Source of the DNA: Deltaproteobacteria bacterium | Lineage (GTDB): Bacteria > Desulfobacterota > Deferrimicrobia > Deferrimicrobiales > Deferrimicrobiaceae | Length of the DNA: 53,861 nt | Direction: 5' to 3' | Assembly (NCBI GenBank): GCA_016219515.1 | Contig: JACRMU010000004.1 | Span: forward strand, 1-53,861 | Part shown: one piece after another, positions 1 to 53,861 of the stretch | Layout: each line of letters starts with the position of its first letter | Numbering within the stretch: the first letter of the stretch is position 1 | Position numbers and translations under genes: made by a program | The notes under the pieces: model-generated | Database searches by the model: none | What the model was told of the DNA's origin: nothing | The model's input: only the letters and a program-made list of their open reading frames with translations

Positions 1-885
1 GTTGTCGATCTCGTTTGCGTCCGGGTCGATGTCGCGCGGAACCGCCATGTCGATGAAGAACATCGGCCGGTTGCGCCGGATCCGGATGACCGCATCCACG
101 TCTTCTCGCTTCAGGATGAAGTGCGGGGCTCCGGTCGAGGAGAGGATGATGTCGGCGCGCTTCAGGTGGGTGGCCAGCTCCTCGAAGCGCACGGGAGTCC
201 CTTCGAACTCCTCGGCGAGGCGGACGGCGCGCTCGAAGGTCCGGTTCGTGACGAGGATCCCCTTGGCGCCGGCGGAGAGCAGGTGCCTCGCCGCCAGCTC
301 GCACATTTCCCCCGCCCCGATCAGCATCACCGTCTTGTCCGGGAGGTCGCCCAGGATCTTCTTCGCAAGTTCGACGGCGGCGTACGAGACCGAGACGGCG
401 CTGTTCGCGACCCGCGGATCGGTGCGCACCCGCTTGGCGACCGAGAACGCCTTGCTGTAGAACTTGTCCAGGATCGGCCCGATCGTGCGAAATTCGGCGG
501 CGTATCCGTAGGCGTCCTTGACCTGCCCCAGGATCTGCGGCTCGCCCAGCACCATCGAGTCGAGGCTGCTCGAAACCCGGAAAAGGTGCTTTACCGCTTC
601 CTCCCCCTCGTGGTGGTAGAGGTATCCGTTCAGCTCGCGCAGCGGGATCCCGTGGTAGGAAGCGAGAAACTCCTTGACGGCCGCGGTCCCCTTGTAGGAT
701 TCGCCCGCCAGGACGCACACCTCGACACGGTTGCAGGTGGAGAGGATGACCCCTTCCACGACCTCTTCCCTCTCCACCAGCCCCCGGAGCGCGCGCCCGA
801 CCGTTTCCGCCGGAAAGGCGAGCCGCTCGCGGATCTCGACCGGCGCGGTGCGGTGGTTCAATCCCACGATGACGATGTCGCTCAT
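1..885 (-). CDS. hemA: glutamyl-tRNA reductase (N-terminal 295 codons; 3' end runs off the window start)
   Basis: Absent from the ORF track because it has no stop in the window. The reverse complement of 1..885 reads open from ATG (883-885): MSDIVIVGLNHRTAPVEIRERLAF..ILSTCNRVE (catalytic Cys)..LGEPQILGQV..VMLIGAGEMCELAARHL (NADPH Rossmann)..ILSSTGAPHFILK..RPMFFIDMAVPRDIDP. Confidence 0.9.
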   Translation of the reverse strand, partial: MSDIVIVGLNHRTAPVEIRERLAFPAETVGRALRGLVEREEVVEGVILSTCNRVEVCVLAGESYKGTAAVKEFLASYHGIPLRELNGYLYHHEGEEAVKHLFRVSSSLDSMVLGEPQILGQVKDAYGYAAEFRTIGPILDKFYSKAFSVAKRVRTDPRVANSAVSVSYAAVELAKKILGDLPDKTVMLIGAGEMCELAARHLLSAGAKGILVTNRTFERAVRLAEEFEGTPVRFEELATHLKRADIILSSTGAPHFILKREDVDAVIRIRRNRPMFFIDMAVPRDIDPDANEIDN

Positions 886-898
886 CGGAATTCCGAGG

Positions 899-1726
899 CT
901 ACCCGGAGAGACTGGAATAGGTGTGGAGGCCGGGAAGGAGCAGGTTGACCCCCAGGAACGTGAACAGGACCGCGCAGAACCCCACGATCGCCAGGATCGC
1001 CGCCTTCCGCCCCCGCCATCCGACCGTCAGCCGCCCGTGGAGCAGCGCCGCGTAGAGCAGCCACGTGATCAGGGACCACGTCTCCTTCGGATCCCAGCTC
1101 CAGTAGGACCCCCAGGCGTACTCGGCCCAGATGGAGCCGGTGATGATTCCCAGCGTCAGCAGCGGGAACCCGACGGTCAGGCACTTGTAGTTGATCTCGT
1201 CGAGCACGTCCAGCGACGGGAGGCGCTTGAAGATCGCCCCGAGCCGCTTCCGCTTGACCTCCTTTTCCTGAAGGAGGTACATGATCCCCGCGCCGAAGGC
1301 GATGGCGAAGACCGCGTTGCCGACGAAGAGCAGCATGACGTGGATGGGGAGCCAGTACGAGTTGAGGGCAGGCGCAAGGCGGGCGACTTCGCCGGACTGG
1401 AAGGCGGAGAAGACGCTGAAGACGAAGCCCAGCGGAGCGATGAAGGCGCCCAATACCCGGAGGTTGTACCGCAGCTCGGTGACCAGGAACACGGCGACGA
1501 TCGCCAGCGCGAAGAACGAAAGCGACTCGAACAGGTTCGTTATGGGGGTATAGCCCGCCGCGACGTACCTCGCGACGAAACCGACCGCGTGGAGGACGAC
1601 CCCGATGAGGAGGAACATCCTCCCCAGCTTCGCTCCCCTCTCCTTGAGCGTGACGATGAAATACAGGTACAGGAGGGCGCCGACCAGGTAGAAGGCGGTC
1701 GTGACCTTCAGCAGGGCAATGTGCAT
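899..1726 (-). CDS. ccsA: CcsA/HemX-like cytochrome c assembly (heme-handling) membrane protein
   Basis: 275-aa ORF with ATG start. Polytopic hydrophobic protein carrying the Trp-rich WGSYWSWDPKETW (WWD) motif. It ends 13 nt upstream of hemA on the same strand. Confidence 0.85.
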   Translation of the reverse strand: MHIALLKVTTAFYLVGALLYLYFIVTLKERGAKLGRMFLLIGVVLHAVGFVARYVAAGYTPITNLFESLSFFALAIVAVFLVTELRYNLRVLGAFIAPLGFVFSVFSAFQSGEVARLAPALNSYWLPIHVMLLFVGNAVFAIAFGAGIMYLLQEKEVKRKRLGAIFKRLPSLDVLDEINYKCLTVGFPLLTLGIITGSIWAEYAWGSYWSWDPKETWSLITWLLYAALLHGRLTVGWRGRKAAILAIVGFCAVLFTFLGVNLLLPGLHTYSSLSG

Positions 1727-1765
1727 CCGATTATTTTAAACCACGGAACGTGCCGGTAACAAGAA

Positions 1766-2707
1766 CTACTCCATGCCCCCGATCACTCCCAACGGCAGCC
1801 GACTCCCAGCGCGAAGATGTCGCTGTCGCGGTGGATGCCGCTCGCCACGCGGTTCCAGTTGCAACGCGTGAACCAGCGAGCCCCGAACCGGTAGCTTGCC
1901 GTGAGCGAGACGAGGCCCGAGTCCCGCGCCGACACCGAGCGTGAGGCGGCGGTCGAGAAACGCGTCCACCAGCCAGAGCTGGCTTCCGAGCCCGTAACGC
2001 CGGATCTCTTCCCGGTTGTCCTCGTGGATCCACGACAGCGTCCAGTCGAGATTCCGGGAGACCCCTCTGCGGAACTCCACCCCCCCCGCGACGCCCGGAC
2101 GGCTCTCCAGGCTGTTGTGTACCGTCCCCCCGAGGAAGGGCATCACTTCGGTTCCCGTGGTCTTCGAGGGGGAAGCGCCCTGGCCCGGAAAGCGCCCGGG
2201 GGCCTCGCCGCCGGCCTCTTTCCGAAGCCGGTATCCGGCGCCGAAGAGATACTGGCTGGTGACGACATCGTTCGTCGGGTGAACGTGGTTGAATCCGAAA
2301 CGCACGAACCAGGGGGTTTTCGTGTAATAGGTGGCCGTCAGCCCATAGACCGGCGCCCATCCGTGGACGTTCGCGTGTCCCCCTCCCGGCTGCGACTGCG
2401 TGTCGAAATACCGGTAGACCCCTCCCCCGAACGCGATGGAAACCCTGCGATCGAACAACGGGATGCGGCCCCACAGCCGCGCGGCGAAACCGTCCCGGTG
2501 GTGGCCGCTGAGCTGCCCCTCGTTGAGCCACGATCCGGACACGGCGAAGTGGCTCGCGAAGTCCTGCCGGAAGTCGATCTGCCATCCGCGGACCGTCTGC
2601 CCGACATCTACGGACTCCGTCGCCCCGCCGAGAAGGGAAAGTTCCTGGCCGTGGGAAAGGACCGGCAGGAGAAGGAACGGCAGCAGGAGCACCCACCGAG
2701 CGCGCAT
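1766..2707 (-). CDS. secreted / outer-membrane beta-barrel-like hypothetical protein with two related halves
   Basis: ORF 1766..2776 trimmed to the internal ATG (2705-2707) behind a GGGAGA Shine-Dalgarno. Starts MRARWVLLLPFLLLPVLSHG/QE (signal peptide). Gly- and aromatic-rich alternating pattern; no catalytic motif recognised. Confidence 0.55.
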   Translation of the reverse strand: MRARWVLLLPFLLLPVLSHGQELSLLGGATESVDVGQTVRGWQIDFRQDFASHFAVSGSWLNEGQLSGHHRDGFAARLWGRIPLFDRRVSIAFGGGVYRYFDTQSQPGGGHANVHGWAPVYGLTATYYTKTPWFVRFGFNHVHPTNDVVTSQYLFGAGYRLRKEAGGEAPGRFPGQGASPSKTTGTEVMPFLGGTVHNSLESRPGVAGGVEFRRGVSRNLDWTLSWIHEDNREEIRRYGLGSQLWLVDAFLDRRLTLGVGAGLGPRLAHGKLPVRGSLVHALQLEPRGERHPPRQRHLRAGSRLPLGVIGGME

Positions 2708-2787
2708 CGAATCTCCCGCGTCGCGGCAAGAAACCGTCCGCTCCGCATCGAATCGCGATCCCCGGAAACCGGGCAAGCGCGAACGCG

Positions 2788-4080
2788 TTATCGATTACAT
2801 GTTTTCAAGGAATGCGAAGGTCGACCGGCAATCAATTCCTTGTAATTCATCATATGGGTTTCCTGCACGCGCGCCCGGATCCCGTTCATTTCCTCGAAAT
2901 TCTCATCCAGTATCCTGACGATGTTCCCGTCCAGCGACCCTGATTTCACGAGATTGTGAAGGATCGGCATACTTTCGTTGCGCTCCGTGCCGCGTCGATA
3001 GGGGCGGTTTTCGGTAATGGCGGTAAACACGTCCGCCACGCACATGATCCGGGAACCCAGCGAGAGCTCGCTCCCGCTGAGGCGAAACGGGTACCCCTTC
3101 CCGTCGAGCCGCTCATGATGGAAGGCCGCCCAGGCGGCGATATCTTCGAACCCTCCGATCGTCGACAGGATCTGATAGGTATAGTAGGTGTGCGCCCGGA
3201 TCACGTCGAATTCCCCCGGGTCGAGCTTCCCCGGCTTGTCCAGGATGGAGTTCGGAACCGCGACCTTTCCCAGATCGTGGAGAAACCCCGCCACATGCAT
3301 CAACCGGCAGCTTTTTTCGGAAAAATACATTCTTTTCGCCAGTTCCCGGGCCACGGTTCCGACGCCGGCCGAGTGGGTCGCGGTAAACGAGCTGCGGAAA
3401 TCCACGATCTGGCTGAAGATCATCCCGACCTGCTCGAGTTCCCCCAATTGGAGCTCCACTCGGGGCCACGCGATCATGTCCAGAAGCACCCGGTAGATCC
3501 TGGAAGACGAAAAATCGAGCCAGAAAGATTCCTGCACGGCCAGGTCCTGGAAACATTTCACCAGGTCGGGGGAAAACCACGTCCCTTCCAGCCGGGATAT
3601 TTCGCTTCGGACCCCTTTCACCTGATGCAATATGGGCGCGTCCCTGTCGATGAAGCGATCGACGTAATCGGCGAGGTGGATCGCGTTGCTGGACAACCGG
3701 ATCTCCTCGGTCGAGTCCCTCCAATCCTCTTCTTCGCCCCAGGAATAGTGATGATACCGGACATATTCCGACGCCTTGGCGAAATGCGTGCAGCCGCCGA
3801 GGAGGTCGGAACCGAGTTCCGCATGGTTGCTGTGCCTCTCGAAATCGATTTTCATCATGGAGACCTTCTCCTCCACGGAGAGGGCGCCGATATCGTGCAA
3901 TACCGCGGCGTACATCAGATCGGCCAGCGCCGCGGGGCCGTATCCCATGGCGCGCCCCAATCGCAGCGCAATGTAGGCGACGCGCTGTTGATGATCCACG
4001 ACGCTGGAGTGGATCAGGTCCAGCGAATCGGAGAGCGACAAAACGAGGTTGTCGAGCATCACGATCGGATCGCGGATCAT
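2788..4080 (-). CDS. tandem HD-domain / HD-GYP c-di-GMP phosphodiesterase
   Basis: ORF 2788..4356 trimmed to ATG 4078-4080 behind AAGGAGGAAGAGG; the longer form would overlap the upstream gene. The N-terminal HD-like module is degenerate (VLHDIGALS..YHHYSW). The C-terminal module is canonical HD-GYP (FLHDLGKVAVP..HHERLDGKGYP..VADVFTAIT). Confidence 0.85.
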   Translation of the reverse strand: MIRDPIVMLDNLVLSLSDSLDLIHSSVVDHQQRVAYIALRLGRAMGYGPAALADLMYAAVLHDIGALSVEEKVSMMKIDFERHSNHAELGSDLLGGCTHFAKASEYVRYHHYSWGEEEDWRDSTEEIRLSSNAIHLADYVDRFIDRDAPILHQVKGVRSEISRLEGTWFSPDLVKCFQDLAVQESFWLDFSSSRIYRVLLDMIAWPRVELQLGELEQVGMIFSQIVDFRSSFTATHSAGVGTVARELAKRMYFSEKSCRLMHVAGFLHDLGKVAVPNSILDKPGKLDPGEFDVIRAHTYYTYQILSTIGGFEDIAAWAAFHHERLDGKGYPFRLSGSELSLGSRIMCVADVFTAITENRPYRRGTERNESMPILHNLVKSGSLDGNIVRILDENFEEMNGIRARVQETHMMNYKELIAGRPSHSLKTCNR

Positions 4081-4109
4081 GGGTTCCCTCTTCCTCCTTG
4101 CCGGCGGAA

Positions 4110-5471
4110 TCAGTACTGCTCGTCTTTCCACATCTCCTTGGTGAACCTCACGACCTTGTTCCTGCCCGTCTCCTTGGCGTTGTAGAGCGCCACGTCGGCG
4201 AACTTGATCGCCTGCCAGAAGTTCGTCGCATCCGTGGGATACTCCGCCACGCCGAAGCTGATTTCCTTCCGCACGACTCCCCTGGCCGTTTTGACCTTGT
4301 TCTCGCCCACCGCCACGCGGATACGCTCGGCGATCTCCATGGCGGCGTTCTTGCAATCGGGCATAACCACGAGGAACTCCTCCCCTCCGAACCGGATCAC
4401 CAGGTCGCTCGCGCGCACGCTGCGGGCGATCACGGCCGCGGTTTCGCGGAGGACGGCGTCGCCGGCGTCGTGGCCAAAAGTGTCGTTGACCTGCTTGAAA
4501 AAGTCGAGGTCGCCCATGAGAAGGCCGATCGTCGAGCCGTGCCGCTCCGAGGTCGCGATCAGGATATCGGTGTACTCCTCGAGAAAGCGGCGGTTGTGCA
4601 GGCCGGTGAGCACGTCGCGCAGCGACGATTCCCGAAGCGTCTCCGTGAGCCGCTTCGCCTCGATCACCGGAAACGTCTCCTGGATGAACCGGCGCACATG
4701 GCCGACCTTCGTCCCGCTTCCGTCGCGGTCCTCCCCCCGGAACACGAACTGGGCCACTCCGCCCGTCGCCCCGCCGATGATCATCGGGACGCAGACGTGC
4801 TGGACTCCCTCAAGGTTGAAGTGCCGGCACACGCCGGGGAACTCCGCCGACGCGATCGTCTCGCCCGTCTTCTTCGCCCGGCAGAGGTTCGCGTTCACGA
4901 AGATCTCCTCCTTGCAGGCGCTTTCCATGTCGCCGCCCGACGTGAGCGCGCACCGGATGCGGTTCTTGTTGCCGTCGACGTCGTAGATGTTGTAGACGTC
5001 GAGGCCGTGCAGGACGAACTCGTGCCCAAGGCGCAGGTAGACGTCGTCCACCGTGTCGTCCTCCTCGATCACCTTCTTGAAGGTGCCGATCTCGAGGAGC
5101 GACCGGAGCAGGCGGTTCACCTGTTCGGAAAGCGTGCCCACCTCGTCCAGCGAGCGGACGGCGATCGGGGTGCGCAGGTCGATCTCGCCCTCGGCGAGGC
5201 CCTTGATGCACCGCGTCAGCTCTCCGAGCGGTCGGATCAGGGAGCGCGTGATGAGGAAGGTGAAGAGAACCAGGGGGGGGATGGCGAGGAGGGTCGCCAC
5301 GACGACCACGTTCCGGTAGACCGGATCGCGCGCGGCATACGCGCCGAGCGCGCCGATGAGCAGGTACCAGAAGGCGATCGATGTGCAGAAGATCCAGAAC
5401 TTCTGGCGGATCGGACGCCGGAAAAAGACCAAGGAGCGGACAAAGTCCCACAGCGAGGGTGAGGTTGCCAT
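4110..5471 (-). CDS. membrane diguanylate cyclase (TM-HAMP-Cys-rich sensor-GGDEF)
   Basis: 453-aa ORF with ATG start. Two N-terminal hydrophobic segments, a HAMP-like linker (LDEVGTLSEQVNRLL) and a middle module with 5 Cys. GGDEF domain has an intact GGEEF motif and an RxxD I-site (RASD) five residues upstream. Confidence 0.9.
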   Translation of the reverse strand: MATSPSLWDFVRSLVFFRRPIRQKFWIFCTSIAFWYLLIGALGAYAARDPVYRNVVVVATLLAIPPLVLFTFLITRSLIRPLGELTRCIKGLAEGEIDLRTPIAVRSLDEVGTLSEQVNRLLRSLLEIGTFKKVIEEDDTVDDVYLRLGHEFVLHGLDVYNIYDVDGNKNRIRCALTSGGDMESACKEEIFVNANLCRAKKTGETIASAEFPGVCRHFNLEGVQHVCVPMIIGGATGGVAQFVFRGEDRDGSGTKVGHVRRFIQETFPVIEAKRLTETLRESSLRDVLTGLHNRRFLEEYTDILIATSERHGSTIGLLMGDLDFFKQVNDTFGHDAGDAVLRETAAVIARSVRASDLVIRFGGEEFLVVMPDCKNAAMEIAERIRVAVGENKVKTARGVVRKEISFGVAEYPTDATNFWQAIKFADVALYNAKETGRNKVVRFTKEMWKDEQY

Positions 5472-5615
5472 CGATGGCTCCTATCTGAAATCGTGTATTG
5501 CCGCACGTCGGCGTCCCCTATCTTATCGCGGGGACCCGCCGACATATTTAATGAAAATTTCGACGCCGGCAGGGAGACGGCGCATCCGCCGGAGACGCCA
5601 TGGTAGGATGGGCGC

Positions 5616-7181
5616 GTGAGAGACGCCGCGCGCATCTTTCTGGCCGCGTCCCTGCTCGCGGCATCGGCCGTCGCGGGGTGCGCGCCGAAGCTCCCCATCG
5701 AGGAAGGGACGCTGGTCATCGCCCTCCCCGGGGCGCCCACGAGCATCGATCCCCGGCTGGCCACCGACGCCTACGGCGAGCAGATTCTTCAGATAACTCA
5801 CGCCTTTCTGGTCAAGAGGGACACGGCGGGGAACCCGGTCCCCGACCTCGCGGAGAGCTGGGAAGAGAGGTCTCCCACGGAGATCGTCTTCCGGCTGCGC
5901 AAGGGGGCGCGTTTCCACGACGGGCGGGAGGTCACCTCCGCGGACGTCCGGTACACGTTCGAGTGGATCCTCGACCCGAAGAACCGGTCGCCGCACCGGA
6001 TGACCTACGACGCGATCTCCCGGATCGAGACCCCCGATCCGCGGACGGTCGTATTTCAACTGAAGGAACCGTTCGCTCCCTTTCTCGTCGGGATGTCCCG
6101 CGGGATCGTCCCGGCGGGGTCCGGGGCGCGGGGATACAGCCCCGTCCCGGGAGCGGGACCTTACAAGGTCGACGATTTCCGCCCGGACGAGGCGATTTCG
6201 CTCTCCCGGCACGACGGGTATCACGGCCGGACCCCCGCCATCGCGAAGGTCCTGGTGAAGTTCCTTCCGGACAGCAACGTCCGGTTTCTCGAGCTGAAAA
6301 AGGGGAGCGTCAACTTCGTGCTGAACGGCGTGGACCCGGATCTCCTTCCCGCCGCCCTGAAAAACCCGAACCTGGCGATGGAAGAAGCGCCGGGGAGCAA
6401 CGTCTCCTACCTGGGGTTCAACCTGCGGGACCCGATCCTTTCCGACGTCCGGGTGCGGCGCGCCGTCGCGATGGCCATCGACCGGGAGACGATCGTGCGG
6501 ACGATCTGGAAAGGGCATGCCGACCCGGCCGACTCGATCCTGGCGCCCGGCTTCTGGGCGCATGCGGAAGGCCTCCCCCGGATCCGGCACGATCCCGCGG
6601 AGGCGAAGCGTCTCCTCGACCGGGCGGGATACCGCGACCCCGACGGAGACGGCCCGAAGCCCCGTTTCACGCTGACCTTCAAGACGTCGCAGAACGAGCT
6701 GCGCCGCAGGATCGCCGCCGTCCTCCAGGAGCAGCTTCGGCAGGCGGGCATCGCGGTGGAGGTGCAGTCCCTCGAGTGGGGAACGTTCTTCTCCGACATC
6801 AAGAAGGGAAATTTCCAGCTCTACAGCCTCACGTGGGTGGGGATCGCCGACCCCGACATCTACCATTACGCCTTCCACTCCGCGCAGGTTCCCCCGGACG
6901 GCGCAAACCGCGGCCGGTACGCGAACCCGGAGCTCGACCGGCTCGTCCTCGCCGGACGCCGGGAGCCGTCGCGCGCGAAACGGAAGGAAATCTACCGCAA
7001 GGTCCAGCATCTCCTTTCGCGGGACCTGCCGGTGTTCCCCCTCTGGATCAACCGAAACCTCCTCCTGCGGGACCGGCGGCTCGCCGGGTTCGCCATAACG
7101 CCCGACGAAGACTACACGTCGGTGAAAGACCTCCGGATCGAGGGGAGAACAGCGGCCCCGGCAGGAAAGGGCACCCCATGA
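5616..7181 (+). CDS. ABC transporter substrate-binding lipoprotein, family 5 (DppA/OppA/NikA type)
   Basis: 521-aa ORF with GTG start. Lipoprotein signal MRDAARIFLAASLLAASAVAGC (lipobox VAGC). Overall family-5 peptide/nickel binding-protein character. Its stop overlaps the next start (ATGA). Confidence 0.9.
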   Translation: MRDAARIFLAASLLAASAVAGCAPKLPIEEGTLVIALPGAPTSIDPRLATDAYGEQILQITHAFLVKRDTAGNPVPDLAESWEERSPTEIVFRLRKGARFHDGREVTSADVRYTFEWILDPKNRSPHRMTYDAISRIETPDPRTVVFQLKEPFAPFLVGMSRGIVPAGSGARGYSPVPGAGPYKVDDFRPDEAISLSRHDGYHGRTPAIAKVLVKFLPDSNVRFLELKKGSVNFVLNGVDPDLLPAALKNPNLAMEEAPGSNVSYLGFNLRDPILSDVRVRRAVAMAIDRETIVRTIWKGHADPADSILAPGFWAHAEGLPRIRHDPAEAKRLLDRAGYRDPDGDGPKPRFTLTFKTSQNELRRRIAAVLQEQLRQAGIAVEVQSLEWGTFFSDIKKGNFQLYSLTWVGIADPDIYHYAFHSAQVPPDGANRGRYANPELDRLVLAGRREPSRAKRKEIYRKVQHLLSRDLPVFPLWINRNLLLRDRRLAGFAITPDEDYTSVKDLRIEGRTAAPAGKGTP

Positions 7182-8098
7182 GGAGGTACCTCCTCTCGCG
7201 CATGGCGCAGCTCGTTCCCGTCGTCTTCGGCGTCGTGACGATCGTCTTCCTCCTCATTCACCTCATCCCCGGCGACCCCGTGGAGATCATGCTCGGCGAA
7301 AGCGCGGTGGCGGCGCAGAAGGAGGAACTGCGCAGGGACCTGAAGCTCGACCGCCCGATCGCCGCGCAATACGCGGAATTTCTGGGCGGGCTGGCCACGG
7401 GCGACCTGGGCGTCTCCTTCCGGAGCCGCGAGCCGGTGCTGCGCGAGATCCTCTCCCGGTTCCCCGCCACCCTGCTCCTGGCGGCGGCATCGCTCCTCGT
7501 GGCGGTTTCGATCGCCGTGCCCCTGGGAATCCTCTCGGCGATGCGCCGGCGTTCATGGCTCGACCATCTCTCCGCATTCCTGGCGATGCTGGGGCTTTCC
7601 ATGCCCAACTTCTGGCTCGGGCCGCTGCTGATTCTCGTCTTCTCCATCCACCTGGGGCTTTTCCCGGTGGGGGGATACGGCACCGCGAGGCACCTCGTTC
7701 TTCCGGCGCTCACGATGGGGACGGGGATGGCGGCGATCCTGATGCGGATGCTGCGGTCCTCGCTCCTCGAGGAGATCCATCGGGAATACGTCCGTGCGGC
7801 GTCCGCGAAAGGGCTTTCCCGGCGGGCGGCCGTCCTGCGCCACGCCCTCGGGAACTCGTTGATCCCCGTGCTCACGGTCCTCGGGCTGCAATTCGGCGCC
7901 CTGCTCGCCGGCAGCGTCATCACCGAGACGATCTTCTCCTGGCCGGGGATCGGCCGGCTCACCATCCAGGCGATCGACGCCAGGGACTACCCGCTCGTCC
8001 AGGGATGCGTCCTGTTCATCGCCCTGTGCACCGTGGCGGTGAACCTTGCGACGGACCTGCTCTATTCCCGCCTCGACCCGAGGATCCGGTATGAGTGA
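7178..8098 (+). CDS. ABC peptide transporter permease (DppB/OppB type)
   Basis: This is the last 306 codons of track ORF 5600..8098. ATG at 7178 overlaps the binding-protein stop. Starts MRRYLLSRMAQLVPVVFGVVTIVFLLIHLIPGDP and carries the EAA loop REYVRAASAKGLSRRAAVLRHALGNSLIP. Confidence 0.9.
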   Translation: MRRYLLSRMAQLVPVVFGVVTIVFLLIHLIPGDPVEIMLGESAVAAQKEELRRDLKLDRPIAAQYAEFLGGLATGDLGVSFRSREPVLREILSRFPATLLLAAASLLVAVSIAVPLGILSAMRRRSWLDHLSAFLAMLGLSMPNFWLGPLLILVFSIHLGLFPVGGYGTARHLVLPALTMGTGMAAILMRMLRSSLLEEIHREYVRAASAKGLSRRAAVLRHALGNSLIPVLTVLGLQFGALLAGSVITETIFSWPGIGRLTIQAIDARDYPLVQGCVLFIALCTVAVNLATDLLYSRLDPRIRYE

Positions 8099-8939
8099 AC
8101 GGGGCCCGGCCTCCCGCGGGCGCATCGCGGCGCGGTTCCTCCGGCACCGGGGAGCGGCGGCGGGGCTCGCCGTCGTGGCGGCGCTTCTCCTCGTCGCGCT
8201 GCTGGCGCCCCTCCTCTCCCCTTTCGACCCCAACGCCCAGGACCTCGACTCCGGGCTGTCCGGCGCCTCCGCCTCCCACTGGCTGGGCCAGGACAAGCTC
8301 GGCAGGGACCTGCTCTCCCGCCTGCTCCACGGATCGCGGATCTCGGTCTCCGTCGGTCTCGGCACGGTCGCCGTCTCCCTTTCCATCGGCCTCCTCGCGG
8401 GATGCGCATCGGGATTCTACGGAGGACGGACGGACCATCTCTTCATGCGGCTGTGCGACGTGCTGATGGCCTTCCCGGGGATCCTCCTGGCGATCGCGAT
8501 CACCGCGGTCCTTGGCCCCTCTTTGCGCAACGTGCTGATCGCGCTGTCGCTCCTCGGATGGGTCGGCTACGCCCGGCTCATCCGGGCGCAGGTGATGAAG
8601 GTGAAGGAGATGGAGTTCGTGGAATCGGCGCGCGCGTCGGGGAGCCCCCCCGCCAGGATCCTGGTTTCCCACGTTTTGCCGAACGCGCTTTCCCCCATCA
8701 TCGTGGAATCGACGTTCGGGATCGCCCGCGCCATCGTCGCGGAGGCGGGCTTGAGCTTCCTGGGCCTGGGCGTCGCGCCTCCGGCGCCGTCCTGGGGGGC
8801 GATGATCAACGAGGGGAGGCATTTCCTTTTCGTCGCGCCGCACGTCGCCGCCGTGCCCGGGCTGGCGATCATGGCGACGGTGATGGCATTCAACCTGATC
8901 GGAGACGGATTGCGGGACGCGATGGACGTGCGGGATTGA
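8091..8939 (+). CDS. ABC peptide transporter permease (DppC/OppC type)
   Basis: ORF 8046..8939 trimmed to ATG 8091, which gives an 8-nt overlap with the upstream stop. HWLGQDKLGRDLLSRL N-terminal motif and EAA loop EFVESARASGSPPARILVSHVLPNAL. No ATPase gene follows. Confidence 0.9.
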   Translation: MSERGPASRGRIAARFLRHRGAAAGLAVVAALLLVALLAPLLSPFDPNAQDLDSGLSGASASHWLGQDKLGRDLLSRLLHGSRISVSVGLGTVAVSLSIGLLAGCASGFYGGRTDHLFMRLCDVLMAFPGILLAIAITAVLGPSLRNVLIALSLLGWVGYARLIRAQVMKVKEMEFVESARASGSPPARILVSHVLPNALSPIIVESTFGIARAIVAEAGLSFLGLGVAPPAPSWGAMINEGRHFLFVAPHVAAVPGLAIMATVMAFNLIGDGLRDAMDVRD

Positions 8940-9015
8940 CCCGGCACGGCGACTCGATGGTATGATATGCGATATTTTTCCTGATGATCCAAAGTCGGAG
9001 GAAGGAGGGCACGGT

Positions 9016-10443
9016 ATGGCGAAATCGGGCAAGAAAGGCATGACCCGCAGGGAGTTCGTCAAAGCCGCCGGCATCGGGACGCTCGCGATGGGAGTTGCGC
9101 CGGCGATCATCCTCCCCGGACGCAGCCATGCGGCCGGGAAGGAGCTCAAGATCCTCGTCTGGTCCCACTTCGTCCCCCGGTTCGACAAGGAATGGTACGA
9201 CAATTACGTGAAAGCCTGGGGACAGGCCAACGGCGTGAACGTCACCGTGGACCACATCGGCCTCGCTGAGATCCCCTCCCGCACCGCGGCGGAAATCTCC
9301 GCGGGCAAGGGGCACGACCTGATCGAGTGGATCGCTCCGCCGTCCCAGTTCGAGCCGAGCGTGCTCGACCTTTCCGACGTCGTGGCGGCGGCGGAAAAGC
9401 GGTTCGGCAAGATGCACCCCCTCTGCAAGAGAACTTCCTACAACCCGAACACGAAGAAGTACTACAGCTTCGTCCCCGGCTGGACCATCGATCCCGGCTG
9501 CTACCGGAAAAGCCTGTGGACCAAGGCGGGAAAGCCGAACGGACCGGTGACGTGGGAAGACCTGATCACCTATGGGGGGAAGATCAAGAGGGAACAGGGG
9601 ATCCAGCTGGGAATCGGCCTGTCCCAGGAGCTCGACTCGAACATGGCGGCCCGGGCGCTGCTCTGGTCCTACGACAGCAGCATCCAGGACGCGAACGAGA
9701 ACGTCGTACTGAACAACCCAAAGACGGTCGAGGCCGTCGCCTACATGGCACGCCTGTACAAGGAGGCGATGGTTCCCGAAGTCTTCGCCTGGACGGCGGT
9801 TTCCAACAACCAGGCGCTCATCGCGGGGAGGGCCGCGTACATCCTCAATTCCATCTCGGCCTATCGCTCCGCGCAGAAAGAAGTGCCGGAGATCGCCAAG
9901 GACGTCTACTTCACCCCGGCGCTGAAAGGCCCGAGGGGGACGGGATTCAGCTGCGAGCACGTGATCTACAACTACATCGTTCCCAAGTACTCCCCGAACG
10001 CCGACACGGCGAAGAAGTTCCTCCTGGACCTGGTGGCGAACTACGACCAGGCGATGTACGCGAGCGAGCTGTACAACTCTCCGGCCTTCTTCGATGCGCC
10101 GATCCCCTCGGGAAGCCGCGGGTACGCAGCGGTGAAGGGAGCGAAGAAGTTCCGGGACCTCCACAACGCATGGTTCAGCAACGACCCCTTCGCGCTTCCG
10201 GGGGAGGAGAAAGGGAAGCTGGCGGTGCTCAAGGATGCGGAGAAGTGGAGCACCAACGTGGGGCATCCGGGACCCGCGAACCCGGCGGAGGGCGAGGTCT
10301 TCGCCACCTTCATCCTGCCGAACATGATGGCCAACGCAGCAAAGGGCATGAAGCCGGAGCAGGCGGTGGCGGAGGCGGAAAAACAGGTTAAGGCGATCTT
10401 CAAGAAATGGCGTGAGAAGGGGCTGGTCGGCGGGAAGACATAA
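9016..10443 (+). CDS. ABC transporter substrate-binding protein, family 1 (sugar type), twin-arginine signal
   Basis: ORF 8962..10443 trimmed to ATG 9016 behind GGAGGAAGGAGGG. TAT signal MTRREFVKAAGIGTLAMGVAPA..SHAAG. MalE/UgpB-like extracellular solute-binding character. Confidence 0.85.
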   Translation: MAKSGKKGMTRREFVKAAGIGTLAMGVAPAIILPGRSHAAGKELKILVWSHFVPRFDKEWYDNYVKAWGQANGVNVTVDHIGLAEIPSRTAAEISAGKGHDLIEWIAPPSQFEPSVLDLSDVVAAAEKRFGKMHPLCKRTSYNPNTKKYYSFVPGWTIDPGCYRKSLWTKAGKPNGPVTWEDLITYGGKIKREQGIQLGIGLSQELDSNMAARALLWSYDSSIQDANENVVLNNPKTVEAVAYMARLYKEAMVPEVFAWTAVSNNQALIAGRAAYILNSISAYRSAQKEVPEIAKDVYFTPALKGPRGTGFSCEHVIYNYIVPKYSPNADTAKKFLLDLVANYDQAMYASELYNSPAFFDAPIPSGSRGYAAVKGAKKFRDLHNAWFSNDPFALPGEEKGKLAVLKDAEKWSTNVGHPGPANPAEGEVFATFILPNMMANAAKGMKPEQAVAEAEKQVKAIFKKWREKGLVGGKT

Positions 10444-10461
10444 GCGTCAAGGCAAGGACGC

Positions 10462-10502
10462 GCGGGGGCGGGGAATTTCTCGCCCCCGCCGCATTTCTTT
10501 TT
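10462..10502 (+). terminator. intrinsic terminator/attenuator after the binding-protein gene
   Basis: GCGGGGGCG (10462-10470) pairs perfectly with CGCCCCCGC (10481-10489) across a 10-nt loop, followed by CGCATTTCTTTTTAAT. Confidence 0.5.
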
Positions 10503-10576
10503 AATGTTTCCGATTAGATCATCGTACGGAACAAGCCGAATCGATAATAAATAAAGCACCGGGGGCTGCTGGCGCC

Positions 10577-11608
10577 ATGGCACGGGTCGAAATCCGCGGA
10601 GTCTCGAAAACGTTCGGGGAGGTCCGGGCGGTCGACCACGTGGACCTCGAGACCGTCGAGGGGGAATTCCTGGTCCTCCTGGGTCCTTCCGGCTGCGGCA
10701 AGACCACGCTCCTCCGGATGGTCGCGGGGATCGAGGAGCCCACCGCCGGCGACATCATCATCGACGAACAGGTCGTGACGAACCTGCCGCCAAGGATGCG
10801 GAACATCGCCATGGTGTTCCAGAGCTACGCCCTCTATCCGCACATGTCGGTCTACCGGAACATCGCCTTCCCCCTCCGCACCCGTGGAGTGGACAAGGCG
10901 ACCATCCGGAAGAAGGTCGAGTGGGCGGCGGGGATGTTCGGGATCGGGCGCCTGCTCGACCGCAAGCCCCGCGAGCTCTCCGGGGGAGAGCGCCAGCGCG
11001 TCGCCCTGGCCCGCGCGATGGTGCGGGAGCCGAGCGTGTTCCTCCTCGACGAGCCCCTCTCCAATCTCGACGCCCTTCTGCGCGCTTCGGCGCGTGAGGA
11101 GCTGCGGCAGTTCCAGAAGCGCGCGGGAGTCACCACGATCTACGTCACGCACGACCAGGTGGAGGCCATGGGCCTCGGGGACCGGATCGTGGTGATGAGC
11201 AAGGGGAAGATCCGGCAGGTGGGGACCCCCATGGAGATCTACCATTGGCCCGCCGACACCTTCGTGGCCACCTTCGTGGGCTCCCCCCCCATGAACCTGC
11301 TGGGGGAGGACGACATCCTGACCGGGTTCCGTCCCGAGACGTTCCTTCCGGCCGACCTGGTGTACGGAACCGAAGGAATCGCCACCTACCCCTTTGAAGT
11401 GACCTGGATGGAGTACCTGGGGGCGGAGAGACTCCTCTATGGAAACGTCGGGGAGAAGTCCCACGCACGACACGTCGTTTCCCGGCTTCCTGGCAGCGTG
11501 AGCCTTCCCATCGAGGCGGGGAAGACGTACCCCTTCGCCGTATCCCGCACCGATCTCCGGTTCTTCGACCGGAAGAGCGGGCTGCGGACGGACCGGAGCC
11601 CGGCGTGA
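10577..11608 (+). CDS. ABC sugar transporter ATP-binding protein (MalK/UgpC/MsmX type)
   Basis: 343 aa. Walker A GPSGCGKTT, signature LSGGERQRVALARA, Walker B VFLLDEPLSNLD, plus a C-terminal MalK-type regulatory extension. Confidence 0.95.
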   Translation: MARVEIRGVSKTFGEVRAVDHVDLETVEGEFLVLLGPSGCGKTTLLRMVAGIEEPTAGDIIIDEQVVTNLPPRMRNIAMVFQSYALYPHMSVYRNIAFPLRTRGVDKATIRKKVEWAAGMFGIGRLLDRKPRELSGGERQRVALARAMVREPSVFLLDEPLSNLDALLRASAREELRQFQKRAGVTTIYVTHDQVEAMGLGDRIVVMSKGKIRQVGTPMEIYHWPADTFVATFVGSPPMNLLGEDDILTGFRPETFLPADLVYGTEGIATYPFEVTWMEYLGAERLLYGNVGEKSHARHVVSRLPGSVSLPIEAGKTYPFAVSRTDLRFFDRKSGLRTDRSPA

Positions 11609-13416
11609 GCGGAACCGTCGGGGAACAGGCCGTGAACGGGACGATCGAGGATCGCGGCGTGAACGGCGGCGAGCGGGGAGCCATCCGGGACCGGGTGGGG
11701 CTTCTCTCCAAGCTGATGATCGCTCCCGCGGTCTTTTACGTCGCGGCGATGATCGGCTTCCCCTTCGTCCTGGCCCTCCTGTACAGCATGAGCGACGTGA
11801 CGACCGGCGACCCCGCTCTCCACCTCGTTGGCCTTCGGAACTTCCGGGCCATCCTCGAAGACCCCGTCTTCCTGCTCTCCATGAAAAACACCTTCTTCTT
11901 CGCTATCGTCTCGCAGGTGCTGGTCATCCTCCTTTCGAGGGTGATCGCCACCGCCCTGATGAAGGAGTTCCGCGGGAAGTGGCTGGCGCGCTTCCTCATC
12001 ATGCTCCCCTGGACGGCGCCGATTTCGCTCGGGACGATCGGATGGCTCTGGATGCTCGATTCCATCTTCAGCCCCTTCGACTGGGTCCTCCGCTATGCGG
12101 GGCTGCTCGGCACGCCTGGCGCGCTGCTGGGGCCGGACCTGAACCTGTATTGGCTGGGCGTGCCCGCTCTCGCGATGGCCTCCGTGGTGCTCGTCCACGT
12201 GTGGAGGATCCTGCCGCTGGCGACCGTGATCCAGCTGGCGGGCCTCTCTTCCATCCCCCGGGACCTCCTCGAGGCCGCGGAAGTCGACGGGGCCACACCG
12301 TGGCGCAGGACGCTGGAGATCACGATCCCGCTGACGCTCCCCATCATCAGCATCGCCTTCCTCTTCGGTCTCGTCTTCACCTTCACCGACGTGACCGTCG
12401 TCTACGTCCTGACCCGGGGCGGTCCGATCCACAGCACGCAGGTGCTCTCGACATGGACCTTCTTCAAGGGGATCGAGGGGGGGGACCTCGCCCAGGGGGC
12501 GGCCATCTCCCTCTTTCTCTTCCCCGTCCTTGCGGGGATCGCGGCGGATGGCCCGGAAGAGCGAGGTGGTGTGATGAAGAGCGTGCGGAAGATGCTGGGC
12601 CGCGGCGGCCTCTACACGGTGGTGGGATCCTTCGCGTTCTTCGGAGCGTTCCCGTTCTATTGGATGGTCATCGCGACGTTCAAGCGGGACCACGACCTGT
12701 TCAACCCCGTGGCCAACCCGTTCCTGTTCAACGAGCCCCCCACCCTGGACCACCTGAAACTCCTGCTGTTCGACACGCACTTCGTGACGTACCTCGCGAA
12801 CACCTTCTGGGTCGGCGCGGCCGTCGTCGTGATCACGCTCGCGGCCGCGGTCCCCGCGGCTTACAGCCTGGCGCGGTGGGCGAGGGGGTGGGGGGAGACG
12901 CTGGGGATCGGGATCTTCCTCACCTACCTCGTTCCGCCCACGATCCTGTTCATCCCTCTTTCCCGGTTCGCCGGCGCCCTGGGGCTGCAAGAATCGCTCT
13001 GGTCGCTCATCCTCATCTACCCCACCTTCACGATCCCCTTCTGCACCTGGCTCCTCATGGGGTTCTTCAAGACGATCCCCAAAGACATCGAGGAGCAGGC
13101 GATGATCGACGGGCTCTCCCGGCTCGGGGCGATGACGAGGGTCGTTCTGCCGCTGGGGATCTCGGGGATCCTGACGGTCGTCGTGTTCGCCTTCACCCTC
13201 TCCATGCACGAGTTCATCTACGCCCTCACCTTCATCTCCGTGTCGGTGAAGAAGACCGTATCGATCGGCGTCCCCACGGAGCTCGTGCGCGGGGACGTGT
13301 TCCAGTGGGGGCCGCTGATGGCCGGCGAACTCATCGCCAGCATCCCCGTGGCCGTCGTCTACCCCTTCTTCCTGGACCGGTTCATCGCCGGTTTCACCAT
13401 GGGGGCCGTGAAGTAG
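11605..13416 (+). CDS. fused MalF/UgpA-type + MalG/UgpE-type ABC sugar permease (single 603-codon frame)
   Basis: GTG start overlaps the ATPase stop (GTGA). The N-terminal half has EAA loop LEAAEVDGATPWRRTLEITIPL. The second module, from Met at 12574, has EEQAMIDGLSRLGAMTRVVLPL. There is no in-frame stop between the two halves. Confidence 0.8.
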   Translation: MSGTVGEQAVNGTIEDRGVNGGERGAIRDRVGLLSKLMIAPAVFYVAAMIGFPFVLALLYSMSDVTTGDPALHLVGLRNFRAILEDPVFLLSMKNTFFFAIVSQVLVILLSRVIATALMKEFRGKWLARFLIMLPWTAPISLGTIGWLWMLDSIFSPFDWVLRYAGLLGTPGALLGPDLNLYWLGVPALAMASVVLVHVWRILPLATVIQLAGLSSIPRDLLEAAEVDGATPWRRTLEITIPLTLPIISIAFLFGLVFTFTDVTVVYVLTRGGPIHSTQVLSTWTFFKGIEGGDLAQGAAISLFLFPVLAGIAADGPEERGGVMKSVRKMLGRGGLYTVVGSFAFFGAFPFYWMVIATFKRDHDLFNPVANPFLFNEPPTLDHLKLLLFDTHFVTYLANTFWVGAAVVVITLAAAVPAAYSLARWARGWGETLGIGIFLTYLVPPTILFIPLSRFAGALGLQESLWSLILIYPTFTIPFCTWLLMGFFKTIPKDIEEQAMIDGLSRLGAMTRVVLPLGISGILTVVVFAFTLSMHEFIYALTFISVSVKKTVSIGVPTELVRGDVFQWGPLMAGELIASIPVAVVYPFFLDRFIAGFTMGAVK

Positions 13417-13457
13417 GCGAAGGACGGGAGGACCCGGCATGGTAGAGTGCTGACGGA

Positions 13458-14603
13458 ATGAGTCCTTTGCGGAAACAAGCCGGGTGCACACCGTTCCTGA
13501 TGGCAGGGTTCGAGGGGACGTCCGTCCCGCATGGGCTGGCCGCACGGCTGCGCGACGGCACGGCGGGAGGCGTCGTCCTCTTCTCCCGGAACCTGGAAGG
13601 ACCGAAGCAGGTGAAGGAGATGTGCCGGGAGATCCGCGCCGCGGCGGGCAGGAGCCGCCCCGCCCCGCTGATCGCCATCGATCAGGAAGGGGGACGGGTC
13701 GCAAGGCTCAAGGATCCGGGCTTCACGCAGTTCCCCCCCGCGCGAAGCTACTCCCTGTTCTGCTGCCACGCCGAACGGGCGGCCGAGTCGGCGGGCGCGG
13801 CGATCGCCCTGGAACTTTCGGCCGTCGGGATCGACGTCAACTTCGCGCCCGTGCTGGACGTGGACAGCAACCCGAAAAACCCCGTGATCGGCGACCGGGC
13901 TCTCGGAAGCGACCCGGAAACCGCGGCGCGCCTTGGAATTGCGTTCCAGCGCGGTTCCCTGTGCGCCGGGATCCTCCCCGTCGGGAAGCATTTCCCCGGC
14001 CACGGCCACACGGATGCGGACTCCCACGAGGAGTTGCCCGTCGTGCGCAGCTCCCGCGGGACGCTTTTTCGCCGGGACCTTCTCCCTTTCCGGAGGGCCA
14101 TCCGCGCCGGCATCCCCGCGCTTATGACCGCCCACGTCCTCTACCCGGCGCTCGACAGGGAGTACCCCGCCACTCTTTCCCGGAAAATTCTTAAAAATCT
14201 CCTGAGGGAAAATCTTCGGTTCCGCGGGGTGGTGTTCTCCGACGCGCTGGAGATGAAGGCCGTCTCCCTGCGGTATGGAACCGGGCCGGCGGCCGTGCGG
14301 GCCCTCTACGCGGGATGCGACGCGGTCCTGGTGTGCCGGGGGGAAAAGGAGCAGTCGGAAGCGGCGGAGGCGCTCTCCCGCGAATGGCGCGACAAGGCGG
14401 ATTTCAGGATTGCGGTTTCGCGGGCTGCCCGCCGCCTTGCCCGTTTTCGGGCGCTGGCATCGGCATCGGGGGCCCGGCGGGCGTCCCTTCGGTTGGCGGG
14501 GGCGAAGAAGCATCGGGAACTGGCGGCGCTTCTTTGGGAACGATGGGAAAGTATTGGGCGAACATCTGCGGCCTATATATCGAATAATATTGGAGAACGT
14601 TGA
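13458..14603 (+). CDS. nagZ: beta-N-acetylhexosaminidase (GH3)
   Basis: 381 aa. Motifs IAIDQEGGRVARL, VNFAPVLDVD, GKHFPGHGHTDADSHEELP and VVFSDALEM. The C-terminal ~60 aa overlap slt on the opposite strand. Confidence 0.9.
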   Translation: MSPLRKQAGCTPFLMAGFEGTSVPHGLAARLRDGTAGGVVLFSRNLEGPKQVKEMCREIRAAAGRSRPAPLIAIDQEGGRVARLKDPGFTQFPPARSYSLFCCHAERAAESAGAAIALELSAVGIDVNFAPVLDVDSNPKNPVIGDRALGSDPETAARLGIAFQRGSLCAGILPVGKHFPGHGHTDADSHEELPVVRSSRGTLFRRDLLPFRRAIRAGIPALMTAHVLYPALDREYPATLSRKILKNLLRENLRFRGVVFSDALEMKAVSLRYGTGPAAVRALYAGCDAVLVCRGEKEQSEAAEALSREWRDKADFRIAVSRAARRLARFRALASASGARRASLRLAGAKKHRELAALLWERWESIGRTSAAYISNNIGER

Positions 14604-16665
14604 GGAAAACCCTCCGTAGATAGAAACGGGTCTCCCGGTAGGTCACGCTTTCCAGGAAGAGCGCGGGATCTTTCTTCCCCTCCCCCCACCACTTCGCCAC
14701 CGCCGCCTCCCCCGCGTTGTAGGCGGCCACCGCGCGGAGGTAATCTCCCCCGTACCCCCGCACCAGGCGAGACAGGTACGCGGCCCCCAACGTCACGTTC
14801 AGCTGCGGCTTCAGGAGATCCTTGCGCCGCGGCTTCTTCAATTTCTCCTTGCGGGCGACCTCGGCGGCCGTGCGGGGCAGGAGCTGCATCAGCCCCACGG
14901 CACCCGCGGGAGACAGGGCGTTGTGCTGGAACTGGGACTCCTGGCGGATTATGGAATGGAGCAGGAGGGGATCCATGCCCGACCTCTTCCGGTCGCAGTC
15001 CCCGACGATCTCGGGAGCGAGGGGAAACTGGATCCGGTCGATCAGCTCCACCGTCGCCGCATTGTTGGGGACGTTCGTCGTCTCCCGGATGGCGCCCCGC
15101 AGGTCCCCCGAGAGGTAACGGATGAGCCCCGACGTCCCTCCTTCCGCCAGCCCGATGGCCTTCCGCACCACCTGCCGGTCGATGCAGGACGCCTCGAGGA
15201 CCGCGTATTCCGGGATCCCCAGGTGGACCAGCCGGTCGACCCGCCGGATCCTTTCCGCGTCCTCCTTCCCCCACCCGGCCTTCCGGACCTTCTCCCAGAG
15301 CCGACCCTTTTCCTTGTCGCACGTCCCGGTCTCGCCGGAAGACGGGGCATTCATCATCCCGTACGGGTCCCGTCCTGAAATCCTGACGGCGAACAGCGCA
15401 TACGGGCCCGCCCCGGGATCCCCCGCGAGCGCGGCGAATCCTTCTTTCGCCTCGTCCTTCCTGCCCGCATCGAAGAGCGATTTCGCCTTCCAGTAGGAAT
15501 GCCGCGCCTTCTCCACGGAGGAAAACCCCGTCTTCTCTCCCGCCGCGAACAGGGCGGCGGCTTCCTCGAACCGATTCCGCCGGTAGTGGCCGAAGGCGTA
15601 ACGGAAGATCGCCTCCTGGCGGATCGCCTCGTCCTTCGCTTCGCGCAGCGCGCCGAAGAGCCCGGTCGCGGCGGCCTCGTCCCCCTCTTCCTCGGCGAGC
15701 CACGCCGCGAGATACCTGGCGCGCTCCGCGGTTCCGGGCCGGACGCTCCCCTCTCTCGCGATCGCAAGAAACGCGGCCCGCGCATCTCCCAGCTTCCCCG
15801 CCTTCCAGTCGACCCGGGCCCGCAGGAACCTCACCTCGTTGCGGAAGGCCGGCGGCGCTCCGGGCAACGCCCGGTCCAGCAGCGCTCTCGACCCCGCCGT
15901 GTCCCCCAGCTTCCGGAGGAGCTCCGCGGAATCGAGGAGGACCGTGTAATACTCCTCGGACGGGGAAAACTTCCGGAGGGCGTCCGAGTAGACCTCCTTC
16001 GCCGCCTCGCTCTCCGCCGCGCGGGAGAGCGCTTTCCCGAACCTTCCGTAAAACGAGACCGGAAGCCCCCATTCCGTCCACTTCCCTTCCGTCCGCCACC
16101 GCTGGAGCCGTTCCATGGACAGGATCGCCGCCTCCTGGGCGGTGTAGGCGAAGAAGTTCTCCAGGTGCGCTTCCGCGGCGCGGACGGAGGGGCCGTCCGC
16201 CTCGAGAAGGCGGGCCGCGACGTACCCTTCCTCCGCCTTGCGGCCGTTCCCCGCCACGTTTCCGTGCGAGTGCTCGAAATGGACGCGGGCAGCGGGAAGG
16301 TCGTTGTCGGCGACGGCGGCGTAGGCCAGCGCATGGGAAAGGTACGGAAGGAGCGGAGAGGCGGGGAACGCCTTCGAGAGGTTGTCGAAAACCGACGCCG
16401 CTTCCCCGCGGAGCCCCTCCCTTGCGAGGGACAGGCCCGTGAAGTACAGGACATAGTCTCCCAGGTCGTACTCCGCGGGCTCGATGTTCCGGAACGACGC
16501 TCTCGCCTCGGCGTTCTTCTCTTCCGAAAGAAGGTTCCACCCTTTCAGGAACGCGGCGTCGAAAGGAGAGGCGGCGGCAACGGGGAGCGGGGGAACCAGA
16601 AACAGGACCGCAAGGATCGACACGGCGCCGAGGCGGCGTGCAAGGGACCGGGTTTTTCGCGTCAC
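14404..16665 (-). CDS. slt: soluble lytic murein transglycosylase (Slt70-like)
   Basis: 753 aa. Signal peptide (AVLFLVPPLPVAAASP), a long alpha-superhelical repeat region, and an SLT domain with the catalytic Glu motif IIRQESQFQHNALSPAGAVGLMQLLP..AAYNAGEAAV. Pro-rich C-terminal tail. Confidence 0.9.
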   Translation of the reverse strand: MTRKTRSLARRLGAVSILAVLFLVPPLPVAAASPFDAAFLKGWNLLSEEKNAEARASFRNIEPAEYDLGDYVLYFTGLSLAREGLRGEAASVFDNLSKAFPASPLLPYLSHALAYAAVADNDLPAARVHFEHSHGNVAGNGRKAEEGYVAARLLEADGPSVRAAEAHLENFFAYTAQEAAILSMERLQRWRTEGKWTEWGLPVSFYGRFGKALSRAAESEAAKEVYSDALRKFSPSEEYYTVLLDSAELLRKLGDTAGSRALLDRALPGAPPAFRNEVRFLRARVDWKAGKLGDARAAFLAIAREGSVRPGTAERARYLAAWLAEEEGDEAAATGLFGALREAKDEAIRQEAIFRYAFGHYRRNRFEEAAALFAAGEKTGFSSVEKARHSYWKAKSLFDAGRKDEAKEGFAALAGDPGAGPYALFAVRISGRDPYGMMNAPSSGETGTCDKEKGRLWEKVRKAGWGKEDAERIRRVDRLVHLGIPEYAVLEASCIDRQVVRKAIGLAEGGTSGLIRYLSGDLRGAIRETTNVPNNAATVELIDRIQFPLAPEIVGDCDRKRSGMDPLLLHSIIRQESQFQHNALSPAGAVGLMQLLPRTAAEVARKEKLKKPRRKDLLKPQLNVTLGAAYLSRLVRGYGGDYLRAVAAYNAGEAAVAKWWGEGKKDPALFLESVTYRETRFYLRRVFLNVLQYYSIYRPQMFAQYFPIVPKEAPPVPDASSPPPTEGTPAGPPMPMPAPENGQGGGQPAKPQS

Positions 16666-16744
16666 GCCTGTACGGGTCCTCCTCCGGAGAGCAATGATGA
16701 TATTATCGCGTTATGCGCCGTCTTTCACAAGGAACCGCGCCCTG

Positions 16745-17590
16745 ATGGAGCTGTCGCTATCGACCCACCTGTTCGTCTTCCGTCCGCTCGACGAAGCGAT
16801 CGCCTCCCTCTTTCCGCGGTACGGCTTCCCGGGAGCGGAACTTTGGGCCATGCCCCCGCACTTTCCGTACGACGACCCCGTCGAAACCGAACGGATCGCG
16901 GATCGGCTGGCGTCGAACGGAGTCCGGATCCGAAGCGTCCACGCTCCGCTCTACCCCGACGTCCGGACGTACCGGGAAGACCGGTGGTACTCCCTCTCTT
17001 CCGAAGAGGAGGAGCACCGGCAGTCTTCGGTGGCCGCCACCGCCCGCGCGGCGGGCTGGCTCGCAAACCATGGAGGCGGGACGATCGTCGTGCACACCAC
17101 CTTCCCCTCCGAAAACTGGTACCCAAGGCGCTGGGCCGCCTGCCTCTCTTCCCTGAACGAGCTTCTCGCGCTGGTCCCCGAAAACGTCCGGTTTGCCGTG
17201 GAGAACACCCCTCTGGCCTCCGGGAGGGTGGAGACCATCCTGGACATCGTGCACCGATATCCCCCCGAGCGTGTCGGCGTCTGTCTCGACCTTGGGCACG
17301 CCCACATCCAGGAAAACGTCCTCAACGCGATCCGCGCCTGCGCCGGCCGGCTGATCCACGTGCACGCATCCGACAACCATGCGATCCGCGACGACCACTT
17401 CGTCCCGGGGCGCGGGTCGGTGCCCTGGGACCGCGCCATCCCCGCCCTTCGGGAGATCGGCTTCGGCGGGCCGTTCACGATCGAACTGCGCGATTACACC
17501 CGCGGGGAGAACGCGCCGTACCGGAACTTCGAGGAGATCCTGTCCGAATGCCGCGACGCGCTCGACGGGATGTTCGGCGGGAGGACATAA
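16745..17590 (+). CDS. xylose-isomerase-like TIM-barrel protein (sugar phosphate isomerase/epimerase family)
   Basis: ORF 16484..17590 trimmed to ATG 16745 (MELSLSTHLFV); an alternative ATG lies at 16694. Metal-ligand pattern of the family: AVENTP, CLDLGHAH, HVHASDNH, FTIELRD. Confidence 0.8.
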   Translation: MELSLSTHLFVFRPLDEAIASLFPRYGFPGAELWAMPPHFPYDDPVETERIADRLASNGVRIRSVHAPLYPDVRTYREDRWYSLSSEEEEHRQSSVAATARAAGWLANHGGGTIVVHTTFPSENWYPRRWAACLSSLNELLALVPENVRFAVENTPLASGRVETILDIVHRYPPERVGVCLDLGHAHIQENVLNAIRACAGRLIHVHASDNHAIRDDHFVPGRGSVPWDRAIPALREIGFGGPFTIELRDYTRGENAPYRNFEEILSECRDALDGMFGGRT

Positions 17591-17660
17591 GTGCTCGCTT
17601 GCAACCATTCGGCGGCGTCTCCGATCGGCCGTCCCGAAAGGCGCTGCGCCTCCGGGCGTC

Positions 17661-18785
17661 ATGCCGATCGGTGTCCGTAATCATGTGTCGGGACACCAAG
17701 TGACTCTTCCCGTGGACGAGCGGACGGTGGCGGCGGCGCTTTCCACCCTCTTCCGCGCCCCGACGCGGCCGGTCCGCATCTCCGAGCTTGCCGGCGACGC
17801 CTCCACGCGCCGATATTTCCGAATCGCCCTTCCCGCGGGCACACCGATTTCCTCCCTCGTGCTGATGCTGTACCCGGACGAGATCCCGCCCGGAGAGGAG
17901 CTTCCGTTCGTCAACGTCCACCGGTACCTGAAGGGCGCAGGGGTTCCCGTCCCCGCAAGCCACCTGGCGGTCCCGGAGGCCAGGCTTCTTTTCCTGGAGG
18001 ACGCAGGCGATACGATGCTCGAGGGTGCGGTGCAATCGGCAACGTCCGAGGAAGAGGTTCTCCCCCTTTACGAGGACTGCGTGGAAACCCTCGTCCGCAT
18101 CCAGCGGGATGGAACGAAGGCTCTCGACGGGAACGCCATCCCGTCGCGGCTCGCCTTCGACGTAAAGAAATTTTCCGAGGAGATCGACTTCTTCTTCGAG
18201 CACGCCGTCCGCGAGTACGGGGAAATCCCCCTTTCCGATTCGGAAGAGCGGGCGATCGAAGACCGGTTCCTGCCGTTCCTGGAAGAGATGGCGGCGCTCC
18301 CCCGCGTCCTCGCCCACCGCGACTACCACAGCCGCAACGTGATGGTGATGGACCGTTCGCCCGGCGGCCGACGCGGTCTGCGGATCCTCGACTTCCAGGA
18401 CGCCCGGATGGGGAACGCCTTCTACGATTTGTGCTCGCTCCTTCGCGACTCCTACGTGGTTTTATCGGAAAACGCGGTCGCCCGCCTCGGTTACGCGTAC
18501 CGGCACGCATCGACTTCGGAGCTGAGGACGGCATGGGGAGATCCCGCGGCCTTCGAATTCCGGCTGGATGCCGCGGCGCTCCAGAGAAACGTGAAGGCGA
18601 TCGGGACGTTCGGCAACCAGGCGCGCAACCGCGGGAAACGCTTCTACCTCCGCTTCATCCCGCCGACGGTGGCGCACCTTGCGGCGAATTTCGAAAGGAA
18701 CCCCCGGATGCGCCCGCTGGCGAGGAAGCTTCGCCCCATCCTCGACGCTCTCTCGTCGAAGGCCGCGGAGGAGGCACCCCCTTGA
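17661..18785 (+). CDS. amgK: APH-fold sugar kinase, AmgK-like (anomeric MurNAc/GlcNAc kinase candidate)
   Basis: ORF 17379..18785 trimmed to ATG 17661; an in-frame GTG at 17700 is an alternative. GDASTRRYFRI, catalytic loop LAHRDYHSRNVMV and Mg site ILDFQDARMG. Its stop overlaps the start region of the next gene, a nucleotidyltransferase. Confidence 0.7.
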   Translation: MPIGVRNHVSGHQVTLPVDERTVAAALSTLFRAPTRPVRISELAGDASTRRYFRIALPAGTPISSLVLMLYPDEIPPGEELPFVNVHRYLKGAGVPVPASHLAVPEARLLFLEDAGDTMLEGAVQSATSEEEVLPLYEDCVETLVRIQRDGTKALDGNAIPSRLAFDVKKFSEEIDFFFEHAVREYGEIPLSDSEERAIEDRFLPFLEEMAALPRVLAHRDYHSRNVMVMDRSPGGRRGLRILDFQDARMGNAFYDLCSLLRDSYVVLSENAVARLGYAYRHASTSELRTAWGDPAAFEFRLDAAALQRNVKAIGTFGNQARNRGKRFYLRFIPPTVAHLAANFERNPRMRPLARKLRPILDALSSKAAEEAPP

Positions 18786-18790
18786 AAGGT

Positions 18791-19684
18791 ATGATCCTGG
18801 CCGCGGGGCTCGGGACGCGCCTGCGCCCTCTTTCCTACGAACTGCCCAAGCCGATCGTGCCGGTCCTGGGCCGCCCCCTCTGTTCCTACAACATGGAGTT
18901 CCTCTCGCGTTCCGGCGTCAAGGCGTTCGTCATGAACCTCCACCGTCAGCCGAAACTGATCCAGCAGCGGGTGGCGGGCTGGGCGGGGAGGAAACTCCCG
19001 GTGGATTACACCGCCGGGGACTTTCTCAAGGAGGGGACGTTCGTCACGGCGAACTCGGACACCGTCGTCCGCTTCCCCTTCGCCTCCGCCCTCGCTTTCC
19101 ACCGGGAGAAGCGCGCCCTTGCCACCCTCGTGCTCTTTCCCGACCCCGACCGGCGATACACCCCGGTGCGGATCGACGAGGAGGGCCGGATCGCCGGCTT
19201 CGGGGCCGCCGCGGGAGGCAGCCGATCCGGCTTCTACACGGGGTTCCAGATCGTAGAGCCGGATCTCCTCCGGGAAATCCCCCCGGGCCCGTCGTGCATC
19301 GTCCGGGAGACGTACCGGCGGCTCGCAGCCGGCGGAGCTCCCCTCTTCGGCTTCCTCTCCTCCGGCACCTTCCGGGAGTTCGGCTCTCCGTCGGACTACC
19401 TGCGGGAGACGCTCGCGCTCCTTTCCGAGAATCCGGGGGGAAAGGCGGGGCGTTCTCCCGGTCCGTCCGAATTCGCGATCGATCCCCCCGTCTTCGTCTC
19501 TCCGAGGGCGAAGATCGCCGCCGGAGCCCGGATCGGTCCCGAGGCGGTGATCGAGGAGGGCGCCGTCGTGAAGGAAGGGGCCTCCGTCACCCGGGCCATC
19601 CTCTGGCCGGAAGCCGTCCTCGGCCAAGGGCAGGAAATCCGCCAGGCCATCCTCACCCCGCGGCGCCGTATCGATATTTCCTGA
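18791..19684 (+). CDS. murU: NTP-transferase, MurU-like (MurNAc-1-P uridylyltransferase candidate) with C-terminal left-handed beta-helix
   Basis: ORF 18431..19684 trimmed to ATG 18791; TTG 18782 (MKGMILAAG) overlaps the kinase stop and is an alternative. MILAAGLGTRLRPLSYELPKPIVPV nucleotide-binding motif. Hexapeptide-like tail KIAAGARIGPEAVIEEGAVVKEGASV. Confidence 0.7.
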   Translation: MILAAGLGTRLRPLSYELPKPIVPVLGRPLCSYNMEFLSRSGVKAFVMNLHRQPKLIQQRVAGWAGRKLPVDYTAGDFLKEGTFVTANSDTVVRFPFASALAFHREKRALATLVLFPDPDRRYTPVRIDEEGRIAGFGAAAGGSRSGFYTGFQIVEPDLLREIPPGPSCIVRETYRRLAAGGAPLFGFLSSGTFREFGSPSDYLRETLALLSENPGGKAGRSPGPSEFAIDPPVFVSPRAKIAAGARIGPEAVIEEGAVVKEGASVTRAILWPEAVLGQGQEIRQAILTPRRRIDIS

Positions 19685-19694
19685 GAATCCCCCC

Positions 19695-20855
19695 GTGCCC
19701 GAAGGAAAGCATATCGGCCTGCAGGCCCTGTTGTTCTGGCTCGTGGCGTCCGCCTTCTCCACGATCTACATCACCCAGCCCGTTCTCCCGGTGCTCCGCG
19801 CGGAGTTCGGGGTGAGCGCGTCGACGGCCTCCCTCACCATTTCCGCGGTCATCCTGGGGATCGCACTGGCGAACCTTCCGTTCGGAATGCTGGTGGACCG
19901 CTACCCGATACGCCCCATCATCCTTCTTGGGGGTTCGGTCATCGCGGCATGCGGGTTTTTCTGCGCCGCCTCCACGGACCTGTCGCTCCTGATCGCCGCG
20001 AGGTTCGTTCAGGGGCTCTTCGTTCCCTCCCTCACCACGTGCCTGGTCGTGCACCTGGTCCGCAGCCTTCCGCCGGACCGGCTGAACGTGGTGACGGGCT
20101 CGTACGTCTCGGCCACGGTGGTGGGCGGGCTCGGAGGGCGGCTCCTGGGAGGATGGATCCACCCCCCGCTGCATTGGCGGTACGCCTTCGTCACCGCGTC
20201 CGTCCTTCTGCTGGCGGCGACCGCGGCCGCGGCCCGCTGGCTGCCGGAAGGCGAAGGAGAACGGGAGACGCCGCGGGAGATCGAGGGGTTCGAGCGCCTG
20301 ATCCGCCGCCCCGAGCTGCTGCGCATCTTCTTCGTGGCCTTCGGGGCGTTCTTCGTCTTCTCGTCCGTGTTCAACTACCTGCCGTTCTATCTTGCCGCGC
20401 CGCCCTTCAACGCATCCACGCAGGTCATCACCCTTGCCTATCTCTCCTACCTGGTCGGGGCGTTGACCGGTCCCGCCGCGGGGACCTTGAGCAACCGGAT
20501 CGGCAACGGCGCCACCATGGCCCTGGGCTCCGCGGTGTTCGCCGGGTCGATCCTGTTGACGTTCGTCCCTTCGCTGCCGGTGATCGCCGCAAGCCTCGCG
20601 GGGGTGTGCGCAGGTTTCTTCGCGATCCACTCGGCGGCCGCGGGCTCCCTGAACCTGCGGCTCTCCTCCGGCAGGGGGCGGGCCAACTCCCTCTACGTGC
20701 TGTTCTATTACCTGGGGGGCTCGGCCGGGATCACCGCGAGCGGGTACGCATATCATTCCGCCGGCTGGCGGGGCGTCGCGTCGCTGGGGATCCTCGTTCT
20801 CCTCCTCCCTTTCGCCACGGGTCTCGCGGAGATGCGGGAGAGAAAACTGTTGTAG
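19695..20855 (+). CDS. MFS transporter
   Basis: 386 aa. GTG start 10 nt after the preceding stop. About 12 hydrophobic segments and the MFS loop motif FGMLVDRYPIRP. Confidence 0.85.
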   Translation: MPEGKHIGLQALLFWLVASAFSTIYITQPVLPVLRAEFGVSASTASLTISAVILGIALANLPFGMLVDRYPIRPIILLGGSVIAACGFFCAASTDLSLLIAARFVQGLFVPSLTTCLVVHLVRSLPPDRLNVVTGSYVSATVVGGLGGRLLGGWIHPPLHWRYAFVTASVLLLAATAAAARWLPEGEGERETPREIEGFERLIRRPELLRIFFVAFGAFFVFSSVFNYLPFYLAAPPFNASTQVITLAYLSYLVGALTGPAAGTLSNRIGNGATMALGSAVFAGSILLTFVPSLPVIAASLAGVCAGFFAIHSAAAGSLNLRLSSGRGRANSLYVLFYYLGGSAGITASGYAYHSAGWRGVASLGILVLLLPFATGLAEMRERKLL

Positions 20856-20930
20856 GATAAACATTCGGCCGCGGACGCTTCGGCGGCTTCCCCAAGCGGG
20901 AGAGATCCGACGAGGAAGGAGCCGGCGGGA

Positions 20931-22163
20931 ATGGAGAAGGAAGGAAGAAACGGCGCTTCGGGCCCCGGCAGGGGAATTCCCATCGACCGGAGAAGCGCCC
21001 TTCGGCTCCTCGCCGCGGCTGCTGCAGCCATCGCGGCCAGGCCCGCGGTCCGCGGGGCGGAGACGTTCGCCGCGGCCGCCGCCCCCTCCCGCGGAGCCGG
21101 GGAAACCAGGCCTTTGGGCAGGACGGGGATCGCGGTATCCACCGTCGGCATGGGAGCGATGATCACCCGGGAATCCGACGTGATCCGGTACGCCGTCGAC
21201 CATGGGGTGAACTATGTCGACACCGCGGACTGCTACATGGGGGGAGAGAACGAACGGATCGTGGGACGCGCCCTCAAGGGAATCCGCAACAAGGTGATCC
21301 TTGCGTCGAAGGTCCACATCGCCCCCGTCGACCGGATGATCCAGTCCGTCGAGAAAAGTCTGAAGTCCCTCAACACCGACGTCATCGACATCATGCAGCT
21401 TCACGGGATCGGCACCGAGGGGGAGGTCGTCAACGGATATGCGCGCGAAGCCCTTCGGAAACTGATCGACCAGGGAAAGGTCCGCGTCCCAGGGGTGACC
21501 ACCCACAGCGGACAGGAAACGGTCGTACGGGCCGTGATGAAGCACGGATTCTACAAGACCGTCCTTGTCGCGTACAACTTCCGCTCCGATGCGGGGCTGA
21601 AGGCGGCCCTGCGCAAGGTCTTCGCCGGAGCGACCGGACTTTCCGCCGCGATCCGCGATGCCGGCGCCGCGGGGCTCGGGGTGATCGCCATGAAAACTCA
21701 AGCGGGGGGGTACACGATGGAACGGGGAGCGTTGAGCCCCCACCAGGCCGCTCTCGCGTGGGTCCTTGAAAACCCCGGGGTCGCAACCACGATCCCGAGC
21801 ATGGTCAGTTACGCCCAGGTAGACGAGAACCTTTCCGCGAGCGGGAAGCGGCTCGGCTGGGGAGGGAAGAAAGCTCTGGAACTGTACTCCCGGGCCATCG
21901 GGGACCGGCACTGCGGGCTTTGCGGACAGTGCAAGGGCTCCTGCCCCTCGGGGGTCGACGTCCAGGACGTCCTGCGGTCCCTGGCCTATTACGATGGGTA
22001 CGGGCAGGCGGACCTTGCGAACCGGTCGTATCGGGAGCTTGCGGACGGCCGGAACGCTCTTCCCTGCTTCTCCTGCGGCACCTGCGCGGTCCAATGCCGG
22101 CTGGGGCTTCCGGTGGGACGGCTTGCCCGCAGGGCGCACGGCCTGTTGTCGCGGACGGCGTGA
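20931..22163 (+). CDS. aldo/keto reductase with twin-arginine signal and C-terminal Cys-cluster (Fe-S) domain
   Basis: 410 aa. TAT-like IDRRSALRLLAAAAAAIAARP. AKR core (VNYVDTADCYMGGENERIVG, VILASKV, IDIMQLHG). C-terminal CGLCGQCKGSCP and CFSCGTCAVQC motifs. Confidence 0.85.
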   Translation: MEKEGRNGASGPGRGIPIDRRSALRLLAAAAAAIAARPAVRGAETFAAAAAPSRGAGETRPLGRTGIAVSTVGMGAMITRESDVIRYAVDHGVNYVDTADCYMGGENERIVGRALKGIRNKVILASKVHIAPVDRMIQSVEKSLKSLNTDVIDIMQLHGIGTEGEVVNGYAREALRKLIDQGKVRVPGVTTHSGQETVVRAVMKHGFYKTVLVAYNFRSDAGLKAALRKVFAGATGLSAAIRDAGAAGLGVIAMKTQAGGYTMERGALSPHQAALAWVLENPGVATTIPSMVSYAQVDENLSASGKRLGWGGKKALELYSRAIGDRHCGLCGQCKGSCPSGVDVQDVLRSLAYYDGYGQADLANRSYRELADGRNALPCFSCGTCAVQCRLGLPVGRLARRAHGLLSRTA

Positions 22164-22183
22164 CGTTCCGCGTGGGAGGACGA

Positions 22184-23086
22184 ATGCGGCTCTACCGCGT
22201 TGCCGCCTTCGGCGCTTCGCTTCTCATCGCGTCCTTCGCTGCGCAGGCGGCCGCGGGGAACGGAAACGATCCGCTGTTTTCACGGCTTGCGGAGCGATCG
22301 TGGATCCTCGCGGAGCCCGTGCGAACGTTCTCCTCCGCCAACCTCTACGAGGAGATCGATGGGGAGGCCGAGCTTTTTCTCCCCTACGGGTTCCGGGAGC
22401 TTGCGGTCGCATATCTCTCCGGGAAAGCCGGGGCCGGCGCCCAGCTCCGCCTCGAGATCTACCGGCACGGCTCGCCGCGGGACGCTTTCGGAATCTACAG
22501 CCAGCACCGCTTCCCCGGACAGGAGACGATTCCGGTCGGCCCTTCGGAGGCGATCGTGTCCGACGCTTCTCTCGATTTCTTCCGGGGGGAATTCTTCGTT
22601 CGCATCCGCGCCGCTTCTCCCGCAACCACGCGGAAGGACATCGCCGATCTCGCGCGCGAAGCATCGGGGCTGATCGAAGGCACCGGCGCTCCGCCGCCGG
22701 AGGCCGGATCGCTCCTCGTAAAGAGTTTCGTCCCCGGGACTCTCGTCTACCAGAAGAGAGCCGTCCTTGGGGACGATGCGCTCGCTCCCGGGTTCGAGGC
22801 GAAGTTCTCCGCCGGGAACATATCCGGAAGTCTGTTATTGCTGTTGCCGCGCGACGGCGATCCCCCCGCGGTCTCCTCGAAACGAATTGCCGGCAGGATT
22901 CCGGGAATCGAACGGACCTCCGAAGGCCTGTATCGCGCGCCGATTCCCGGCGGAACGCTGTGGCTTAAGGAGTCCGGCCCCTACCTGTTGGGGGTGTCGG
23001 GGAAACTCTCCAGGGAGAATGCGGAACCGGTCCTTTCCGAAATGGCGGAAAACCTCTCCTTGAGACGGCGGAAAGAATCGCCGTAG
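22184..23086 (+). CDS. secreted hypothetical protein
   Basis: ORF 21920..23086 trimmed to ATG 22184 behind GGGAGGA, 20 nt after the AKR stop. Signal peptide MRLYRVAAFGASLLIASFAAQAAAG. No recognisable catalytic motif. Confidence 0.6.
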   Translation: MRLYRVAAFGASLLIASFAAQAAAGNGNDPLFSRLAERSWILAEPVRTFSSANLYEEIDGEAELFLPYGFRELAVAYLSGKAGAGAQLRLEIYRHGSPRDAFGIYSQHRFPGQETIPVGPSEAIVSDASLDFFRGEFFVRIRAASPATTRKDIADLAREASGLIEGTGAPPPEAGSLLVKSFVPGTLVYQKRAVLGDDALAPGFEAKFSAGNISGSLLLLLPRDGDPPAVSSKRIAGRIPGIERTSEGLYRAPIPGGTLWLKESGPYLLGVSGKLSRENAEPVLSEMAENLSLRRRKESP

Positions 23087-23104
23087 ATCCAAAGGGGGCG
23101 ACCG

Positions 23105-25240
23105 ATGGGGTACGAGCTGCGCCACAGGACCGACCGGAAGATCTCCAAAGGAAATTTCTACCCCCTCGGGGCCACCCTCTCCGGCGACGGGGTCAACTTC
23201 TGTCTCTACTCCCAGAACGCCATGGAGGTATTCCTCCTTCTCTTCGACCGGCCGGACGGCGATCCCACCGACATCATCAAGATGGAAAACCGTACCCGGT
23301 TCGTGTGGCACGCCTTCGTCCACGGATTGAACGCAGGGCAGCTTTACGGATACAAGGTCCGGGGGGCGTTCGACCCGGCGCGCGGCCTGCGGTTCAACGA
23401 GAACAAGCTCCTGATCGACCCCTACGCCAGGGCGCTCTCGGGAAAATTCCGGAACATGGAAAATCTCCTCCTCGCCTACGATCCGCTCTCCCCGGCGCGC
23501 GACCTTTCCCTCGACGGAAGGGACAACACCGCCTTCGTCCCGAAGTGCATCGTTGCCGACGGCCGCTTCGATTGGCAGGGCGACTCTCCTCCGGAGATCC
23601 CGTTCGAGAAGCTGATCGTTTACGAGACGCACGTAAAAGGGTTCACCGCGCACCCCTCCTCCGGGGTGTCGGCGCCCGGGACCTACCTGGGTTTCATCGA
23701 AAAGATCCCCTACCTTAAGGCCCTCGGCATCAATGCCGTGGAGCTTCTCCCCGTTCACGAGGTTTACGTCGAGGATTTCCTGTCGGCAAGGGGCCTCACC
23801 AACTACTGGGGATACAACACGATCGGGTTCTTCGCGCCGGAATCGTCCTACGGCTCGAAACGCTATCCGGGCTGCCAGGTGAACGAGTTCAAGACGCTCG
23901 TCCGCGAGTTCCATCGGGCCGGGATCGAGATCATCCTGGACGTTGTGTACAACCACACCGGCGAGGGGAGCGAGCTGGGACCGACGCTGTGTTTCCGGGG
24001 GATCGACAACCCGACGTACTACTCCCTCACGGGAGGCCCTTCGGACCCCTTCCGCTACTACATGAACTACACGGGTTGCGGCAACAGTCTGAACTTCTTC
24101 AACGCGCATGTCATCCGGCTTGTGATGGACTCCCTGCGGTACTGGGTCGAGGAGATGCACGTCGACGGCTTCCGGTTCGACCTTGCCTCCGTCCTGGGGC
24201 GCGAGGAAGGCGCCTTCCACGGAACCGCAGCTTTTTTCGACGCGATTTCCCAGGATCCCGTCCTGCACAGGGTCAAGCTGATCGCAGAGCCCTGGGACCT
24301 GGGCACCTACCAGGTCGGCAATTTCCCCGTCGACTGGTCGGAGTGGAACGGGCGGTTCCGGGACACCGTGCGGAAGTTCGTCAAGGGGGACGGGGGCCAG
24401 GTCCGGGACCTCGGCTGGCGCCTGACCGGCTCCGCCGACCTGTACGGCGACGACGGCAGGTCCGCCTGCAACAGCGTCAACTTCGTCACCTGCCACGACG
24501 GCTTCACCCTGTACGACCTCGTCTCCCACAACGGCAAGCACAACGACGCCAACATGGAGAACAACCAGGACGGCTCCATCGACAACAACTCGTGGAACTG
24601 CGGCGTGGAGGGAGAAACGGACGACCCCGGAGTCGTCCGGCTTCGGAAGCAGCTCGCGAAGAACTTCGCCTGCTGCCTCCTGTTCGCTTCCGGCACGCCG
24701 ATGCTGCAGGGCGGCGACGAGTTCCTCCGGACCCAGAGGGGCAACAACAACGCATACTGCCAGGACAACGAGATCGCCTGGCTGAACTGGGGGGACGCGG
24801 AGAAGCACCGGGACATCCTCGAGTTTTTCCGGAAGGCGATCGCATTCACGAAACGGTATCCCATCCTCCAGAGGAGAAGGTTTTTCACGGGAACGGACCG
24901 GGACGGGGACCTGATCCCCGACATCGAGTGGTTCGGGGGGAATTTGGATCGACCCGCCTGGGACGACCCCGAACTCCGCACTCTTTGCTGTCTCCTCGAC
25001 GGGGGAGAGGAACCGTCGGAAACCGGGGAGTACAGACTTTTCGTCATCCTGAACGCCGACTACAGGGCGCAGCCCATCCGGATCCCCCGCCCCGCCGAAG
25101 GAAAAAAGTGGCTTCGCGTCATCGATACAAGCCTTCCCCCCGGGGAGGATTTCGCACCCGAGGGGGAAGCGATACCGGTCGACCCCCCCGAACGTTACCT
25201 CGCCAACCCACGGAGCACCGTCGTTTTGCTCGTGGAATAA
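23105..25240 (+). CDS. glgX: glycogen debranching enzyme (GH13)
   Basis: 711 aa. N-terminal YPLGATLSGDGVNFCLYS. GH13 regions ILDVVYNHTGEG, VDGFRFDLASVLGR, LIAEPWDLG and NFVTCHDGFTLYDL. Confidence 0.95.
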   Translation: MGYELRHRTDRKISKGNFYPLGATLSGDGVNFCLYSQNAMEVFLLLFDRPDGDPTDIIKMENRTRFVWHAFVHGLNAGQLYGYKVRGAFDPARGLRFNENKLLIDPYARALSGKFRNMENLLLAYDPLSPARDLSLDGRDNTAFVPKCIVADGRFDWQGDSPPEIPFEKLIVYETHVKGFTAHPSSGVSAPGTYLGFIEKIPYLKALGINAVELLPVHEVYVEDFLSARGLTNYWGYNTIGFFAPESSYGSKRYPGCQVNEFKTLVREFHRAGIEIILDVVYNHTGEGSELGPTLCFRGIDNPTYYSLTGGPSDPFRYYMNYTGCGNSLNFFNAHVIRLVMDSLRYWVEEMHVDGFRFDLASVLGREEGAFHGTAAFFDAISQDPVLHRVKLIAEPWDLGTYQVGNFPVDWSEWNGRFRDTVRKFVKGDGGQVRDLGWRLTGSADLYGDDGRSACNSVNFVTCHDGFTLYDLVSHNGKHNDANMENNQDGSIDNNSWNCGVEGETDDPGVVRLRKQLAKNFACCLLFASGTPMLQGGDEFLRTQRGNNNAYCQDNEIAWLNWGDAEKHRDILEFFRKAIAFTKRYPILQRRRFFTGTDRDGDLIPDIEWFGGNLDRPAWDDPELRTLCCLLDGGEEPSETGEYRLFVILNADYRAQPIRIPRPAEGKKWLRVIDTSLPPGEDFAPEGEAIPVDPPERYLANPRSTVVLLVE

Positions 25241-25322
25241 GTCCCTCGAACCATTAAAGAAACAGGCCCGGACCGCCGAAGAATACCTCATCAGGGCCGT
25301 AATCGGGCGGGGTGGTGGAATA

Positions 25323-26510
25323 ATGTCAAAGCGTATCGGAAGTTTATGCTTACTGGCGATCCTGGCGGCAGGCATCGTCGTAGCCGGCGAAGCCTTCGCG
25401 GAAAATACGGGCGGGAAGAAGCCCGTTTTGATCGGCGGGTCGCTTCCCCTGACGGGGAAATTCGCCGAAATGGGGCGGATGCAGGAGAGGGGCTATCGCC
25501 TCTGGGCAACCGAGATCAACCGGAAGGGGGGACTCCTTGGCCGGCCGGTCAAGCTCCTCATCACGGACGACGAAAGCAGCGTCAAAAAGGTTGTCGAGGT
25601 CTATACGGATCTAATGCGACGACAGAAGGTCGAATTCGTGTTCAGCCCCTACTCCTCCGAACTGACGCTCGCCGCCGCGGACCTGGCCGAAAAATCCAGG
25701 TATCCCTTCCTGGTGGCGGGGGCGGCATCGGAAAAAATATGGGAAACTCACCGCCGGTACGTCATCGGCCTGTACAGCACGACGGACCGGTACTTCATCG
25801 GGTTCCTGGAGCTCTGCGCCATCCAGAAGAAGAAGACGGTATCCATCACCGGCTTCCCCGACTCCTTCTCGCTGTACACCGCGAAGGGGGCGAAGAAATG
25901 GGCCGAGAAATTCGGACTGAAGGTCGTACGCTACGCCATCCTCGACGGCAAGGAGGAGAAGGACCTTGCCGCGGAGGCGGACGGAATCGCCTCCGCGAAG
26001 CCGGACGTCGTCATCGTCGCGGGCCATCTCAAGGAAAGCATCCTCCTCCGAAGGGCGCTGGACCGAACCGGCGCGAAACACAGCGTGTTCGCCGGATCGG
26101 TGGGCCCGGCGATGCAGGAGTTCCAGAAAGCGCTCGGACCGCTGGCGGAATCGGCCTTCGGCGCTTCCCAGTGGGAACCCGACGAGCGGATCCCCTATCC
26201 GGGCTCCCGGATGTTCATTCAATCCTTTCTGAAAACCTACGGTGAAAATCCTTCCTATCATGCGGCCGCCGCCTATGCCGCCATGAAAACCCTGGAGGGG
26301 GCGGTGCAGAAGACCGGTTCCCTCAACCGCGAGAAAATCCGGCAGCATCTCGTCACGGGAGAACACAAGACCATCCTGGGACCCTTCAAGATCCGGAAGG
26401 ACGGCACGCAGATCGGCCACAAGAGCCTCATCATCCAGTGGCAGCGAGGGAAAAAGGAGATCGTCTGGCCGGAAAACATGAGGACGGCCTTCCCGGTCTT
26501 CCCCAAATGA
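25323..26510 (+). CDS. periplasmic binding protein, LivJ/branched-chain amino acid type
   Basis: 395 aa. Signal peptide (LLAILAAGIVVAGEAFA). GGSLPLTGKFAEMGRMQERGYRLWATEINRKGGLLGRPVKLLITDD is typical of type-1 PBPs. Confidence 0.85.
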   Translation: MSKRIGSLCLLAILAAGIVVAGEAFAENTGGKKPVLIGGSLPLTGKFAEMGRMQERGYRLWATEINRKGGLLGRPVKLLITDDESSVKKVVEVYTDLMRRQKVEFVFSPYSSELTLAAADLAEKSRYPFLVAGAASEKIWETHRRYVIGLYSTTDRYFIGFLELCAIQKKKTVSITGFPDSFSLYTAKGAKKWAEKFGLKVVRYAILDGKEEKDLAAEADGIASAKPDVVIVAGHLKESILLRRALDRTGAKHSVFAGSVGPAMQEFQKALGPLAESAFGASQWEPDERIPYPGSRMFIQSFLKTYGENPSYHAAAAYAAMKTLEGAVQKTGSLNREKIRQHLVTGEHKTILGPFKIRKDGTQIGHKSLIIQWQRGKKEIVWPENMRTAFPVFPK

Positions 26511-26529
26511 GGGCGCACCGAAGAGTTCG

Positions 26530-28755
26530 ATGAGAAAAGACAGCATCTTCCTGCAGTTCATCTTCGTCGTCGCCGTGGTCGGCACCTTCCTGGCGGCCGC
26601 GGCCGGCTACATCATCTCGGTGCCTTTGATCAAGACCCTCACCGAGTCCGAGGAACGTTCCCTGCGCCTGGTATCGAACGAGATTTTCAGCATCGCCTCG
26701 GACAGCTTCCACGACCTTCTGGACGAAAGGAAGGAAGAGGATCCGGTGGACGTGGAGACCGCGAAAGAGGACCTGCTCGCGCGGATCGTAAAATACAAAT
26801 CGTCGATTTTATCCGCGGATTACCATTTCCTCGTCATCGACCGCGATAACCGGATCCTCGCGGATTCGGGGAATCTTTTCGAAACTCCCTTTCGCCAATC
26901 CCTCTCCGAAGGGCCGGCGGAGAGGGAGATCCGGATCGAGGACAGGAGCGGGGAAATGCTGATCGGATACCTGCGGTACTTTCCCGCCTGGCAATGGCGG
27001 CTGATCACATTGATCCACGAGAAAGATCTGAGGAAGGAGACGCGCCAGATCCAGGCATGGATCTATTCCTCCGGCATTGCGGGTTTTCTCCTGTTGATCG
27101 CGCTGTTCCACATGGTCCTGAAAAAGCGGGTCCAGGAGCCGCTGGAACAACTGGTCCGGTACGCAAGCCATCTGGAAGAGGGGCACTACGAGGTCCCGCC
27201 GGATGCGGGCAAGGGCGAGGTGGGCAAGCTGTCCGCCGCCTTCCACCGGATGGCGGCGGCCATCCGGGAACGGGAACGGAAGCTTTCGGATCTGGCCAAA
27301 TTTCCCGAATCGAACCCCAACCTGCTGATGAAGGTCTCCCCCGAGGGAAACGTGCTGTACTCCAACCCGGCCGTTTCGAAAATGCTCGCGGAAATGGGGC
27401 TTCCGGCAGACCATGCGGTCTTGCTGCTCCCATCCGACCTGCGGGAAACCACCCGCGGCCTTCTCCTCGAGGAAGAACACAGGAAGGAACTCATCTGGAA
27501 GGTGAGGGACCGGACGATCGAATACACCGTCTTCGGTTTCGCCGACGAGGACGCGGTCGTCTTCCACGGCATCGACATCACGGAAAAGAAGCGGATGGAG
27601 GAGCAGCTCTTCCACGCCCACAAGATGGAGACACTGGGGAGGATCGCCGGGGGGGTCGCCCACGATTTCAACAACCTGCTGACGGGAATCCTCGGTTATG
27701 CCTCCCTGATGAAAGGACGCCCCATCCTGGACGAAGGGGTGGCGAAGGCCCTGGAGAGCATCGAGCGGGCGGCCGAGCGGGGGACGCAGCTGACCCGCCA
27801 GCTCCTCGGGTTCGCGCGGAAGGGGACGCTCGAATATCACCCGCTCGACCTGAACCGGATCGTGGACGAAATCGCCGACATGATTTCGCAGACGTTCATC
27901 CGGACCATCGGGATCCGTCTCGACAAGGCCGCGGAGCTGCCCGCCGTGAGCGGGGACAGCACCCAATTGCACCAGTGCCTGATGAACCTGTGCATCAACG
28001 CGCGGGACGCCATGCCCGAGGGAGGGACCCTTACCATCGCGACACGCCGCAGGACCGTGGCCCTGGAGCGGCTGGAGCAATATTCACGCATCCCCGCCGG
28101 CAATTACATCGAGGTGGTCGTGACGGACGAAGGGCAAGGGATGGACGAAGCGACCCAGCAGACGATCTTCGACCAGTTCTTCACCACCAAGGTGCGGGAA
28201 AAGGGCACCGGGCTGGGGATGTCCATGGTGTACGGCATCGTCAAGAACCACGGCGGCTTCATCACGGTGAGAAGCGTCCTCGGGAAGGGAACGTCGGTCG
28301 AGCTTCTCATCCCCGTGGCGGAATCGGCCCGGCCCGTTGCGGTGGACCAGGAACTCCTGCCGGAGATCGACTCCCGCGCCAACGGCGACGGAAGCACGGT
28401 GCTGCTCGTGGACGACGAAGAGTTCGTCCGGGACGTGGGAAAGGCGATGCTCAATACACTCGGTTATGAAGTCCTCACCGCCGAAAACGGCCAGGAAGGG
28501 GTCGATACCTTCCGGCGAAACCGGGAGAAGATCTCCATCGTCATCCTGGACCTGATCATGCCGGTGATGGACGGAAGGAAGGCGTTCGAGGAGATCCGCC
28601 GGATCGATCCCGGAGCGCGCGTCGTCATCTCGACGGGATTCAGCGGCAACGAGGACGTGGACCGGCTGAAGGAGTTGGGGGCCAGCGCGATCCTGACCAA
28701 GCCGTACTCCTACAACACGATGACGAGCGTCGTCACCCTCCTCGAAAGCCGGTAG
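26530..28755 (+). CDS. hybrid sensor histidine kinase / response regulator (periplasmic sensor-HAMP-PAS-HisKA-HATPase-REC)
   Basis: 741 aa. Two TM segments flank a ~160-aa extracytoplasmic module. H-box [18 protein letters not shown] and G boxes [27 protein letters not shown] domain [24 protein letters not shown]. Confidence 0.9.
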
Positions 28756-30343
28756 AAGAAGCGCCCCCAGACGCGCAGGAAGGGTCTCCGGGCAAACAAG
28801 CGGTTCCGCGACTCCCTTTCCCGTATTCCAGGAGAGCGCTTCCGTAAGGGGCCCCGAAAGCCGCCCGGGCGCCGAACTCCGCCGACAGTCCCTTCAGCGT
28901 CAGCTCCGCGACCGCGTAGAGGTCGGTCCGTTCCGCCGCGCGGGAATACCTCAACAGGGCGCACGCCATCCGGGCGTTCAGGGAAAAGGGGACAATGGGG
29001 AGATGGAGAGTCCCCGCGTCCCCCGCGCGCGGCAGCCGGTCGAGGAAACCGAATGCCTTCGGCGAGAAGAAGCGCCGCACCGACCCGTCCAGGGCCTCTC
29101 CCGCCCAGGCAAGGTATTTCTCCCCGCCGCCCGCTTCCCAGAGATCCAGGTGCGCCTCCGCAACCGACACGTTGTCCGCCAGGTGGCCCGACTCGGCCGC
29201 GCCGTTTTCACGAAAGCGGACCTGTCCTTCCCCGGCATCCCACAGATTCGCGCGGAGGAACTCCCCCAGTTTCCCGGCGAGTTCCAGAAGCGTCCTCCCC
29301 GCCGCCGCAGGAATTTCCAGGTCCCCGCCGAAGGCCCGGTGCGCCGATACGAGCCCCGAGACGGCCCTGCCGTTGTACTCGGAAATCACCGTCCGGTCGA
29401 CGGAGGGGGCGGGTCGCCTCGCCCGCCCCTCCGCGTCCCCCAGGTAATATTCCTCGTCCGCGTCCTGGCTGGGGAAGAAGGCGCCGGTCCTGGGATCGCG
29501 CAGGCGGGAAAAGAGGAACGACGCGGTCCGCCTCGCAATCCCGGCGAACCATTCCTCCCCGGTCCGCTCGAAGGCGAAGGCGTAAAGGGATAGCATCTCC
29601 GCGTTGTCGGCCAGCAGTTTCTCGTAGTGGGGCGCCGTCCAGTCCCGTCTCGTCGCATACCGGAAGAATCCTCCCTCCACCGCGTCGAACAACGGACTCG
29701 AACCCATCGTGCGGAGCACCTTCAAGAAGACATCCTTCGCTTCCCGGTTCCCCTCGAGCACCCAGGCGTCCCGGAGGAAGGACAGGATCTCCGGCACCGG
29801 GAACTTCGGCTCCCGGAAAAAACCCGGATGCAGGGGATCGTACCGGGCGAGCACGGAATGCTTCACGAGGGAAAGGTCATCGGGGTGCGGCCCGCCGGGA
29901 GGCGCGGAGGCCGGCTCCTCCTCATCCGCCGCCGGCGCGGACGGCGCTGCCGTTTCCGCCAGGTACCGTTCGATCCGGCCGCGGTCCTGCCGGTAGAAAT
30001 CCGCGCACTTTCTCAGGACCTCGAACAGGGAGTCGGGAGGAAGATAGGTCGCTCCCGTCAGGAGCTGCCCATTCGGCAGCAGGACCGCGGTGGTCGGCCA
30101 TCCCCCCTGGTTGTACCGCTCGTTGATATCGGGACGCCGGTCCGTATCCACGCGGACGGGGAGGAACGAGTCGTTCAGCAGCCCGACGACCCTCGGGTCG
30201 GACAGCGAGGTCCTGTCCAGGACGTGGCACCAGTGGCACCACGTCGCCGAGATGTCGAGGAAGACGAGCTTCCCCTCGGTCTCCGCCTGGGTGAAGACTC
30301 CGGGATCCCACTCGCGCCAACGTATCGGTCCGGTCTCCGCCAT
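28733..30343 (-). CDS. DUF255 thioredoxin-domain protein (YyaL/SPATA20-like)
   Basis: 536 aa. N-terminal thioredoxin-like FLDISATWCHWCHVLD followed by a long alpha-helical domain. Its 3' end overlaps the kinase gene convergently by 23 nt. Confidence 0.85.
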   Translation of the reverse strand: MAETGPIRWREWDPGVFTQAETEGKLVFLDISATWCHWCHVLDRTSLSDPRVVGLLNDSFLPVRVDTDRRPDINERYNQGGWPTTAVLLPNGQLLTGATYLPPDSLFEVLRKCADFYRQDRGRIERYLAETAAPSAPAADEEEPASAPPGGPHPDDLSLVKHSVLARYDPLHPGFFREPKFPVPEILSFLRDAWVLEGNREAKDVFLKVLRTMGSSPLFDAVEGGFFRYATRRDWTAPHYEKLLADNAEMLSLYAFAFERTGEEWFAGIARRTASFLFSRLRDPRTGAFFPSQDADEEYYLGDAEGRARRPAPSVDRTVISEYNGRAVSGLVSAHRAFGGDLEIPAAAGRTLLELAGKLGEFLRANLWDAGEGQVRFRENGAAESGHLADNVSVAEAHLDLWEAGGGEKYLAWAGEALDGSVRRFFSPKAFGFLDRLPRAGDAGTLHLPIVPFSLNARMACALLRYSRAAERTDLYAVAELTLKGLSAEFGARAAFGAPYGSALLEYGKGSRGTACLPGDPSCASGGASSTGFRGG

Positions 30344-30452
30344 CTCACACTCCCTCTTTCATGAGATGAGGCGCGGATACGACGAGTTCCTTGCAACGGG
30401 GATGTCCCCCGCGAGCCCGGAGTCCGATTGCCGTAGTTACGAATCGGAGGGC

Positions 30453-31247
30453 TCAGCCGCGCCAGTTGAGGTAGAAGCAGAGCGTCGCCAGCAGGAAGGT
30501 GTAGGGAGCGAAGCGGATGAACTTCCCCCGGGTCACCAGCCGCTCGACAACCAGCAGCGAAAGATATCCGGTGACAAGCGAGAAGAGGAAACCGGCCGCA
30601 CAGGATCCGATCGGCGGCAGGACCGATACCCCCGTTTTCAGGTTTACCACGGCCGCACCCAGGATGGCGGGAACGGAGATGAGGAAGGAATATTTCGCAC
30701 TGCGTCCAGGGGAAATTCCCAGAACGAGCGCCAGCGCGATCGTCGATCCGGAGCGGGACAGCCCCGGGAACACGGCGGCCCCCTGCATCATCCCGATGGC
30801 GATCGCCTCCCAGGCCATCATCCGGTCGGGGTCCCACTTGTGCCGGAACCGGAGGTTGCTGATCAGCAGGAAGCAGGTCAGGACCAGGTAACGCGCGCCG
30901 ACGCCCCATACCGTGATCCCGGTCTCCACCGTGTCGTGGAAGGCAAGGCCGATCACTCCGGTCGGTATCGTGGAAAGGACCATCAGCCAGAGCTCCCTCC
31001 GCCCCCAGCCGTCCGCGGCTTCCCTCTCCCGCCGGAAGAGGGAAGACAGGATGGCGAGGATCTCCCTGCGGAGGAAGAACAGGACGGCGAAGAGCGTCCC
31101 GAGGTGGAGAAGAAGATCGAAGGCGAGCTCCGGCTCCCGGATCCCCAACAACCGCTGCGCGAGAAAGAGGTGGCCGGAACTGCTGACGGGCAGGAACTCG
31201 GTGGCCCCCTGAAGAATGCCGAGGAGTATCGCCTGGAGGAAGCTCAA
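30453..31247 (-). CDS. uppP: undecaprenyl-diphosphate phosphatase
   Basis: 264 aa. GILQGATEFLPVSSSGHL and PGLSRSGSTI motifs. Its start overlaps the upstream PMM stop (ATGA). Confidence 0.95.
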   Translation of the reverse strand: MSFLQAILLGILQGATEFLPVSSSGHLFLAQRLLGIREPELAFDLLLHLGTLFAVLFFLRREILAILSSLFRREREAADGWGRRELWLMVLSTIPTGVIGLAFHDTVETGITVWGVGARYLVLTCFLLISNLRFRHKWDPDRMMAWEAIAIGMMQGAAVFPGLSRSGSTIALALVLGISPGRSAKYSFLISVPAILGAAVVNLKTGVSVLPPIGSCAAGFLFSLVTGYLSLLVVERLVTRGKFIRFAPYTFLLATLCFYLNWRG

Positions 31248-32602
31248 ACGATGGCCTGCGCCTTTTTCACCGCGTCTTCCATGATGGCGCGGATCCTTCC
31301 GACGGTGGCTTCATCCTTCCCTTCGAACCGGAGCACCAGGACGGGCTGGGTATTCGAGGCGCGGACGAGTCCCCATCCCCCGTCGAAAAGGGCACGGACG
31401 CCGTCCACGTCGATCACTTCCCGCGCCTGCGGCCGGACGATCGCCGCCACCCGCTCCACGACCCGGAACTTGCGGTCGTCGGGGCACTCCACGCGGATCT
31501 CGGGAGTCGCCACGACGGGAGGCAGGTCGGAGAGCATGGCGCTCAAGGGACGTTCGGACCGGGCCAGGATCTCGAACAGCCGCGCGGAAGCGTAGATCGC
31601 GTCGTCGAATCCCAGGTAGCGGTCCGCAAAGAAGATGTGTCCGCTCATCTCCCCCGCCACTTCCGCCGCCTCTTCCTTCATCTTCTGCTTGATGAGGGAA
31701 TGGCCCGCCTTCCACATGACCGGCCTGCCGCCGTGCCGGGCGATGTCGTCGTATAGGTTCTGGGAGGCCTTGACCTCGGAGATGATCGCCGCCCCGGGCT
31801 TCCGGGAGAGGATCTCCCGCGCGAAGAGGAGCAGCAGGTAATCTCCGTAGATGACGTTCCCCTTCTCGTCGACCGCGCCGATCCGGTCGGCGTCGCCGTC
31901 GTACCCCACCCCCACGTCCGCGCCGTGCTTCCGGACCGCCTCGATCAGGAACCGGAGGTTCTCCGGCACGGTCGGGTCGGGGAAATGGTTCGGGAACCGG
32001 CCGTCCATCTCGCAGAACAGCTCGATGACCTCCATCCCCATGTCGCGGAACAGCCCCGGAGCGACCTGCGACGCGGTTCCGTTCCCGGCGTCCACCACGA
32101 CCTTCAGTTTCCGCGGTATGGAGAGATTCGAACGGACATACTGCAGATATTCGGGGATCACGCTCCGGCTTGTCACCTTGCCGGCCCCCTCGGCGAATTT
32201 CCCGGCCTCGATGATCCGCCGCACCTCCTGGATCTTCTCTCCGTAAAGGGTCGACGGTCCGACGCACAGCTTGAAGCCGTTGAACTCGGGCGGATTGTGG
32301 CTCCCCGTGATCATCACTCCGCCGTCGGCCGAATACCGGATGATGGAAAAGTAGAGGAGCGGGGAGGGGCAGATCCCCACGTCGACGATGGAAAGCCCCG
32401 TCGAAGCAAGCCCCTGGGCCATCGCATCGCGGAACTCGGGAGAGGAGAGCCGGCAATCCCTGCCCAGCATGACGGTCCTAACGCCCTTTCCGATGGCGTA
32501 GGTCCCGAACCCCTTACCGAGTGCCATCACAGTGTCCGGCGTAAGGTCCCGTCCCACGACTCCGCGGACGTCGTACTCCCGGAAAATGTGCGGATTGATC
32601 AT
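31244..32602 (-). CDS. phosphomannomutase/phosphoglucomutase
   Basis: 452 aa. Phosphoserine loop TGSHNPPEFNG, Mg loop GVGYDGDADRIG and sugar loop GEMSGHIFF. Confidence 0.9.
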   Translation of the reverse strand: MINPHIFREYDVRGVVGRDLTPDTVMALGKGFGTYAIGKGVRTVMLGRDCRLSSPEFRDAMAQGLASTGLSIVDVGICPSPLLYFSIIRYSADGGVMITGSHNPPEFNGFKLCVGPSTLYGEKIQEVRRIIEAGKFAEGAGKVTSRSVIPEYLQYVRSNLSIPRKLKVVVDAGNGTASQVAPGLFRDMGMEVIELFCEMDGRFPNHFPDPTVPENLRFLIEAVRKHGADVGVGYDGDADRIGAVDEKGNVIYGDYLLLLFAREILSRKPGAAIISEVKASQNLYDDIARHGGRPVMWKAGHSLIKQKMKEEAAEVAGEMSGHIFFADRYLGFDDAIYASARLFEILARSERPLSAMLSDLPPVVATPEIRVECPDDRKFRVVERVAAIVRPQAREVIDVDGVRALFDGGWGLVRASNTQPVLVLRFEGKDEATVGRIRAIMEDAVKKAQAIV

Positions 32603-32616
32603 TTTTCCCTATGCCC

Positions 32617-34026
32617 CTATTCCAGGTTGATCTCCGAAAAGGTCCTCGAGGTCCGCCTCGCGACCTTGGTCCGGTGTGCGGCGCGGGAGACCTCCCGGGC
32701 GACCGCCGGGGACACCTTCCGGTTGAAGACCGACGGGATGATGTAGTCCTCCGACAGCTCCTCCTTCCCAACGCACGAGGCGATCGCGTACGCCGCCGCA
32801 TCCAGGGCGCCGCGGAAGATCCCAGGAAAGCACAGAACGTTGTTGATCTGGTTCGGATAGTCCGAACGGCCCGTCGCCATGATCCGAACGTACGGAGCCG
32901 CCTCCTCCGGCATGATCTCCGGGTCCGGGTTCGCCATCGCAAAAACAATGGGGTCCTTCGCCATCTTCTTCAGGTCGTTCACCGTGATCAGCCCCGGGCC
33001 CGCCAGCCCAAGGAACATGTCCGCGCCCGCGATCACGTCCGAGATCTTCCCCTTCTCGTTGTGCGGATTGGTATGCTCCGCGTACCAGTCCTTCATGAAG
33101 TTCATGTGCTGCTTCCGACCCTTGAAAATCGCGCCCACCCGGTCCACCCCGATGATGTTCCTCGCCCCCGCGTTCATGATGATCTTGCTGCACGCCACCC
33201 CGGAGGCCCCCACCCCCGCCACCACGATCTTCATGTCCTCGATCCGCTTCTTCACGATCTTCAAGGCGTTCAAAAGAGCCGCCAGAACCACCACCGCCGT
33301 CCCGTGCTGGTCGTCGTGGAACACCGGAATGTCCATCTCCGCCTTCAGGCGCTCCTCGATCTCGAAGCACCGGGGAGCCGAGATGTCCTCCAGGTTGATC
33401 CCCCCGAACGTCGGAGCCAGCGCCTTCACGATCTTGATGATCTCCTCCGTGTCCTTCGTCGCAACGCAGATCGGCCACGCGTCGATCCCCGCGAACTCCT
33501 TGAACAGCATCGCCTTCCCTTCCATCACCGGCATCGCCGCCTCGGGACCGATGTCCCCAAGACCCAACACCGCCGTGCCGTCGGAGACCACCGCCACCGT
33601 GTTCCGGCGGATCGTCAGCGTGTACGACTTCTTCACGTCCTTCGCGATCGCCATGCACACCCGGGCCACCCCGGGGGTGTACGCCATCGACAGGTCGTTC
33701 CGCGTTTTCACCGGGATCTTGTTGCTGATCTCGATCTTCCCGCCCAGGTGCTTCAGAAACGTCCGGTCCGACACGTTGACGATTTTCACCCCCTGGACCT
33801 GGCGCACCGCGGTGATGATCTCCTGCGCATGATCGATCCCGCGGGCGCGCACCGTGATGTCACGGACCACCGTGCCCTTCCCGTGGCCGCTCAAGTCCAC
33901 CGCGCCGATGTCCCCGCCCACTTCGCCGATGGCCGTCGTCACCTTCCCCAGCATTCCCGGCTTGTTTTGGATCTCCACACGAATCGTGATGCTGTAGCTT
34001 TCGCTGGGCGACAGAATGGTTGCCAT
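32617..34026 (-). CDS. NAD(P)-dependent malic enzyme with N-terminal ACT domain
   Basis: 469 aa. ACT-like ITIRVEIQNKPGMLGKVTTAIGEVGGDIGAVD. Malic-enzyme core DLSMAYTPGVA and VSDGTAVLGLGDIG. Rossmann motif VVAGVGASGVAC. Confidence 0.9.
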   Translation of the reverse strand: MATILSPSESYSITIRVEIQNKPGMLGKVTTAIGEVGGDIGAVDLSGHGKGTVVRDITVRARGIDHAQEIITAVRQVQGVKIVNVSDRTFLKHLGGKIEISNKIPVKTRNDLSMAYTPGVARVCMAIAKDVKKSYTLTIRRNTVAVVSDGTAVLGLGDIGPEAAMPVMEGKAMLFKEFAGIDAWPICVATKDTEEIIKIVKALAPTFGGINLEDISAPRCFEIEERLKAEMDIPVFHDDQHGTAVVVLAALLNALKIVKKRIEDMKIVVAGVGASGVACSKIIMNAGARNIIGVDRVGAIFKGRKQHMNFMKDWYAEHTNPHNEKGKISDVIAGADMFLGLAGPGLITVNDLKKMAKDPIVFAMANPDPEIMPEEAAPYVRIMATGRSDYPNQINNVLCFPGIFRGALDAAAYAIASCVGKEELSEDYIIPSVFNRKVSPAVAREVSRAAHRTKVARRTSRTFSEINLE

Positions 34027-34294
34027 GAAATCCTCCCCTGCCCTGAAAGAGTGTGGAATCGGGTGGAGCGTAAGCGGTTATTCTATTGAATAGGGCGCGT
34101 TTAATACAAGGAAATTCACTTGCCGTCAATGCGCAGTCATTTCTTCGGAATCTTTCGCCAGTTTCGTGGAATCTTAGCTATATGCAAATGATTCCAATAA
34201 TCTGTTATAGTTAATGGGAGCCCATATATGTAACGGTTTCAATTATGTAGAGCGTGTTTCAGGAATTATTGTCATTCCTAAAGGAGATCAAGCC

Positions 34295-34837
34295 GTGGAA
34301 ACGATGAACGTGGGAAAAAATATCAAGAGCATGAGGAAGAAGAAGGGGCTGACCCTTCAGGAACTTGCCGAAAAAAGCGGGATCTCCGCCACGGCCATCA
34401 GCGCCATCGAGAGGAACGTCTCGTCTCCGACGGTCAACACGCTGGCCGCCATCGGCCAGGCTCTCGGCGAGTCGTTGTCTTCTCTCCTGGGGGAAAGCGA
34501 AATCTCCTACGTCCTGACGCGCGCCGACAAGAGGGCGCATCTCGCCTCCGAGGTGCGGAACGCGGACTTCCTCAGTCTCGCGTCGGGGATCCCGGGCCAG
34601 CGGTTTTTGCCCATGATGAGCGTCCTGAAGTCCGGTTCGACCAGCGGGGAGGACTACATCACTCATCGCGGAGAGGAGTTCTTTCTCGTGGTGAGGGGAT
34701 CCCTGGATGTCGAGTTGAACGGGGAAACCATGCGGTTGGAGGAGGGAGACAGCCTCTACTTCCGCGGCAACACGCCCTACCGGTGGAAGAACGTCGCGGA
34801 GCGGGAAACGCACATCCTGATCGTGACGGCTGCCTGA
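34295..34837 (+). CDS. XRE-family HTH regulator with C-terminal cupin domain
   Basis: ORF 34214..34837 trimmed to GTG 34295, 8 nt after AAGGAG; ATG 34304 is an alternative. HTH LTLQELAEKSGISATAISAIERNVSSPTVNTLAAIGQAL. Cupin GEEFFLVVRGSLDVELNGE..GDSLYF. Confidence 0.85.
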   Translation: METMNVGKNIKSMRKKKGLTLQELAEKSGISATAISAIERNVSSPTVNTLAAIGQALGESLSSLLGESEISYVLTRADKRAHLASEVRNADFLSLASGIPGQRFLPMMSVLKSGSTSGEDYITHRGEEFFLVVRGSLDVELNGETMRLEEGDSLYFRGNTPYRWKNVAERETHILIVTAA

Positions 34838-34978
34838 TCCCTGATAAGCCACGGGGGATCGAGGGTAGGCCGCCCATGAGGCAAGGTGAGGGGCAAGCTG
34901 CTTAAATTCCTTCGTGGAGCGGCCGCCCCCCAGACGCAAGGGTGTGGGCAGCCGCCTGATCCCCGCCGGGGCGCCTCG

Positions 34979-35620
34979 CTATCGCACGCCGTTTTTGGGG
35001 CAAACCGATGCGAGGCCGCACTCGGAACATTTCGGTCTGCGCGCGACGCAGATCCGGCGTCCGTGCCACCCCAGCCGCGTGGCGAATTCCCACCACTTCT
35101 CTTTCGGAACGGCCGCGGCGAGGTCCTGCTCGATCTTCACGGGATCCTTCGACGCGGTAAGGCCCAGCCGGTAGGACACCCTTCCGACGTGGGTATCCAC
35201 CGGCAGCGCGCACGCGCCGAAGCAGGCGCCCAGAAGAATCGACGCGGTCTTCCTGCCCACGCCCGGAAGCTCCGTAAGGGATTCCATCGTCCCCGGGACC
35301 GATCCCCCGTGGCGCGCCTCGATCGCCGCGGCAAGCCCCCGGATCGCCTTCGCCTTGTTCCTGTAAAAGCCCGTCGGACGGACGACCTCCTCCACCGCTT
35401 CCTGCGGCGCCGCGGCCAGCGCACGCGGATCGGGGTAATCGCGGAACAGCCCGGGCGTCACCCGGTTGACGCGCTCATCGGTGCACTGGGCGGCCAGGAC
35501 CGTCGCAACGAGCAATTGAAAGGGATTGCGGTACGCCAGGAGGATCCCCGCCTCCGGGTAGGCGCGGCCCAGGAAATCCAGCACGAAAGGTACCTTCGCC
35601 GCCGGCCTGCGCGCCGTCAA
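34979..35620 (-). CDS. nth: endonuclease III
   Basis: 213 aa. HhH-GPD motif LTELPGVGRKTASILL..VDTHV. Fe-S cluster loop CVARRPKCSECGLASVC. Confidence 0.95.
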   Translation of the reverse strand: MTARRPAAKVPFVLDFLGRAYPEAGILLAYRNPFQLLVATVLAAQCTDERVNRVTPGLFRDYPDPRALAAAPQEAVEEVVRPTGFYRNKAKAIRGLAAAIEARHGGSVPGTMESLTELPGVGRKTASILLGACFGACALPVDTHVGRVSYRLGLTASKDPVKIEQDLAAAVPKEKWWEFATRLGWHGRRICVARRPKCSECGLASVCPKNGVR

Positions 35621-35621
35621 A

Positions 35622-35876
35622 TCACTCGCTCCTGCGGAATACGATCACTTCGAACCCATGGACGTCCACGTTGAAAGTGACGTTCTCTACGACGCAGGCG
35701 AACAATTTCCCGGGTCCCGTCTCCTCGCCATCCGGGGCAAGCGCGAAGGCGCCGCGTTCGTCCAGCCAGGAAAGCATCGCATGCACCTCCGAAAACGTCA
35801 TATCGAACGGGGTGACGATGTTGTACACTTTCCCGTCGTGGAGGATGGGGTACGTTTCGAACTCCTCGGGTTCCAT
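35622..35876 (-). CDS. small hypothetical protein (84 aa)
   Basis: ATG-started ORF that ends 1 nt before the nth start on the same strand, suggesting translational coupling. Composition is non-repetitive. No recognisable family. Confidence 0.5.
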   Translation of the reverse strand: MEPEEFETYPILHDGKVYNIVTPFDMTFSEVHAMLSWLDERGAFALAPDGEETGPGKLFACVVENVTFNVDVHGFEVIVFRRSE

Positions 35877-35975
35877 AACAAGTCCTTTCGCGCTTTGCGG
35901 AAACCGCCCGTTTAGTATACGCTGTTAACCCGCACCACTCACAAGGCTTCTGCTGCTGCGGCGGAGGTTTTCGTC

Positions 35976-37447
35976 TTGCACATCCGCGACATCCTGGCCC
36001 GGAACGCCCGGATCTATCCCGAACGCGTCGCCCTCGCCATGGGACGGGAAACCGTCACCTACCGGGAGCTGGCGGTCCGCGTGGCGCGGCGCGCATCGGA
36101 ACTGAAGGCCCAGGGCATCGGGAAAGGCGACCGGATCGCGGTCCTGATGCGCAACTCCCCCCTGTATGTGGAATTGCTGTACGCGATCACCTGCACCGGG
36201 GCCGTGATGCTGCCGCTCAACGAACAGCTGATCGCCCGGGAGCTTTCGGAGATCCTTCGCCACGCGGACGCCAAGGCCGTGCTTTTCTCCGAGGAGTTCC
36301 GCCGCGTGGCCGACCGGGTTCATGCCGGCCTGGCCTCCGATACCCGCTTCGTCGCCGTGGATGCGCAGCCCGCGGGAGCCGGATCCGGGGAGAAGGAGCC
36401 CGTTTGCTTCGGACTCCCGGCGGATGCCGCACCCTTTTCGGAATCCGACATCGCTCTCGTGGTCTACACCGGCGGCGTCTCCGGAACCCCCCGGGGGGCG
36501 ATGCTGTCCCACAGGAACCTGTCGGCCGCTTCCGCCTCCGCGGCGATGGAGCTCGGCCTGTCCCGCAACGACGTGTACCTCTCCTGCACGCCGCTGCCGT
36601 TCATGGCCGGGACGGGACGCCTGCTCCGGTTTCAGTACCTGGGGGGAACGGTCGTCATCCTGCCGGACTTCGAACCCGACCGGATGCATCCCGGTTCAAC
36701 CTCGCAACCCTGCGCATGGTCCTCTATGGCGGAACGGCGGTCCCCATCGAGCTGCAGAAACGGGCGATCCGGTTCTTCCGGTGCGGGCTGGTCCAGGCGT
36801 ATGGAATGGTCGAATCGGCGGGAATCCTGACATTCCTGCATCCCGAAGACCACTCCCTGGAGGAGAGCGCCCCCTACATGAGGAAGCTGATGTCGGTGGG
36901 CAAGGAGGCGATCGGGGTCGAGGTCCGGGTCGTCGACGAGGAGGGCGGGCAGATCTCCCCCCATCAGGTGGGCGAGATCGTCGCGCGCGGCCCGAACGTC
37001 TTCGAGGGGTATTTCCGCGACCCGGCGTACACCGCGTACGTGTTGCGGAACGGGTGGCTCTACACCGGCGACGTGGCTTCCGTGGACGAGGACGGGTACA
37101 TCTACATCGTCGACCGGAAGCGGGACTCGCTATCGGTCGGCGGGATCTGGGTCTATCCCCGGGAAATCGAGAACGTCATCGCGGAGCATCCCGCCGTGAA
37201 GGAGGCGGCCGTGATCGGGCGGTCCGACTATCTCCTGGGAGAGGTCCCCGTCGCCGTCGTCGCCCTGAAGGAGGGGGTGAAGGCCGACCCCGCCGACATC
37301 CTCTCCCATTGCCGGGACAACATGGCTCCCTTCAAGGTTCCCCGGTCGGTGGAGTTCATCTCCTCCCTTCCCAGGAACAGCCAGGGAAAGGTCCTGAAGG
37401 TGAAACTGAAGGAAAAAGCGGTTTCCGGGGCCAGCCCGCATTTCTAA
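35976..37447 (+). pseudogene. AMP-dependent acyl-CoA synthetase/ligase, disrupted (internal deletion plus frame change near 36683)
   Basis: TTG start behind GGAGG. The N-terminal part (frame of 35976) has VVYTGGVSGTPRGAMLSHRNL and reads sensibly to ..ILPDFEPDR. The family continues in the frame of ORF 36404..37447 from ..SRFNLATLRMVLYGGTAVP through YGMVESAG, WLYTGDVASVDEDGYIYIVDRKRD and PRNSQGKVLK. Confidence 0.75.
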
Positions 37448-37517
37448 CCATGGTTCGTCGCGAGGCGGTGGAGACGGGTATGGATACAAGGCGTCGCGGC
37501 GGTTAGAAATGCGGGCT
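37433..37517. repeat. perfect 17-bp inverted repeat bracketing a convergent intergenic region
   Basis: AGCCCGCATTTCTAACC (37433-37449) is the exact reverse complement of GGTTAGAAATGCGGGCT (37501-37517), with a 51-nt spacer. The left arm holds the entire upstream stop codon; the right arm overlaps the first two bases of the downstream one. Confidence 0.8.
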
Positions 37518-38058
37518 ACTCGCCGAACACCTCCGCGCTGAACGAGAACAGCTCGGCCCCCTTCTCCCATTCGTCGGCGGGAAGCCCCGCCTTGCGGCAC
37601 GTGTTGGAAAGAAACGCCCGCCGGTCCCATCCGTACTCGGTGGCCACTTGCGGGAGCAGGAGGCCGCGCCGGCCTCCTTTCCTGACCATCAGCCCGTGGA
37701 CGCCTACCTCGACCTCTTCCGGCCGCACCGGAATCAGCGGGGTGAGCACGGAGATCTCGATCCGGAGCGTTTCGACCTCTCCCGGCTTCACCGGGGAGAA
37801 CCGCGGATCCTCCGTGGCCGCCGCGACCGCGCACTCCTGCACCGTCCGGTAAAGGGGAGCCGCCGCTTCCGTATACCCGATGCACCCCCGAAGCTGCCCC
37901 CGGTGGGTGAGCGTCACGAATGCCGCGCCCGGCGCTGCGAGCTTGGGGGAGCCGGGACGTTCCTCGGGAACTTTTCCCTCGTTGACGTACGAAGTCGCCG
38001 CGCGGCGGGCGATCGCCAGCAGCTCCCGTCGTTCCTCTTCCGTCAGGTAGGCGCCCAT
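37516..38058 (-). CDS. AMMECR1 domain protein
   Basis: This is the last 180 codons of track ORF 37516..39030. ATG 38056-38058 overlaps the upstream stop (ATGA). Motifs LRGCIGY, ATEDPRF and RGLLLPQV. Confidence 0.9.
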   Translation of the reverse strand: MGAYLTEEERRELLAIARRAATSYVNEGKVPEERPGSPKLAAPGAAFVTLTHRGQLRGCIGYTEAAAPLYRTVQECAVAAATEDPRFSPVKPGEVETLRIEISVLTPLIPVRPEEVEVGVHGLMVRKGGRRGLLLPQVATEYGWDRRAFLSNTCRKAGLPADEWEKGAELFSFSAEVFGE

Positions 38059-39155
38059 CAGCCCGAATGGGCGAAGATTTCGTCGATGTGGCCGTCGGGC
38101 AGGATCAGGTCGTCCAAGTCGCCCAGGATCTCGATCTTCCCCTGCACTCCGAGGAAGAAGGGGACGATCTCCGGGTCGAACTGCGTCCCCGAACACCGGA
38201 GTATCTCCGCGTTGGCGGTCTCCAGCGAGAGCGCCTTCCGGTAGGCGCGGGTCGAGGTCATGGAGTCGAACGTGTCGGCGACCGCCATGATGCGGGACTC
38301 CAGCGGAATGTCGCACCCCTTGAGACGATCCGGGTAGCCCTTTCCGTCGAATCGCTCGTGATGATGCAGGATCGCCGGGAGGAGCGGACGGAAATACGGG
38401 ATCGGTTCGAGGATCTTGGTCGCGACCTCCGGATGGAGGGTGATCTCGTTGTACTCGTCGTCGGTCAGCTTCCCCGGCTTGTTGAGGACCGCCTCGCGGA
38501 CCCCGATCTTCCCCAGGTCGTGGAGAATGGATGCCTGGCGGAGGATTTCGATCTGCTCCGGAGACAACCGCATCTCCTTCCCGATCGCCACGGAGTACAT
38601 GGTCACCCGCTGGGAATGGCCGCGCGTGTAAAAATCCTTCGCTTCCAGCGCCTTGATGAGGGAATCGATCGACCGGATGTACATCTGGTTGATGAGGTCG
38701 GTCTGTTCCTTGACCTTCTTCTCCAGGTTCACCTGGTAGTCCTGGAGCTCCCTCTCGAGCGCCTTTTTCCGGATGGAGTTCTCGATCGTGATGAGCAGGA
38801 CGTCGAAGTTGAACGGCTTCGTGATGTAATCGCAGGCGCCGATCTTCAAAGCGGATACCGCCGTGTCGAGCTCGGCGTGGGCGGACATCACGATCCCGGC
38901 CACTTCGGGGAACCGGCTGGTCGCTTCCCTGAGAAGGGCGATTCCGTCCATTTCGGGCATCCGGATGTCGGTCAGGAGAACGGTGTGGCGCCCGGCGCTC
39001 AGCTTGGCCAGCGCTTCCTTCCCGTTGCACGCCTCATCCACGGAATACCCTGCGATTTCAAGGCGTTCCCGCACAAGGGTGCGGATGAACTCTTCGTCGT
39101 CGACGACCAGGATCGTCACGCCTTTCCCGACGGTGCGGATCGAGGGGATCGTCAT
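38058..39155 (-). CDS. response regulator with HD-GYP output domain (RpfG-like)
   Basis: ORF 38058..39209 has in-frame ATGs at 39191, 39173 and 39155. I chose 39155 (MTIPSIRTVGKGVTILVVDDE) because GAGGA lies 11 nt upstream. REC LLTDIRMPEMDG..ITKP. HD-GYP TRGHSQRV..ILHDLGKIGV..HHERFDGKGYP. Confidence 0.85.
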   Translation of the reverse strand: MTIPSIRTVGKGVTILVVDDEEFIRTLVRERLEIAGYSVDEACNGKEALAKLSAGRHTVLLTDIRMPEMDGIALLREATSRFPEVAGIVMSAHAELDTAVSALKIGACDYITKPFNFDVLLITIENSIRKKALERELQDYQVNLEKKVKEQTDLINQMYIRSIDSLIKALEAKDFYTRGHSQRVTMYSVAIGKEMRLSPEQIEILRQASILHDLGKIGVREAVLNKPGKLTDDEYNEITLHPEVATKILEPIPYFRPLLPAILHHHERFDGKGYPDRLKGCDIPLESRIMAVADTFDSMTSTRAYRKALSLETANAEILRCSGTQFDPEIVPFFLGVQGKIEILGDLDDLILPDGHIDEIFAHSG

Positions 39156-39160
39156 ATCAA

Positions 39161-39191
39161 CAATATTCCTCATGTTCGCAATATTCCTCAT
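39161..39191. repeat. 13-nt tandem direct repeat spanning alternative start codons
   Basis: CAATATTCCTCAT occurs at 39161-39173 and again at 39179-39191 (18-nt period). On the coding strand this reads ATGAGGAATATTG twice, so each copy supplies an ATG and a GAGGA. Confidence 0.8.
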
Positions 39192-39257
39192 CAGTTTCTT
39201 GATCGGCAATCACGGGAAAATATTTAGTCTTTTTTTCCCGGTGGCGCACCACCGGCA

Positions 39258-40301
39258 TCAAATGTTGAAGCGGACGTGGAAAATGTCCCCGTCCCGGACA
39301 ACGTATTCCTTCCCTTCCAGCCTCAGCTTCCCCTCGGCTTTCGCTTTCGCCATCGTCCCGCACCGGAGAAAATCTTCGCATTGGATGACCTCCGCCCGGA
39401 TGAACCCCTTCTCCAGGTCGGAGTGGATTTTTCCGGCGGCGCCCAGCGCGGCGGTCCCCCGCTTGATGTTCCACGCGCGGACCTCGTCCTCCCCCACCGT
39501 CAGGAAACAGATAAAGTCCATGGCATCGAAGGCCCCGCGGACCAGCCGGTCGCGCACGCTCTCCTCGACCCCCATTTCCTTCAGGAAATCGATCTGCTCC
39601 GGGGGGGAAAGCTGGGAAATTTCCTCCTCGATCTTCGCCGATAGCCGAAGGAGCGGGATCCCCCGATCTTTCGCTACGGCATCCAGCTCCGGGTACGTTC
39701 CGGCGGAGAGGTCCCCTTCCCCCACGTTCAGAACGATGAGGAAGGGGAGCTGGCTCACAAACCGGAATCCGGAAAGCACCCGGGTCTCCTCCGCCGAAAA
39801 TTCAACCCGCCGAAGGGGCACTTCCCTTTCGAGAGAGGCGACGGCCTTCTGAAGGGACGTCCATTCGATGTCGCGGCGGGCCTCCTTCGTCATCCGCTCG
39901 ATCCGCTTCTGGGCAATCAGGTAATCCGACAGCGTCAGCTCCGATTCGATCGCCCGGAACTCCCTGACGGGGTCGAGACCCTCCGGCGGCGGCGGGTGAA
40001 AATCGTCCGAGAACCCCCGCAATACGATGGCCAGGACCTCCACCCCCTTGATCTTCGCCAGGGTATCGGGGGGGAGAAGCTCGTCCTCCTTCGTTCCGAT
40101 ATCCTCGAACGTGATGGACACGTGCGTGGTTTTTTTCGGATGGAATATTTCGGCCAGCCGGTCGACCCGGCTGTCGGGCACGCGGATCGTGCAGATTCCC
40201 GTCGAAGGGCCTTTCGGCGCGGCATCGCCCGCTCCCCCGGCCAGGGCGCGGAAGAGCGTGCTCTTGCCGGCGCCGGAGACCCCGAAGATCCCCACTTTCA
40301 T
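39258..40301 (-). CDS. YchF/OLA1-like P-loop GTPase/ATPase, divergent N-terminal G-domain
   Basis: 347 aa. P-loop GVSGAGKSTLF. C-terminal YchF-type domain FLTVGEDEVRAWNIKRGTAALGAAGKIHSDLEKGFIRAEV..VVRDGDIFHVRFN. Confidence 0.8.
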   Translation of the reverse strand: MKVGIFGVSGAGKSTLFRALAGGAGDAAPKGPSTGICTIRVPDSRVDRLAEIFHPKKTTHVSITFEDIGTKEDELLPPDTLAKIKGVEVLAIVLRGFSDDFHPPPPEGLDPVREFRAIESELTLSDYLIAQKRIERMTKEARRDIEWTSLQKAVASLEREVPLRRVEFSAEETRVLSGFRFVSQLPFLIVLNVGEGDLSAGTYPELDAVAKDRGIPLLRLSAKIEEEISQLSPPEQIDFLKEMGVEESVRDRLVRGAFDAMDFICFLTVGEDEVRAWNIKRGTAALGAAGKIHSDLEKGFIRAEVIQCEDFLRCGTMAKAKAEGKLRLEGKEYVVRDGDIFHVRFNI

Positions 40302-40307
40302 GGCTTC

Positions 40308-41081
40308 TTACGCCTCCTCTTCCGGAATCCCGCCGAACAGGTCGCTCTCGGGCAGGCTCGTCCCGGACAGCCGGCTCTTCGCAAGCACGTAGGTTTCCAG
40401 GCGCGCGAACTCCCGGTATCCCTCGCGGGAAAGGATCCTTTGGGAATCCTTCGACTGGGTGCGATGGCATTGGAACGCTTCGACCTTTTTTTCCACGTAG
40501 GCCGAGGTGTCCACGACGGTCGTGATCTTTTCCCTGGGAACGCCGGCGAGAGGCACGTTCCACAGGTCGAGCACCTCCCGGGCGATCTCGAACTGGTACA
40601 GCTTGAGCGGCGCCCACGGGGCAATGCCGTTCTCCAATTGATGCGGGAAACGGGACGGATCCGCGGCGGCTTCGAACGCCTCCAGCGCCACGCGCGACAT
40701 CACCATGTGATCGGGGTGACGCGATACCCCCTCCGGGCCGAACCCGACGAGGACGTGCGGGCGGAGCCAGCGGATCTGCTCGACCGATTTCTCCACGATC
40801 TTCTCCCGGGGGGTTTGGAGGAGCTGCCCGTCCATGAACCCCAGGAAAACGACCTTCCGTATGCCGAGGACCCCGGCGGCGCAGAGAAGCTCCGCAGCGC
40901 GGACTTCCCCCAGGTGCTCCCGGTCGGTGACGGGCGGGTCCCCCACCATCCCGGCCTGCCCCTTCGTCGCCGTCGCCAGGTACACGTCAGCCCCCTCGGC
41001 CGAATATTTCGCAATGGTCCCGCCCGGGCCGAACGTTTCGTCGTCGGGATGGGCCAAAAGAAACAGCATCCTTCGCTTCAT
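40308..41081 (-). CDS. PIG-L/LmbE-family N-acetylglucosaminyl deacetylase
   Basis: ORF 40308..41105 trimmed to ATG 41081 (AAGGAG 11 nt upstream). LLAHPDDETFGPGG and HPDH metal-binding motifs. Ends 6 nt before the ychF-like start. Confidence 0.85.
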   Translation of the reverse strand: MKRRMLFLLAHPDDETFGPGGTIAKYSAEGADVYLATATKGQAGMVGDPPVTDREHLGEVRAAELLCAAGVLGIRKVVFLGFMDGQLLQTPREKIVEKSVEQIRWLRPHVLVGFGPEGVSRHPDHMVMSRVALEAFEAAADPSRFPHQLENGIAPWAPLKLYQFEIAREVLDLWNVPLAGVPREKITTVVDTSAYVEKKVEAFQCHRTQSKDSQRILSREGYREFARLETYVLAKSRLSGTSLPESDLFGGIPEEEA

Positions 41082-41328
41082 TTCCCGCAAAACTCCTTCG
41101 TGCATCCTCTCCGCTCAGGGAAAGTAAAACATAGCATAAAGGATTGGACGAATCGGACTCTTTCGCGATGTGCGGGATGGAAGTAACCGGATGCTCTACG
41201 GGAATGCGCAGATCGTGTGGGATCTGCCCGTGGTCGTCCGGGGAGGCAGCACGGTGGTCGAGCTGTCGAACCGGAGCGCCGCGCTGACGCAGTGACCCCC
41301 GGCCGCCTCCCGCGGGGCGAACGTACCG

Positions 41329-42549
41329 TCAGGTGTTGTATCCCGCTTCTCCGTGCTGCGAAAGGTCCAGCCCCATGATCTCGTTCTCGGCCCCCACGCG
41401 AAGCCCCATGACCTTGTCCAGGACCTTCAACAGGCCATAGCTCACGACGAAGGAGTAGACGAGGATCGTCCCCGCCGCCAGCGCCTGGATGGCGAGCAGT
41501 TTGGGATTGCCGTAGAGCAAGCCGTTCGCGCCCCCGGCGTTGACCGCCGTCGTGGCGAACAGCCCCGTGGCCAGGGTGCCGAGCGTCCCTCCCACGCAGT
41601 GGACGCCGACGACGTCCAGCGAATCGTCGTAGCCAAGCCTCCCTTTCATCATCACGGCGACGTAGCAGACGAGGCCCGCCGTCAGGCCGATGGCGAGGGC
41701 GGCTGCCGGCTGCACGAACCCGGAAGCCGGGGTGATCGTGCCGAGCCCCGCGATGCACCCCGAAGCCGCGCCGAGCACGGTCGGCTTCCCGCGGTGGAAC
41801 CATTCGACGAACACCCAGGAAAGCGTCGCGGCGGCCGCGGCCATATGGGTGTTGACGAAGGCGCTCGTGGAGAGATCGCCTGCCGCAAGGGCGCTCCCCG
41901 CGTTGAACCCGAACCAGCCGAACCAGAGGATCGCCGCGCCGAGAACCGTCATGGGAAGGTTGTGCGGGGCCATGTTTTCCATGCCGAACCCCTTCCGCTT
42001 CCCCACGGCGATAGCGGCCGCGAGGGCGCTGACCCCCGCGGTGATGTGGACCACCGTGCCGCCGGCGAAATCCAGCACCCCCAGGTTGCGCAGCCATCCG
42101 CCGGTGCCCCATACCCAATGGGCGACGGGGTTGTAGACCAACAACGCCCACAAAAGAGTGAACACGAGATACGTGGAAAACTTGAACCGCTCGGCGAACG
42201 CGCCGCTGATCAGCGCCGGGGTGATGACCGCGAACATCATCTGGTAGATCATGAACGCCTGGTGGGGAACGGTGGCGGCGTACTCCTTGAAGGGAGCAAG
42301 CCCCACGCCGTTCAGCGCGAACCAGGAGAGGTCGCCGATCACGCCGCCGCAGTCGGGACCGAAGGAGAAGCTGTACCCGACGAGCATCCATTCCACGCTG
42401 ATCAATCCGAGTACGATAAACGACTGCATGACGGTACCCAGGATGTTCTTCTGCCGGACCATTCCACCATAGAAGAGCGCCAACCCGGGGGTCATGAGCA
42501 TGACGAGCGCTGCGGAGACGAGCAGCCAGGCGGTGTCGCCGGTGTTCAT
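41329..42549 (-). CDS. amtB: ammonium transporter (Amt family), copy 1
   Basis: ORF 41329..42606 trimmed to ATG 42549 (MNTGDTAWLLVSAALVMLMTPGLALFYGG). Amt signatures DFAGGTVVHITAG, WFGWFGFNAGS and VGVHCVGGTLG. Confidence 0.95.
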   Translation of the reverse strand: MNTGDTAWLLVSAALVMLMTPGLALFYGGMVRQKNILGTVMQSFIVLGLISVEWMLVGYSFSFGPDCGGVIGDLSWFALNGVGLAPFKEYAATVPHQAFMIYQMMFAVITPALISGAFAERFKFSTYLVFTLLWALLVYNPVAHWVWGTGGWLRNLGVLDFAGGTVVHITAGVSALAAAIAVGKRKGFGMENMAPHNLPMTVLGAAILWFGWFGFNAGSALAAGDLSTSAFVNTHMAAAAATLSWVFVEWFHRGKPTVLGAASGCIAGLGTITPASGFVQPAAALAIGLTAGLVCYVAVMMKGRLGYDDSLDVVGVHCVGGTLGTLATGLFATTAVNAGGANGLLYGNPKLLAIQALAAGTILVYSFVVSYGLLKVLDKVMGLRVGAENEIMGLDLSQHGEAGYNT

Positions 42550-42602
42550 ACCGATATCCTCCTCCAGCCGAGGTGATGTGGGGCCGATGGCCGAAAGGAA
42601 GC

Positions 42603-42617
42603 GCAATCCTCATGCCG
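42603..42617 (-). promoter_or_regulatory. sigma-54 (-24/-12) promoter candidate for amt copy 1
   Basis: The minus strand reads cGGCAT-GAGGA-TTGC, with correct GG-N10-GC spacing. It sits about 54 nt upstream of the ATG. An AT-rich tract and the 12-nt palindrome GACGTATACGTC lie further upstream. Confidence 0.6.
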
Positions 42618-42788
42618 GGGACAAACCCAAGGATTTTGAAGGAGATTCGCGGAACGGACGAGAGGGAAGACAGACGTATACGTCTTTATGGTAACATTTA
42701 TGAATAATTATTTACATAAAAGTACGACTACGGGAGACACCCCCGCACCGTGGAACCACCCGGCGCCCAACCCGTCGTCAAGTGAAAC

Positions 42789-42818
42789 GGGGGCGCCGGG
42801 ACAGGTCCCGGCGCCCCC
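42789..42818 (-). terminator. hairpin terminator candidate after amt copy 2
   Basis: A perfect 14-bp stem, GGGGGCGCCGGGAC / GTCCCGGCGCCCCC, with a 2-nt loop. It lies 64 nt past the amt copy 2 stop. On the transcribed strand it is followed by GTTTCACTT, a weak U-tract. Confidence 0.5.
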
Positions 42819-42881
42819 CCTCCGAAAGGCATGGTCGGCCCCATCACCTCCCCGGAGGACCCGTGGGCGTCCCGATGGACG

Positions 42882-44102
42882 CTACCAGTTGTAACCCGCC
42901 TCCCCGTGCACCGAAAGGTCGAGGCCCTGGATTTCGTCCTCCTTCGCGACCCGGAGCCCCATGGTCTTGTCGAGCACCTTCAGCAGCAGGAAGGTGACGG
43001 TGAAGGAGTATGCGAGGGTGACGACGACCGCCAGGGCCTGGATGGCGAGCAGCTTCGGGTTTCCGTAGAGCAAGCCGTTGGCGCCCCCGGCGTTGACCGC
43101 CGTCGTGGCGAACACTCCCGTCGCCAGCGCTCCGAGCGTGCCTCCCACGCAGTGGACGCCGACGACGTCCAGCGAATCGTCGTAGCCGAACTTCCCCTTC
43201 ATCATCACCGCGCCGTAGCAGACCGCGCCCGCCAGCAGGCCGATGGCGAGGGCTCCCATCGGCTGCACGAACCCCGCCGCGGGGGTGATCCCCACCAGGC
43301 CCGCGACGCACCCGGAGGCGGCGCCGAGCACGGTCGGCTTCCCGCGGTGGATCCACTCCGCGAACACCCAGGAAAGCGTCGCCATCGCCGCCGCCGAGTG
43401 GGTATTGACGAACGCGCTGGTGGCCAGGTCGCCCGCCGCAAGAGCGCTCCCCGCGTTGAACCCGAACCAGCCGAACCAGAGGATCGCCGCGCCGAGAACC
43501 GTCATGGGAAGGTTGTGCGGGGACATGTTGTCGGTTCCGAACCCCTTCCGCTTCCCGATGACGAGCGCCGCCGCGAGGGCGCTGACCCCCGAAGTGATGT
43601 GGACCACCGTGCCGCCGGCGAAGTCCAGCGCTCCCAGGTTGCGGATCCATCCGCCGATCCCCCACACCCAGTGGGCGACGGGGTTGTAGACCAGAAGGGC
43701 CCATAAAAGGGTGAACACGAGGAAGGTGGAAAACTTGAACCGCTCGGCGAACGCCCCGGTGATCAGCGCCGGGGTGATGACCGCGAACATCATCTGGTAG
43801 ATCATGAATGCCTGGTGGGGGACGGTGGCGGCGTAGTCCTTGAAGGGGGCAAGCCCCACGCCGTTCAGCGCGAACCAGGAGAGGTCGCCGATGATCCCGC
43901 CCCGGTCCGGCCCGAAGGAGAAGCTGTATCCGACGAGGATCCACTCCACGCTGATCAGCCCCAGGATGATGAAGGACTGCATGATCGTCCCCAGGATGTT
44001 CTTCCTTCTGACCATTCCTCCGTAGAAGAGCGCCAACCCCGGGGTCATGAGCATGACGAGCGCTGCGGAGACGAGCAGCCACGCCGTGTCGCCGGTATTC
44101 AT
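42882..44102 (-). CDS. amtB: ammonium transporter (Amt family), copy 2
   Basis: ORF 42882..44141 trimmed to ATG 44102. Also 406 aa and collinear with copy 1 without indels. Confidence 0.95.
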   Translation of the reverse strand: MNTGDTAWLLVSAALVMLMTPGLALFYGGMVRRKNILGTIMQSFIILGLISVEWILVGYSFSFGPDRGGIIGDLSWFALNGVGLAPFKDYAATVPHQAFMIYQMMFAVITPALITGAFAERFKFSTFLVFTLLWALLVYNPVAHWVWGIGGWIRNLGALDFAGGTVVHITSGVSALAAALVIGKRKGFGTDNMSPHNLPMTVLGAAILWFGWFGFNAGSALAAGDLATSAFVNTHSAAAMATLSWVFAEWIHRGKPTVLGAASGCVAGLVGITPAAGFVQPMGALAIGLLAGAVCYGAVMMKGKFGYDDSLDVVGVHCVGGTLGALATGVFATTAVNAGGANGLLYGNPKLLAIQALAVVVTLAYSFTVTFLLLKVLDKTMGLRVAKEDEIQGLDLSVHGEAGYNW

Positions 44103-44150
44103 GGGAAACCTCCTCGCTTCCAGGTGATGTGCCGACCGCATCGGAAGAGG

Positions 44151-44165
44151 GCAACCGCCGTGCCA
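44151..44165 (-). promoter_or_regulatory. sigma-54 (-24/-12) promoter for amt copy 2
   Basis: The minus strand reads TGGCAC-GGCGG-TTGC, a full match to the TGGCAC-N5-TTGC consensus. It sits about 49 nt upstream of the ATG. Confidence 0.75.
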
Positions 44166-44513
44166 ATCCTCTCTCCGCGTTATTCCCGGGGATTTCCCTC
44201 ATGTCCGCCGAATGACAGCAACACTATTGTCGCAAACACGACATTTACCGTTCTCCGCGCACCATCGGGATTTCCGGCGATCCGTGGGCCGGAACCTTCT
44301 CGCCCGATGGATTCGCGGGACATCGCAATCCCCCGAGGCGCAAGCGGGACCGTTTCTTGCGGATGGGATGCCGCCGAGCCCTTCGCTGTTTCTGACCCGG
44401 TCCCGGCGGATGCCGGGAAGGGTGCGCCCGATTTCCCTTGGTATGGAAGAAACGCATGCATTACAATTTTTCATGCGACAAACGACCTCCGTTTCTTCCC
44501 GCAAGGAGCCGCG

Positions 44514-46634
44514 ATGACCGAATCGTTCCACTCTTCCTGCATACAGGGGGCGAAAAGCGTCCTCTCCCTGGCCCGGGCATCCTTGTCCCACCAGCTCGCC
44601 GGGCGGGGAGGAAGCGCCCATCTCGGATACCCCGACACGGCGTACGAACTGCCGGTCGCGTTCGGCCTGACGGACCTGAAAGTGTCGACGCTCGCCGACG
44701 GGGAGAAGGTCCTCGATCTCGCGGAAGGGCTCCTTCGCAACGCTCCCACCCTGGAGAACGCTCTCGAGGCCGGCGCCGCCACCCTGCTGGCCGCCGACGT
44801 GCTCGGAGCTCTCTCCCACAAGGACGGGAACCCCTTTTCGCCGCCGTCGGTCGGGTTCGTCCCCGACTCCATCCTGCGCAAGCTGGGCATCTTCATGGTG
44901 GACGGAACCGTGCCGGGAGTCGCGGTGGCGATCGGCAGGGCCACCGACCCGGCGGCCGCCGCCGCCATGGTCCGCCAGTTCCAGGAAATCGGCCTCCTCG
45001 TCTTCCTGGCGGGGGACGTGGCCCAGCAGATGGAGAAGGCCGGCGTGAAGCTGGGAGACGATTTCAAGACGTTTCCGCTGGGCCCCCTCCCCGCGGTCAT
45101 CCACGCCGTCAATTTCGCCGTCCGGGCGGGCCTCACCTTCGGCGGCATCGGCCGCGGCCAGACGCAGGCGATGTACAACTATCTCTCCCAGCGGGTGAAG
45201 GCGTTCGTCTGCGCGCTGGGCCCCATGGACGAGATCGGGCTGGCGGTGATCGCGGGGGCGATGAAGGCCGGATTCCCGGTCCTTGCCGACCGGAACCTTC
45301 CGGAGATCCCCGGCGCGCTCCTGCGGAGCCCCGCGGGCGAGGAGATGGTCCGGGCCGGGATGGAGGCAAGAGGGATCAAGGCGAAGATCGTCAAGGTCCC
45401 CATCCCCATCGCGTTCGGGCCCGCCTACGAAGGCGAGCGGATCCGGAAATCGGACACCTACGCCGAGTTCGGCGGAGGCCGCGGGCCCGCCTACGAGCTG
45501 GTCGTTTCCGCCCCCCTTTCCGAGGTGCGGGACAAGGAGATCGTCGTCGTCGGCCCCGACATCCCCGATATGCCGAAGGGCGGGACGCTGCCGCTGGGGA
45601 TCGTCGTCACGGTCTCCGGGAACCGGATGCAGAAGGATTTCGAATCGGTGCTGGAGCAGCGCATCCACCGGATCGTTAACTACGGGGAAGGGACGATGCA
45701 CGTGGCCCCGCGGGACACCACATGGATCCGCGTCTCCTGCGAGGCGCAAGCCAAGGGGTTCCGGCTGGCGGACCTGGGGATGATGCTCTACGCCAAGATG
45801 CACGCCGACTTCGAGAACATCGTCGACCGGGTGTCCGTCACGATCCACACCCGCGAGGAGGACGTGCAGCGGGGGATGGCGTTCGCCAAGACCGTCTACG
45901 CCGAGCGCGACGCGCGGGCGAAAACGCTGACGGACGACACCGTCGAGGAGTTCTACTCCTGCACCCTGTGCCAGTCGTTCGCTCCGAACCACGTCTGCAT
46001 CGTCGCCCCCGAGCGGCTGGGGCTGTGCGGCGCGATCAACTGGCTCGACGGGAAGGCGGGCTACGAGATCACCCCCACCGGGCCGAACCAGCCGGTGATG
46101 AAGGGCGCGGTCCTCGACCCCGTGAAAGGCGCCTGGGACGGCGTGAACGCATTCGTCCGCGAGCACTCCCGGAACACGGTCCCGGGATTCAACCTCTACT
46201 CGATCATGGACGCTCCGATGACCTCCTGCGGCTGCTTCGAATGCATCCTCGCCCTGATCCCGGAGGCCAACGGCGTGATGGCGGTCAACCGGGAGTTCGA
46301 AGGAAGCGAAACGCCGTGCGGGATGGGGTTCTCCACGCTGGCCGGCTCGGTCGGAGGAGGGGCCCAGACACCGGGGTTCATGGGGGTGGGAAAGCATTAC
46401 CTTCTCAGCAAGAGGTTCCTCGCCGCAGAGGGCGGCCTCCCCCGCCTCGTCTGGATGACGAAAGAGATGAAGGAGTACCTGGGAGCGGACCTTGCCGCCC
46501 GGGCCGCCGAGATCGGCATGCCCGGCCTCGTCGACATGATCGCGGACGAAACGGTCGCGGTCACCCCCGAGCAGCTGCTCCTGCACCTGAAGAAAGTGGG
46601 GCACCCGGCGCTTTCGATGCCGCCGCTGTTATGA
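44514..46634 (+). CDS. acsB: acetyl-CoA synthase (CO-methylating; A-cluster subunit)
   Basis: This is the last 706 codons of track ORF 43815..46634, starting at ATG 44514 behind AAGGAG. GYPDTAYELPV near the N-terminus. A-cluster ligands SCTLCQSFAPNHVCIVAPERLGLCGAINWLDGKAG and the Cys-Gly-Cys Ni site MTSCGCFECI. Confidence 0.95.
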   Translation: MTESFHSSCIQGAKSVLSLARASLSHQLAGRGGSAHLGYPDTAYELPVAFGLTDLKVSTLADGEKVLDLAEGLLRNAPTLENALEAGAATLLAADVLGALSHKDGNPFSPPSVGFVPDSILRKLGIFMVDGTVPGVAVAIGRATDPAAAAAMVRQFQEIGLLVFLAGDVAQQMEKAGVKLGDDFKTFPLGPLPAVIHAVNFAVRAGLTFGGIGRGQTQAMYNYLSQRVKAFVCALGPMDEIGLAVIAGAMKAGFPVLADRNLPEIPGALLRSPAGEEMVRAGMEARGIKAKIVKVPIPIAFGPAYEGERIRKSDTYAEFGGGRGPAYELVVSAPLSEVRDKEIVVVGPDIPDMPKGGTLPLGIVVTVSGNRMQKDFESVLEQRIHRIVNYGEGTMHVAPRDTTWIRVSCEAQAKGFRLADLGMMLYAKMHADFENIVDRVSVTIHTREEDVQRGMAFAKTVYAERDARAKTLTDDTVEEFYSCTLCQSFAPNHVCIVAPERLGLCGAINWLDGKAGYEITPTGPNQPVMKGAVLDPVKGAWDGVNAFVREHSRNTVPGFNLYSIMDAPMTSCGCFECILALIPEANGVMAVNREFEGSETPCGMGFSTLAGSVGGGAQTPGFMGVGKHYLLSKRFLAAEGGLPRLVWMTKEMKEYLGADLAARAAEIGMPGLVDMIADETVAVTPEQLLLHLKKVGHPALSMPPLL

Positions 46635-47551
46635 CCGTCCCGCTACCGAAGCAGGCGTACCCCGGCCGCATCCTCCCCGTGACGCTTCCCGCCGGCCCGG
46701 GGGGAACGCCCGTGACCGTGGGCGGACAGAACGCCCTCTCCCTCGCACCGGAAGGAGAAAAGCCCAATGCCGCGGCCATCGGGATGGAGGTCCGGACGGG
46801 CGGAGGCGATCTCCCGCCGGCCCTGGCGAAGGCGTTCGAATGCAGGGCGACGGACCCGGTTTCTCTTGCGGGGGCGTGCGCGAACGACTGGGGGGCGCAG
46901 TTCCTTTTCCTCTCCCTCGACGGCTGCCATCCGGACGGCGGCGGTCAACCGGTGGAGGAAGGGGCAAGGATCGTCCATGAGGTCCTCGCCGCCGTCTCCT
47001 GCCCGGTGATCGTGGGCGGTTGCGGCGAGGAAGAAACCGACGCGAAGCTCTTCCCGGCCGTCGCGGAAAGCGCAGGCCGTCCCGTCTTCCTCTCGTACGC
47101 CGACGAAAAGAATTACCGCCTGGTGGGCGGCGCGGCCCTGGCGTACGGGCACGGGGTCGTCGCCTGGTCCCCGATCGACATCAACATGGCCAAGCAGGCG
47201 AACCTTCTCCTGTCGGACCTCGGGGTCCCCCCGGAAAGGATCCTCATCGATCCGCTGACCGGCGGGCTCGGATACGGCCTGGAGTACACCTACTCGATCG
47301 TCGAGCGGATCCGGCTGGCGGGGCTCTCGGGCGATGCCATGCTGGCGCGTCCCGTGTTGTGCCACCTCGGGGATGCGTGGAAGGCGCGGGAGGCGGTCGA
47401 CGCCTCCGAAACTTCCTGGGGGGACGCGGTCCTCCGCGGCCGCCGGTGGGAAGAAACCACCGGGTGGGCCTGCCTCGCCGCGGGCGCGGATCTCCTGGTA
47501 TTCCGGCACCCCGGGAACGTCGAGGCCTTCCGGGAGGCGGCGTGGCGCTGA
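46631..47551 (+). CDS. acsD: corrinoid iron-sulfur protein small subunit
   Basis: 306 codons. ATG overlaps the acsB stop (ATGA). TIM-barrel CFeSP small-subunit character (IDINMAKQANLLLSDLGVPPERILIDPLTGGLGYGLEYTYS). Confidence 0.88.
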   Translation: MTVPLPKQAYPGRILPVTLPAGPGGTPVTVGGQNALSLAPEGEKPNAAAIGMEVRTGGGDLPPALAKAFECRATDPVSLAGACANDWGAQFLFLSLDGCHPDGGGQPVEEGARIVHEVLAAVSCPVIVGGCGEEETDAKLFPAVAESAGRPVFLSYADEKNYRLVGGAALAYGHGVVAWSPIDINMAKQANLLLSDLGVPPERILIDPLTGGLGYGLEYTYSIVERIRLAGLSGDAMLARPVLCHLGDAWKAREAVDASETSWGDAVLRGRRWEETTGWACLAAGADLLVFRHPGNVEAFREAAWR

Positions 47552-48894
47552 CCGCCCTGGATATTTACAAGCTGCTCCCCAAGACCAACTGCAAGGACTG
47601 CGGCTTCCCCACCTGCCTCGCGTTCGCGATGCAGATGGCGGCGGGAAAGGCGGGGATCGACAAGTGCCCCCCCGCGTCCGAGGAGGCGAAGGCGGCGCTC
47701 GGGGCGGCCTCCGCTCCGCCGCTCCCCCGCATCGTCGTCGGCACCGGGGACCGCGCCGTCACCCTGGGCGACGAAGTGGTGCTGTTCCGCCACGAAAAGA
47801 CCTTTTACCACCCGACGGCGATCGCGATCTCGGTCTCCGACGCGCTCGGCGACGAGGCGCTCGAGGAGCGCCTGCGGAGCATCTCCGCCCTTTCCTTCGA
47901 GCGCGTGGGCCAGATCCTCGCGGTCGACATGGTCGCGGTCCGCTTCGACTCGGGCGATCCCGCGAGGTTCGCGAAAACCGCCTCCGCTTCGCTTGCGCGG
48001 TGCGGAAAGCCGCTCCTGCTCTCGGGGACGTGCGCGGCCCTTGCTGCGGCCATCCGGGAAGTGGGGGCCTCGCGTCCGCTCCTCCGCCCGCCGCCCGGGG
48101 AAACGGCGGCCGGTGCAGCGCTTGCCGCCGCAGAAAAACTCCCCCTCGCGGTTTCCGCCCGGGGGATCGAGGGGCTTGCCGCCGCGCTTGCGGCCGCGCG
48201 CGCCGCGGGGGCGACGGAGCTCGTCGCCGATCCGAAGCCCGCCGATGCGGCCGTCGCCGTCGCCGACTCCATCTTCATCCGGCGGCTCGCCATCGTCCAC
48301 CGGGCGCAGGAGATCGCCTACCCCACGGCGTTCGACCTCGGGCAGGGGTTCCCCCGGCCCTTCGAGGCCGCCTGCCTGCTCCTGTCGAAGTACGCGTCGC
48401 TCCTCGTGCTCGACACCGCGGACCCGGCGGAGATCTTCCCGCTGCTGACGCTGCGCCAGAACCTTTTCACCGACCCGCAGCGGCCGATCCAGGTGGATCC
48501 GGGAATCTACCCCATCGGAAAGATTTCCCCTTCCTCCCCCGTCCTCATCACCACCAATTTCTCCCTGACCTACTTCACGGTCCGCAGCGACGTGGAGGCG
48601 GCGAAGACCCCTGCCTACCTGCTGATCGCCGAGTGCGACGGGATGTCGGTCCTGACCGCATGGGCGGCGGGAAAGTTCACTTCCGAGAGCATCGCGGCGC
48701 TGCTGGCCGAAAGCGGAATCTCCGGAAAGGTGGATCACCGCACGCTCATCCTCCCCGGGATGGTGGCGCGCCTCTCCGGGAAGATCGAGGAGCTCTCGCA
48801 ATGGCGCGTCCTCGTGGGGCCGCAGGAGTCCTCCGCACTGCCCTCCTACCTCCGGCGGCTGCCGCCCGCCGCGTTCGTTCCCGTACATGGGTGA
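47542..48894 (+). CDS. acsC: corrinoid iron-sulfur protein large subunit
   Basis: GTG 47542 sits behind GGGAGG and overlaps acsD by 10 nt. N-terminal 4Fe-4S motif LTALDIYKLLPKTNCKDCGFPTCLAFAMQMAAGKAGIDKCP. C-terminal corrinoid-binding region (AECDGMSVLTAWAAGKF). Confidence 0.9.
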   Translation: MALTALDIYKLLPKTNCKDCGFPTCLAFAMQMAAGKAGIDKCPPASEEAKAALGAASAPPLPRIVVGTGDRAVTLGDEVVLFRHEKTFYHPTAIAISVSDALGDEALEERLRSISALSFERVGQILAVDMVAVRFDSGDPARFAKTASASLARCGKPLLLSGTCAALAAAIREVGASRPLLRPPPGETAAGAALAAAEKLPLAVSARGIEGLAAALAAARAAGATELVADPKPADAAVAVADSIFIRRLAIVHRAQEIAYPTAFDLGQGFPRPFEAACLLLSKYASLLVLDTADPAEIFPLLTLRQNLFTDPQRPIQVDPGIYPIGKISPSSPVLITTNFSLTYFTVRSDVEAAKTPAYLLIAECDGMSVLTAWAAGKFTSESIAALLAESGISGKVDHRTLILPGMVARLSGKIEELSQWRVLVGPQESSALPSYLRRLPPAAFVPVHG

Positions 48895-50464
48895 CCCGGG
48901 AAAAGGCATCCTGCGCTTCCTCCCGGAAAGCGCGTCCGTGCGCCTCTCTCCGGGAGACACGGTCCTGGCCCACGCCATCCGCTCCCTTTCCCCGGAAGAC
49001 CTTCGCGCGGGGATCCGGCTTGCCTGCCGCTGCCTCCCGCTGGAAGGGGAGGTCGCCGTCACCGTCCTCCCGGAGAGCCGCCCCGCCCGCCTGTCCGCTT
49101 ACATCGAGGGGAAGGAAATGGCGGAAGACGGCCCGTTCCTCCCCCTGCACGTCGTCCCCCGAAAGGGGATTCCGCTGGGCGCGGCCCTGGACGCGGGGAC
49201 CAGCACGCTGGCGGGGGCGCTCATCGACCTGCGGAACGGGTCGGTCCTCGCCCGGACCGCGGCCGACAACCCGCAGATGGCCTGCGGGGAGGACCTGATC
49301 TCCCGGATCGTCTTCGGAGAGGAGAACCCCGACGGGTTTCCCCTCCTGCGCAACCTCCTCCTGACGGGGATCGAGCAGGTGATTTCCGGCCTGGTCCGCT
49401 CCTCTTCCGTGGAAGGGGAGATCGTCGAAGTCTCCGCCGCGGGAAACACGGTCATCTCCCACATCCTTTACGGCCTGTCCCCCTCGCCGGTGCGCCGGCC
49501 GCCCCACCGGCCGGTCCTCAAGGAGTATCCCGTGAAAACGGGGAAGGACCTCGGCATCGTTTCCGCGCCGTCCGCCCGGTTCCGGATCTTCCCCTCCATC
49601 GGCGGGTTCGTCGGAGGGGACATCGTTTCCGGGATCCTGGCCTCCGGGATGCACCGGGAAGAGGCCGTGACCCTTCTGTACGACGTGGGGACCAACGGCG
49701 AGGTGGTGCTGGGCAACCGGGAGTTCCGGATCGCCTGCTCCTCGTCCGCCGGCCCCGCATTCGAGGGGGGAGAAGTGGCGTGCGGGATGCGCGCCTATCC
49801 CGGGGCGATCGAATCGGTCCGCATCGATCCCGTGCGCCTTACGGCCGAATGGACCGTGATCGGCGGAGGGAAACCGGCCGGAGTGTGCGGCTCGGGGATC
49901 CTCGACCTGTGCGCGGAGCTGTTCCGGGCCGGGCTGATCGACCGCGCCGGCCGATTCGTCCCCCGCGGGAGAGCCCCCTTCCGGGAGACGGACCGGGGGA
50001 CGGCGTTCGTCGTCGTCCGCGCGGAGCGGAGCGCCACCGGAGCGGACATCGTCTTCACGGCATCCGACCTGAAAAGCGTCGTACGGACCAAGGCCGCGCT
50101 GTGCGCCGCCGCCGATGCCCTCCTCCGGGCAGTGGGGCTTCCGCGGGACAAGGTGGAACGGGTCTGCATCGCGGGAGGATTCGGCAACTTCCTCGACCTG
50201 CGGTCCGCGCAGACGCTCGGGGTCTTCCCGCCCTTTCCGATGAAAAAGTTCGTTCTCCTGGGCAACGCGTCGCTGGCGGGCGCGATCGGAGCGATTCGCA
50301 ACCGGAAGCGGTGGGAGGAGGCGTGCACGCTCTGCTCCTCCACCGACTATCACGACCTTTCCTCCGACCAGGGGTTCATGGAGCTTTACCAGCGCGCGCT
50401 TTTCATCCCGCACACGGACGCCGAGAGCTATCGCGGAAATCCCCTGCCGGAGACGGCCACGTGA
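48887..50464 (+). CDS. RACo-like ASKHA ATPase (reductive activator of corrinoid Fe-S protein) lacking the 2Fe-2S Cys motif
   Basis: 525 aa. ATG overlaps acsC by 8 nt. ASKHA phosphate and adenosine motifs LDAGTSTLAG, YDVGTNGEVVLG and IAGGFGNFLD. The N-terminal ~60 aa keep only ..RLACRC of the ferredoxin domain. Confidence 0.85.
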   Translation: MGDPGKGILRFLPESASVRLSPGDTVLAHAIRSLSPEDLRAGIRLACRCLPLEGEVAVTVLPESRPARLSAYIEGKEMAEDGPFLPLHVVPRKGIPLGAALDAGTSTLAGALIDLRNGSVLARTAADNPQMACGEDLISRIVFGEENPDGFPLLRNLLLTGIEQVISGLVRSSSVEGEIVEVSAAGNTVISHILYGLSPSPVRRPPHRPVLKEYPVKTGKDLGIVSAPSARFRIFPSIGGFVGGDIVSGILASGMHREEAVTLLYDVGTNGEVVLGNREFRIACSSSAGPAFEGGEVACGMRAYPGAIESVRIDPVRLTAEWTVIGGGKPAGVCGSGILDLCAELFRAGLIDRAGRFVPRGRAPFRETDRGTAFVVVRAERSATGADIVFTASDLKSVVRTKAALCAAADALLRAVGLPRDKVERVCIAGGFGNFLDLRSAQTLGVFPPFPMKKFVLLGNASLAGAIGAIRNRKRWEEACTLCSSTDYHDLSSDQGFMELYQRALFIPHTDAESYRGNPLPETAT

Positions 50465-51501
50465 AAAACGATCTTCCCCCGTTCCTTCCCACGGGCGTCG
50501 GCAGCCTGCCGCACACCGATCCGGAGGCCGCGGTGCGGCTGGTCCTTTCGGCCTTCCGCGACGTCCCCTGCTGGCCCCAGCTCCCCCGCAGGACCTTTCT
50601 CGAAACCATGTACATCCAGTACGCGGCGGGGCTGCCGGGGGCGGTCATCGACGGGGAGAAGCTCTTTGTCGATGGAGGGGAAACCGTCCAGGAGGATGCG
50701 GAGGCCTTCTACGAACGGTTCCTCATGGAAGATGCCTCCTCCTTCGCGATCTCCACGGAGCGCGCGGCGGGGCTATACGCCCTCCTCTCCTCCGGGAAGG
50801 GGCCGTATCCCGCCGTCAAGGGACAGGTCACGGGCCCCGTCTCCTTCGGCCTGATGACCACCGACCGGGGGAAGAAGCCGCTCTTCTACGATCCGATGGG
50901 CCGGGACATCCTGGTAAAACACCTTCTGCGGGTCGCCCAGTGGCAGGTTGCGGAGCTTTCGCGCCTCTCGCCCAACGTCATCCTGGTGCTGGACGAGCCG
51001 TATCTCGCATCGGTGGGGTCCGCCATCCTCTCCCTCGCGAAGGAGGAGGTGATCGGCTGCCTCGACGAGATCTTCGACGGCCTGCCGGGGACGCGGTGCG
51101 GAATCCACTGCTGCGCGAACACCGATTGGGGGCTCGTCCTCTCCTCGCGGGTGGAATACCTCTCCTTCGACGCCTACGAGTACGCGGACTCCCTGCTGCT
51201 GTATCCGAAGGAGGTGAAGGCGTTCCTCGGCCGCGGGGGGAAGCTCGCCTTCGGGATCGTCCCCACGTCCGCGCAAGGGATCCGCGCGGAGACCCCGGAG
51301 ACGCTGGCGGCCCGGATGGATGCGATCCTCGGGAAATTCGAATCGCGCGGGATCGGACGCGATGCGGTCATCCGCGCAACCCTCCTCACTCCCGCCTGCG
51401 GACTGGGCACCCTTCCCGTGGAGGATGCGGAGCGGGCGATCCTTCTGACCGCCGAGCTCTCCGACCTCCTGCGGCATCGCCACGGAGCGGCCGCGGGATG
51501 A
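50461..51501 (+). CDS. MetE-C-terminal-like (core-MetE type) Zn methyltransferase
   Basis: 346 codons. GTG overlaps the upstream stop (GTGA). VILVLDEPYLASVG (cf. IQIDEPAL). Zn-ligand pattern GIHCCAN (His-x-Cys) and LLTPACGLG (cf. PDCGL). No second (folate-binding) MetE repeat. Confidence 0.7.
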   Translation: MKNDLPPFLPTGVGSLPHTDPEAAVRLVLSAFRDVPCWPQLPRRTFLETMYIQYAAGLPGAVIDGEKLFVDGGETVQEDAEAFYERFLMEDASSFAISTERAAGLYALLSSGKGPYPAVKGQVTGPVSFGLMTTDRGKKPLFYDPMGRDILVKHLLRVAQWQVAELSRLSPNVILVLDEPYLASVGSAILSLAKEEVIGCLDEIFDGLPGTRCGIHCCANTDWGLVLSSRVEYLSFDAYEYADSLLLYPKEVKAFLGRGGKLAFGIVPTSAQGIRAETPETLAARMDAILGKFESRGIGRDAVIRATLLTPACGLGTLPVEDAERAILLTAELSDLLRHRHGAAAG

Positions 51502-52247
51502 GCCTTCTGATCGCCGTCGCGGGAAAGGGGGGGGTGGGAAAGACCACCTGCTCCGCGCTCCTGCTGCGCGCGCTGCTCGCTTCCGGGGTCCGCCCGCTGC
51601 TGGCGGTGGACGCCGACCCCAACGCCAATCTCCACGTGCTCCTGGGGTTCCCGTCCCCGAAGGGGCTGGGATCGGTCCGCGAAGAGCTCCTGGAGGGGCC
51701 CGGCGGAGCGGCCTCCAAGGAAGAGCTCCTCGAGGCGATGGTCCAGCAACGGGTCGTGGAAGGGAACGACGTCGACCTCATCGCGATGGGCCGGGGCGAG
51801 GGGCCTGGCTGCTACTGCTTCGTGAACAACCTCCTGCGCCGGTCTCTTTCGCGGCTCGCGGGAGGATACGCCGCGGTCGTCGTCGACAACGAGGCCGGGA
51901 TGGAGCACCTCTCCCGGCGCAACCTGCGCAGGATCGACCACCTGGTCCTGGTCGCCGACCCTTCCCCGCGGGGGATGTCCGCCGCCTGCGCCATCCGGGA
52001 TCTTGCCGCGGACCTGTCCCTTCCCGTCGGAAAGAGCTGGCTCCTGCTGAACCGGCCGTACTCCGCGGGCGACGGCGGGGATGCGCCGTCCCTTCCCTTC
52101 CCCCTGCTCGCCGCGATCCCGCACGACCCGTCCCTGCCGGCCTGGGAGGCGGACGGCCGCTCTTTCCTCGACCTGGGGGACGGCTCTCCGGCCGCTTCCT
52201 GCATGGCCGGCGCGATCCGCAACCTCCTTGCCGGGAAGGCGCGATGA
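51498..52247 (+). CDS. cooC: CooC/AcsF-type Ni-insertion accessory ATPase
   Basis: 249 aa. ATGA overlap with the upstream gene. Deviant Walker A AGKGGVGKTT and the CxC metal motif GPGCYCF. Confidence 0.9.
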   Translation: MSLLIAVAGKGGVGKTTCSALLLRALLASGVRPLLAVDADPNANLHVLLGFPSPKGLGSVREELLEGPGGAASKEELLEAMVQQRVVEGNDVDLIAMGRGEGPGCYCFVNNLLRRSLSRLAGGYAAVVVDNEAGMEHLSRRNLRRIDHLVLVADPSPRGMSAACAIRDLAADLSLPVGKSWLLLNRPYSAGDGGDAPSLPFPLLAAIPHDPSLPAWEADGRSFLDLGDGSPAASCMAGAIRNLLAGKAR

Positions 52248-52921
52248 AGATTCTCTTCTCGGTGCAGGGACGATACGGGGAGCGGATCGCGGAAAATGTC
52301 CGCGCGAACGGACCGGCGGGCTGGGAAACCTCGGTGCTCAAGCTCCCCGCGCGCCTCCCTCTCGTGATCGACGACCCGGAGGAGATCCTTCCCGGCGCTT
52401 TGCCCGCGGCGGACCTGCTGGTTTCCCTCCACGAGAGCCCGGGGGCTGCCGAGCTGATCCCCGACATCGCCGCGCGGTGCGGCGCCCGGGCCGTCCTGGC
52501 CGCCGTGGACGACCGGACCGTCTGCCCGACGGGCCTGGAGAACCAGGTCCGGAAGCGGCTCGCCGCCATGGGAGTCGCGAACGCCTTCCCGCGCCCGCTC
52601 TGCGGGTTCGACGGCGGGCCGGACCCGCTGCTCCGCGAATTCGCGGCGAACTTCGGCCGGCCGAAGTTCCGGATCGCGCGGGACGGCGACCGCGTGGCGT
52701 CCGTGGAAGTGCTGCGGGACGCCCCGTGCGGATCGGCGAAGTTCGTCGCCTCCATCCTCGAGGGGGTCCGTGTCCCGGAGGCGTCCGATACCGGCGCGCT
52801 GCGCCACCACCATCATCCCTGCCTGGCGTCGATGGAGATCGACCCCGACCTGCAGGACACGATCCTGCACCTGTCCGGATACATCGTCCGCGCCGCGATC
52901 AAGTCGGCATTGAAGGAATAA
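52244..52921 (+). CDS. DUF166-family protein (annotated in some archaea as putative thymidylate synthase)
   Basis: 225 aa. ATGA overlap with cooC. Starts MKILFSVQGRYGERIAENV. Five Cys (CGARA, VCPTG, LCGFD, PCGSA, HPCLAS) and an HHHH run. The family assignment is from memory of DUF166 N-termini. Confidence 0.65.
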   Translation: MKILFSVQGRYGERIAENVRANGPAGWETSVLKLPARLPLVIDDPEEILPGALPAADLLVSLHESPGAAELIPDIAARCGARAVLAAVDDRTVCPTGLENQVRKRLAAMGVANAFPRPLCGFDGGPDPLLREFAANFGRPKFRIARDGDRVASVEVLRDAPCGSAKFVASILEGVRVPEASDTGALRHHHHPCLASMEIDPDLQDTILHLSGYIVRAAIKSALKE

Positions 52922-52935
52922 AGAGGAAAGCCCTT

Positions 52936-53861
52936 CTACGCTATTTCCCGGGAACGGTCGAGGACTTCCCGCACCATGCGGGTCAGCTTGTCTGCGCGGT
53001 ACGGCTTGGGCAGGAACGCGGACGCCCGCGAGGTACCCCTCGACGCGTGCCCGCTGGAGAGAATCACCTTCGCGTGCGGGTCCAGCGTGCGAATGCGGGC
53101 CAGGACCTCGGTCCCCGACAGGTGCGGCATCGTCAGGTCCAGGATCACGAGGTCGATCCGGTCCCGCAGATCGAGGTAGAGGTCGATCGCCTGCTGGCCG
53201 TCGACCGCGGTCACGACGGAATATCCATGGACCTCCAGGACCTGCTGCGCGAGGCTCCGGATCATCTCCTCGTCGTCCACGAGGAGGATCGTCTCCTTCC
53301 ACGTTCTCATCCTGGCCGCTTCCGGACTCTGGAGCTTTTCCTCTTCCGCCTTTTCTTCCGCCCGGGGCAGGTACGCATGGAACGTCGTCCCCTTCCCCGG
53401 CTGGCTCTCGAGATTGACCCATCCCTCGTGCTGCTTGATGATGCCGTACACCGTGGAAAGCCCGAGCCCGGTGCCCCGCCCCAGCTTCTTCGTGGTGAAG
53501 AACGGCTCGAACACCCGGCGCTGCGTCGCCTCGTCCATCCCCGTCCCGTTGTCGGAAATCGACACGACGACGAAATCCCCCTTGCGCGCGTACGGGTACT
53601 CCCTTCGGTACTCGTCCCCGACGGAGGCATTTCTCGTGACGACCTGTATCCGGTATCCTCCGGGAGGCGGATCGTCCTTGTGTCCTCCCTCCAGGCGCTC
53701 CATGATCGCGTCCCTGGCGTTCACGCAGAGGTTCATCATCACCTGGTGCATCTGGTTGGGGTCGGCCACGGCATGCCACAAACCGTTCGAGGAGCAGATC
53801 TCCATCTCGATCCGCCGGTCGATGGTTTGCGCGAACAGGTCCACGCCCTCCCTCCCCACCT
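52936..53861 (-). CDS. hybrid sensor histidine kinase / response regulator (C-terminal part; 5' end beyond the window)
   Basis: The frame is open to the window edge. HATPase boxes MNLCVNARDAI, DNGTGMD and GTGLGLS. REC domain ILLVDDEEMI..ILDLTMPHLSG..LPKP. Confidence 0.85.
   Translation of the reverse strand, partial: VGREGVDLFAQTIDRRIEMEICSSNGLWHAVADPNQMHQVMMNLCVNARDAIMERLEGGHKDDPPPGGYRIQVVTRNASVGDEYRREYPYARKGDFVVVSISDNGTGMDEATQRRVFEPFFTTKKLGRGTGLGLSTVYGIIKQHEGWVNLESQPGKGTTFHAYLPRAEEKAEEEKLQSPEAARMRTWKETILLVDDEEMIRSLAQQVLEVHGYSVVTAVDGQQAIDLYLDLRDRIDLVILDLTMPHLSGTEVLARIRTLDPHAKVILSSGHASRGTSRASAFLPKPYRADKLTRMVREVLDRSREIA

Follow-up and report, generated by a model that had tools for sequence, protein, structure and literature searches.

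A conserved nagZ-slt cluster with an AmgK-family kinase probably recycles cell wall sugars in Deferrimicrobiaceae

The question raised by this locus is whether the 12-kb stretch at positions 9016-20855 of the window (the whole 53,861 nt of Deferrimicrobiaceae DNA analyzed here) forms one functional island for the reuse of amino sugars, as the initial annotation suggested, and by which route these sugars would return to the cell wall. Two routes for MurNAc reuse are established, one based on MurQ and one on AmgK and MurU. ORF and domain calls in the window recovered every gene and junction that had been described, i.e., an ABC system followed by nagZ, nagZ convergent with slt, and slt divergent from the genes of a TIM-barrel protein, a kinase, a nucleotidyltransferase (NTase) and an MFS transporter. 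The core order NagZ> Slt< TIM> kinase> NTase> recurred in 20/20 related loci, which represent 10 genera, and is therefore not a chance layout; the same core is also found in a distant Deferrimicrobia genome (L027), where the kinase is 39% identical. The association of the kinase-NTase pair and the TIM gene with nagZ and slt thus holds across the family. The conserved unit consists of nagZ, slt and the genes encoding the TIM-barrel protein, the APH-fold kinase and the NTase, and it is smaller than 12 kb.

The identities first given to nagZ and slt were confirmed. NagZ, a GH3 beta-N-acetylhexosaminidase (13458..14603, + strand), passes the NF003740 cut-off (283 vs 207 bits) and matches Glyco_hydro_3 with 245 bits. 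The soluble lytic transglycosylase Slt (14404..16665, - strand) has the expected architecture, with a TPR-like N-terminal part (TPR_16 match) followed by a C-terminal SLT domain (98 bits, residues 560-664), while the NCBIfam equivalog cut-offs were not reached. Both genes are found in 20/20 related loci. Their 3' ends overlap by 200 nt, and this overlap is kept in relatives at 167-179 nt.

Two parts of the stretch, the sugar ABC importer and the MFS gene, are additions of particular lineages and lie outside the conserved unit. The importer comprises a sugar-type (CUT1-like) solute-binding protein (9016..10443, + strand; SBP_bac_8 74 bits, SBP_bac_1 67 bits, TAT_signal_seq), whose closest solved structure is MalE3 with an E-value of only 7e-12, an ATPase of the UgpC/MalK type (10577..11608, + strand; ABC_tran 117 bits, NF008653 409 bits with a cut-off of 432), and a fused MalF-like and MalG-like permease with two BPD_transp_1 modules in one 603-aa ORF (11605..13416, + strand). 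In contrast to this single ORF, relatives such as L010-L012, L124 and L132-L135 have two separate permease genes. The permease ends 41 nt before the nagZ start, in agreement with the previous estimate of about 40 nt, and a sugar ABC system adjoins nagZ in only 6-7/20 relatives. The MFS gene (P0004; 19695..20855, + strand) begins with a GTG codon at 19695, 10 nt past the NTase end, and is located 3' of the NTase gene in only 2/20 relatives, plus L022. Its product is a Bcr/CflA-like transporter of the DHA1 efflux type (MFS_1 155 bits; TIGR00710 93 bits, cut-off 201), and a true AmpG is encoded elsewhere in the genome. These distributions speak against the whole 12 kb being one functional island, and against the MFS transporter being a component of it.

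The kinase gene (P0001; 17661..18785, + strand) starts 70 nt after the TIM stop codon and encodes an APH-fold protein (APH 77.5 bits). In NCBIfam it matched only the two AmgK models, with scores of 102 and 96 bits that lie below the equivalog cut-offs of 550 bits (NF045759) and 500 bits (NF045698). These models are narrow: Acinetobacter, Legionella and Xanthomonas kinases encoded beside MurU/LptD score 246-263 bits, and the only reference AmgK to pass the cut-off is that of Neisseria (606 bits). Among the AmgK-like groups, the window kinase is the most divergent. It matches PDB 3CSV with an E-value of 4e-30 and carries the catalytic motifs HRDxHxxN and DFQDA (patterns [FL]xHRD[YF]HSRN and [ILV]DFQDA), in which H219, R220, D221, N226, D244 and Q246 are invariant (alignment A4). 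In the kinase tree, all 51 AmgK-like kinases grouped together (SH-aLRT 91), with the very distant E. coli ThiK and SrkA as the only outgroups and with an unresolved backbone. The proteobacterial and Bacteroidota reference AmgKs were nested inside this ingroup, on the same weak backbone and against the same two outgroups. Judged by family matches and tree placement, the kinase probably belongs to the AmgK family, as had been proposed, and it probably acts on the anomeric position of MurNAc and/or GlcNAc.

The NTase gene (P0002; 18782..19684, + strand) starts with TTG at 18782, overlaps the kinase stop by 4 nt and has GGAGGAGG upstream; it adjoins the kinase gene in nearly all of 80 loci. This translational coupling of an AmgK-family APH-fold kinase gene to a sugar-1-phosphate nucleotidyltransferase gene resembles the AmgK/MurU route of Pseudomonas putida, which also includes AnmK and MupP. 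MurU is a minimal NTase with one domain and about 225 aa. Unlike the enzyme of the P. putida route, the cluster NTase (300 aa in the window, 314-316 aa in relatives) combines an NTP_transferase domain with a C-terminal left-handed beta-helix (GMPPB_C/Hexapep) and falls in a clade apart from MurU. Long NTases from Deferrimicrobia, other deltaproteobacterial MAGs and Acidobacteriota formed a clade of their own (SH-aLRT 96), and the reference MurU proteins were placed in another clade of the catalytic-domain tree (SH-aLRT 93), in which the deeper branches were unresolved. The MurU cut-off (NF045761, 250 bits) was not reached by either the window allele (57-61 bits) or an intact allele (P0005, 97 bits), compared to 238-314 bits for reference MurU proteins and 178-181 bits for the short NTases that partner related kinases in Nitrospira. 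The added beta-helix, the 97 bits of the intact allele and the separate clade rule out a canonical MurU, and the earlier description of the transferase as MurU-like was not upheld.

The best NTase matches in NCBIfam and the PDB are mannose-1-phosphate guanylyltransferases and UDP-glucose pyrophosphorylase. Among solved structures, UDP-glucose pyrophosphorylase 8X7S and NTases of the GDP-mannose pyrophosphorylase type (GMPPB, plant VTC1) match best (85-105 bits) and share the NTP_transferase domain with a left-handed beta-helix; the cluster NTase differs from them in being always adjacent to an AmgK-family kinase, and identity to them is low. These matches and the position of the long NTases apart from MurU might indicate that the kinase and NTase activate a non-peptidoglycan sugar of the mannose, glucose or heptose type for a surface glycan, with the TIM-barrel protein as the isomerase or epimerase that makes this sugar and the location beside nagZ and slt as inherited synteny without functional meaning. 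We regard this as unlikely, given that the kinase matches no family but AmgK and the reference AmgKs nest in its clade, that the partners of closely related Nitrospira kinases are short NTases with MurU as their best family (178-181 bits), and that the nagZ-slt linkage holds down to 39% kinase identity in L027. As a product of the cluster NTase, a nucleotide sugar for wall synthesis, UDP-MurNAc and/or UDP-GlcNAc, is most likely.

The NTase allele in the window lacks 14 residues, VEPEILGTGGGIRN, which contain the conserved LGTGGG loop (alignment A1). The loop tested, (E/Q)xxxLGTGG, is the nucleotide loop after the second strand of sugar-1-phosphate nucleotidyltransferases, and it is kept in 85/87 related NTases. 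Compared with contig L006, in which the loop is intact and identity to the window is otherwise 100%, the deletion is exactly 42 nt, in frame, with its junction at 19012/19013. Due to this loss of the nucleotide-binding loop, the NTase step, the last of the pathway, is probably inactive in this assembly unless the deletion belongs to a minority allele or arose during assembly. Separately, the sugar and nucleotide specificity of the NTase is not readable from its sequence.

The cluster module also differs from the P. putida route by a third conserved gene, which encodes a xylose-isomerase-like TIM barrel with endonuclease IV-type metal ligands (P0245; 16745..17590, + strand; AP_endonuc_2 112 bits). 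It is divergent from slt across a 79-nt gap, and most homologues are 281 aa long, which is consistent with the ATG at 16745. Like Nfo and CbiR of the AP_endonuc_2 superfamily, the protein has a TIM barrel fold, and the seven Nfo ligands E145, D179, H182, H216, D229, H231 and E261 align with its E153, D182, H185, H207, D216, H218 and E247. The remaining two Nfo ligands, H69 and H109, are paired on position alone with H66 and H117, which stand where strands 3 and 4 end. All nine ligand-equivalent positions are near-invariant among kinase-linked TIM homologues (27/29). In overall structure, the model (pLDDT 89.5) is nearer to ketose 3-epimerases and similar enzymes of sugar metabolism (Z 24-25) than to endonuclease IV (Z 19-20), which favors an epimerase making a non-peptidoglycan sugar; however, the TIM family keeps a D-x-H pair and extra histidines that are absent from the E. 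coli epimerases YcjR and UlaE.

The best NCBIfam match of the TIM protein is CbiR (42 bits), and its best solved sequence match is MJ1311 (PDB 3WQO; E 7e-12, structural Z 24.7), an uncharacterized 'D-tagatose 3-epimerase-like' protein that shares the conserved H/E/D/H/H/D/H/E motifs in the aligned part. MJ1311 is archaeal, from an organism without murein, and gives no functional transfer to the TIM protein. It is also listed as a predicted EndoIV homologue of M. jannaschii (PMC2770678), and together with the endonuclease IV-like ligand set this could suggest that the TIM protein is the cell's endonuclease IV-type DNA repair enzyme, placed beside the salvage genes by chance. Such a role is highly improbable, as no nfo family model was among the NCBIfam matches, the hhalign probability against Nfo was only 28% over half of the protein, and three phyla retain the linkage to kinase and NTase although the gene order differs. 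The TIM protein is not an Nfo orthologue, and its genomic context is one of sugar salvage instead of DNA repair or cobamide genes.

The linkage of TIM, kinase and long NTase was found in at least three phyla, with the order NTase-kinase-TIM in about 20 Acidobacteriota loci and TIM-kinase-NTase in L082 (Nitrospiria) and L063. The TIM enzyme, first noted as an uncharacterized component, is thus conserved and linked to the kinase-NTase pair also in Acidobacteriota and Nitrospirota. In Acidobacteriota the trio sits among housekeeping genes and not beside nagZ or slt, and this lack of cell wall neighbors agrees with activation of a non-peptidoglycan sugar. The module of the cluster lies beside nagZ and slt, whereas its counterpart in the P. 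putida route is found with lptD/surA or tsaE.

The search for recycling genes elsewhere in this small, deltaproteobacteria-like genome, as recommended by the initial annotation, returned AnmK (394 bits, cut-off 387) and AmpG (490 bits, cut-off 350; at C55, outside the cluster), but not MurQ (best match 30 bits) or a MupP-level HAD protein (best 83.5 bits vs the NF009696 cut-off of 359, a model on which E. coli Gph, a non-MupP, scores 109 bits). An Mpl-like ligase (379 bits, cut-off 388.7) and MurA were also present. No Amidase_2/AmpD was found in this genome, so that the step of the textbook route involving free anhydro-MurNAc is not accounted for. The inventory of AnmK, AmpG and Mpl-like ligase without MurQ fits an anabolic MurNAc route, and the presence of AmpG and NagZ without MurQ is shared with the P. 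putida route. Since MurA is present, as it is there, the cluster route would be a salvage bypass. Genomes of Beta- and Gammaproteobacteria have been reported to contain either MurQ or AmgK-MurU (PMC5371407).

Across the family, AmpG was found in 52/54 genomes and the TIM gene in 51/54, while AnmK was found in 5/54 and MurQ in 0/54. With AmpG and the TIM gene common, AnmK rare and MurQ absent, the family lacks a step acting on anhydro-MurNAc, a gap for which the TIM enzyme is a candidate. Another reading is that the TIM protein is a functional analogue of MupP, which dephosphorylates AnmK-made MurNAc-6-phosphate to MurNAc for the kinase in a Pseudomonas-type route with a non-homologous phosphatase. 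The genome studied here has AnmK and lacks both MurQ and a MupP-level HAD protein, seven of nine endonuclease IV ligands align with all nine equivalent positions conserved, and endonuclease IV and CbiR, the latter being the best NCBIfam match, are phosphodiesterases of the same superfamily (PMC7733943). However, AnmK is rare in the family compared to the TIM gene, was not found in the trio-bearing Acidobacteriota (0/22), and is present in Nitrospira, where the TIM gene is absent. The distribution of the TIM gene thus does not follow that of AnmK, the known source of MurNAc-6-phosphate, and a MupP analogue seems quite improbable. Unlike the P. putida route, there is no MupP-type HAD phosphatase here and most relatives lack AnmK. 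A more specific form of the candidate role, in which the TIM enzyme would replace AnmK, and with it MupP, and bring 1,6-anhydro-MurNAc into a form that the kinase and the tailed NTase can use, is a tentative and rather doubtful proposal; such an enzyme may act by hydrolysis, phosphorolysis or elimination.

Collectively, we consider it reasonably probable that the five-gene cluster is a cell wall turnover and salvage unit. Slt would convert glycan strands to 1,6-anhydro-muropeptides, AmpG would import these and NagZ would release GlcNAc, as expected from the identities of the three genes. The AmgK-family kinase would then phosphorylate MurNAc and/or GlcNAc at the anomeric position, and the beta-helix-tailed NTase would convert the sugar-1-phosphate to a nucleotide sugar for wall synthesis, most likely UDP-MurNAc and/or UDP-GlcNAc. 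The sugar substrate may be supplied or processed by the TIM-barrel enzyme, which has a putative three-metal endonuclease IV-type site; the activities favored for this enzyme are that of a sugar-phosphate phosphoesterase, or one that renders 1,6-anhydro-MurNAc usable where AnmK is absent. The cluster thus probably serves to reuse wall sugars through a so far undescribed variant of the known route.

At least three poorly studied phyla share a conserved three-gene module of AmgK-family kinase, beta-helix-tailed NTase and metal TIM barrel. Within Deferrimicrobiaceae, this module is tied to nagZ and slt in genomes that encode AmpG, yet mostly lack AnmK and have no MurQ, and the TIM gene is a concrete candidate for the missing anhydro-MurNAc step. 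All three proteins are directly testable. Bypass of MurA/MurB underlies fosfomycin tolerance, and if the module makes UDP-MurNAc, the known range of this bypass would be widened. If the TIM enzyme does replace AnmK, the module would constitute a third route of MurNAc reuse in Deferrimicrobiaceae, Vicinamibacterales and some Nitrospirota.

The gene layout proposed in the initial annotation is confirmed, as all genes and junctions it named are present in the window, and the cluster is real. The G+C content of about 65% gives rise to numerous spurious ORFs. Gene calling was based on codon-position G+C and family matches. On the forward strand, an ABC binding protein (9016-10443) and an ABC ATPase (10577-11608) are followed by a fused double permease (11605-13416), and nagZ (13458-14603) starts after a gap of 41 nt. 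The slt gene (14404-16665) lies on the opposite strand and shares 200 nt with the 3' end of nagZ (14404-14603); this tail-to-tail arrangement is also found in relatives, with called-gene overlaps of 167-179 nt (loci L007 and L010). Across a divergent gap of 79 nt from slt follow the TIM-barrel gene (16745-17590), the kinase gene (17661-18785), the nucleotidyltransferase (NTase) gene (18782-19684) and an MFS gene (19695-20855). The TTG start codon of the NTase gene overlaps the kinase stop and is found where homologues open with MKGMIL. The permease ORF of 603 aa joins MalF-like and MalG-like permeases that are encoded by two genes in relatives (L010-L012, L124, L132-L135); it has arisen either by gene fusion or through a frameshift error in sequencing. 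A scan for promoters and terminators gave matches at no more than chance level.

Conservation of the cluster was examined in metagenome-assembled genomes. Loci came from exact-protein look-up, from named genomes searched by pattern and from a set of 20 genomes of the family (10 genera), and were scanned with our own profiles. Close homologues carry names that indicate Candidatus Deferrimicrobiaceae. The order nagZ, slt (reversed), TIM barrel, kinase and NTase was found in all 20 family loci and also in a distant Deferrimicrobia genome (L027), in which the kinase is just 39% identical. Of the 20 family loci, 6 have the sugar ABC system placed between a Dpp-type importer and nagZ, with one further partial case, and in 12 Dpp-type genes directly abut nagZ. 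An MFS gene follows the NTase gene in only two of the family loci, and in L022. Because of these counts, the transporters are variable additions to a conserved unit of five genes, and the 12-kb stretch suggested to be one island for uptake and reuse of amino sugars is not conserved as a whole. In the window, the Dpp/Opp-type block upstream (5616-8939) encodes a binding protein and two permeases, with no ATPase gene nearby; it could conceivably import muropeptides, as YejBEF-YepA does in Agrobacterium. After the MFS gene are genes for an aldo-keto reductase with C-terminal 4Fe-4S motifs and a DUF6599 protein (20931-23086), which in L010-L012 are found directly 3' of the NTase gene. Further downstream, on the minus strand, lie BacA (undecaprenyl-diphosphatase) and a PGM/PMM-family mutase, possibly GlmM (30453-32608). 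These two keep their place in most relatives, which points to further wall-related genes in the neighbourhood.

The only NCBIfam matches of the kinase are two AmgK models, with scores of 102 and 96 bits that lie far below the cut-offs of 550 and 500. These cut-offs are narrow. Kinases adjoining a MurU gene or LptD in Acinetobacter, Legionella and Xanthomonas score 246-263 bits on the AmgK model, and those of Neisseria, Nitrospira and Acidobacteriota score 606, 168 and 143 bits, where all reference AmgKs except that of Neisseria were assigned by gene context and not by experiment. Maximum-likelihood analysis of 53 sequences unites all AmgK-like kinases in one ingroup, with E. coli ThiK and SrkA as outgroups. 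These outgroups are remote, the backbone is weak, and both this tree and that of the NTase come from a quick search on sets with long branches. The proteobacterial and Bacteroidota AmgK references nest within this ingroup, and in this tree the kinase thus does not cluster with a non-MurNAc family. Three kinase representatives that were looked up lie on short contigs with scant gene context. AmgK-like kinases also occur fused to TsaE in Sinorhizobium meliloti (L115:2506-4020) and with a C-terminal RapZ-like part in Bacteroides finegoldii (L117:3031-4461). In E. coli K-12 (L118:3261-5121), the APH-family kinase gene thiK is immediately upstream of nagZ, which echoes the neighbourhood seen here. 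The reference loci were taken from chromosomes filed as plasmids in PLSDB; NZ_CP077849.1, NZ_AP026896.1, NZ_CP119142.1 and others are whole chromosomes of 2-5 Mb. Such entries are a useful source of reference genes and a trap for plasmid statistics.

The NTase had been described as MurU-like, but it is not a standard MurU, as it carries an extra C-terminal beta-helix (GMPPB_C) and belongs to a separate clade. Among solved structures it matches GDP-mannose and UDP-glucose pyrophosphorylases best, and Pseudomonas putida MurU (4Y7T) ranks sixth even with the catalytic domain alone. A tree of the catalytic domain groups the long NTases (from Deferrimicrobia, other deltaproteobacterial MAGs and Acidobacteriota) in a single clade with support 96, outside which fall the short MurU proteins of the references and of Nitrospira. 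Compared with an intact allele on a Logan contig (L006, run SRR12113394), the window NTase has one exact in-frame deletion of 42 nt after position 19012, outside which the two are 100% identical over 1,673 nt. The deletion removes VEPEILGTGGGIRN, a loop retained in 85 of 87 related NTases, and the NTase as encoded in the window is thus probably inactive. The deletion may be genuine or may stem from faulty assembly; as MurA is present in the genome, loss of the salvage step would be tolerable. A second match to the MurU model in this genome, at the end of contig C4, was rejected as a generic GMPP-like NTase fragment (first 151 aa). Upstream of it on this 1.5-kb contig (L002:1-1469), overlapping by 4 nt, is an ORF of 339 aa with no match in Pfam or NCBIfam.

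The TIM-barrel protein (281 aa) belongs to a tight family, in which the best 120 listed matches are all at least 63% identical. Remoter homologues adjoin the kinase in L082, in L063 and in some 20 loci of Acidobacteriota, the last with the gene order NTase-kinase-TIM. That the linkage is kept between phyla even where the genes are reordered speaks for a common function, and supports the proposal that the protein is a further component of the unit, as its conserved third enzyme. A CYTH-domain gene (triphosphate tunnel metalloenzyme) is found directly 5' of the three genes in Acidobacteriota (L029:4200-4907 and the contig found with protein P0257) and may be a fourth component there.

The AlphaFold model of the TIM protein is confident (pLDDT 89.5), and fold searches (Foldseek, VIA) returned generic superfamily matches only, with Z scores of 24-25 for ketose epimerase-like proteins and MJ1311 and 19-20 for endonuclease IV; matches in the ESM Atlas were all members of this family. 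The predicted active site is more telling than the fold matches. By hhalign and MAFFT, E153, D182, H185, H207, D216, H218 and E247 align with E145, D179, H182, H216, D229, H231 and E261 of E. coli endonuclease IV (Nfo), and H66 and H117, at the ends of strands 3 and 4, match Nfo H69 and H109 by position only. The Nfo ligand numbering is that reported by Hosfield and co-workers in 1999, and the Nfo sequence has the expected residue at all nine ligand positions. Of 29 kinase-linked homologues, 27 share all nine TIM residues and the other two each deviate at one position. YcjR and UlaE, two epimerases of E. coli, retain only the E/D/H/E core. To our knowledge, the superfamily enzymes with three-metal or related sites, endonuclease IV and CbiR, are phosphodiesterases. 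Because of these relatives and the Nfo-like ligands, we infer that the TIM enzyme is more likely a phosphoester hydrolase than a plain epimerase. CbiR, of the same superfamily, has been described as a phosphodiesterase (PMC7733943).

Gene absences in the recycling pathway were scored with six-frame HMM searches, using for MupP the model NF009696, located via a scan of E. coli Gph (NF045760 was discarded, as it is YtpR). Of the recycling genes named in the initial annotation, anmK and ampG were found in the host assembly (2.09 Mb, 154 contigs, 97.5% complete), together with a Mpl-like ligase, and murQ and a MupP-level HAD protein were not. A SIS gene beside anmK was considered as a divergent MurQ, but is GmhA/DiaA-like. 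Among 54 family genomes that are at least 85% complete, AmpG is found in 52, the TIM gene in 51, AnmK in 5 and MurQ in none. The 22 Acidobacteriota genomes with the kinase include 19 with MurQ, 15 with the TIM gene and none in which AnmK was found. Eleven Nitrospira genomes have AnmK and neither MurQ nor the TIM gene, and their NTases are short, with MurU as the best-matching family in the only one scanned (L037). The TIM gene therefore does not follow AnmK across genomes, which weakens a role as a mere phosphatase acting after AnmK, analogous to MupP. An Amidase_2 (AmpD-type) domain was not found in the host genome or six related genomes; as a replacement for AmpD, the TIM protein was rejected, since Amidase_2 is patchy in 50 genomes and shows no complementarity.

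The cluster departs from the described AmgK/MurU system in three respects: its NTase, the presence of a third enzyme that is conserved, and the pathway around it. Our literature search found no paper in which AmgK or AnmK is connected with a TIM barrel, and none on wall recycling in Deferrimicrobia. We know of no chemistry that connects such a metal site with opening of the anhydro ring. Collectively, the cluster probably serves to salvage wall sugars, with a kinase of the AmgK family as its basis. Judged by gene content, most of the family appears to import anhydro-muropeptides and yet to have no known enzyme for anhydro-MurNAc, and the TIM enzyme is the obvious candidate for this missing step.

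Follow-up and report, generated by a model that had tools for sequence, protein, structure and literature searches.

Dehalococcoides mccartyi carries an incomplete Wood-Ljungdahl pathway (WLP) that comprises acetyl-CoA synthase (ACS; AcsB), the corrinoid iron-sulfur protein (CFeSP or CoFeSP; AcsCD), and the core-MetE enzyme MesB (Zhuang 2014 as cited in PMC7005905; Deobald 2020; Price 2021). This MesB uses methylcobalamin and not methyl-THF, labeling identified the acetate methyl group as the source of the methionine methyl group, and direct methyl transfer from CoFeSP to MesB has been proposed (PMC7005905; PMC7857596). Price et al. 2021 (PMC7857596) mapped three homocysteine contacts onto residues 15, 69, and 177 of MesB from D. 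mccartyi 195, found MesB confined to strict anaerobes in their survey, tied it to CoFeSP, reported mesB-acsCD operons, and argued from the linkage of mesB to CFeSP genes that CFeSP donates the methyl group. In M. maripaludis, genetic evidence shows that both members of a cooC2-DUF166 pair beside the CODH/ACS genes are required for CODH/ACS-dependent autotrophy (Day et al. 2024, bioRxiv 10.1101/2024.03.05.583561). The locus described here, which combines ACS, CFeSP, MesB-type, CooC-like, and DUF166 genes, comes from a soil or sediment bacterium placed in Candidatus Deferrimicrobiaceae, within MBNT15 (Candidatus Deferrimicrobiota), a little-known phylum.

Gene content and layout of the operon

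Seven genes (acsB, acsD, acsC, RACo, mesB, a cooC-like gene, and a DUF166 gene) occupy positions 44514-52921 on the forward strand of the window, by which we mean the whole 53.9-kb stretch of DNA that was analyzed; the products were assigned to families with Pfam and NCBIfam profiles. Reading the sequence directly reproduced the coordinates and every junction of the original prediction: all six junctions overlap, by ATGA at 46631 (acsB/acsD), 51498, and 52244, by GTGA at 50461, by 10 nt at 47542 (acsD/acsC), and by 8 nt at 48887 (acsC/RACo). Both ends of the operon also lie inside the window as claimed, with a divergent amt gene (42882-44141, reverse strand) 372 nt upstream and a convergent hybrid histidine kinase gene (52936-53859, reverse strand) 14 nt downstream. 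The sole promoter-like site in positions 44000-53100 is a sigma-70-like sequence on the forward strand (44438..44467; TTGGTA, 18-nt spacer, TACAAT) about 47 nt before the acsB start, with an AAGGAG ribosome-binding site in between, and the TTACAAT box and ribosome-binding site are kept in seven of eight MBNT15 loci. The acsB promoter region matched no riboswitch or other Rfam family, and no internal terminator in the operon rose above shuffled background. With its overlapping junctions, its single conserved promoter-like site, and no internal terminator, the locus is, as judged from sequence, one transcription unit.

The first gene, acsB (44514..46634), encodes a full-length bacterial ACS of 706 amino acids that matches NF040764 at 924 bits (cutoff, 800) and Pfam families PF18537, PF03598, and PF19436. 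It scores 703 bits against the ACS of M. thermoacetica and 736 bits against that of C. hydrogenoformans, with which it aligns over residues 9-706 at every A-cluster Cys; the predicted ligand set is complete (C483-x2-C486-x8-C495-x9-C505 and C572-G-C574). The CFeSP subunits follow, the small one being AcsD (46631..47551; 306 amino acids; PF03599; NF003376, 286 bits with a cutoff of 280) and the large one AcsC (47542..48894; 450 amino acids; NF003195, 506 bits with a cutoff of 306; PF04060 and PF03599), which has a corrinoid-binding domain and, at its N terminus, the anticipated [4Fe-4S] motif. Gene 4 (48887..50464) encodes a RACo/AcsV-like ATP-dependent reductive activator of CFeSP (525 amino acids; PF17651 and PF14574). 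The identities of gene 2 as AcsD and gene 4 as RACo are additions to the earlier description, as is the loss of part of the [2Fe-2S] motif from RACo in the window.

Gene 5 (mesB, 50461..51501) encodes 346 amino acids that have no sequence match above threshold in Pfam (Meth_synt_2 included), NCBIfam, or the PDB. The top 22 Foldseek matches of its AF2 model (pLDDT 94.6) are all cobalamin-independent methionine synthases (E down to 4e-9), among them the catalytic barrels of full-length MetE and the short Shewanella enzyme 3rpd. The Zn ligands H216, C218, D237, and C313 are invariant and correspond to H215/C217/D236/C312 in D. mccartyi, and S15 and D178, which equal the first and third homocysteine contacts mapped by Price et al., are conserved. 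Proteins from Dehalococcoidia and Anaerolineae that NCBI labels "methionine synthase" share 42-48% identity with it, and it matches Dehalococcoidaceae MesB at 290 bits (43-45% identity). The MetE-barrel matches and D. mccartyi-type Zn ligands agree with the core-MetE-like enzyme that had been predicted; its modeled fold and motifs identify the product of gene 5 as a core methionine synthase of the MesB type, expected to transfer methyl groups from a methyl-corrinoid to homocysteine.

The CooC/AcsF-like MinD-type ATPase (51498..52247; 249 amino acids; PF01656 and PF13614) carries a GKGGVGKT P-loop and the expected CxC Ni motif (C105-x-C107). It shares 47% identity with a CooC beside RACo in an Anaerolineales WLP cluster and 36% with a CooS-adjacent CooC, and it is probably a nickel-insertion factor for the ACS A-cluster. 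The DUF166 protein (52244..52921; 225 amino acids; PF02593, E 1e-47) has the invariant residues C162-G, H188-H189-x-x-P192-C193, D205-T206, and H209 and a probable Cys/His metal site; its AF2 model (pLDDT 96) matched no PDB fold. Elsewhere, DUF166 heads ordinary CooS-AcsB (CODH/ACS) clusters, and the protein would be an accessory factor of ACS or CODH/ACS.

Gene neighborhoods in related and distant genomes

The seven-gene order is kept in 12 of 12 related Deferrimicrobiaceae loci sampled (62-91% amino acid identity), and because the same order recurs in all of these genomes, the arrangement is far beyond chance. In a Heimdallarchaeota MAG (L087, GCA_014730365.1), an acsB-acsD-acsC-RACo-mesB-cooC core (37-41% identity) runs directly into HcyBio (PF01837), asd, and aspartokinase genes, and in MAG GCA_030602715.1 (L086), acsD-acsC-RACo-mesB-cooC is followed by metK-ahcY; neither has CODH, AcsE, or MetF within 8 kb. 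The linkage to homocysteine and metK-ahcY genes points specifically to methionine.

None of the seven products matched Prismane/CODH or Pterin_bind; tblastn searches of the window for CooS, AcsE, and MetF gave no hits, and Pfam scans of its approximately 37 other open reading frames detected no Fhs, FolD, or MetF. Across the window and the 12 Deferrimicrobiaceae loci, about 220 kb in all, tblastn likewise returned no CODH, AcsE, or MetF, and in 12 MBNT15 genomes the roughly 10 kb on either side of the operon hold none of them. MBNT15 bacteria are predicted facultative anaerobes whose genomes carry genes for aa3, cbb3, and bd oxidases, and an oxygen-sensitive Ni-Fe-S route would therefore work only under anoxia.

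Proposed function and alternative readings

The analysis establishes what the genes are, which catalytic motifs they carry, that they are translationally coupled, that their order is conserved, and that the core is joined to homocysteine and SAM-cycle genes in other lineages. With moderate confidence, the operon is read as a folate-free acetyl-CoA-to-methyl module that would supply the methyl group of methionine and release CO. AcsB would run in the cleavage direction, splitting acetyl-CoA into CoA, CO, and a methyl group that would pass to Co(I) of AcsC/AcsD, and MesB would transfer the methyl group from CH3-Co(III)-CFeSP to zinc-activated homocysteine, giving methionine and Co(I). CFeSP that lapses into the Co(II) state would be re-reduced by RACo at the expense of ATP, the CooC/AcsF-like ATPase and DUF166 may mature the Ni-containing A-cluster or otherwise sustain ACS, and CO would exit as a by-product. 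We infer this direction of ACS, the direct CFeSP-to-MesB transfer, the release of CO, and the roles of CooC and DUF166 from homology. The earlier preference for such a module over carbon fixation is supported by context, because gene 5 is MesB, the order is conserved without CODH, AcsE, or MetF in the sequence covered, the core is joined to methionine genes elsewhere, and a complete MBNT15 genome is reported to lack Fhs and a complete CODH/ACS. Several observations count against the module: no CO-disposal enzyme was seen, MBNT15 has oxidases, whereas the MesB proteins of Price et al. belong to strict anaerobes, and the window's RACo lacks its [2Fe-2S] ligands.

It is unlikely that the locus is part of an ordinary split WLP, with CODH, AcsE, MetF, Fhs, and FolD encoded elsewhere in the genome, the operon serving acetyl-CoA synthesis or oxidation, and MesB drawing off methyl-CFeSP on the side, as happens in acetogens and sulfate reducers. 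MesB does lie inside complete WLP clusters of other lineages (L066, with AcsE and MetF; L092, with MetF and AcsE; L063, with CooS), and the DUF166-headed canonical clusters also speak for this reading, but acsA and acsB are normally adjacent in WLP organisms, and no CODH, AcsE, or MetF lies in the window or, in the 12 MBNT15 genomes, within about 10 kb of the operon. Moreover, MBNT15 has a complete oxidative TCA cycle through which acetyl-CoA could be oxidized, and a 100%-complete MBNT15 genome of a different species was reported, briefly, to lack Fhs and a complete CODH/ACS (PMC9386147), other MBNT15 MAGs likewise being without a complete WLP. A different doubt arises from RACo. Relative to Logan contig L001, which is 99.9% identical to the window and whose RACo of 558 amino acids includes 'LSPCGGEGRCGKCRV', the window's gene has a 99-nt in-frame deletion (33 codons; junction 48985/48986) that takes out three of the four [2Fe-2S] cluster cysteines, the Cys-x4-Cys-x2-Cys part of the motif, and Pfam finds no Fer2 match in the product. 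Because these ligands are lost, the window's copy may work poorly, or the deletion may be an assembly error. The deletion occurs only in the window, the motif being kept in 10 of 10 orthologues, and a second gene there, for an AMP-binding ligase, is frameshifted; nevertheless, that the operon is decaying or inactive in this strain, or that the deletion is an assembly artifact without biological meaning, is quite unlikely given six other genes intact with all motifs, a deletion that spares the ASKHA ATPase and middle domains, and full-length RACo in near-identical population variants.

The ACS and CFeSP reactions are reversible, and the methanogen MtsA/MtsB system transfers thiol-linked methyl groups to a corrinoid. 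Both facts, together with the similarity of the MesB fold to the MtaA-type methyltransferase 4ay7, count for a reverse flow, in which the MesB-like enzyme would strip a methyl group from a thioether or sulfonium (methionine, DMS, or DMSP-type) onto CFeSP, and ACS would join it with CO from the environment and CoA to form acetyl-CoA. Such a flow is barely credible, as a CO source and CODH are both absent at the locus, the closest characterized relative of gene 5 is a methionine synthase, the homocysteine-binding residues (S15 and D178) and HCDC Zn site are retained, and the linkage elsewhere to genes for making homocysteine and to asd, aspartokinase, metK, and ahcY favors methionine production over demethylation. 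The operon might instead be a general methyl-donor module, with a thiol acceptor other than homocysteine or with methyl-CFeSP feeding other outlets besides MesB; a different function is conceivable for some MesB paralogues and remote homologues, the region matching MetE Glu484 is variable (Price et al., PMC7857596), and Meth_synt_2 falls below threshold. The conserved homocysteine contacts and four Zn ligands, the score and identity against Dehalococcoidaceae MesB, and the position of clusters in other lineages among methionine and SAM genes make this very improbable.

Comparison with known systems

The module that we propose for MBNT15 shares with D. mccartyi an ACS and a CFeSP without CODH, AcsE, or MetF, a short MetE-like enzyme with an H-x-C...D...C zinc site, and a proposed flow from the acetyl-CoA methyl group via CFeSP to homocysteine with CO as by-product. 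The hosts differ in phylum and in the oxidases of the predicted facultative anaerobes of MBNT15, and all functions, including RACo, CooC, and DUF166, are encoded in one translationally coupled operon, whereas the mesB gene of D. mccartyi reportedly shares its operon with metK and ahcY. The MesB proteins, too, are only 43-45% identical between MBNT15 and Dehalococcoidaceae. Methanogen mesB-acsC-acsD operons and bacterial WLP-embedded MesB (PMC7857596) link MesB to CFeSP genes as here, and L066, L092, and L063 show this linkage as well, but those organisms have their own CODH and a full C1 branch, and methyl-CFeSP is therefore a pathway intermediate there; the MBNT15 cluster includes ACS, lacks CODH, AcsE, and MetF, and has its own reactivase and maturation genes. 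The canonical clusters of M. thermoacetica and C. hydrogenoformans have the same A-cluster ligands in a full-length AcsB and the same CFeSP, RACo, and CooC-type parts; the MBNT15 operon differs from them in lacking acsA/cooS and acsE and in containing mesB.

The co-oriented, adjacent cooC paralogue and DUF166 gene beside ACS genes recall the M. maripaludis pair, which is archaeal and lies beside a complete CODH/ACS, while the cluster described here contains ACS but no CODH gene. Should CODH prove to be missing altogether, CooC and DUF166 would be expected to serve ACS or CFeSP, not the C-cluster of CODH. The suggestion that such an arrangement was new is only partly right and goes too far, since a link between MesB and CFeSP, operons of mesB with acsCD, and the pairing of cooC with DUF166 had all been published, and DUF166 also heads ordinary CODH/ACS clusters. 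The L087 and L086 clusters have a core gene order identical to that of MBNT15 (six and five genes, respectively) at 37-44% identity; they have no DUF166, with which the MBNT15 operon stops. The route, until now proposed only for Dehalococcoides, would here most likely be encoded by a single transcription unit.

Operon layout and the acs genes

Seven plus-strand genes at 44514-52921 follow one another in the order acsB (44514-46634), acsD (46631-47551), acsC (47542-48894), RACo (48887-50464), mesB (gene 5, 50461-51501), a cooC-like gene (51498-52247), and a DUF166 gene (52244-52921). The overlapping stops and starts described in the original prediction are present at all six junctions, either as ATGA (46631, 51498, and 52244) or GTGA (50461) or as overlaps of 10 nt (47542) and 8 nt (48887). 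On the 5' side, a 372-nt gap separates acsB from a divergent ammonium transporter gene (42882-44141, PF00909), and on the 3' side a convergent hybrid histidine kinase/response regulator gene ends 14 nt past the TAA at 52921. Across 44000-53100, a sigma-70-like promoter was matched only once, by TTGGTA-18-TACAAT at 44438-44467, and a TTACAAT box together with an AAGGAG/AGGGAG ribosome-binding site is kept 5' of acsB in seven of eight related loci. Terminator-like matches in the operon region did not rise above the shuffled background. A search for SAM and cobalamin/B12 riboswitches found no Rfam family that reaches its gathering threshold in the window, and all matches in the region upstream of acsB (44100-44560) were noise, with E values of at least 1. 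A riboswitch or other leader ahead of acsB was therefore rejected, as the conserved upstream part consists of just the promoter-like box and the ribosome-binding site.

The divergent transporter gene is one of two tandem minus-strand amt genes (the other at 41329-42606) that separate acsB from a conserved PIG-L/YchF block; we saw no neighbouring glnK/PII gene, and the related locus L003 has a 283-aa ORF without a Pfam match in their place. Elsewhere in the window, an AMP-binding (acyl-CoA ligase-like) gene at 35976-37447 (+) is broken across two reading frames, in that 35976-36830 covers profile positions 2-243 and 36404-37447 covers 283-384 as well as AMP-binding_C, a pattern that points to a frameshift or sequencing error. 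Two minus-strand ORFs with coding-like GC3, at 1769-2794 (342 aa) and 18647-19765 (373 aa), have no Pfam match at E 1e-3.

AcsB is a full-length, three-domain bacterial ACS (NF040764, 924 bits against a cutoff of 800; PF18537, PF03598, and PF19436), whose residues 9-706 align to 24-728 of 7zkj_B, with 736 bits to the Carboxydothermus hydrogenoformans ACS structures. Its A-cluster [4Fe-4S] ligands C483, C486, C495, and C505 and its nickel-site motif C572-G-C574 all align with those of the C. hydrogenoformans enzyme. The exact AcsB sequence has no database record. We considered whether its length of 706 aa might mark a CODH-less ACS and rejected this, as the CODH-bound ACS of Clostridium autoethanogenum has 708 aa. 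Both subunits of the corrinoid iron-sulfur protein (CFeSP) are present, AcsC at 506 bits against 306 (NF003195) and with the N-terminal [4Fe-4S] motif of PF04060 and a CdhD-type domain, and AcsD, a CdhD-type barrel, marginally over its cutoff (NF003376, 286 bits against 280).

The claim that neither a CODH nor a pterin-binding methyltransferase is among the seven products was borne out by both profile and tblastn searches. None of the seven matches Prismane/CODH or Pterin_bind in Pfam or NCBIfam, and the roughly 37 other ORFs of the window, which by Pfam encode transporters, regulators, and cell-wall and central-metabolism functions, include no CODH, AcsE, MetF, Fhs, or FolD. Pterin_bind, MTHFR, FTHFS, and THF_DHG_CYH domains have no match within the window, and tblastn with CooS, AcsE, and MetF probes from other loci was likewise negative there. 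The CooS probe was also negative in 12 loci of the phylum MBNT15, and the same probe was positive in two compared loci, L084 and L085. Within the window, acsB thus stands apart from the canonical Wood-Ljungdahl arrangement, with no CODH gene nearby and no gene for AcsE, metF, fhs, or folD.

Gene 5 and RACo

The 346-aa product of gene 5 has no sequence match in Pfam, NCBIfam, or the PDB (phmmer), and a profile built from 42 of its relatives still found nothing in the PDB. Its score to PF01717 (Meth_synt_2) is 11.6 bits (E 0.16) against a gathering threshold of 21 bits and covers the zinc-site region only; 9 of the 42 family members match Meth_synt_2 at E <1, all weakly (best E 2.5e-5). The kinship is visible only at the level of the fold, and gene 5 was identified by comparing folds and aligning the family. 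An AlphaFold model (AF2, on the alignment of the 42 relatives) predicts a single barrel (pLDDT 94.6), and the 22 structures ranked highest by Foldseek all belong to cobalamin-independent methionine synthases, namely, full-length MetE and the short Shewanella enzyme 3rpd (E 4e-9 to 1e-6), followed by an MtaA-type methyltransferase and then UroD. The protein thus has the form of MesB, which is no longer than 386 aa and has one MetE-like catalytic barrel without the folate-binding Meth_synt_1 domain. The family comprises 441 clusters (50% identity, E <1e-30), nearly all of about 345 aa.

The zinc ligands H216, C218, D237, and C313 are invariant in the 42 relatives and present in 81 to 82 of 82 sequences, and they correspond to H215, C217, D236, and C312 of the biochemically characterized core-MetE of Dehalococcoides mccartyi CBDB1 (343 aa; PMC7005905). 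Like that enzyme, gene 5 has Asp where canonical MetE has Glu as a zinc ligand. Moreover, two homocysteine-binding residues placed by Price et al. at MesB positions 15 (Ser) and 177 (Asp) (PMC7857596) have their equivalents in S15 (78 of 82 sequences) and D178 (82 of 82). Gene 5 scores 289 to 295 bits (43 to 45% identity) against homologues in Dehalococcoidaceae/Dehalococcoidales MAGs and 324 to 329 bits against other Chloroflexota homologues; Price 2021 set membership in MesB at at least 173 bits (130 in a broad search) to D. mccartyi DET0516. The genome of a MesB carrier is further expected to encode AcsC and AcsD, which here lie in the same operon. The nearest relatives outside its own clade, at 42 to 48% identity, are from Anaerolineae and Dehalococcoidia and bear the NCBI name "methionine synthase." Because the fold, the zinc and homocysteine residues, and the names of the relatives all agree, the earlier label "core-MetE-like" was right, and the family is now named MesB (PMC7857596). 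Judged from sequence and model, gene 5 appears to encode a MesB-type core methionine synthase, which is predicted to methylate homocysteine from methylcobalamin or methyl-CFeSP, independently of methyl-THF. For free methylcobalamin, the Dehalococcoides enzyme has a Km of about 240 uM.

The RACo protein, which reductively activates the corrinoid protein at the expense of ATP, carries the ASKHA ATPase C-terminal domain (PF14574, E 8e-85) and the middle domain (PF17651, E 3e-43) and scores 386 bits to the NCBIfam AcsV model, under the strict cutoff of 800. In the window sequence it has no match to Fer2, the N-terminal plant-type [2Fe-2S] ferredoxin domain. Against Logan contig L001, which is 99.9% identical, the window shows an in-frame loss of 99 nt (33 codons) at 48985/48986, and the deletion takes out "GVPILSPCGGEGRCGKCRVVVSGDVAGGDDPWA," which holds a C-x4-C-x2-C motif with three of the four [2Fe-2S] cysteines; L001 and all 10 MBNT15 orthologues keep this motif. 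A direct repeat was sought at the deletion junction, and none is there. The deletion may be genuine, in which case corrinoid reactivation would be impaired in this strain, or it may have arisen in assembly.

The CooC-like ATPase and DUF166

The CooC-like protein (PF01656 and PF13614) has a MinD-type GKGGVGKT at residues 9-16 and the motif C105-Y-C107. It is 47% identical to the RACo-adjacent CooC of L066 and 36% identical to the CooS-adjacent CooC of L063, both loci of organisms with the full pathway, and 31% identical to the second CooC of L066. AcsF reportedly has an ACS-specific role, and these identities would fit a protein that acts on the A-cluster of ACS as AcsF does, although they do not prove it.

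The last gene encodes a DUF166 protein with full-length coverage of PF02593 (162.7 bits against 24.4, E 1e-47), and it falls below the cutoff of the DfsP selenoprotein subfamily model NF041372 (61 bits against 200). Its invariant residues, C162-G, H188-H189-x-x-P192-C193, D205-T206, and H209, look like a metal site. An AF2 model (pLDDT 96) found no structural relative in the PDB (best E 5.6e-3, TM 0.35), and the part that matches is a generic Rossmann-like half. The JGI label of this family, "thymidylate synthase," looks like a legacy mislabel. In Methanococcus maripaludis, transposon fitness data have shown that CooC2 and the adjoining DUF166 gene are needed for CODH/ACS-dependent autotrophy, and a copy in trans complemented a clean deletion of DUF166 (bioRxiv 10.1101/2024.03.05.583561).

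The pairing of DUF166 with ACS genes has precedents, since DUF166 also heads ordinary bacterial CODH/ACS clusters. L085 has DUF166-HMA-CooS-AcsB-AcsD-AcsC...RACo (DUF166 at 6056-6841), and in L084, DUF166 (2912-3652) occurs together with MetF, CooS, and AcsB; DUF166-(HMA)-CooS-AcsB-AcsD-AcsC clusters of this kind are of the Chloroflexi type. What is new in the present setting is a cluster without a CODH gene.

Distribution of the cassette and a candidate route to methionine

The close homologues that carry a name belong to MAGs labelled "Candidatus Deferrimicrobium," "Deferrimicrobiaceae," or unclassified "Deltaproteobacteria," which places the window in the candidate phylum MBNT15/Candidatus Deferrimicrobiota. 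We surveyed one genome per GTDB species with a MesB profile and used the seven proteins of the window as tblastn queries against the best 80 loci. Gene content and order are shared by all 12 Deferrimicrobiaceae loci (L003-L012 and L022 among them) over the extent of their contigs, at 62 to 91% identity, and a neighbour-joining tree groups their MesB sequences in a single clade. The chromosomal setting is kept as well, with PIG-L, YchF, and an HD-GYP regulator upstream, and two amt genes have been inserted in the lineage of the window. None of the other 68 loci, mostly from Chloroflexota, has the seven-gene order, which among the 80 closest MesB loci is thus restricted to MBNT15.

For the six-gene core, uniqueness to MBNT15 was rejected because of two further MAGs. 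A Heimdallarchaeota MAG (L087, GCA_014730365.1; 37% GC) carries acsB-acsD-acsC-RACo-mesB-cooC at 1793-14467, with 37 to 41% identity to the window proteins and, within an archaeal bin, an AcsB of bacterial type (706 aa). This cluster runs on along the same strand, with gaps of at most 26 nt, into HcyBio (PF01837), an AbpE-like gene, asd, and an aspartokinase gene. HcyBio is the sulfur-incorporating enzyme of homocysteine biosynthesis in anaerobes, and the locus in effect joins an ACS cassette without CODH to an operon for making homocysteine. A second MAG (L086, GCA_030602715.1) has acsD-acsC-RACo-mesB-cooC-metK-ahcY at 3896-12351, with no acsB within 8 kb, and ties CFeSP and MesB to the SAM cycle. 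In neither is there a CODH, AcsE, or MetF within 8 kb. Because these two MAGs carry the core beside methionine and SAM genes, the CODH-less cassette is a recurring module whose neighbours, where there are any, belong to methionine or SAM metabolism. In full-pathway organisms, mesB lies among MetF, AcsE, CooS, and AcsB (L066, L092, and L063), and in four further lineages it is unlinked to acs genes.

The most likely mechanism is a route from ACS through CFeSP to MesB, served by RACo, CooC, and DUF166. ACS would split acetyl-CoA and methylate Co(I)-CFeSP, with the release of CoA and CO, and MesB would pass the methyl group from CH3-Co(III)-CFeSP to zinc-bound homocysteine, while RACo would rescue Co(II) and CooC and DUF166 would mature ACS. 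Direct transfer from CFeSP to MesB has so far been only "speculated" or "predicted" (PMC7005905 and PMC7857596), and the operon offers the strongest kind of genomic evidence for this predicted step, because the genes are translationally coupled in one operon and the core is fused to homocysteine and SAM-cycle genes elsewhere. The MBNT15 genome SHF-111, which is 100% complete, has neither formate-THF ligase nor a complete CODH/ACS, and its TCA cycle is complete (PMC9386147), so that ACS is not needed there for acetyl-CoA oxidation. MesB has been thought confined to strict anaerobes (PMC7857596); in contrast, MBNT15 genomes encode aa3, cbb3, and bd oxidases. In L003, a cbb3-type cytochrome oxidase cluster (ccoN, ccoO, ccoQ, ccoP, ccoG, and fixH; 16638-21044) follows the ACS operon, which is oxygen sensitive, some 4 kb further downstream.

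Our results lead us to suggest, tentatively and as a reading somewhat short of probable, that acsB-acsD-acsC-RACo-mesB-cooC is a portable CODH-less cassette, joined by DUF166 in MBNT15, that serves as a dedicated, folate-independent "acetyl-CoA to methionine-methyl" machine and has spread or persisted in lineages that are very distant from one another, namely, Deferrimicrobiota and an Asgard MAG and, in shortened form, another MAG. If so, the cassette may be the sole methionine synthase of MBNT15 bacteria, which respire and are probably facultative anaerobes; they would then emit CO, and widespread inhabitants of sediment and peat would be implied as producers of this gas. The CooC-DUF166 pair would then serve the ACS A-cluster or CFeSP rather than the CODH C-cluster, because the cassette has no CODH, and the possible role of the uncharacterized DUF166 family would be narrowed. 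As the operon spans only 8.4 kb and, from its gene content, appears to carry every function that the route needs, it is convenient for heterologous reconstitution.

The original prediction regarded the arrangement as undescribed, which is partly right: full-text searches turned up no description of the operon in MBNT15 nor of a CODH-less acsB...mesB-cooC cassette. Its component links had been published, the MesB-CFeSP link and mesB-acsCD operons in one study (PMC7857596) and the cooC-DUF166 pair in another (bioRxiv 10.1101/2024.03.05.583561). This is therefore not a new type of system; the layout is undescribed and unusually complete, and the phylum is unexpected. The functional match is the "incomplete Wood-Ljungdahl" route of Dehalococcoides, in which D. 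mccartyi, without CODH, AcsE, or MetF, derives the methyl group of methionine from that of acetate (PMC7005905 and PMC7857596). The use of ACS for methyl supply and not for carbon fixation, until now a Dehalococcoides oddity, would thus reach a second and metabolically very different phylum.

Follow-up and report, generated by a model that had tools for sequence, protein, structure and literature searches.

The methyl group of methionine in D. mccartyi derives from the C2 of acetate (PMC7005905), and acetyl-CoA is cleaved in this organism as the source of that methyl group, according to Zhuang et al. 2014 as cited in PMC7005905 and PMC7857596. For the D. mccartyi MesB homologue, methylcob(III)alamin, but not methyl-THF, was found to serve as methyl donor to homocysteine (PMC7005905). 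That the corrinoid iron-sulfur protein (CFeSP, AcsCD) hands its methyl group to MesB was already proposed by Deobald 2020 (PMC7005905) and Price 2021 (PMC7857596), and the idea of a CFeSP-to-homocysteine route is therefore not new; it has so far rested on phylogenetic co-occurrence and on the mesB-acsCD operons of some methanogens, and no demonstrated CFeSP-to-MesB methyl transfer for any family member was found in the literature searched. What the locus described here adds is the genetic linkage of mesB to acs genes in a bacterium.

The host is a groundwater member of the Deferrimicrobiaceae/MBNT15 lineage. The Wood-Ljungdahl pathway of Ca. Deferrimicrobium and other MBNT15 genomes has been reported as "incomplete" (PMC9386147); in the supplements to the paper on the Ca. 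Deferrimicrobium genome there is no mention of methionine synthase, methylenetetrahydrofolate reductase, carbon monoxide dehydrogenase, acetyl-CoA synthase, corrinoid or homocysteine.

The mesB gene and its family

Within the window (the whole stretch of DNA that was analysed, 53,861 nucleotides), mesB occupies 50461..51501 of the + strand, with a GTG start at 50461, a TGA stop ending at 51501 and 346 codons, encoding a predicted single-barrel, Zn-dependent methylcorrinoid:homocysteine methyltransferase (core-MetE) of 346 aa. The start codon (GTG, 50461-50463) overlaps the stop of the RACo/AcsV gene (TGA, 50462-50464) in a GTGA junction, and the stop codon (TGA, 51499-51501) overlaps the start of the cooC-like gene (ATG, 51498-51500) in an ATGA junction. 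These coordinates, overlaps and neighbours confirm those given for the reading frame in the first-pass annotation, and the motifs DEPYL (residues 178-182; 50992-51006), GIHCCAN (residues 214-220; 51100-51120) and PACGLG (residues 311-316; 51391-51408) were found where it had placed them.

The codon composition of mesB (GC3 0.86 vs GC2 0.47) is similar to that of the adjoining genes, more than 1352 homologues exist, mostly of ~345 aa, and the sequence recurs without any difference in independent contigs from public groundwater metagenome runs. Because of this codon pattern, the number of homologues and the identical copies, mesB is regarded as a real gene; a chance reading frame is ruled out by the same evidence together with the 2728 clusters of a 50%-identity representative library that match the protein. 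A search of public RNA runs did not find mesB.

The window protein aligns with the D. mccartyi cbdbA481-type enzyme at 43% identity over 335 residues (BLASTP, 287 bits, E 4e-100), and phmmer scored the same pair at 308 bits, above the 130 bits that Price et al. 2021 (PMC7857596) set as the phmmer minimum for MesB in comparison with the characterised D. mccartyi enzyme. The comparison sequence was the cbdbA481-type ORF on a metagenome contig (L082), located through the primers that Deobald et al. give in their supplement; the forward primer matches exactly and the reverse primer with one synonymous mismatch, and the encoded protein of 343 aa carries His122, H215, C217, D236 and C312 as published. 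With a Dehalococcoidaceae orthologue as the query, no protein named D. mccartyi was among the matches listed. The family test also concerns the presence of the CFeSP subunits AcsC and AcsD in the genome, and both are encoded in the mesB operon. On the basis of these sequence comparisons, the window protein belongs to the known MesB/core-MetE family, which agrees with the single-barrel, core-MetE-like zinc methyltransferase that the first-pass annotation had recognised.

The Pfam Meth_synt_2 profile, which had been put forward as a check on this assignment, stays below threshold on the window protein (E 0.16; 11.6 bits vs a gathering score of 21) and would have made the outcome look negative, and just 8 of 37 MesB family members match this profile, weakly. 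No NCBIfam model matches the protein, and neither phmmer nor two family profiles found a relevant match among PDB sequences. With the Pfam, NCBIfam and PDB-sequence searches all blank, profiles alone would therefore leave MesB unassigned; the sub-threshold Meth_synt_2 score and the lack of an NCBIfam model mean that a single characterised homologue, at 43% identity, carries the assignment, and it is this D. mccartyi enzyme that settles the question of family. Annotation pipelines label this protein "hypothetical" or with a generic "methionine synthase".

Several other assignments were rejected. Pfam found no Meth_synt_1 in the window protein, which lacks the folate-binding N-terminal half, as had been claimed from the sequence, and its gene is flanked by RACo and cooC, not by a MetE N-terminal half; a canonical or split MetE is ruled out by the length of 346 aa, the absent Meth_synt_1, the sub-threshold Meth_synt_2 and an aspartate (Asp237) in place of Glu665. 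URO-D gave no Pfam match to the protein even at E <= 1, and membership of the UroD/MtaA family is ruled out by this result and by the rank of structures 4ay7 and 2inf below eleven MetE/MesD structures. Pterin_bind was found neither in MesB nor in any scanned ORF of the window (Pfam), and an AcsE analogue was rejected.

Predicted active site and fold

Alignment places the predicted Zn ligands of MesB at H216 (51106-51108, + strand), C218 (51112-51114, +), D237 (51169-51171, +) and C313 (51397-51399, +), which align with the published D. mccartyi H215/C217/D236/C312 and are conserved in 382, 380, 383 and 379 of 383 family members, respectively. By hhalign to E. coli MetE, DEP corresponds to D599, H-x-C to H641/C643, D237 to E665 and C313 to C726. 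The equivalents of homocysteine-binding residues were likewise located by alignment: S15 (50503-50505, +) lies in GVGSLPH, which aligns with GSMPH of the D. mccartyi enzyme, and the serine is the equivalent of MetE S433 in MesB according to Price et al. 2021 (PMC7857596); D178 (50992-50994, +) of DEPYL aligns with MetE D599. These two residues are conserved in 370/383 (S15) and 380/383 (D178) family members. According to Price et al. 2021 (PMC7857596), MesB has not conserved the equivalent of MetE Glu484, a residue for which alignment gave no counterpart in the window protein. Residue 122 is Gln in the window protein and in 339 of the 383 family members.

The AF2 model of MesB consists of one (beta/alpha)8 barrel (pLDDT 83.8, with residues 41-100 less confident), in line with the absence of a folate-binding repeat. 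Its best PDB matches by Foldseek are MetE C-terminal barrels (E ~1e-8, TM ~0.6), followed at lower ranks by MesD 3rpd, the MtaA-like 4ay7 (E 1e-6) and UroD 2inf, with 4ay7 and 2inf behind eleven MetE/MesD structures. The structure prediction proposed earlier as a check came out in favour of a MetE-type barrel.

The seven-gene operon

The mesB gene is the fifth in an operon with the order acsB-acsD-acsC-RACo-mesB-cooC-DUF166. All six junctions overlap, and the seven genes are, as judged from these reading frames, translationally coupled. A sigma-70-like promoter match (TTGGTA-18-TACAAT, 44438..44467, + strand, by consensus) lies ~47 nt ahead of the start of acsB and is the single such match in 44100-53100; co-transcription of the acs genes and mesB rests on the overlapping reading frames and this one promoter-like match.

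All seven genes are on the + strand. The first, acsB (44514..46634), encodes an acetyl-CoA synthase of 706 aa (Pfam CODH_A_N + CdhC + ACS_CODH_B_C) in which the A-cluster motifs CTLCQSFAPNHVCIVAPERLGLCGA and SCGCFE are intact and which aligns to the C. hydrogenoformans ACS 7zkj_B with 736 bits. It is followed by the CFeSP subunit genes acsD (46631..47551; Pfam CdhD) and acsC (47542..48894), which lie three and two genes upstream of mesB, respectively. The large subunit encoded by acsC (~450 aa) is full length, with an N-terminal 4Fe-4S domain (Pfam FeS + CdhD), and starts at GTG 47542 or at a codon a few positions downstream. The RACo/AcsV gene (48887..50464) encodes, in the window, a 525-aa ATP-dependent activator that reduces the corrinoid protein (Pfam RACo_middle + RACo_C_ter; NCBIfam AcsV; 330 bits to 3zyy/4c1n). 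The window copy lacks 99 nt, corresponding to the [2Fe-2S] Cys loop, at 48985/48986; a naturally defective RACo without this loop was rejected because public runs contain the 99 nt.

Downstream of mesB, a cooC/acsF-like gene (51498..52247) encodes a P-loop nickel-insertion ATPase of 249 aa (Pfam CbiA/AAA_31/ArsA_ATPase) with a GKGGVGKT P-loop and a GPGCYCF CxC motif, and its end overlaps the start (ATGA) of the last operon gene (52244..52921), which encodes a DUF166 protein of 225 aa (Pfam DUF166, E 1.3e-47). CODH/ACS-dependent autotrophy in M. maripaludis needs a CooC2 + DUF166 pair (bioRxiv 10.1101/2024.03.05.583561). The stretch from acsC to DUF166 is also contained in one independent contig of 6.4 kb. 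A cbb3 oxidase is encoded a few kb from the operon.

The seven-gene order is kept in all nine Deferrimicrobiaceae (MBNT15) loci examined, at 66-79% identity; these loci were examined over ±8 kb, and the tblastn comparison of operon proteins bears on gene order there and on nothing else. In ~50 of 71 Chloroflexota loci, the mesB orthologue has ahcY/MTAP/mtnA as neighbours, a link between the MesB family and methionine/SAM metabolism, and in ~70 Chloroflexota and other loci mesB does not adjoin acsCD. The acs linkage of mesB is therefore lineage-specific, since most family members outside the lineage are not beside acs genes. The two closest non-Deferrimicrobiaceae representatives are on short contigs with no useful mesB context.

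Domains of CODH, AcsE, MetF, Fhs and FolD were not found among the scanned coding-like ORFs of the 54-kb window, nor among the scanned flanking ORFs within ±8 kb of the nine related loci. The first-pass annotation had placed mesB "where AcsE would be", which holds loosely: there is no AcsE in the operon, the window or the ±8 kb surroundings of the nine loci. If CODH, AcsE, MetF, MetH or MetE were encoded elsewhere in the genome, the operon could belong to an ordinary pathway from which MesB branches off.

Proposed function and alternatives

The reading favoured here, with a probability of roughly 0.65, is that MesB is a methionine synthase of the acs operon that passes the methyl group of methyl-CFeSP to homocysteine independently of folate. 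[quoted passage not shown] The zinc, held by His216, Cys218, Asp237 and Cys313 in the (beta/alpha)8 barrel, would activate the homocysteine thiol, and the thiolate would take a methyl cation from the methyl-Co(III) corrinoid to give methionine and Co(I). Cobalt accidentally oxidised to Co(II) would be re-reduced by RACo, and the Ni site of AcsB would be matured by CooC and the DUF166 protein. CFeSP had been suggested as a possible methyl donor in the first-pass annotation, and the presence of AcsC and AcsD in the operon stands; it is this operon context that makes CFeSP the probable physiological donor in the Deferrimicrobiaceae host. ACS presumably runs in the cleavage direction in this host, and its methionine methyl pathway is likely folate-independent.

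It is unlikely that MesB is a methionine synthase supplied by another corrinoid protein or by free methylcobalamin, with its placement among the acs genes a matter of co-regulation or historical accident. The characterised homologue does work in vitro with free methylcob(III)alamin, but its KM of ~240 µM is far above plausible cellular levels, as its authors argue (PMC7005905). MesB paralogues may use other corrinoid proteins (Price et al., PMC7857596), yet no corrinoid-protein gene besides that of the operon CFeSP was found in the window. Similarly, the ~70 loci in which mesB does not adjoin acsCD would suit such a donor, whereas here mesB overlaps RACo and cooC, lies two genes after acsC and keeps this order in 9/9 members of the lineage.

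It is improbable that MesB is an MT2-type thiol methyltransferase (like MtaA/MtsA) whose substrate is some thiol besides homocysteine, whether that thiol were methylated from CFeSP or a methylthio compound were demethylated to charge CFeSP for the synthesis of acetyl-CoA. MT2 enzymes share the zinc H-x-C...C site, the equivalent of MetE Glu484 is not conserved, and Foldseek also matches 4ay7 and UroD; MetE structures, however, outrank MtaA in the fold search, and there is no Pfam UroD/MtaA match. The window protein shares 43% identity with an enzyme whose use of homocysteine has been demonstrated, it retains the Ser and Asp that bind homocysteine through its carboxyl and amino groups, and orthologues cluster with ahcY/MTAP/mtnA, all of which argue for homocysteine as the acceptor.

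A non-homologous replacement of AcsE, moving the methyl group between methyl-tetrahydrofolate and CFeSP, would account for a methyltransferase slot filled by mesB in an acs operon without acsE, and a CFeSP-to-THF step was originally assumed in D. mccartyi by Zhuang et al. (as related in PMC7005905), but it is very improbable for a protein with neither a pterin-binding (AcsE/MetH-type) domain nor the MetE N-terminal folate-binding half, with a conserved thiol-activating zinc site that has no role in folate:corrinoid transfer, and with a characterised homologue that, by the account in PMC7005905, neither uses methyl-THF nor complements an E. coli metE mutant.

The coupling of mesB to acsB, acsCD, a reductive activator and a Ni-maturation pair provides stronger genetic evidence for transfer from methyl-CFeSP to MesB, and the seven-gene operon offers a compact, clonable system for a biochemical test of it. 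A broader and more tentative reading, to which slightly less than an even chance is given, is that the seven genes form a self-contained "acetyl-CoA-to-methionine methyl" module and that the MBNT15/Deferrimicrobiaceae lineage of respiratory bacteria has kept ACS and CFeSP solely for the folate-independent methionine methyl group, with CO released. If so, this would account for the reports of an "incomplete Wood-Ljungdahl pathway" in MBNT15/Deferrimicrobium genomes, and the lineage would be the second with such a metabolism, after Dehalococcoidia, and the first bacterial one with all parts in a single operon.

Comparison with known systems

[quoted passage not shown] The methyl donor is methyl-THF-Glu3 for canonical MetE and a methyl-corrinoid for MesB, the latter by inference for the window protein. 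AcsE and the MT2 enzymes (MtaA/MtbA/MtsA) dock on a corrinoid protein and move the methyl group to or from cobalt, as proposed for MesB, and the MT2 enzymes additionally resemble MesB in their UroD/MetE-like barrel and in the zinc H-x-C...C site that activates the thiol. AcsE differs in having a pterin-binding barrel and no zinc-thiol site, and the MT2 enzymes in acting on coenzyme M and matching Pfam UroD.

The closest counterpart is MesB of D. mccartyi (cbdbA481 = DET0516 type; PMC7005905, PMC7857596), with 43% identity, 343 aa against 346 aa in the window, the same His/Cys/Asp/Cys Zn ligands, a single barrel and no folate-binding half. AcsB, AcsC and AcsD are also encoded in D. mccartyi, where CFeSP is the proposed donor. 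The enzymes differ at residue 122, His122 being a proposed lower cobalt ligand in D. mccartyi where the window protein has Gln122, and in gene context, since mesB lies with ahcY, MTAP and mtnA, away from acs, in D. mccartyi and most Chloroflexota, whereas in the window it lies between RACo and cooC. Also alike is the incomplete Wood-Ljungdahl pathway that D. mccartyi has according to Zhuang et al. 2014 (from the summaries in PMC7005905 and PMC7857596), in which ACS, CFeSP and CooC are combined with no CODH, AcsE or MetF nearby; according to these summaries the absence of CODH, AcsE and MetF is genome-wide in D. mccartyi, and here it applies to the operon, to the window of 54 kb and to ±8 kb around the relatives' loci.

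The mesB-acsC-acsD operons of some methanogens, as described by Price et al. 2021 (PMC7857596), likewise link mesB to both CFeSP genes, and it is because mesB adjoins acsC-acsD there that CFeSP was suggested as the donor. Those operons are archaeal and, in that description, comprise acsC and acsD, whereas the operon in the window is bacterial and brings together the full machinery for generating the methyl group and for maintenance, since it additionally contains acsB, RACo, cooC and DUF166.

An acs operon containing mesB

The open reading frame flagged in the first-pass annotation, running from GTG at 50461 to TGA at 51501 on the plus strand, comprises 346 codons exactly as first described and is the fifth of seven genes in a row, in which every reading frame overlaps the next by 4-10 nt. 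[quoted passage not shown] The CFeSP genes lie two (acsC) and three (acsD-like) genes upstream of the mesB frame, acsC preceding RACo/AcsV. Both proposed couplings were likewise found: the GTG of mesB (50461) overlaps the RACo/AcsV stop codon (TGA, 50462-50464) in GTGA, and an ATGA at its 3' end joins its TGA to the ATG (51498) of the next gene (51498-52247), which encodes a CxC-containing P-loop protein resembling CooC/AcsF. A DUF166 protein (52244-52921) completes the row, and the only promoter-like match to consensus in the region lies ~47 nt 5' of acsB. Flanking genes are on the opposite strand, with two tandem ammonium transporter (amt) genes 5' (41329-44141) and a sensor kinase gene 3'. 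Among the scanned coding-like ORFs of the 54-kb window, no CODH, AcsE (pterin-binding), MetF, Fhs or FolD domains were found.

The codon-position GC of mesB (0.69/0.47/0.86) agrees with that of adjacent genes, its DNA is identical, with zero differences, in contigs from independent public groundwater-metagenome runs, and one independent 6.4-kb contig covers acsC through DUF166. A search of RNA runs returned no RNA evidence for mesB. More than 1352 homologues were detected, the nearest in Deferrimicrobiaceae or 'Deltaproteobacteria' MAGs and annotated as 'methionine synthase' or 'hypothetical'. When 1.84 billion cluster representatives were searched with a profile, 2728 clusters matched (605 at <1e-30), almost all of them ~345 aa in length.

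Assignment to the MesB/core-MetE family

The characterized reference for this family is cbdbA481 of Dehalococcoides mccartyi CBDB1, a 343-aa 'core-MetE' that methylates homocysteine from methylcob(III)alamin and has modelled zinc ligands His215, Cys217, Asp236 and Cys312 (Deobald et al., PMC7005905). A cbdbA481-type sequence was located by searching a metagenome collection with the forward cloning primer from the supplement of Deobald et al.; the resulting contig (L082) carries a 343-aa ORF starting MTKTDF and ending KHGTV, matches the reverse primer with one synonymous mismatch, encodes His122, H215, C217, D236 and C312, and has ahcY, MTAP and mtnA as neighbors. The window protein aligns to this ORF with 43% identity over 335 residues, interrupted by one gap of a single residue (287 bits, E 4e-100; 308 bits by phmmer). 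The cbdbA481 numbering is offset from that of the window protein by exactly one past residue 210. Price et al. (PMC7857596) define MesB by three features: at least 130 bits to the D. mccartyi enzyme, zinc ligands of the HCDC type and co-occurring AcsC/AcsD. All three are found here, and by sequence the window protein belongs to the known MesB/core-MetE family.

The three predicted motifs are present at residues 178-182 (DEPYL), 214-220 (GIHCCAN) and 311-316 (PACGLG), and profile-profile alignment to E. coli MetE bore out their reading as MetE hallmarks (DEP=D599-E-P, H216/C218=H641/C643, D237=E665, C313=C726). The zinc ligands are almost invariant in the 383 family members collected, as are the equivalents of the homocysteine-binding Ser15 and Asp178. 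Profile libraries gave little signal: the Pfam match to Meth_synt_2 was sub-threshold (E 0.16, residues 213-327); 8 of 37 diverse family members also matched weakly (best 2.5e-5), and searches of NCBIfam and of PDB sequences, the latter including family profiles, gave no match. The AlphaFold2 model, for which 20 homologues were supplied (pLDDT 83.8, pTM 0.86), predicts a single (beta/alpha)8 barrel, in line with the single repeat first noted. Its top solved-structure matches are the MetE C-terminal catalytic barrels of Candida, Thermotoga and Streptococcus (E 2e-8 to 1e-4, TM ~0.6, identity 13-17%), ranked ahead of MesD (3rpd), an MtaA-like methyltransferase and UroD.

Residue 122 is Gln in the window protein (50824-50826, KGQVTGP) and His in the D. 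mccartyi enzyme, where it was proposed as a 'His-on' lower cobalamin ligand within an HxxG motif said to be conserved in Dehalococcoidia (Deobald et al., PMC7005905). Because Gln also occupies this position in 339 of the 383 family members (His in only 41), a His122 lower ligand cannot be a general family feature; a Dehalococcoidaceae MAG orthologue (L063) is among those with Gln. The lack of a general His122 ligand fits a protein-bound corrinoid as donor.

Two gene neighborhoods and a proposed methyl route

Nine Deferrimicrobiaceae-type loci (66-79% identity) were drawn from a species-level genome collection, and the order acsB-acsD-acsC-RACo-mesB-cooC-DUF166 is kept in all nine as far as the contigs reach, with amt on one side and sensor kinase and cbb3 oxidase genes on the other; neither CODH nor AcsE was found in their scanned flanks. 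Divergent amt gene(s) were seen 5' of the operon in the window and three loci (L003, L005, L006), and a PAS/HisKA hybrid sensor kinase with cbb3-type cytochrome oxidase genes 3' in L004, L005 and L006. This synteny leaves a few kb between an oxygen-sensitive ACS/CFeSP system and a high-affinity oxidase.

Outside the Deferrimicrobiaceae, 71 loci (L009-L080; mostly Chloroflexota, 40-48% identity) were compared. In approximately 50 of them the mesB orthologue lies away from acs genes and near methionine-salvage/SAM-cycle genes, with ahcY (S-adenosylhomocysteinase, 31 loci), MTAP (34) and mtnA (methylthioribose-1-phosphate isomerase, 43) within a few kb, extending to many loci what Deobald et al. 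had seen in one operon and followed to cbdbA481. CooC-like genes also adjoin mesB in a few MAG loci from Anaerolineales, Elusimicrobiota and Thermoflexales, one also with RACo (L059, 12-1660 and 9437-10123; L055, 9602-10198; L072, 10085-10867), a hint that mesB became partly linked to ACS accessory genes on more than one occasion.

The SAM-cycle neighborhood connects the family with methionine/SAM metabolism, and the acs operon connects it with CFeSP; together they fit a route from acetyl-CoA through CH3-CFeSP to methionine. AcsB would cleave acetyl-CoA to methylate CFeSP, zinc-activated homocysteine would, by homology, attack the methyl-Co(III) corrinoid, and RACo would hold the cobalt in its reduced state. 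The direct CFeSP-to-MesB transfer raised in the first-pass annotation is already a hypothesis in print: because the D. mccartyi enzyme has a KM of ~240 µM for free methylcobalamin, Deobald et al. proposed methylated CFeSP, formed by AcsB cleavage of acetyl-CoA, as the true donor (PMC7005905). Price et al. added co-occurrence support, with AcsC or AcsD in 123/123 proteomes containing MesB, and cited mesB-acsCD operons in some methanogens (PMC7857596). No experimental demonstration of the transfer was found in the literature searched. Donation by another corrinoid would accommodate the activity with free methylcobalamin and is improbable given the KM for free methylcobalamin, which its authors argue is far above plausible cellular levels, and the conserved placing of mesB between RACo and cooC, two genes after acsC; the scanned window ORFs include no other corrinoid-protein gene. 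Another thiol as substrate, in the style of MT2, would suit the structural similarity to an MtaA-like methyltransferase, and is unlikely given the 43% identity to a homocysteine-methylating enzyme, the homocysteine-binding residues and the SAM-cycle neighbors of the orthologues. Substitution for AcsE would suit the absence of acsE from the operon and is very unlikely, as the protein has neither a pterin-binding domain nor the folate-binding half of MetE and the characterized homologue does not use methyl-THF.

Deletions in the window sequence

The window RACo/AcsV gene has a 99-nt gap at 48985/48986, lacking 33 codons that four orthologues keep and that encode the [2Fe-2S] cysteine loop (..LSPCGGEGRCGKCRV..). 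Contigs from three public runs (X1, X2, X5) have 99-102 extra letters at exactly this point, and loose ends there in a fourth (X3) read GVPILSPCGG. The source population thus does not support the deletion, which probably reflects misassembly or a rare variant. At 36679/36680 the window lacks 82 nt, so that an AMP-binding acyl/acetyl-CoA synthetase-like gene appears as two overlapping frames (35976-36830 and 36404-37447), and 82 extra letters in 3/3 runs examined would restore a single frame. The natural population carries both stretches, so the two deletions are apparently artefacts of assembly or rare variants; neither touches mesB.

Comparison with known systems

According to a published genome analysis, formate-THF ligase and a complete CODH/ACS are lacking in Ca. 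Deferrimicrobium borealis as in other MBNT15 genomes, for which reason the Wood-Ljungdahl pathway was called absent there (PMC9386147); the MesB reading would assign a function to this remnant. The literature searched held no description of a bacterial seven-gene operon with mesB, nor of MesB as an explanation of the 'incomplete Wood-Ljungdahl' gene set of MBNT15. A specialist aware of Price et al. 2021 would be unsurprised, and the operon offers a convenient system in which to test the CFeSP-MesB hypothesis.

The translationally coupled cooC-like/DUF166 pair (51498-52921) that closes the operon is kept in 8 of the 9 related loci, those whose contigs reach that far. It corresponds to the CooC2-DUF166 pair of Methanococcus maripaludis, which is cofit with CODH/ACS and needed for its function, DUF166 being required for autotrophy (bioRxiv 10.1101/2024.03.05.583561); in bacteria, too, DUF166 may act in ACS maturation or in electron transfer.
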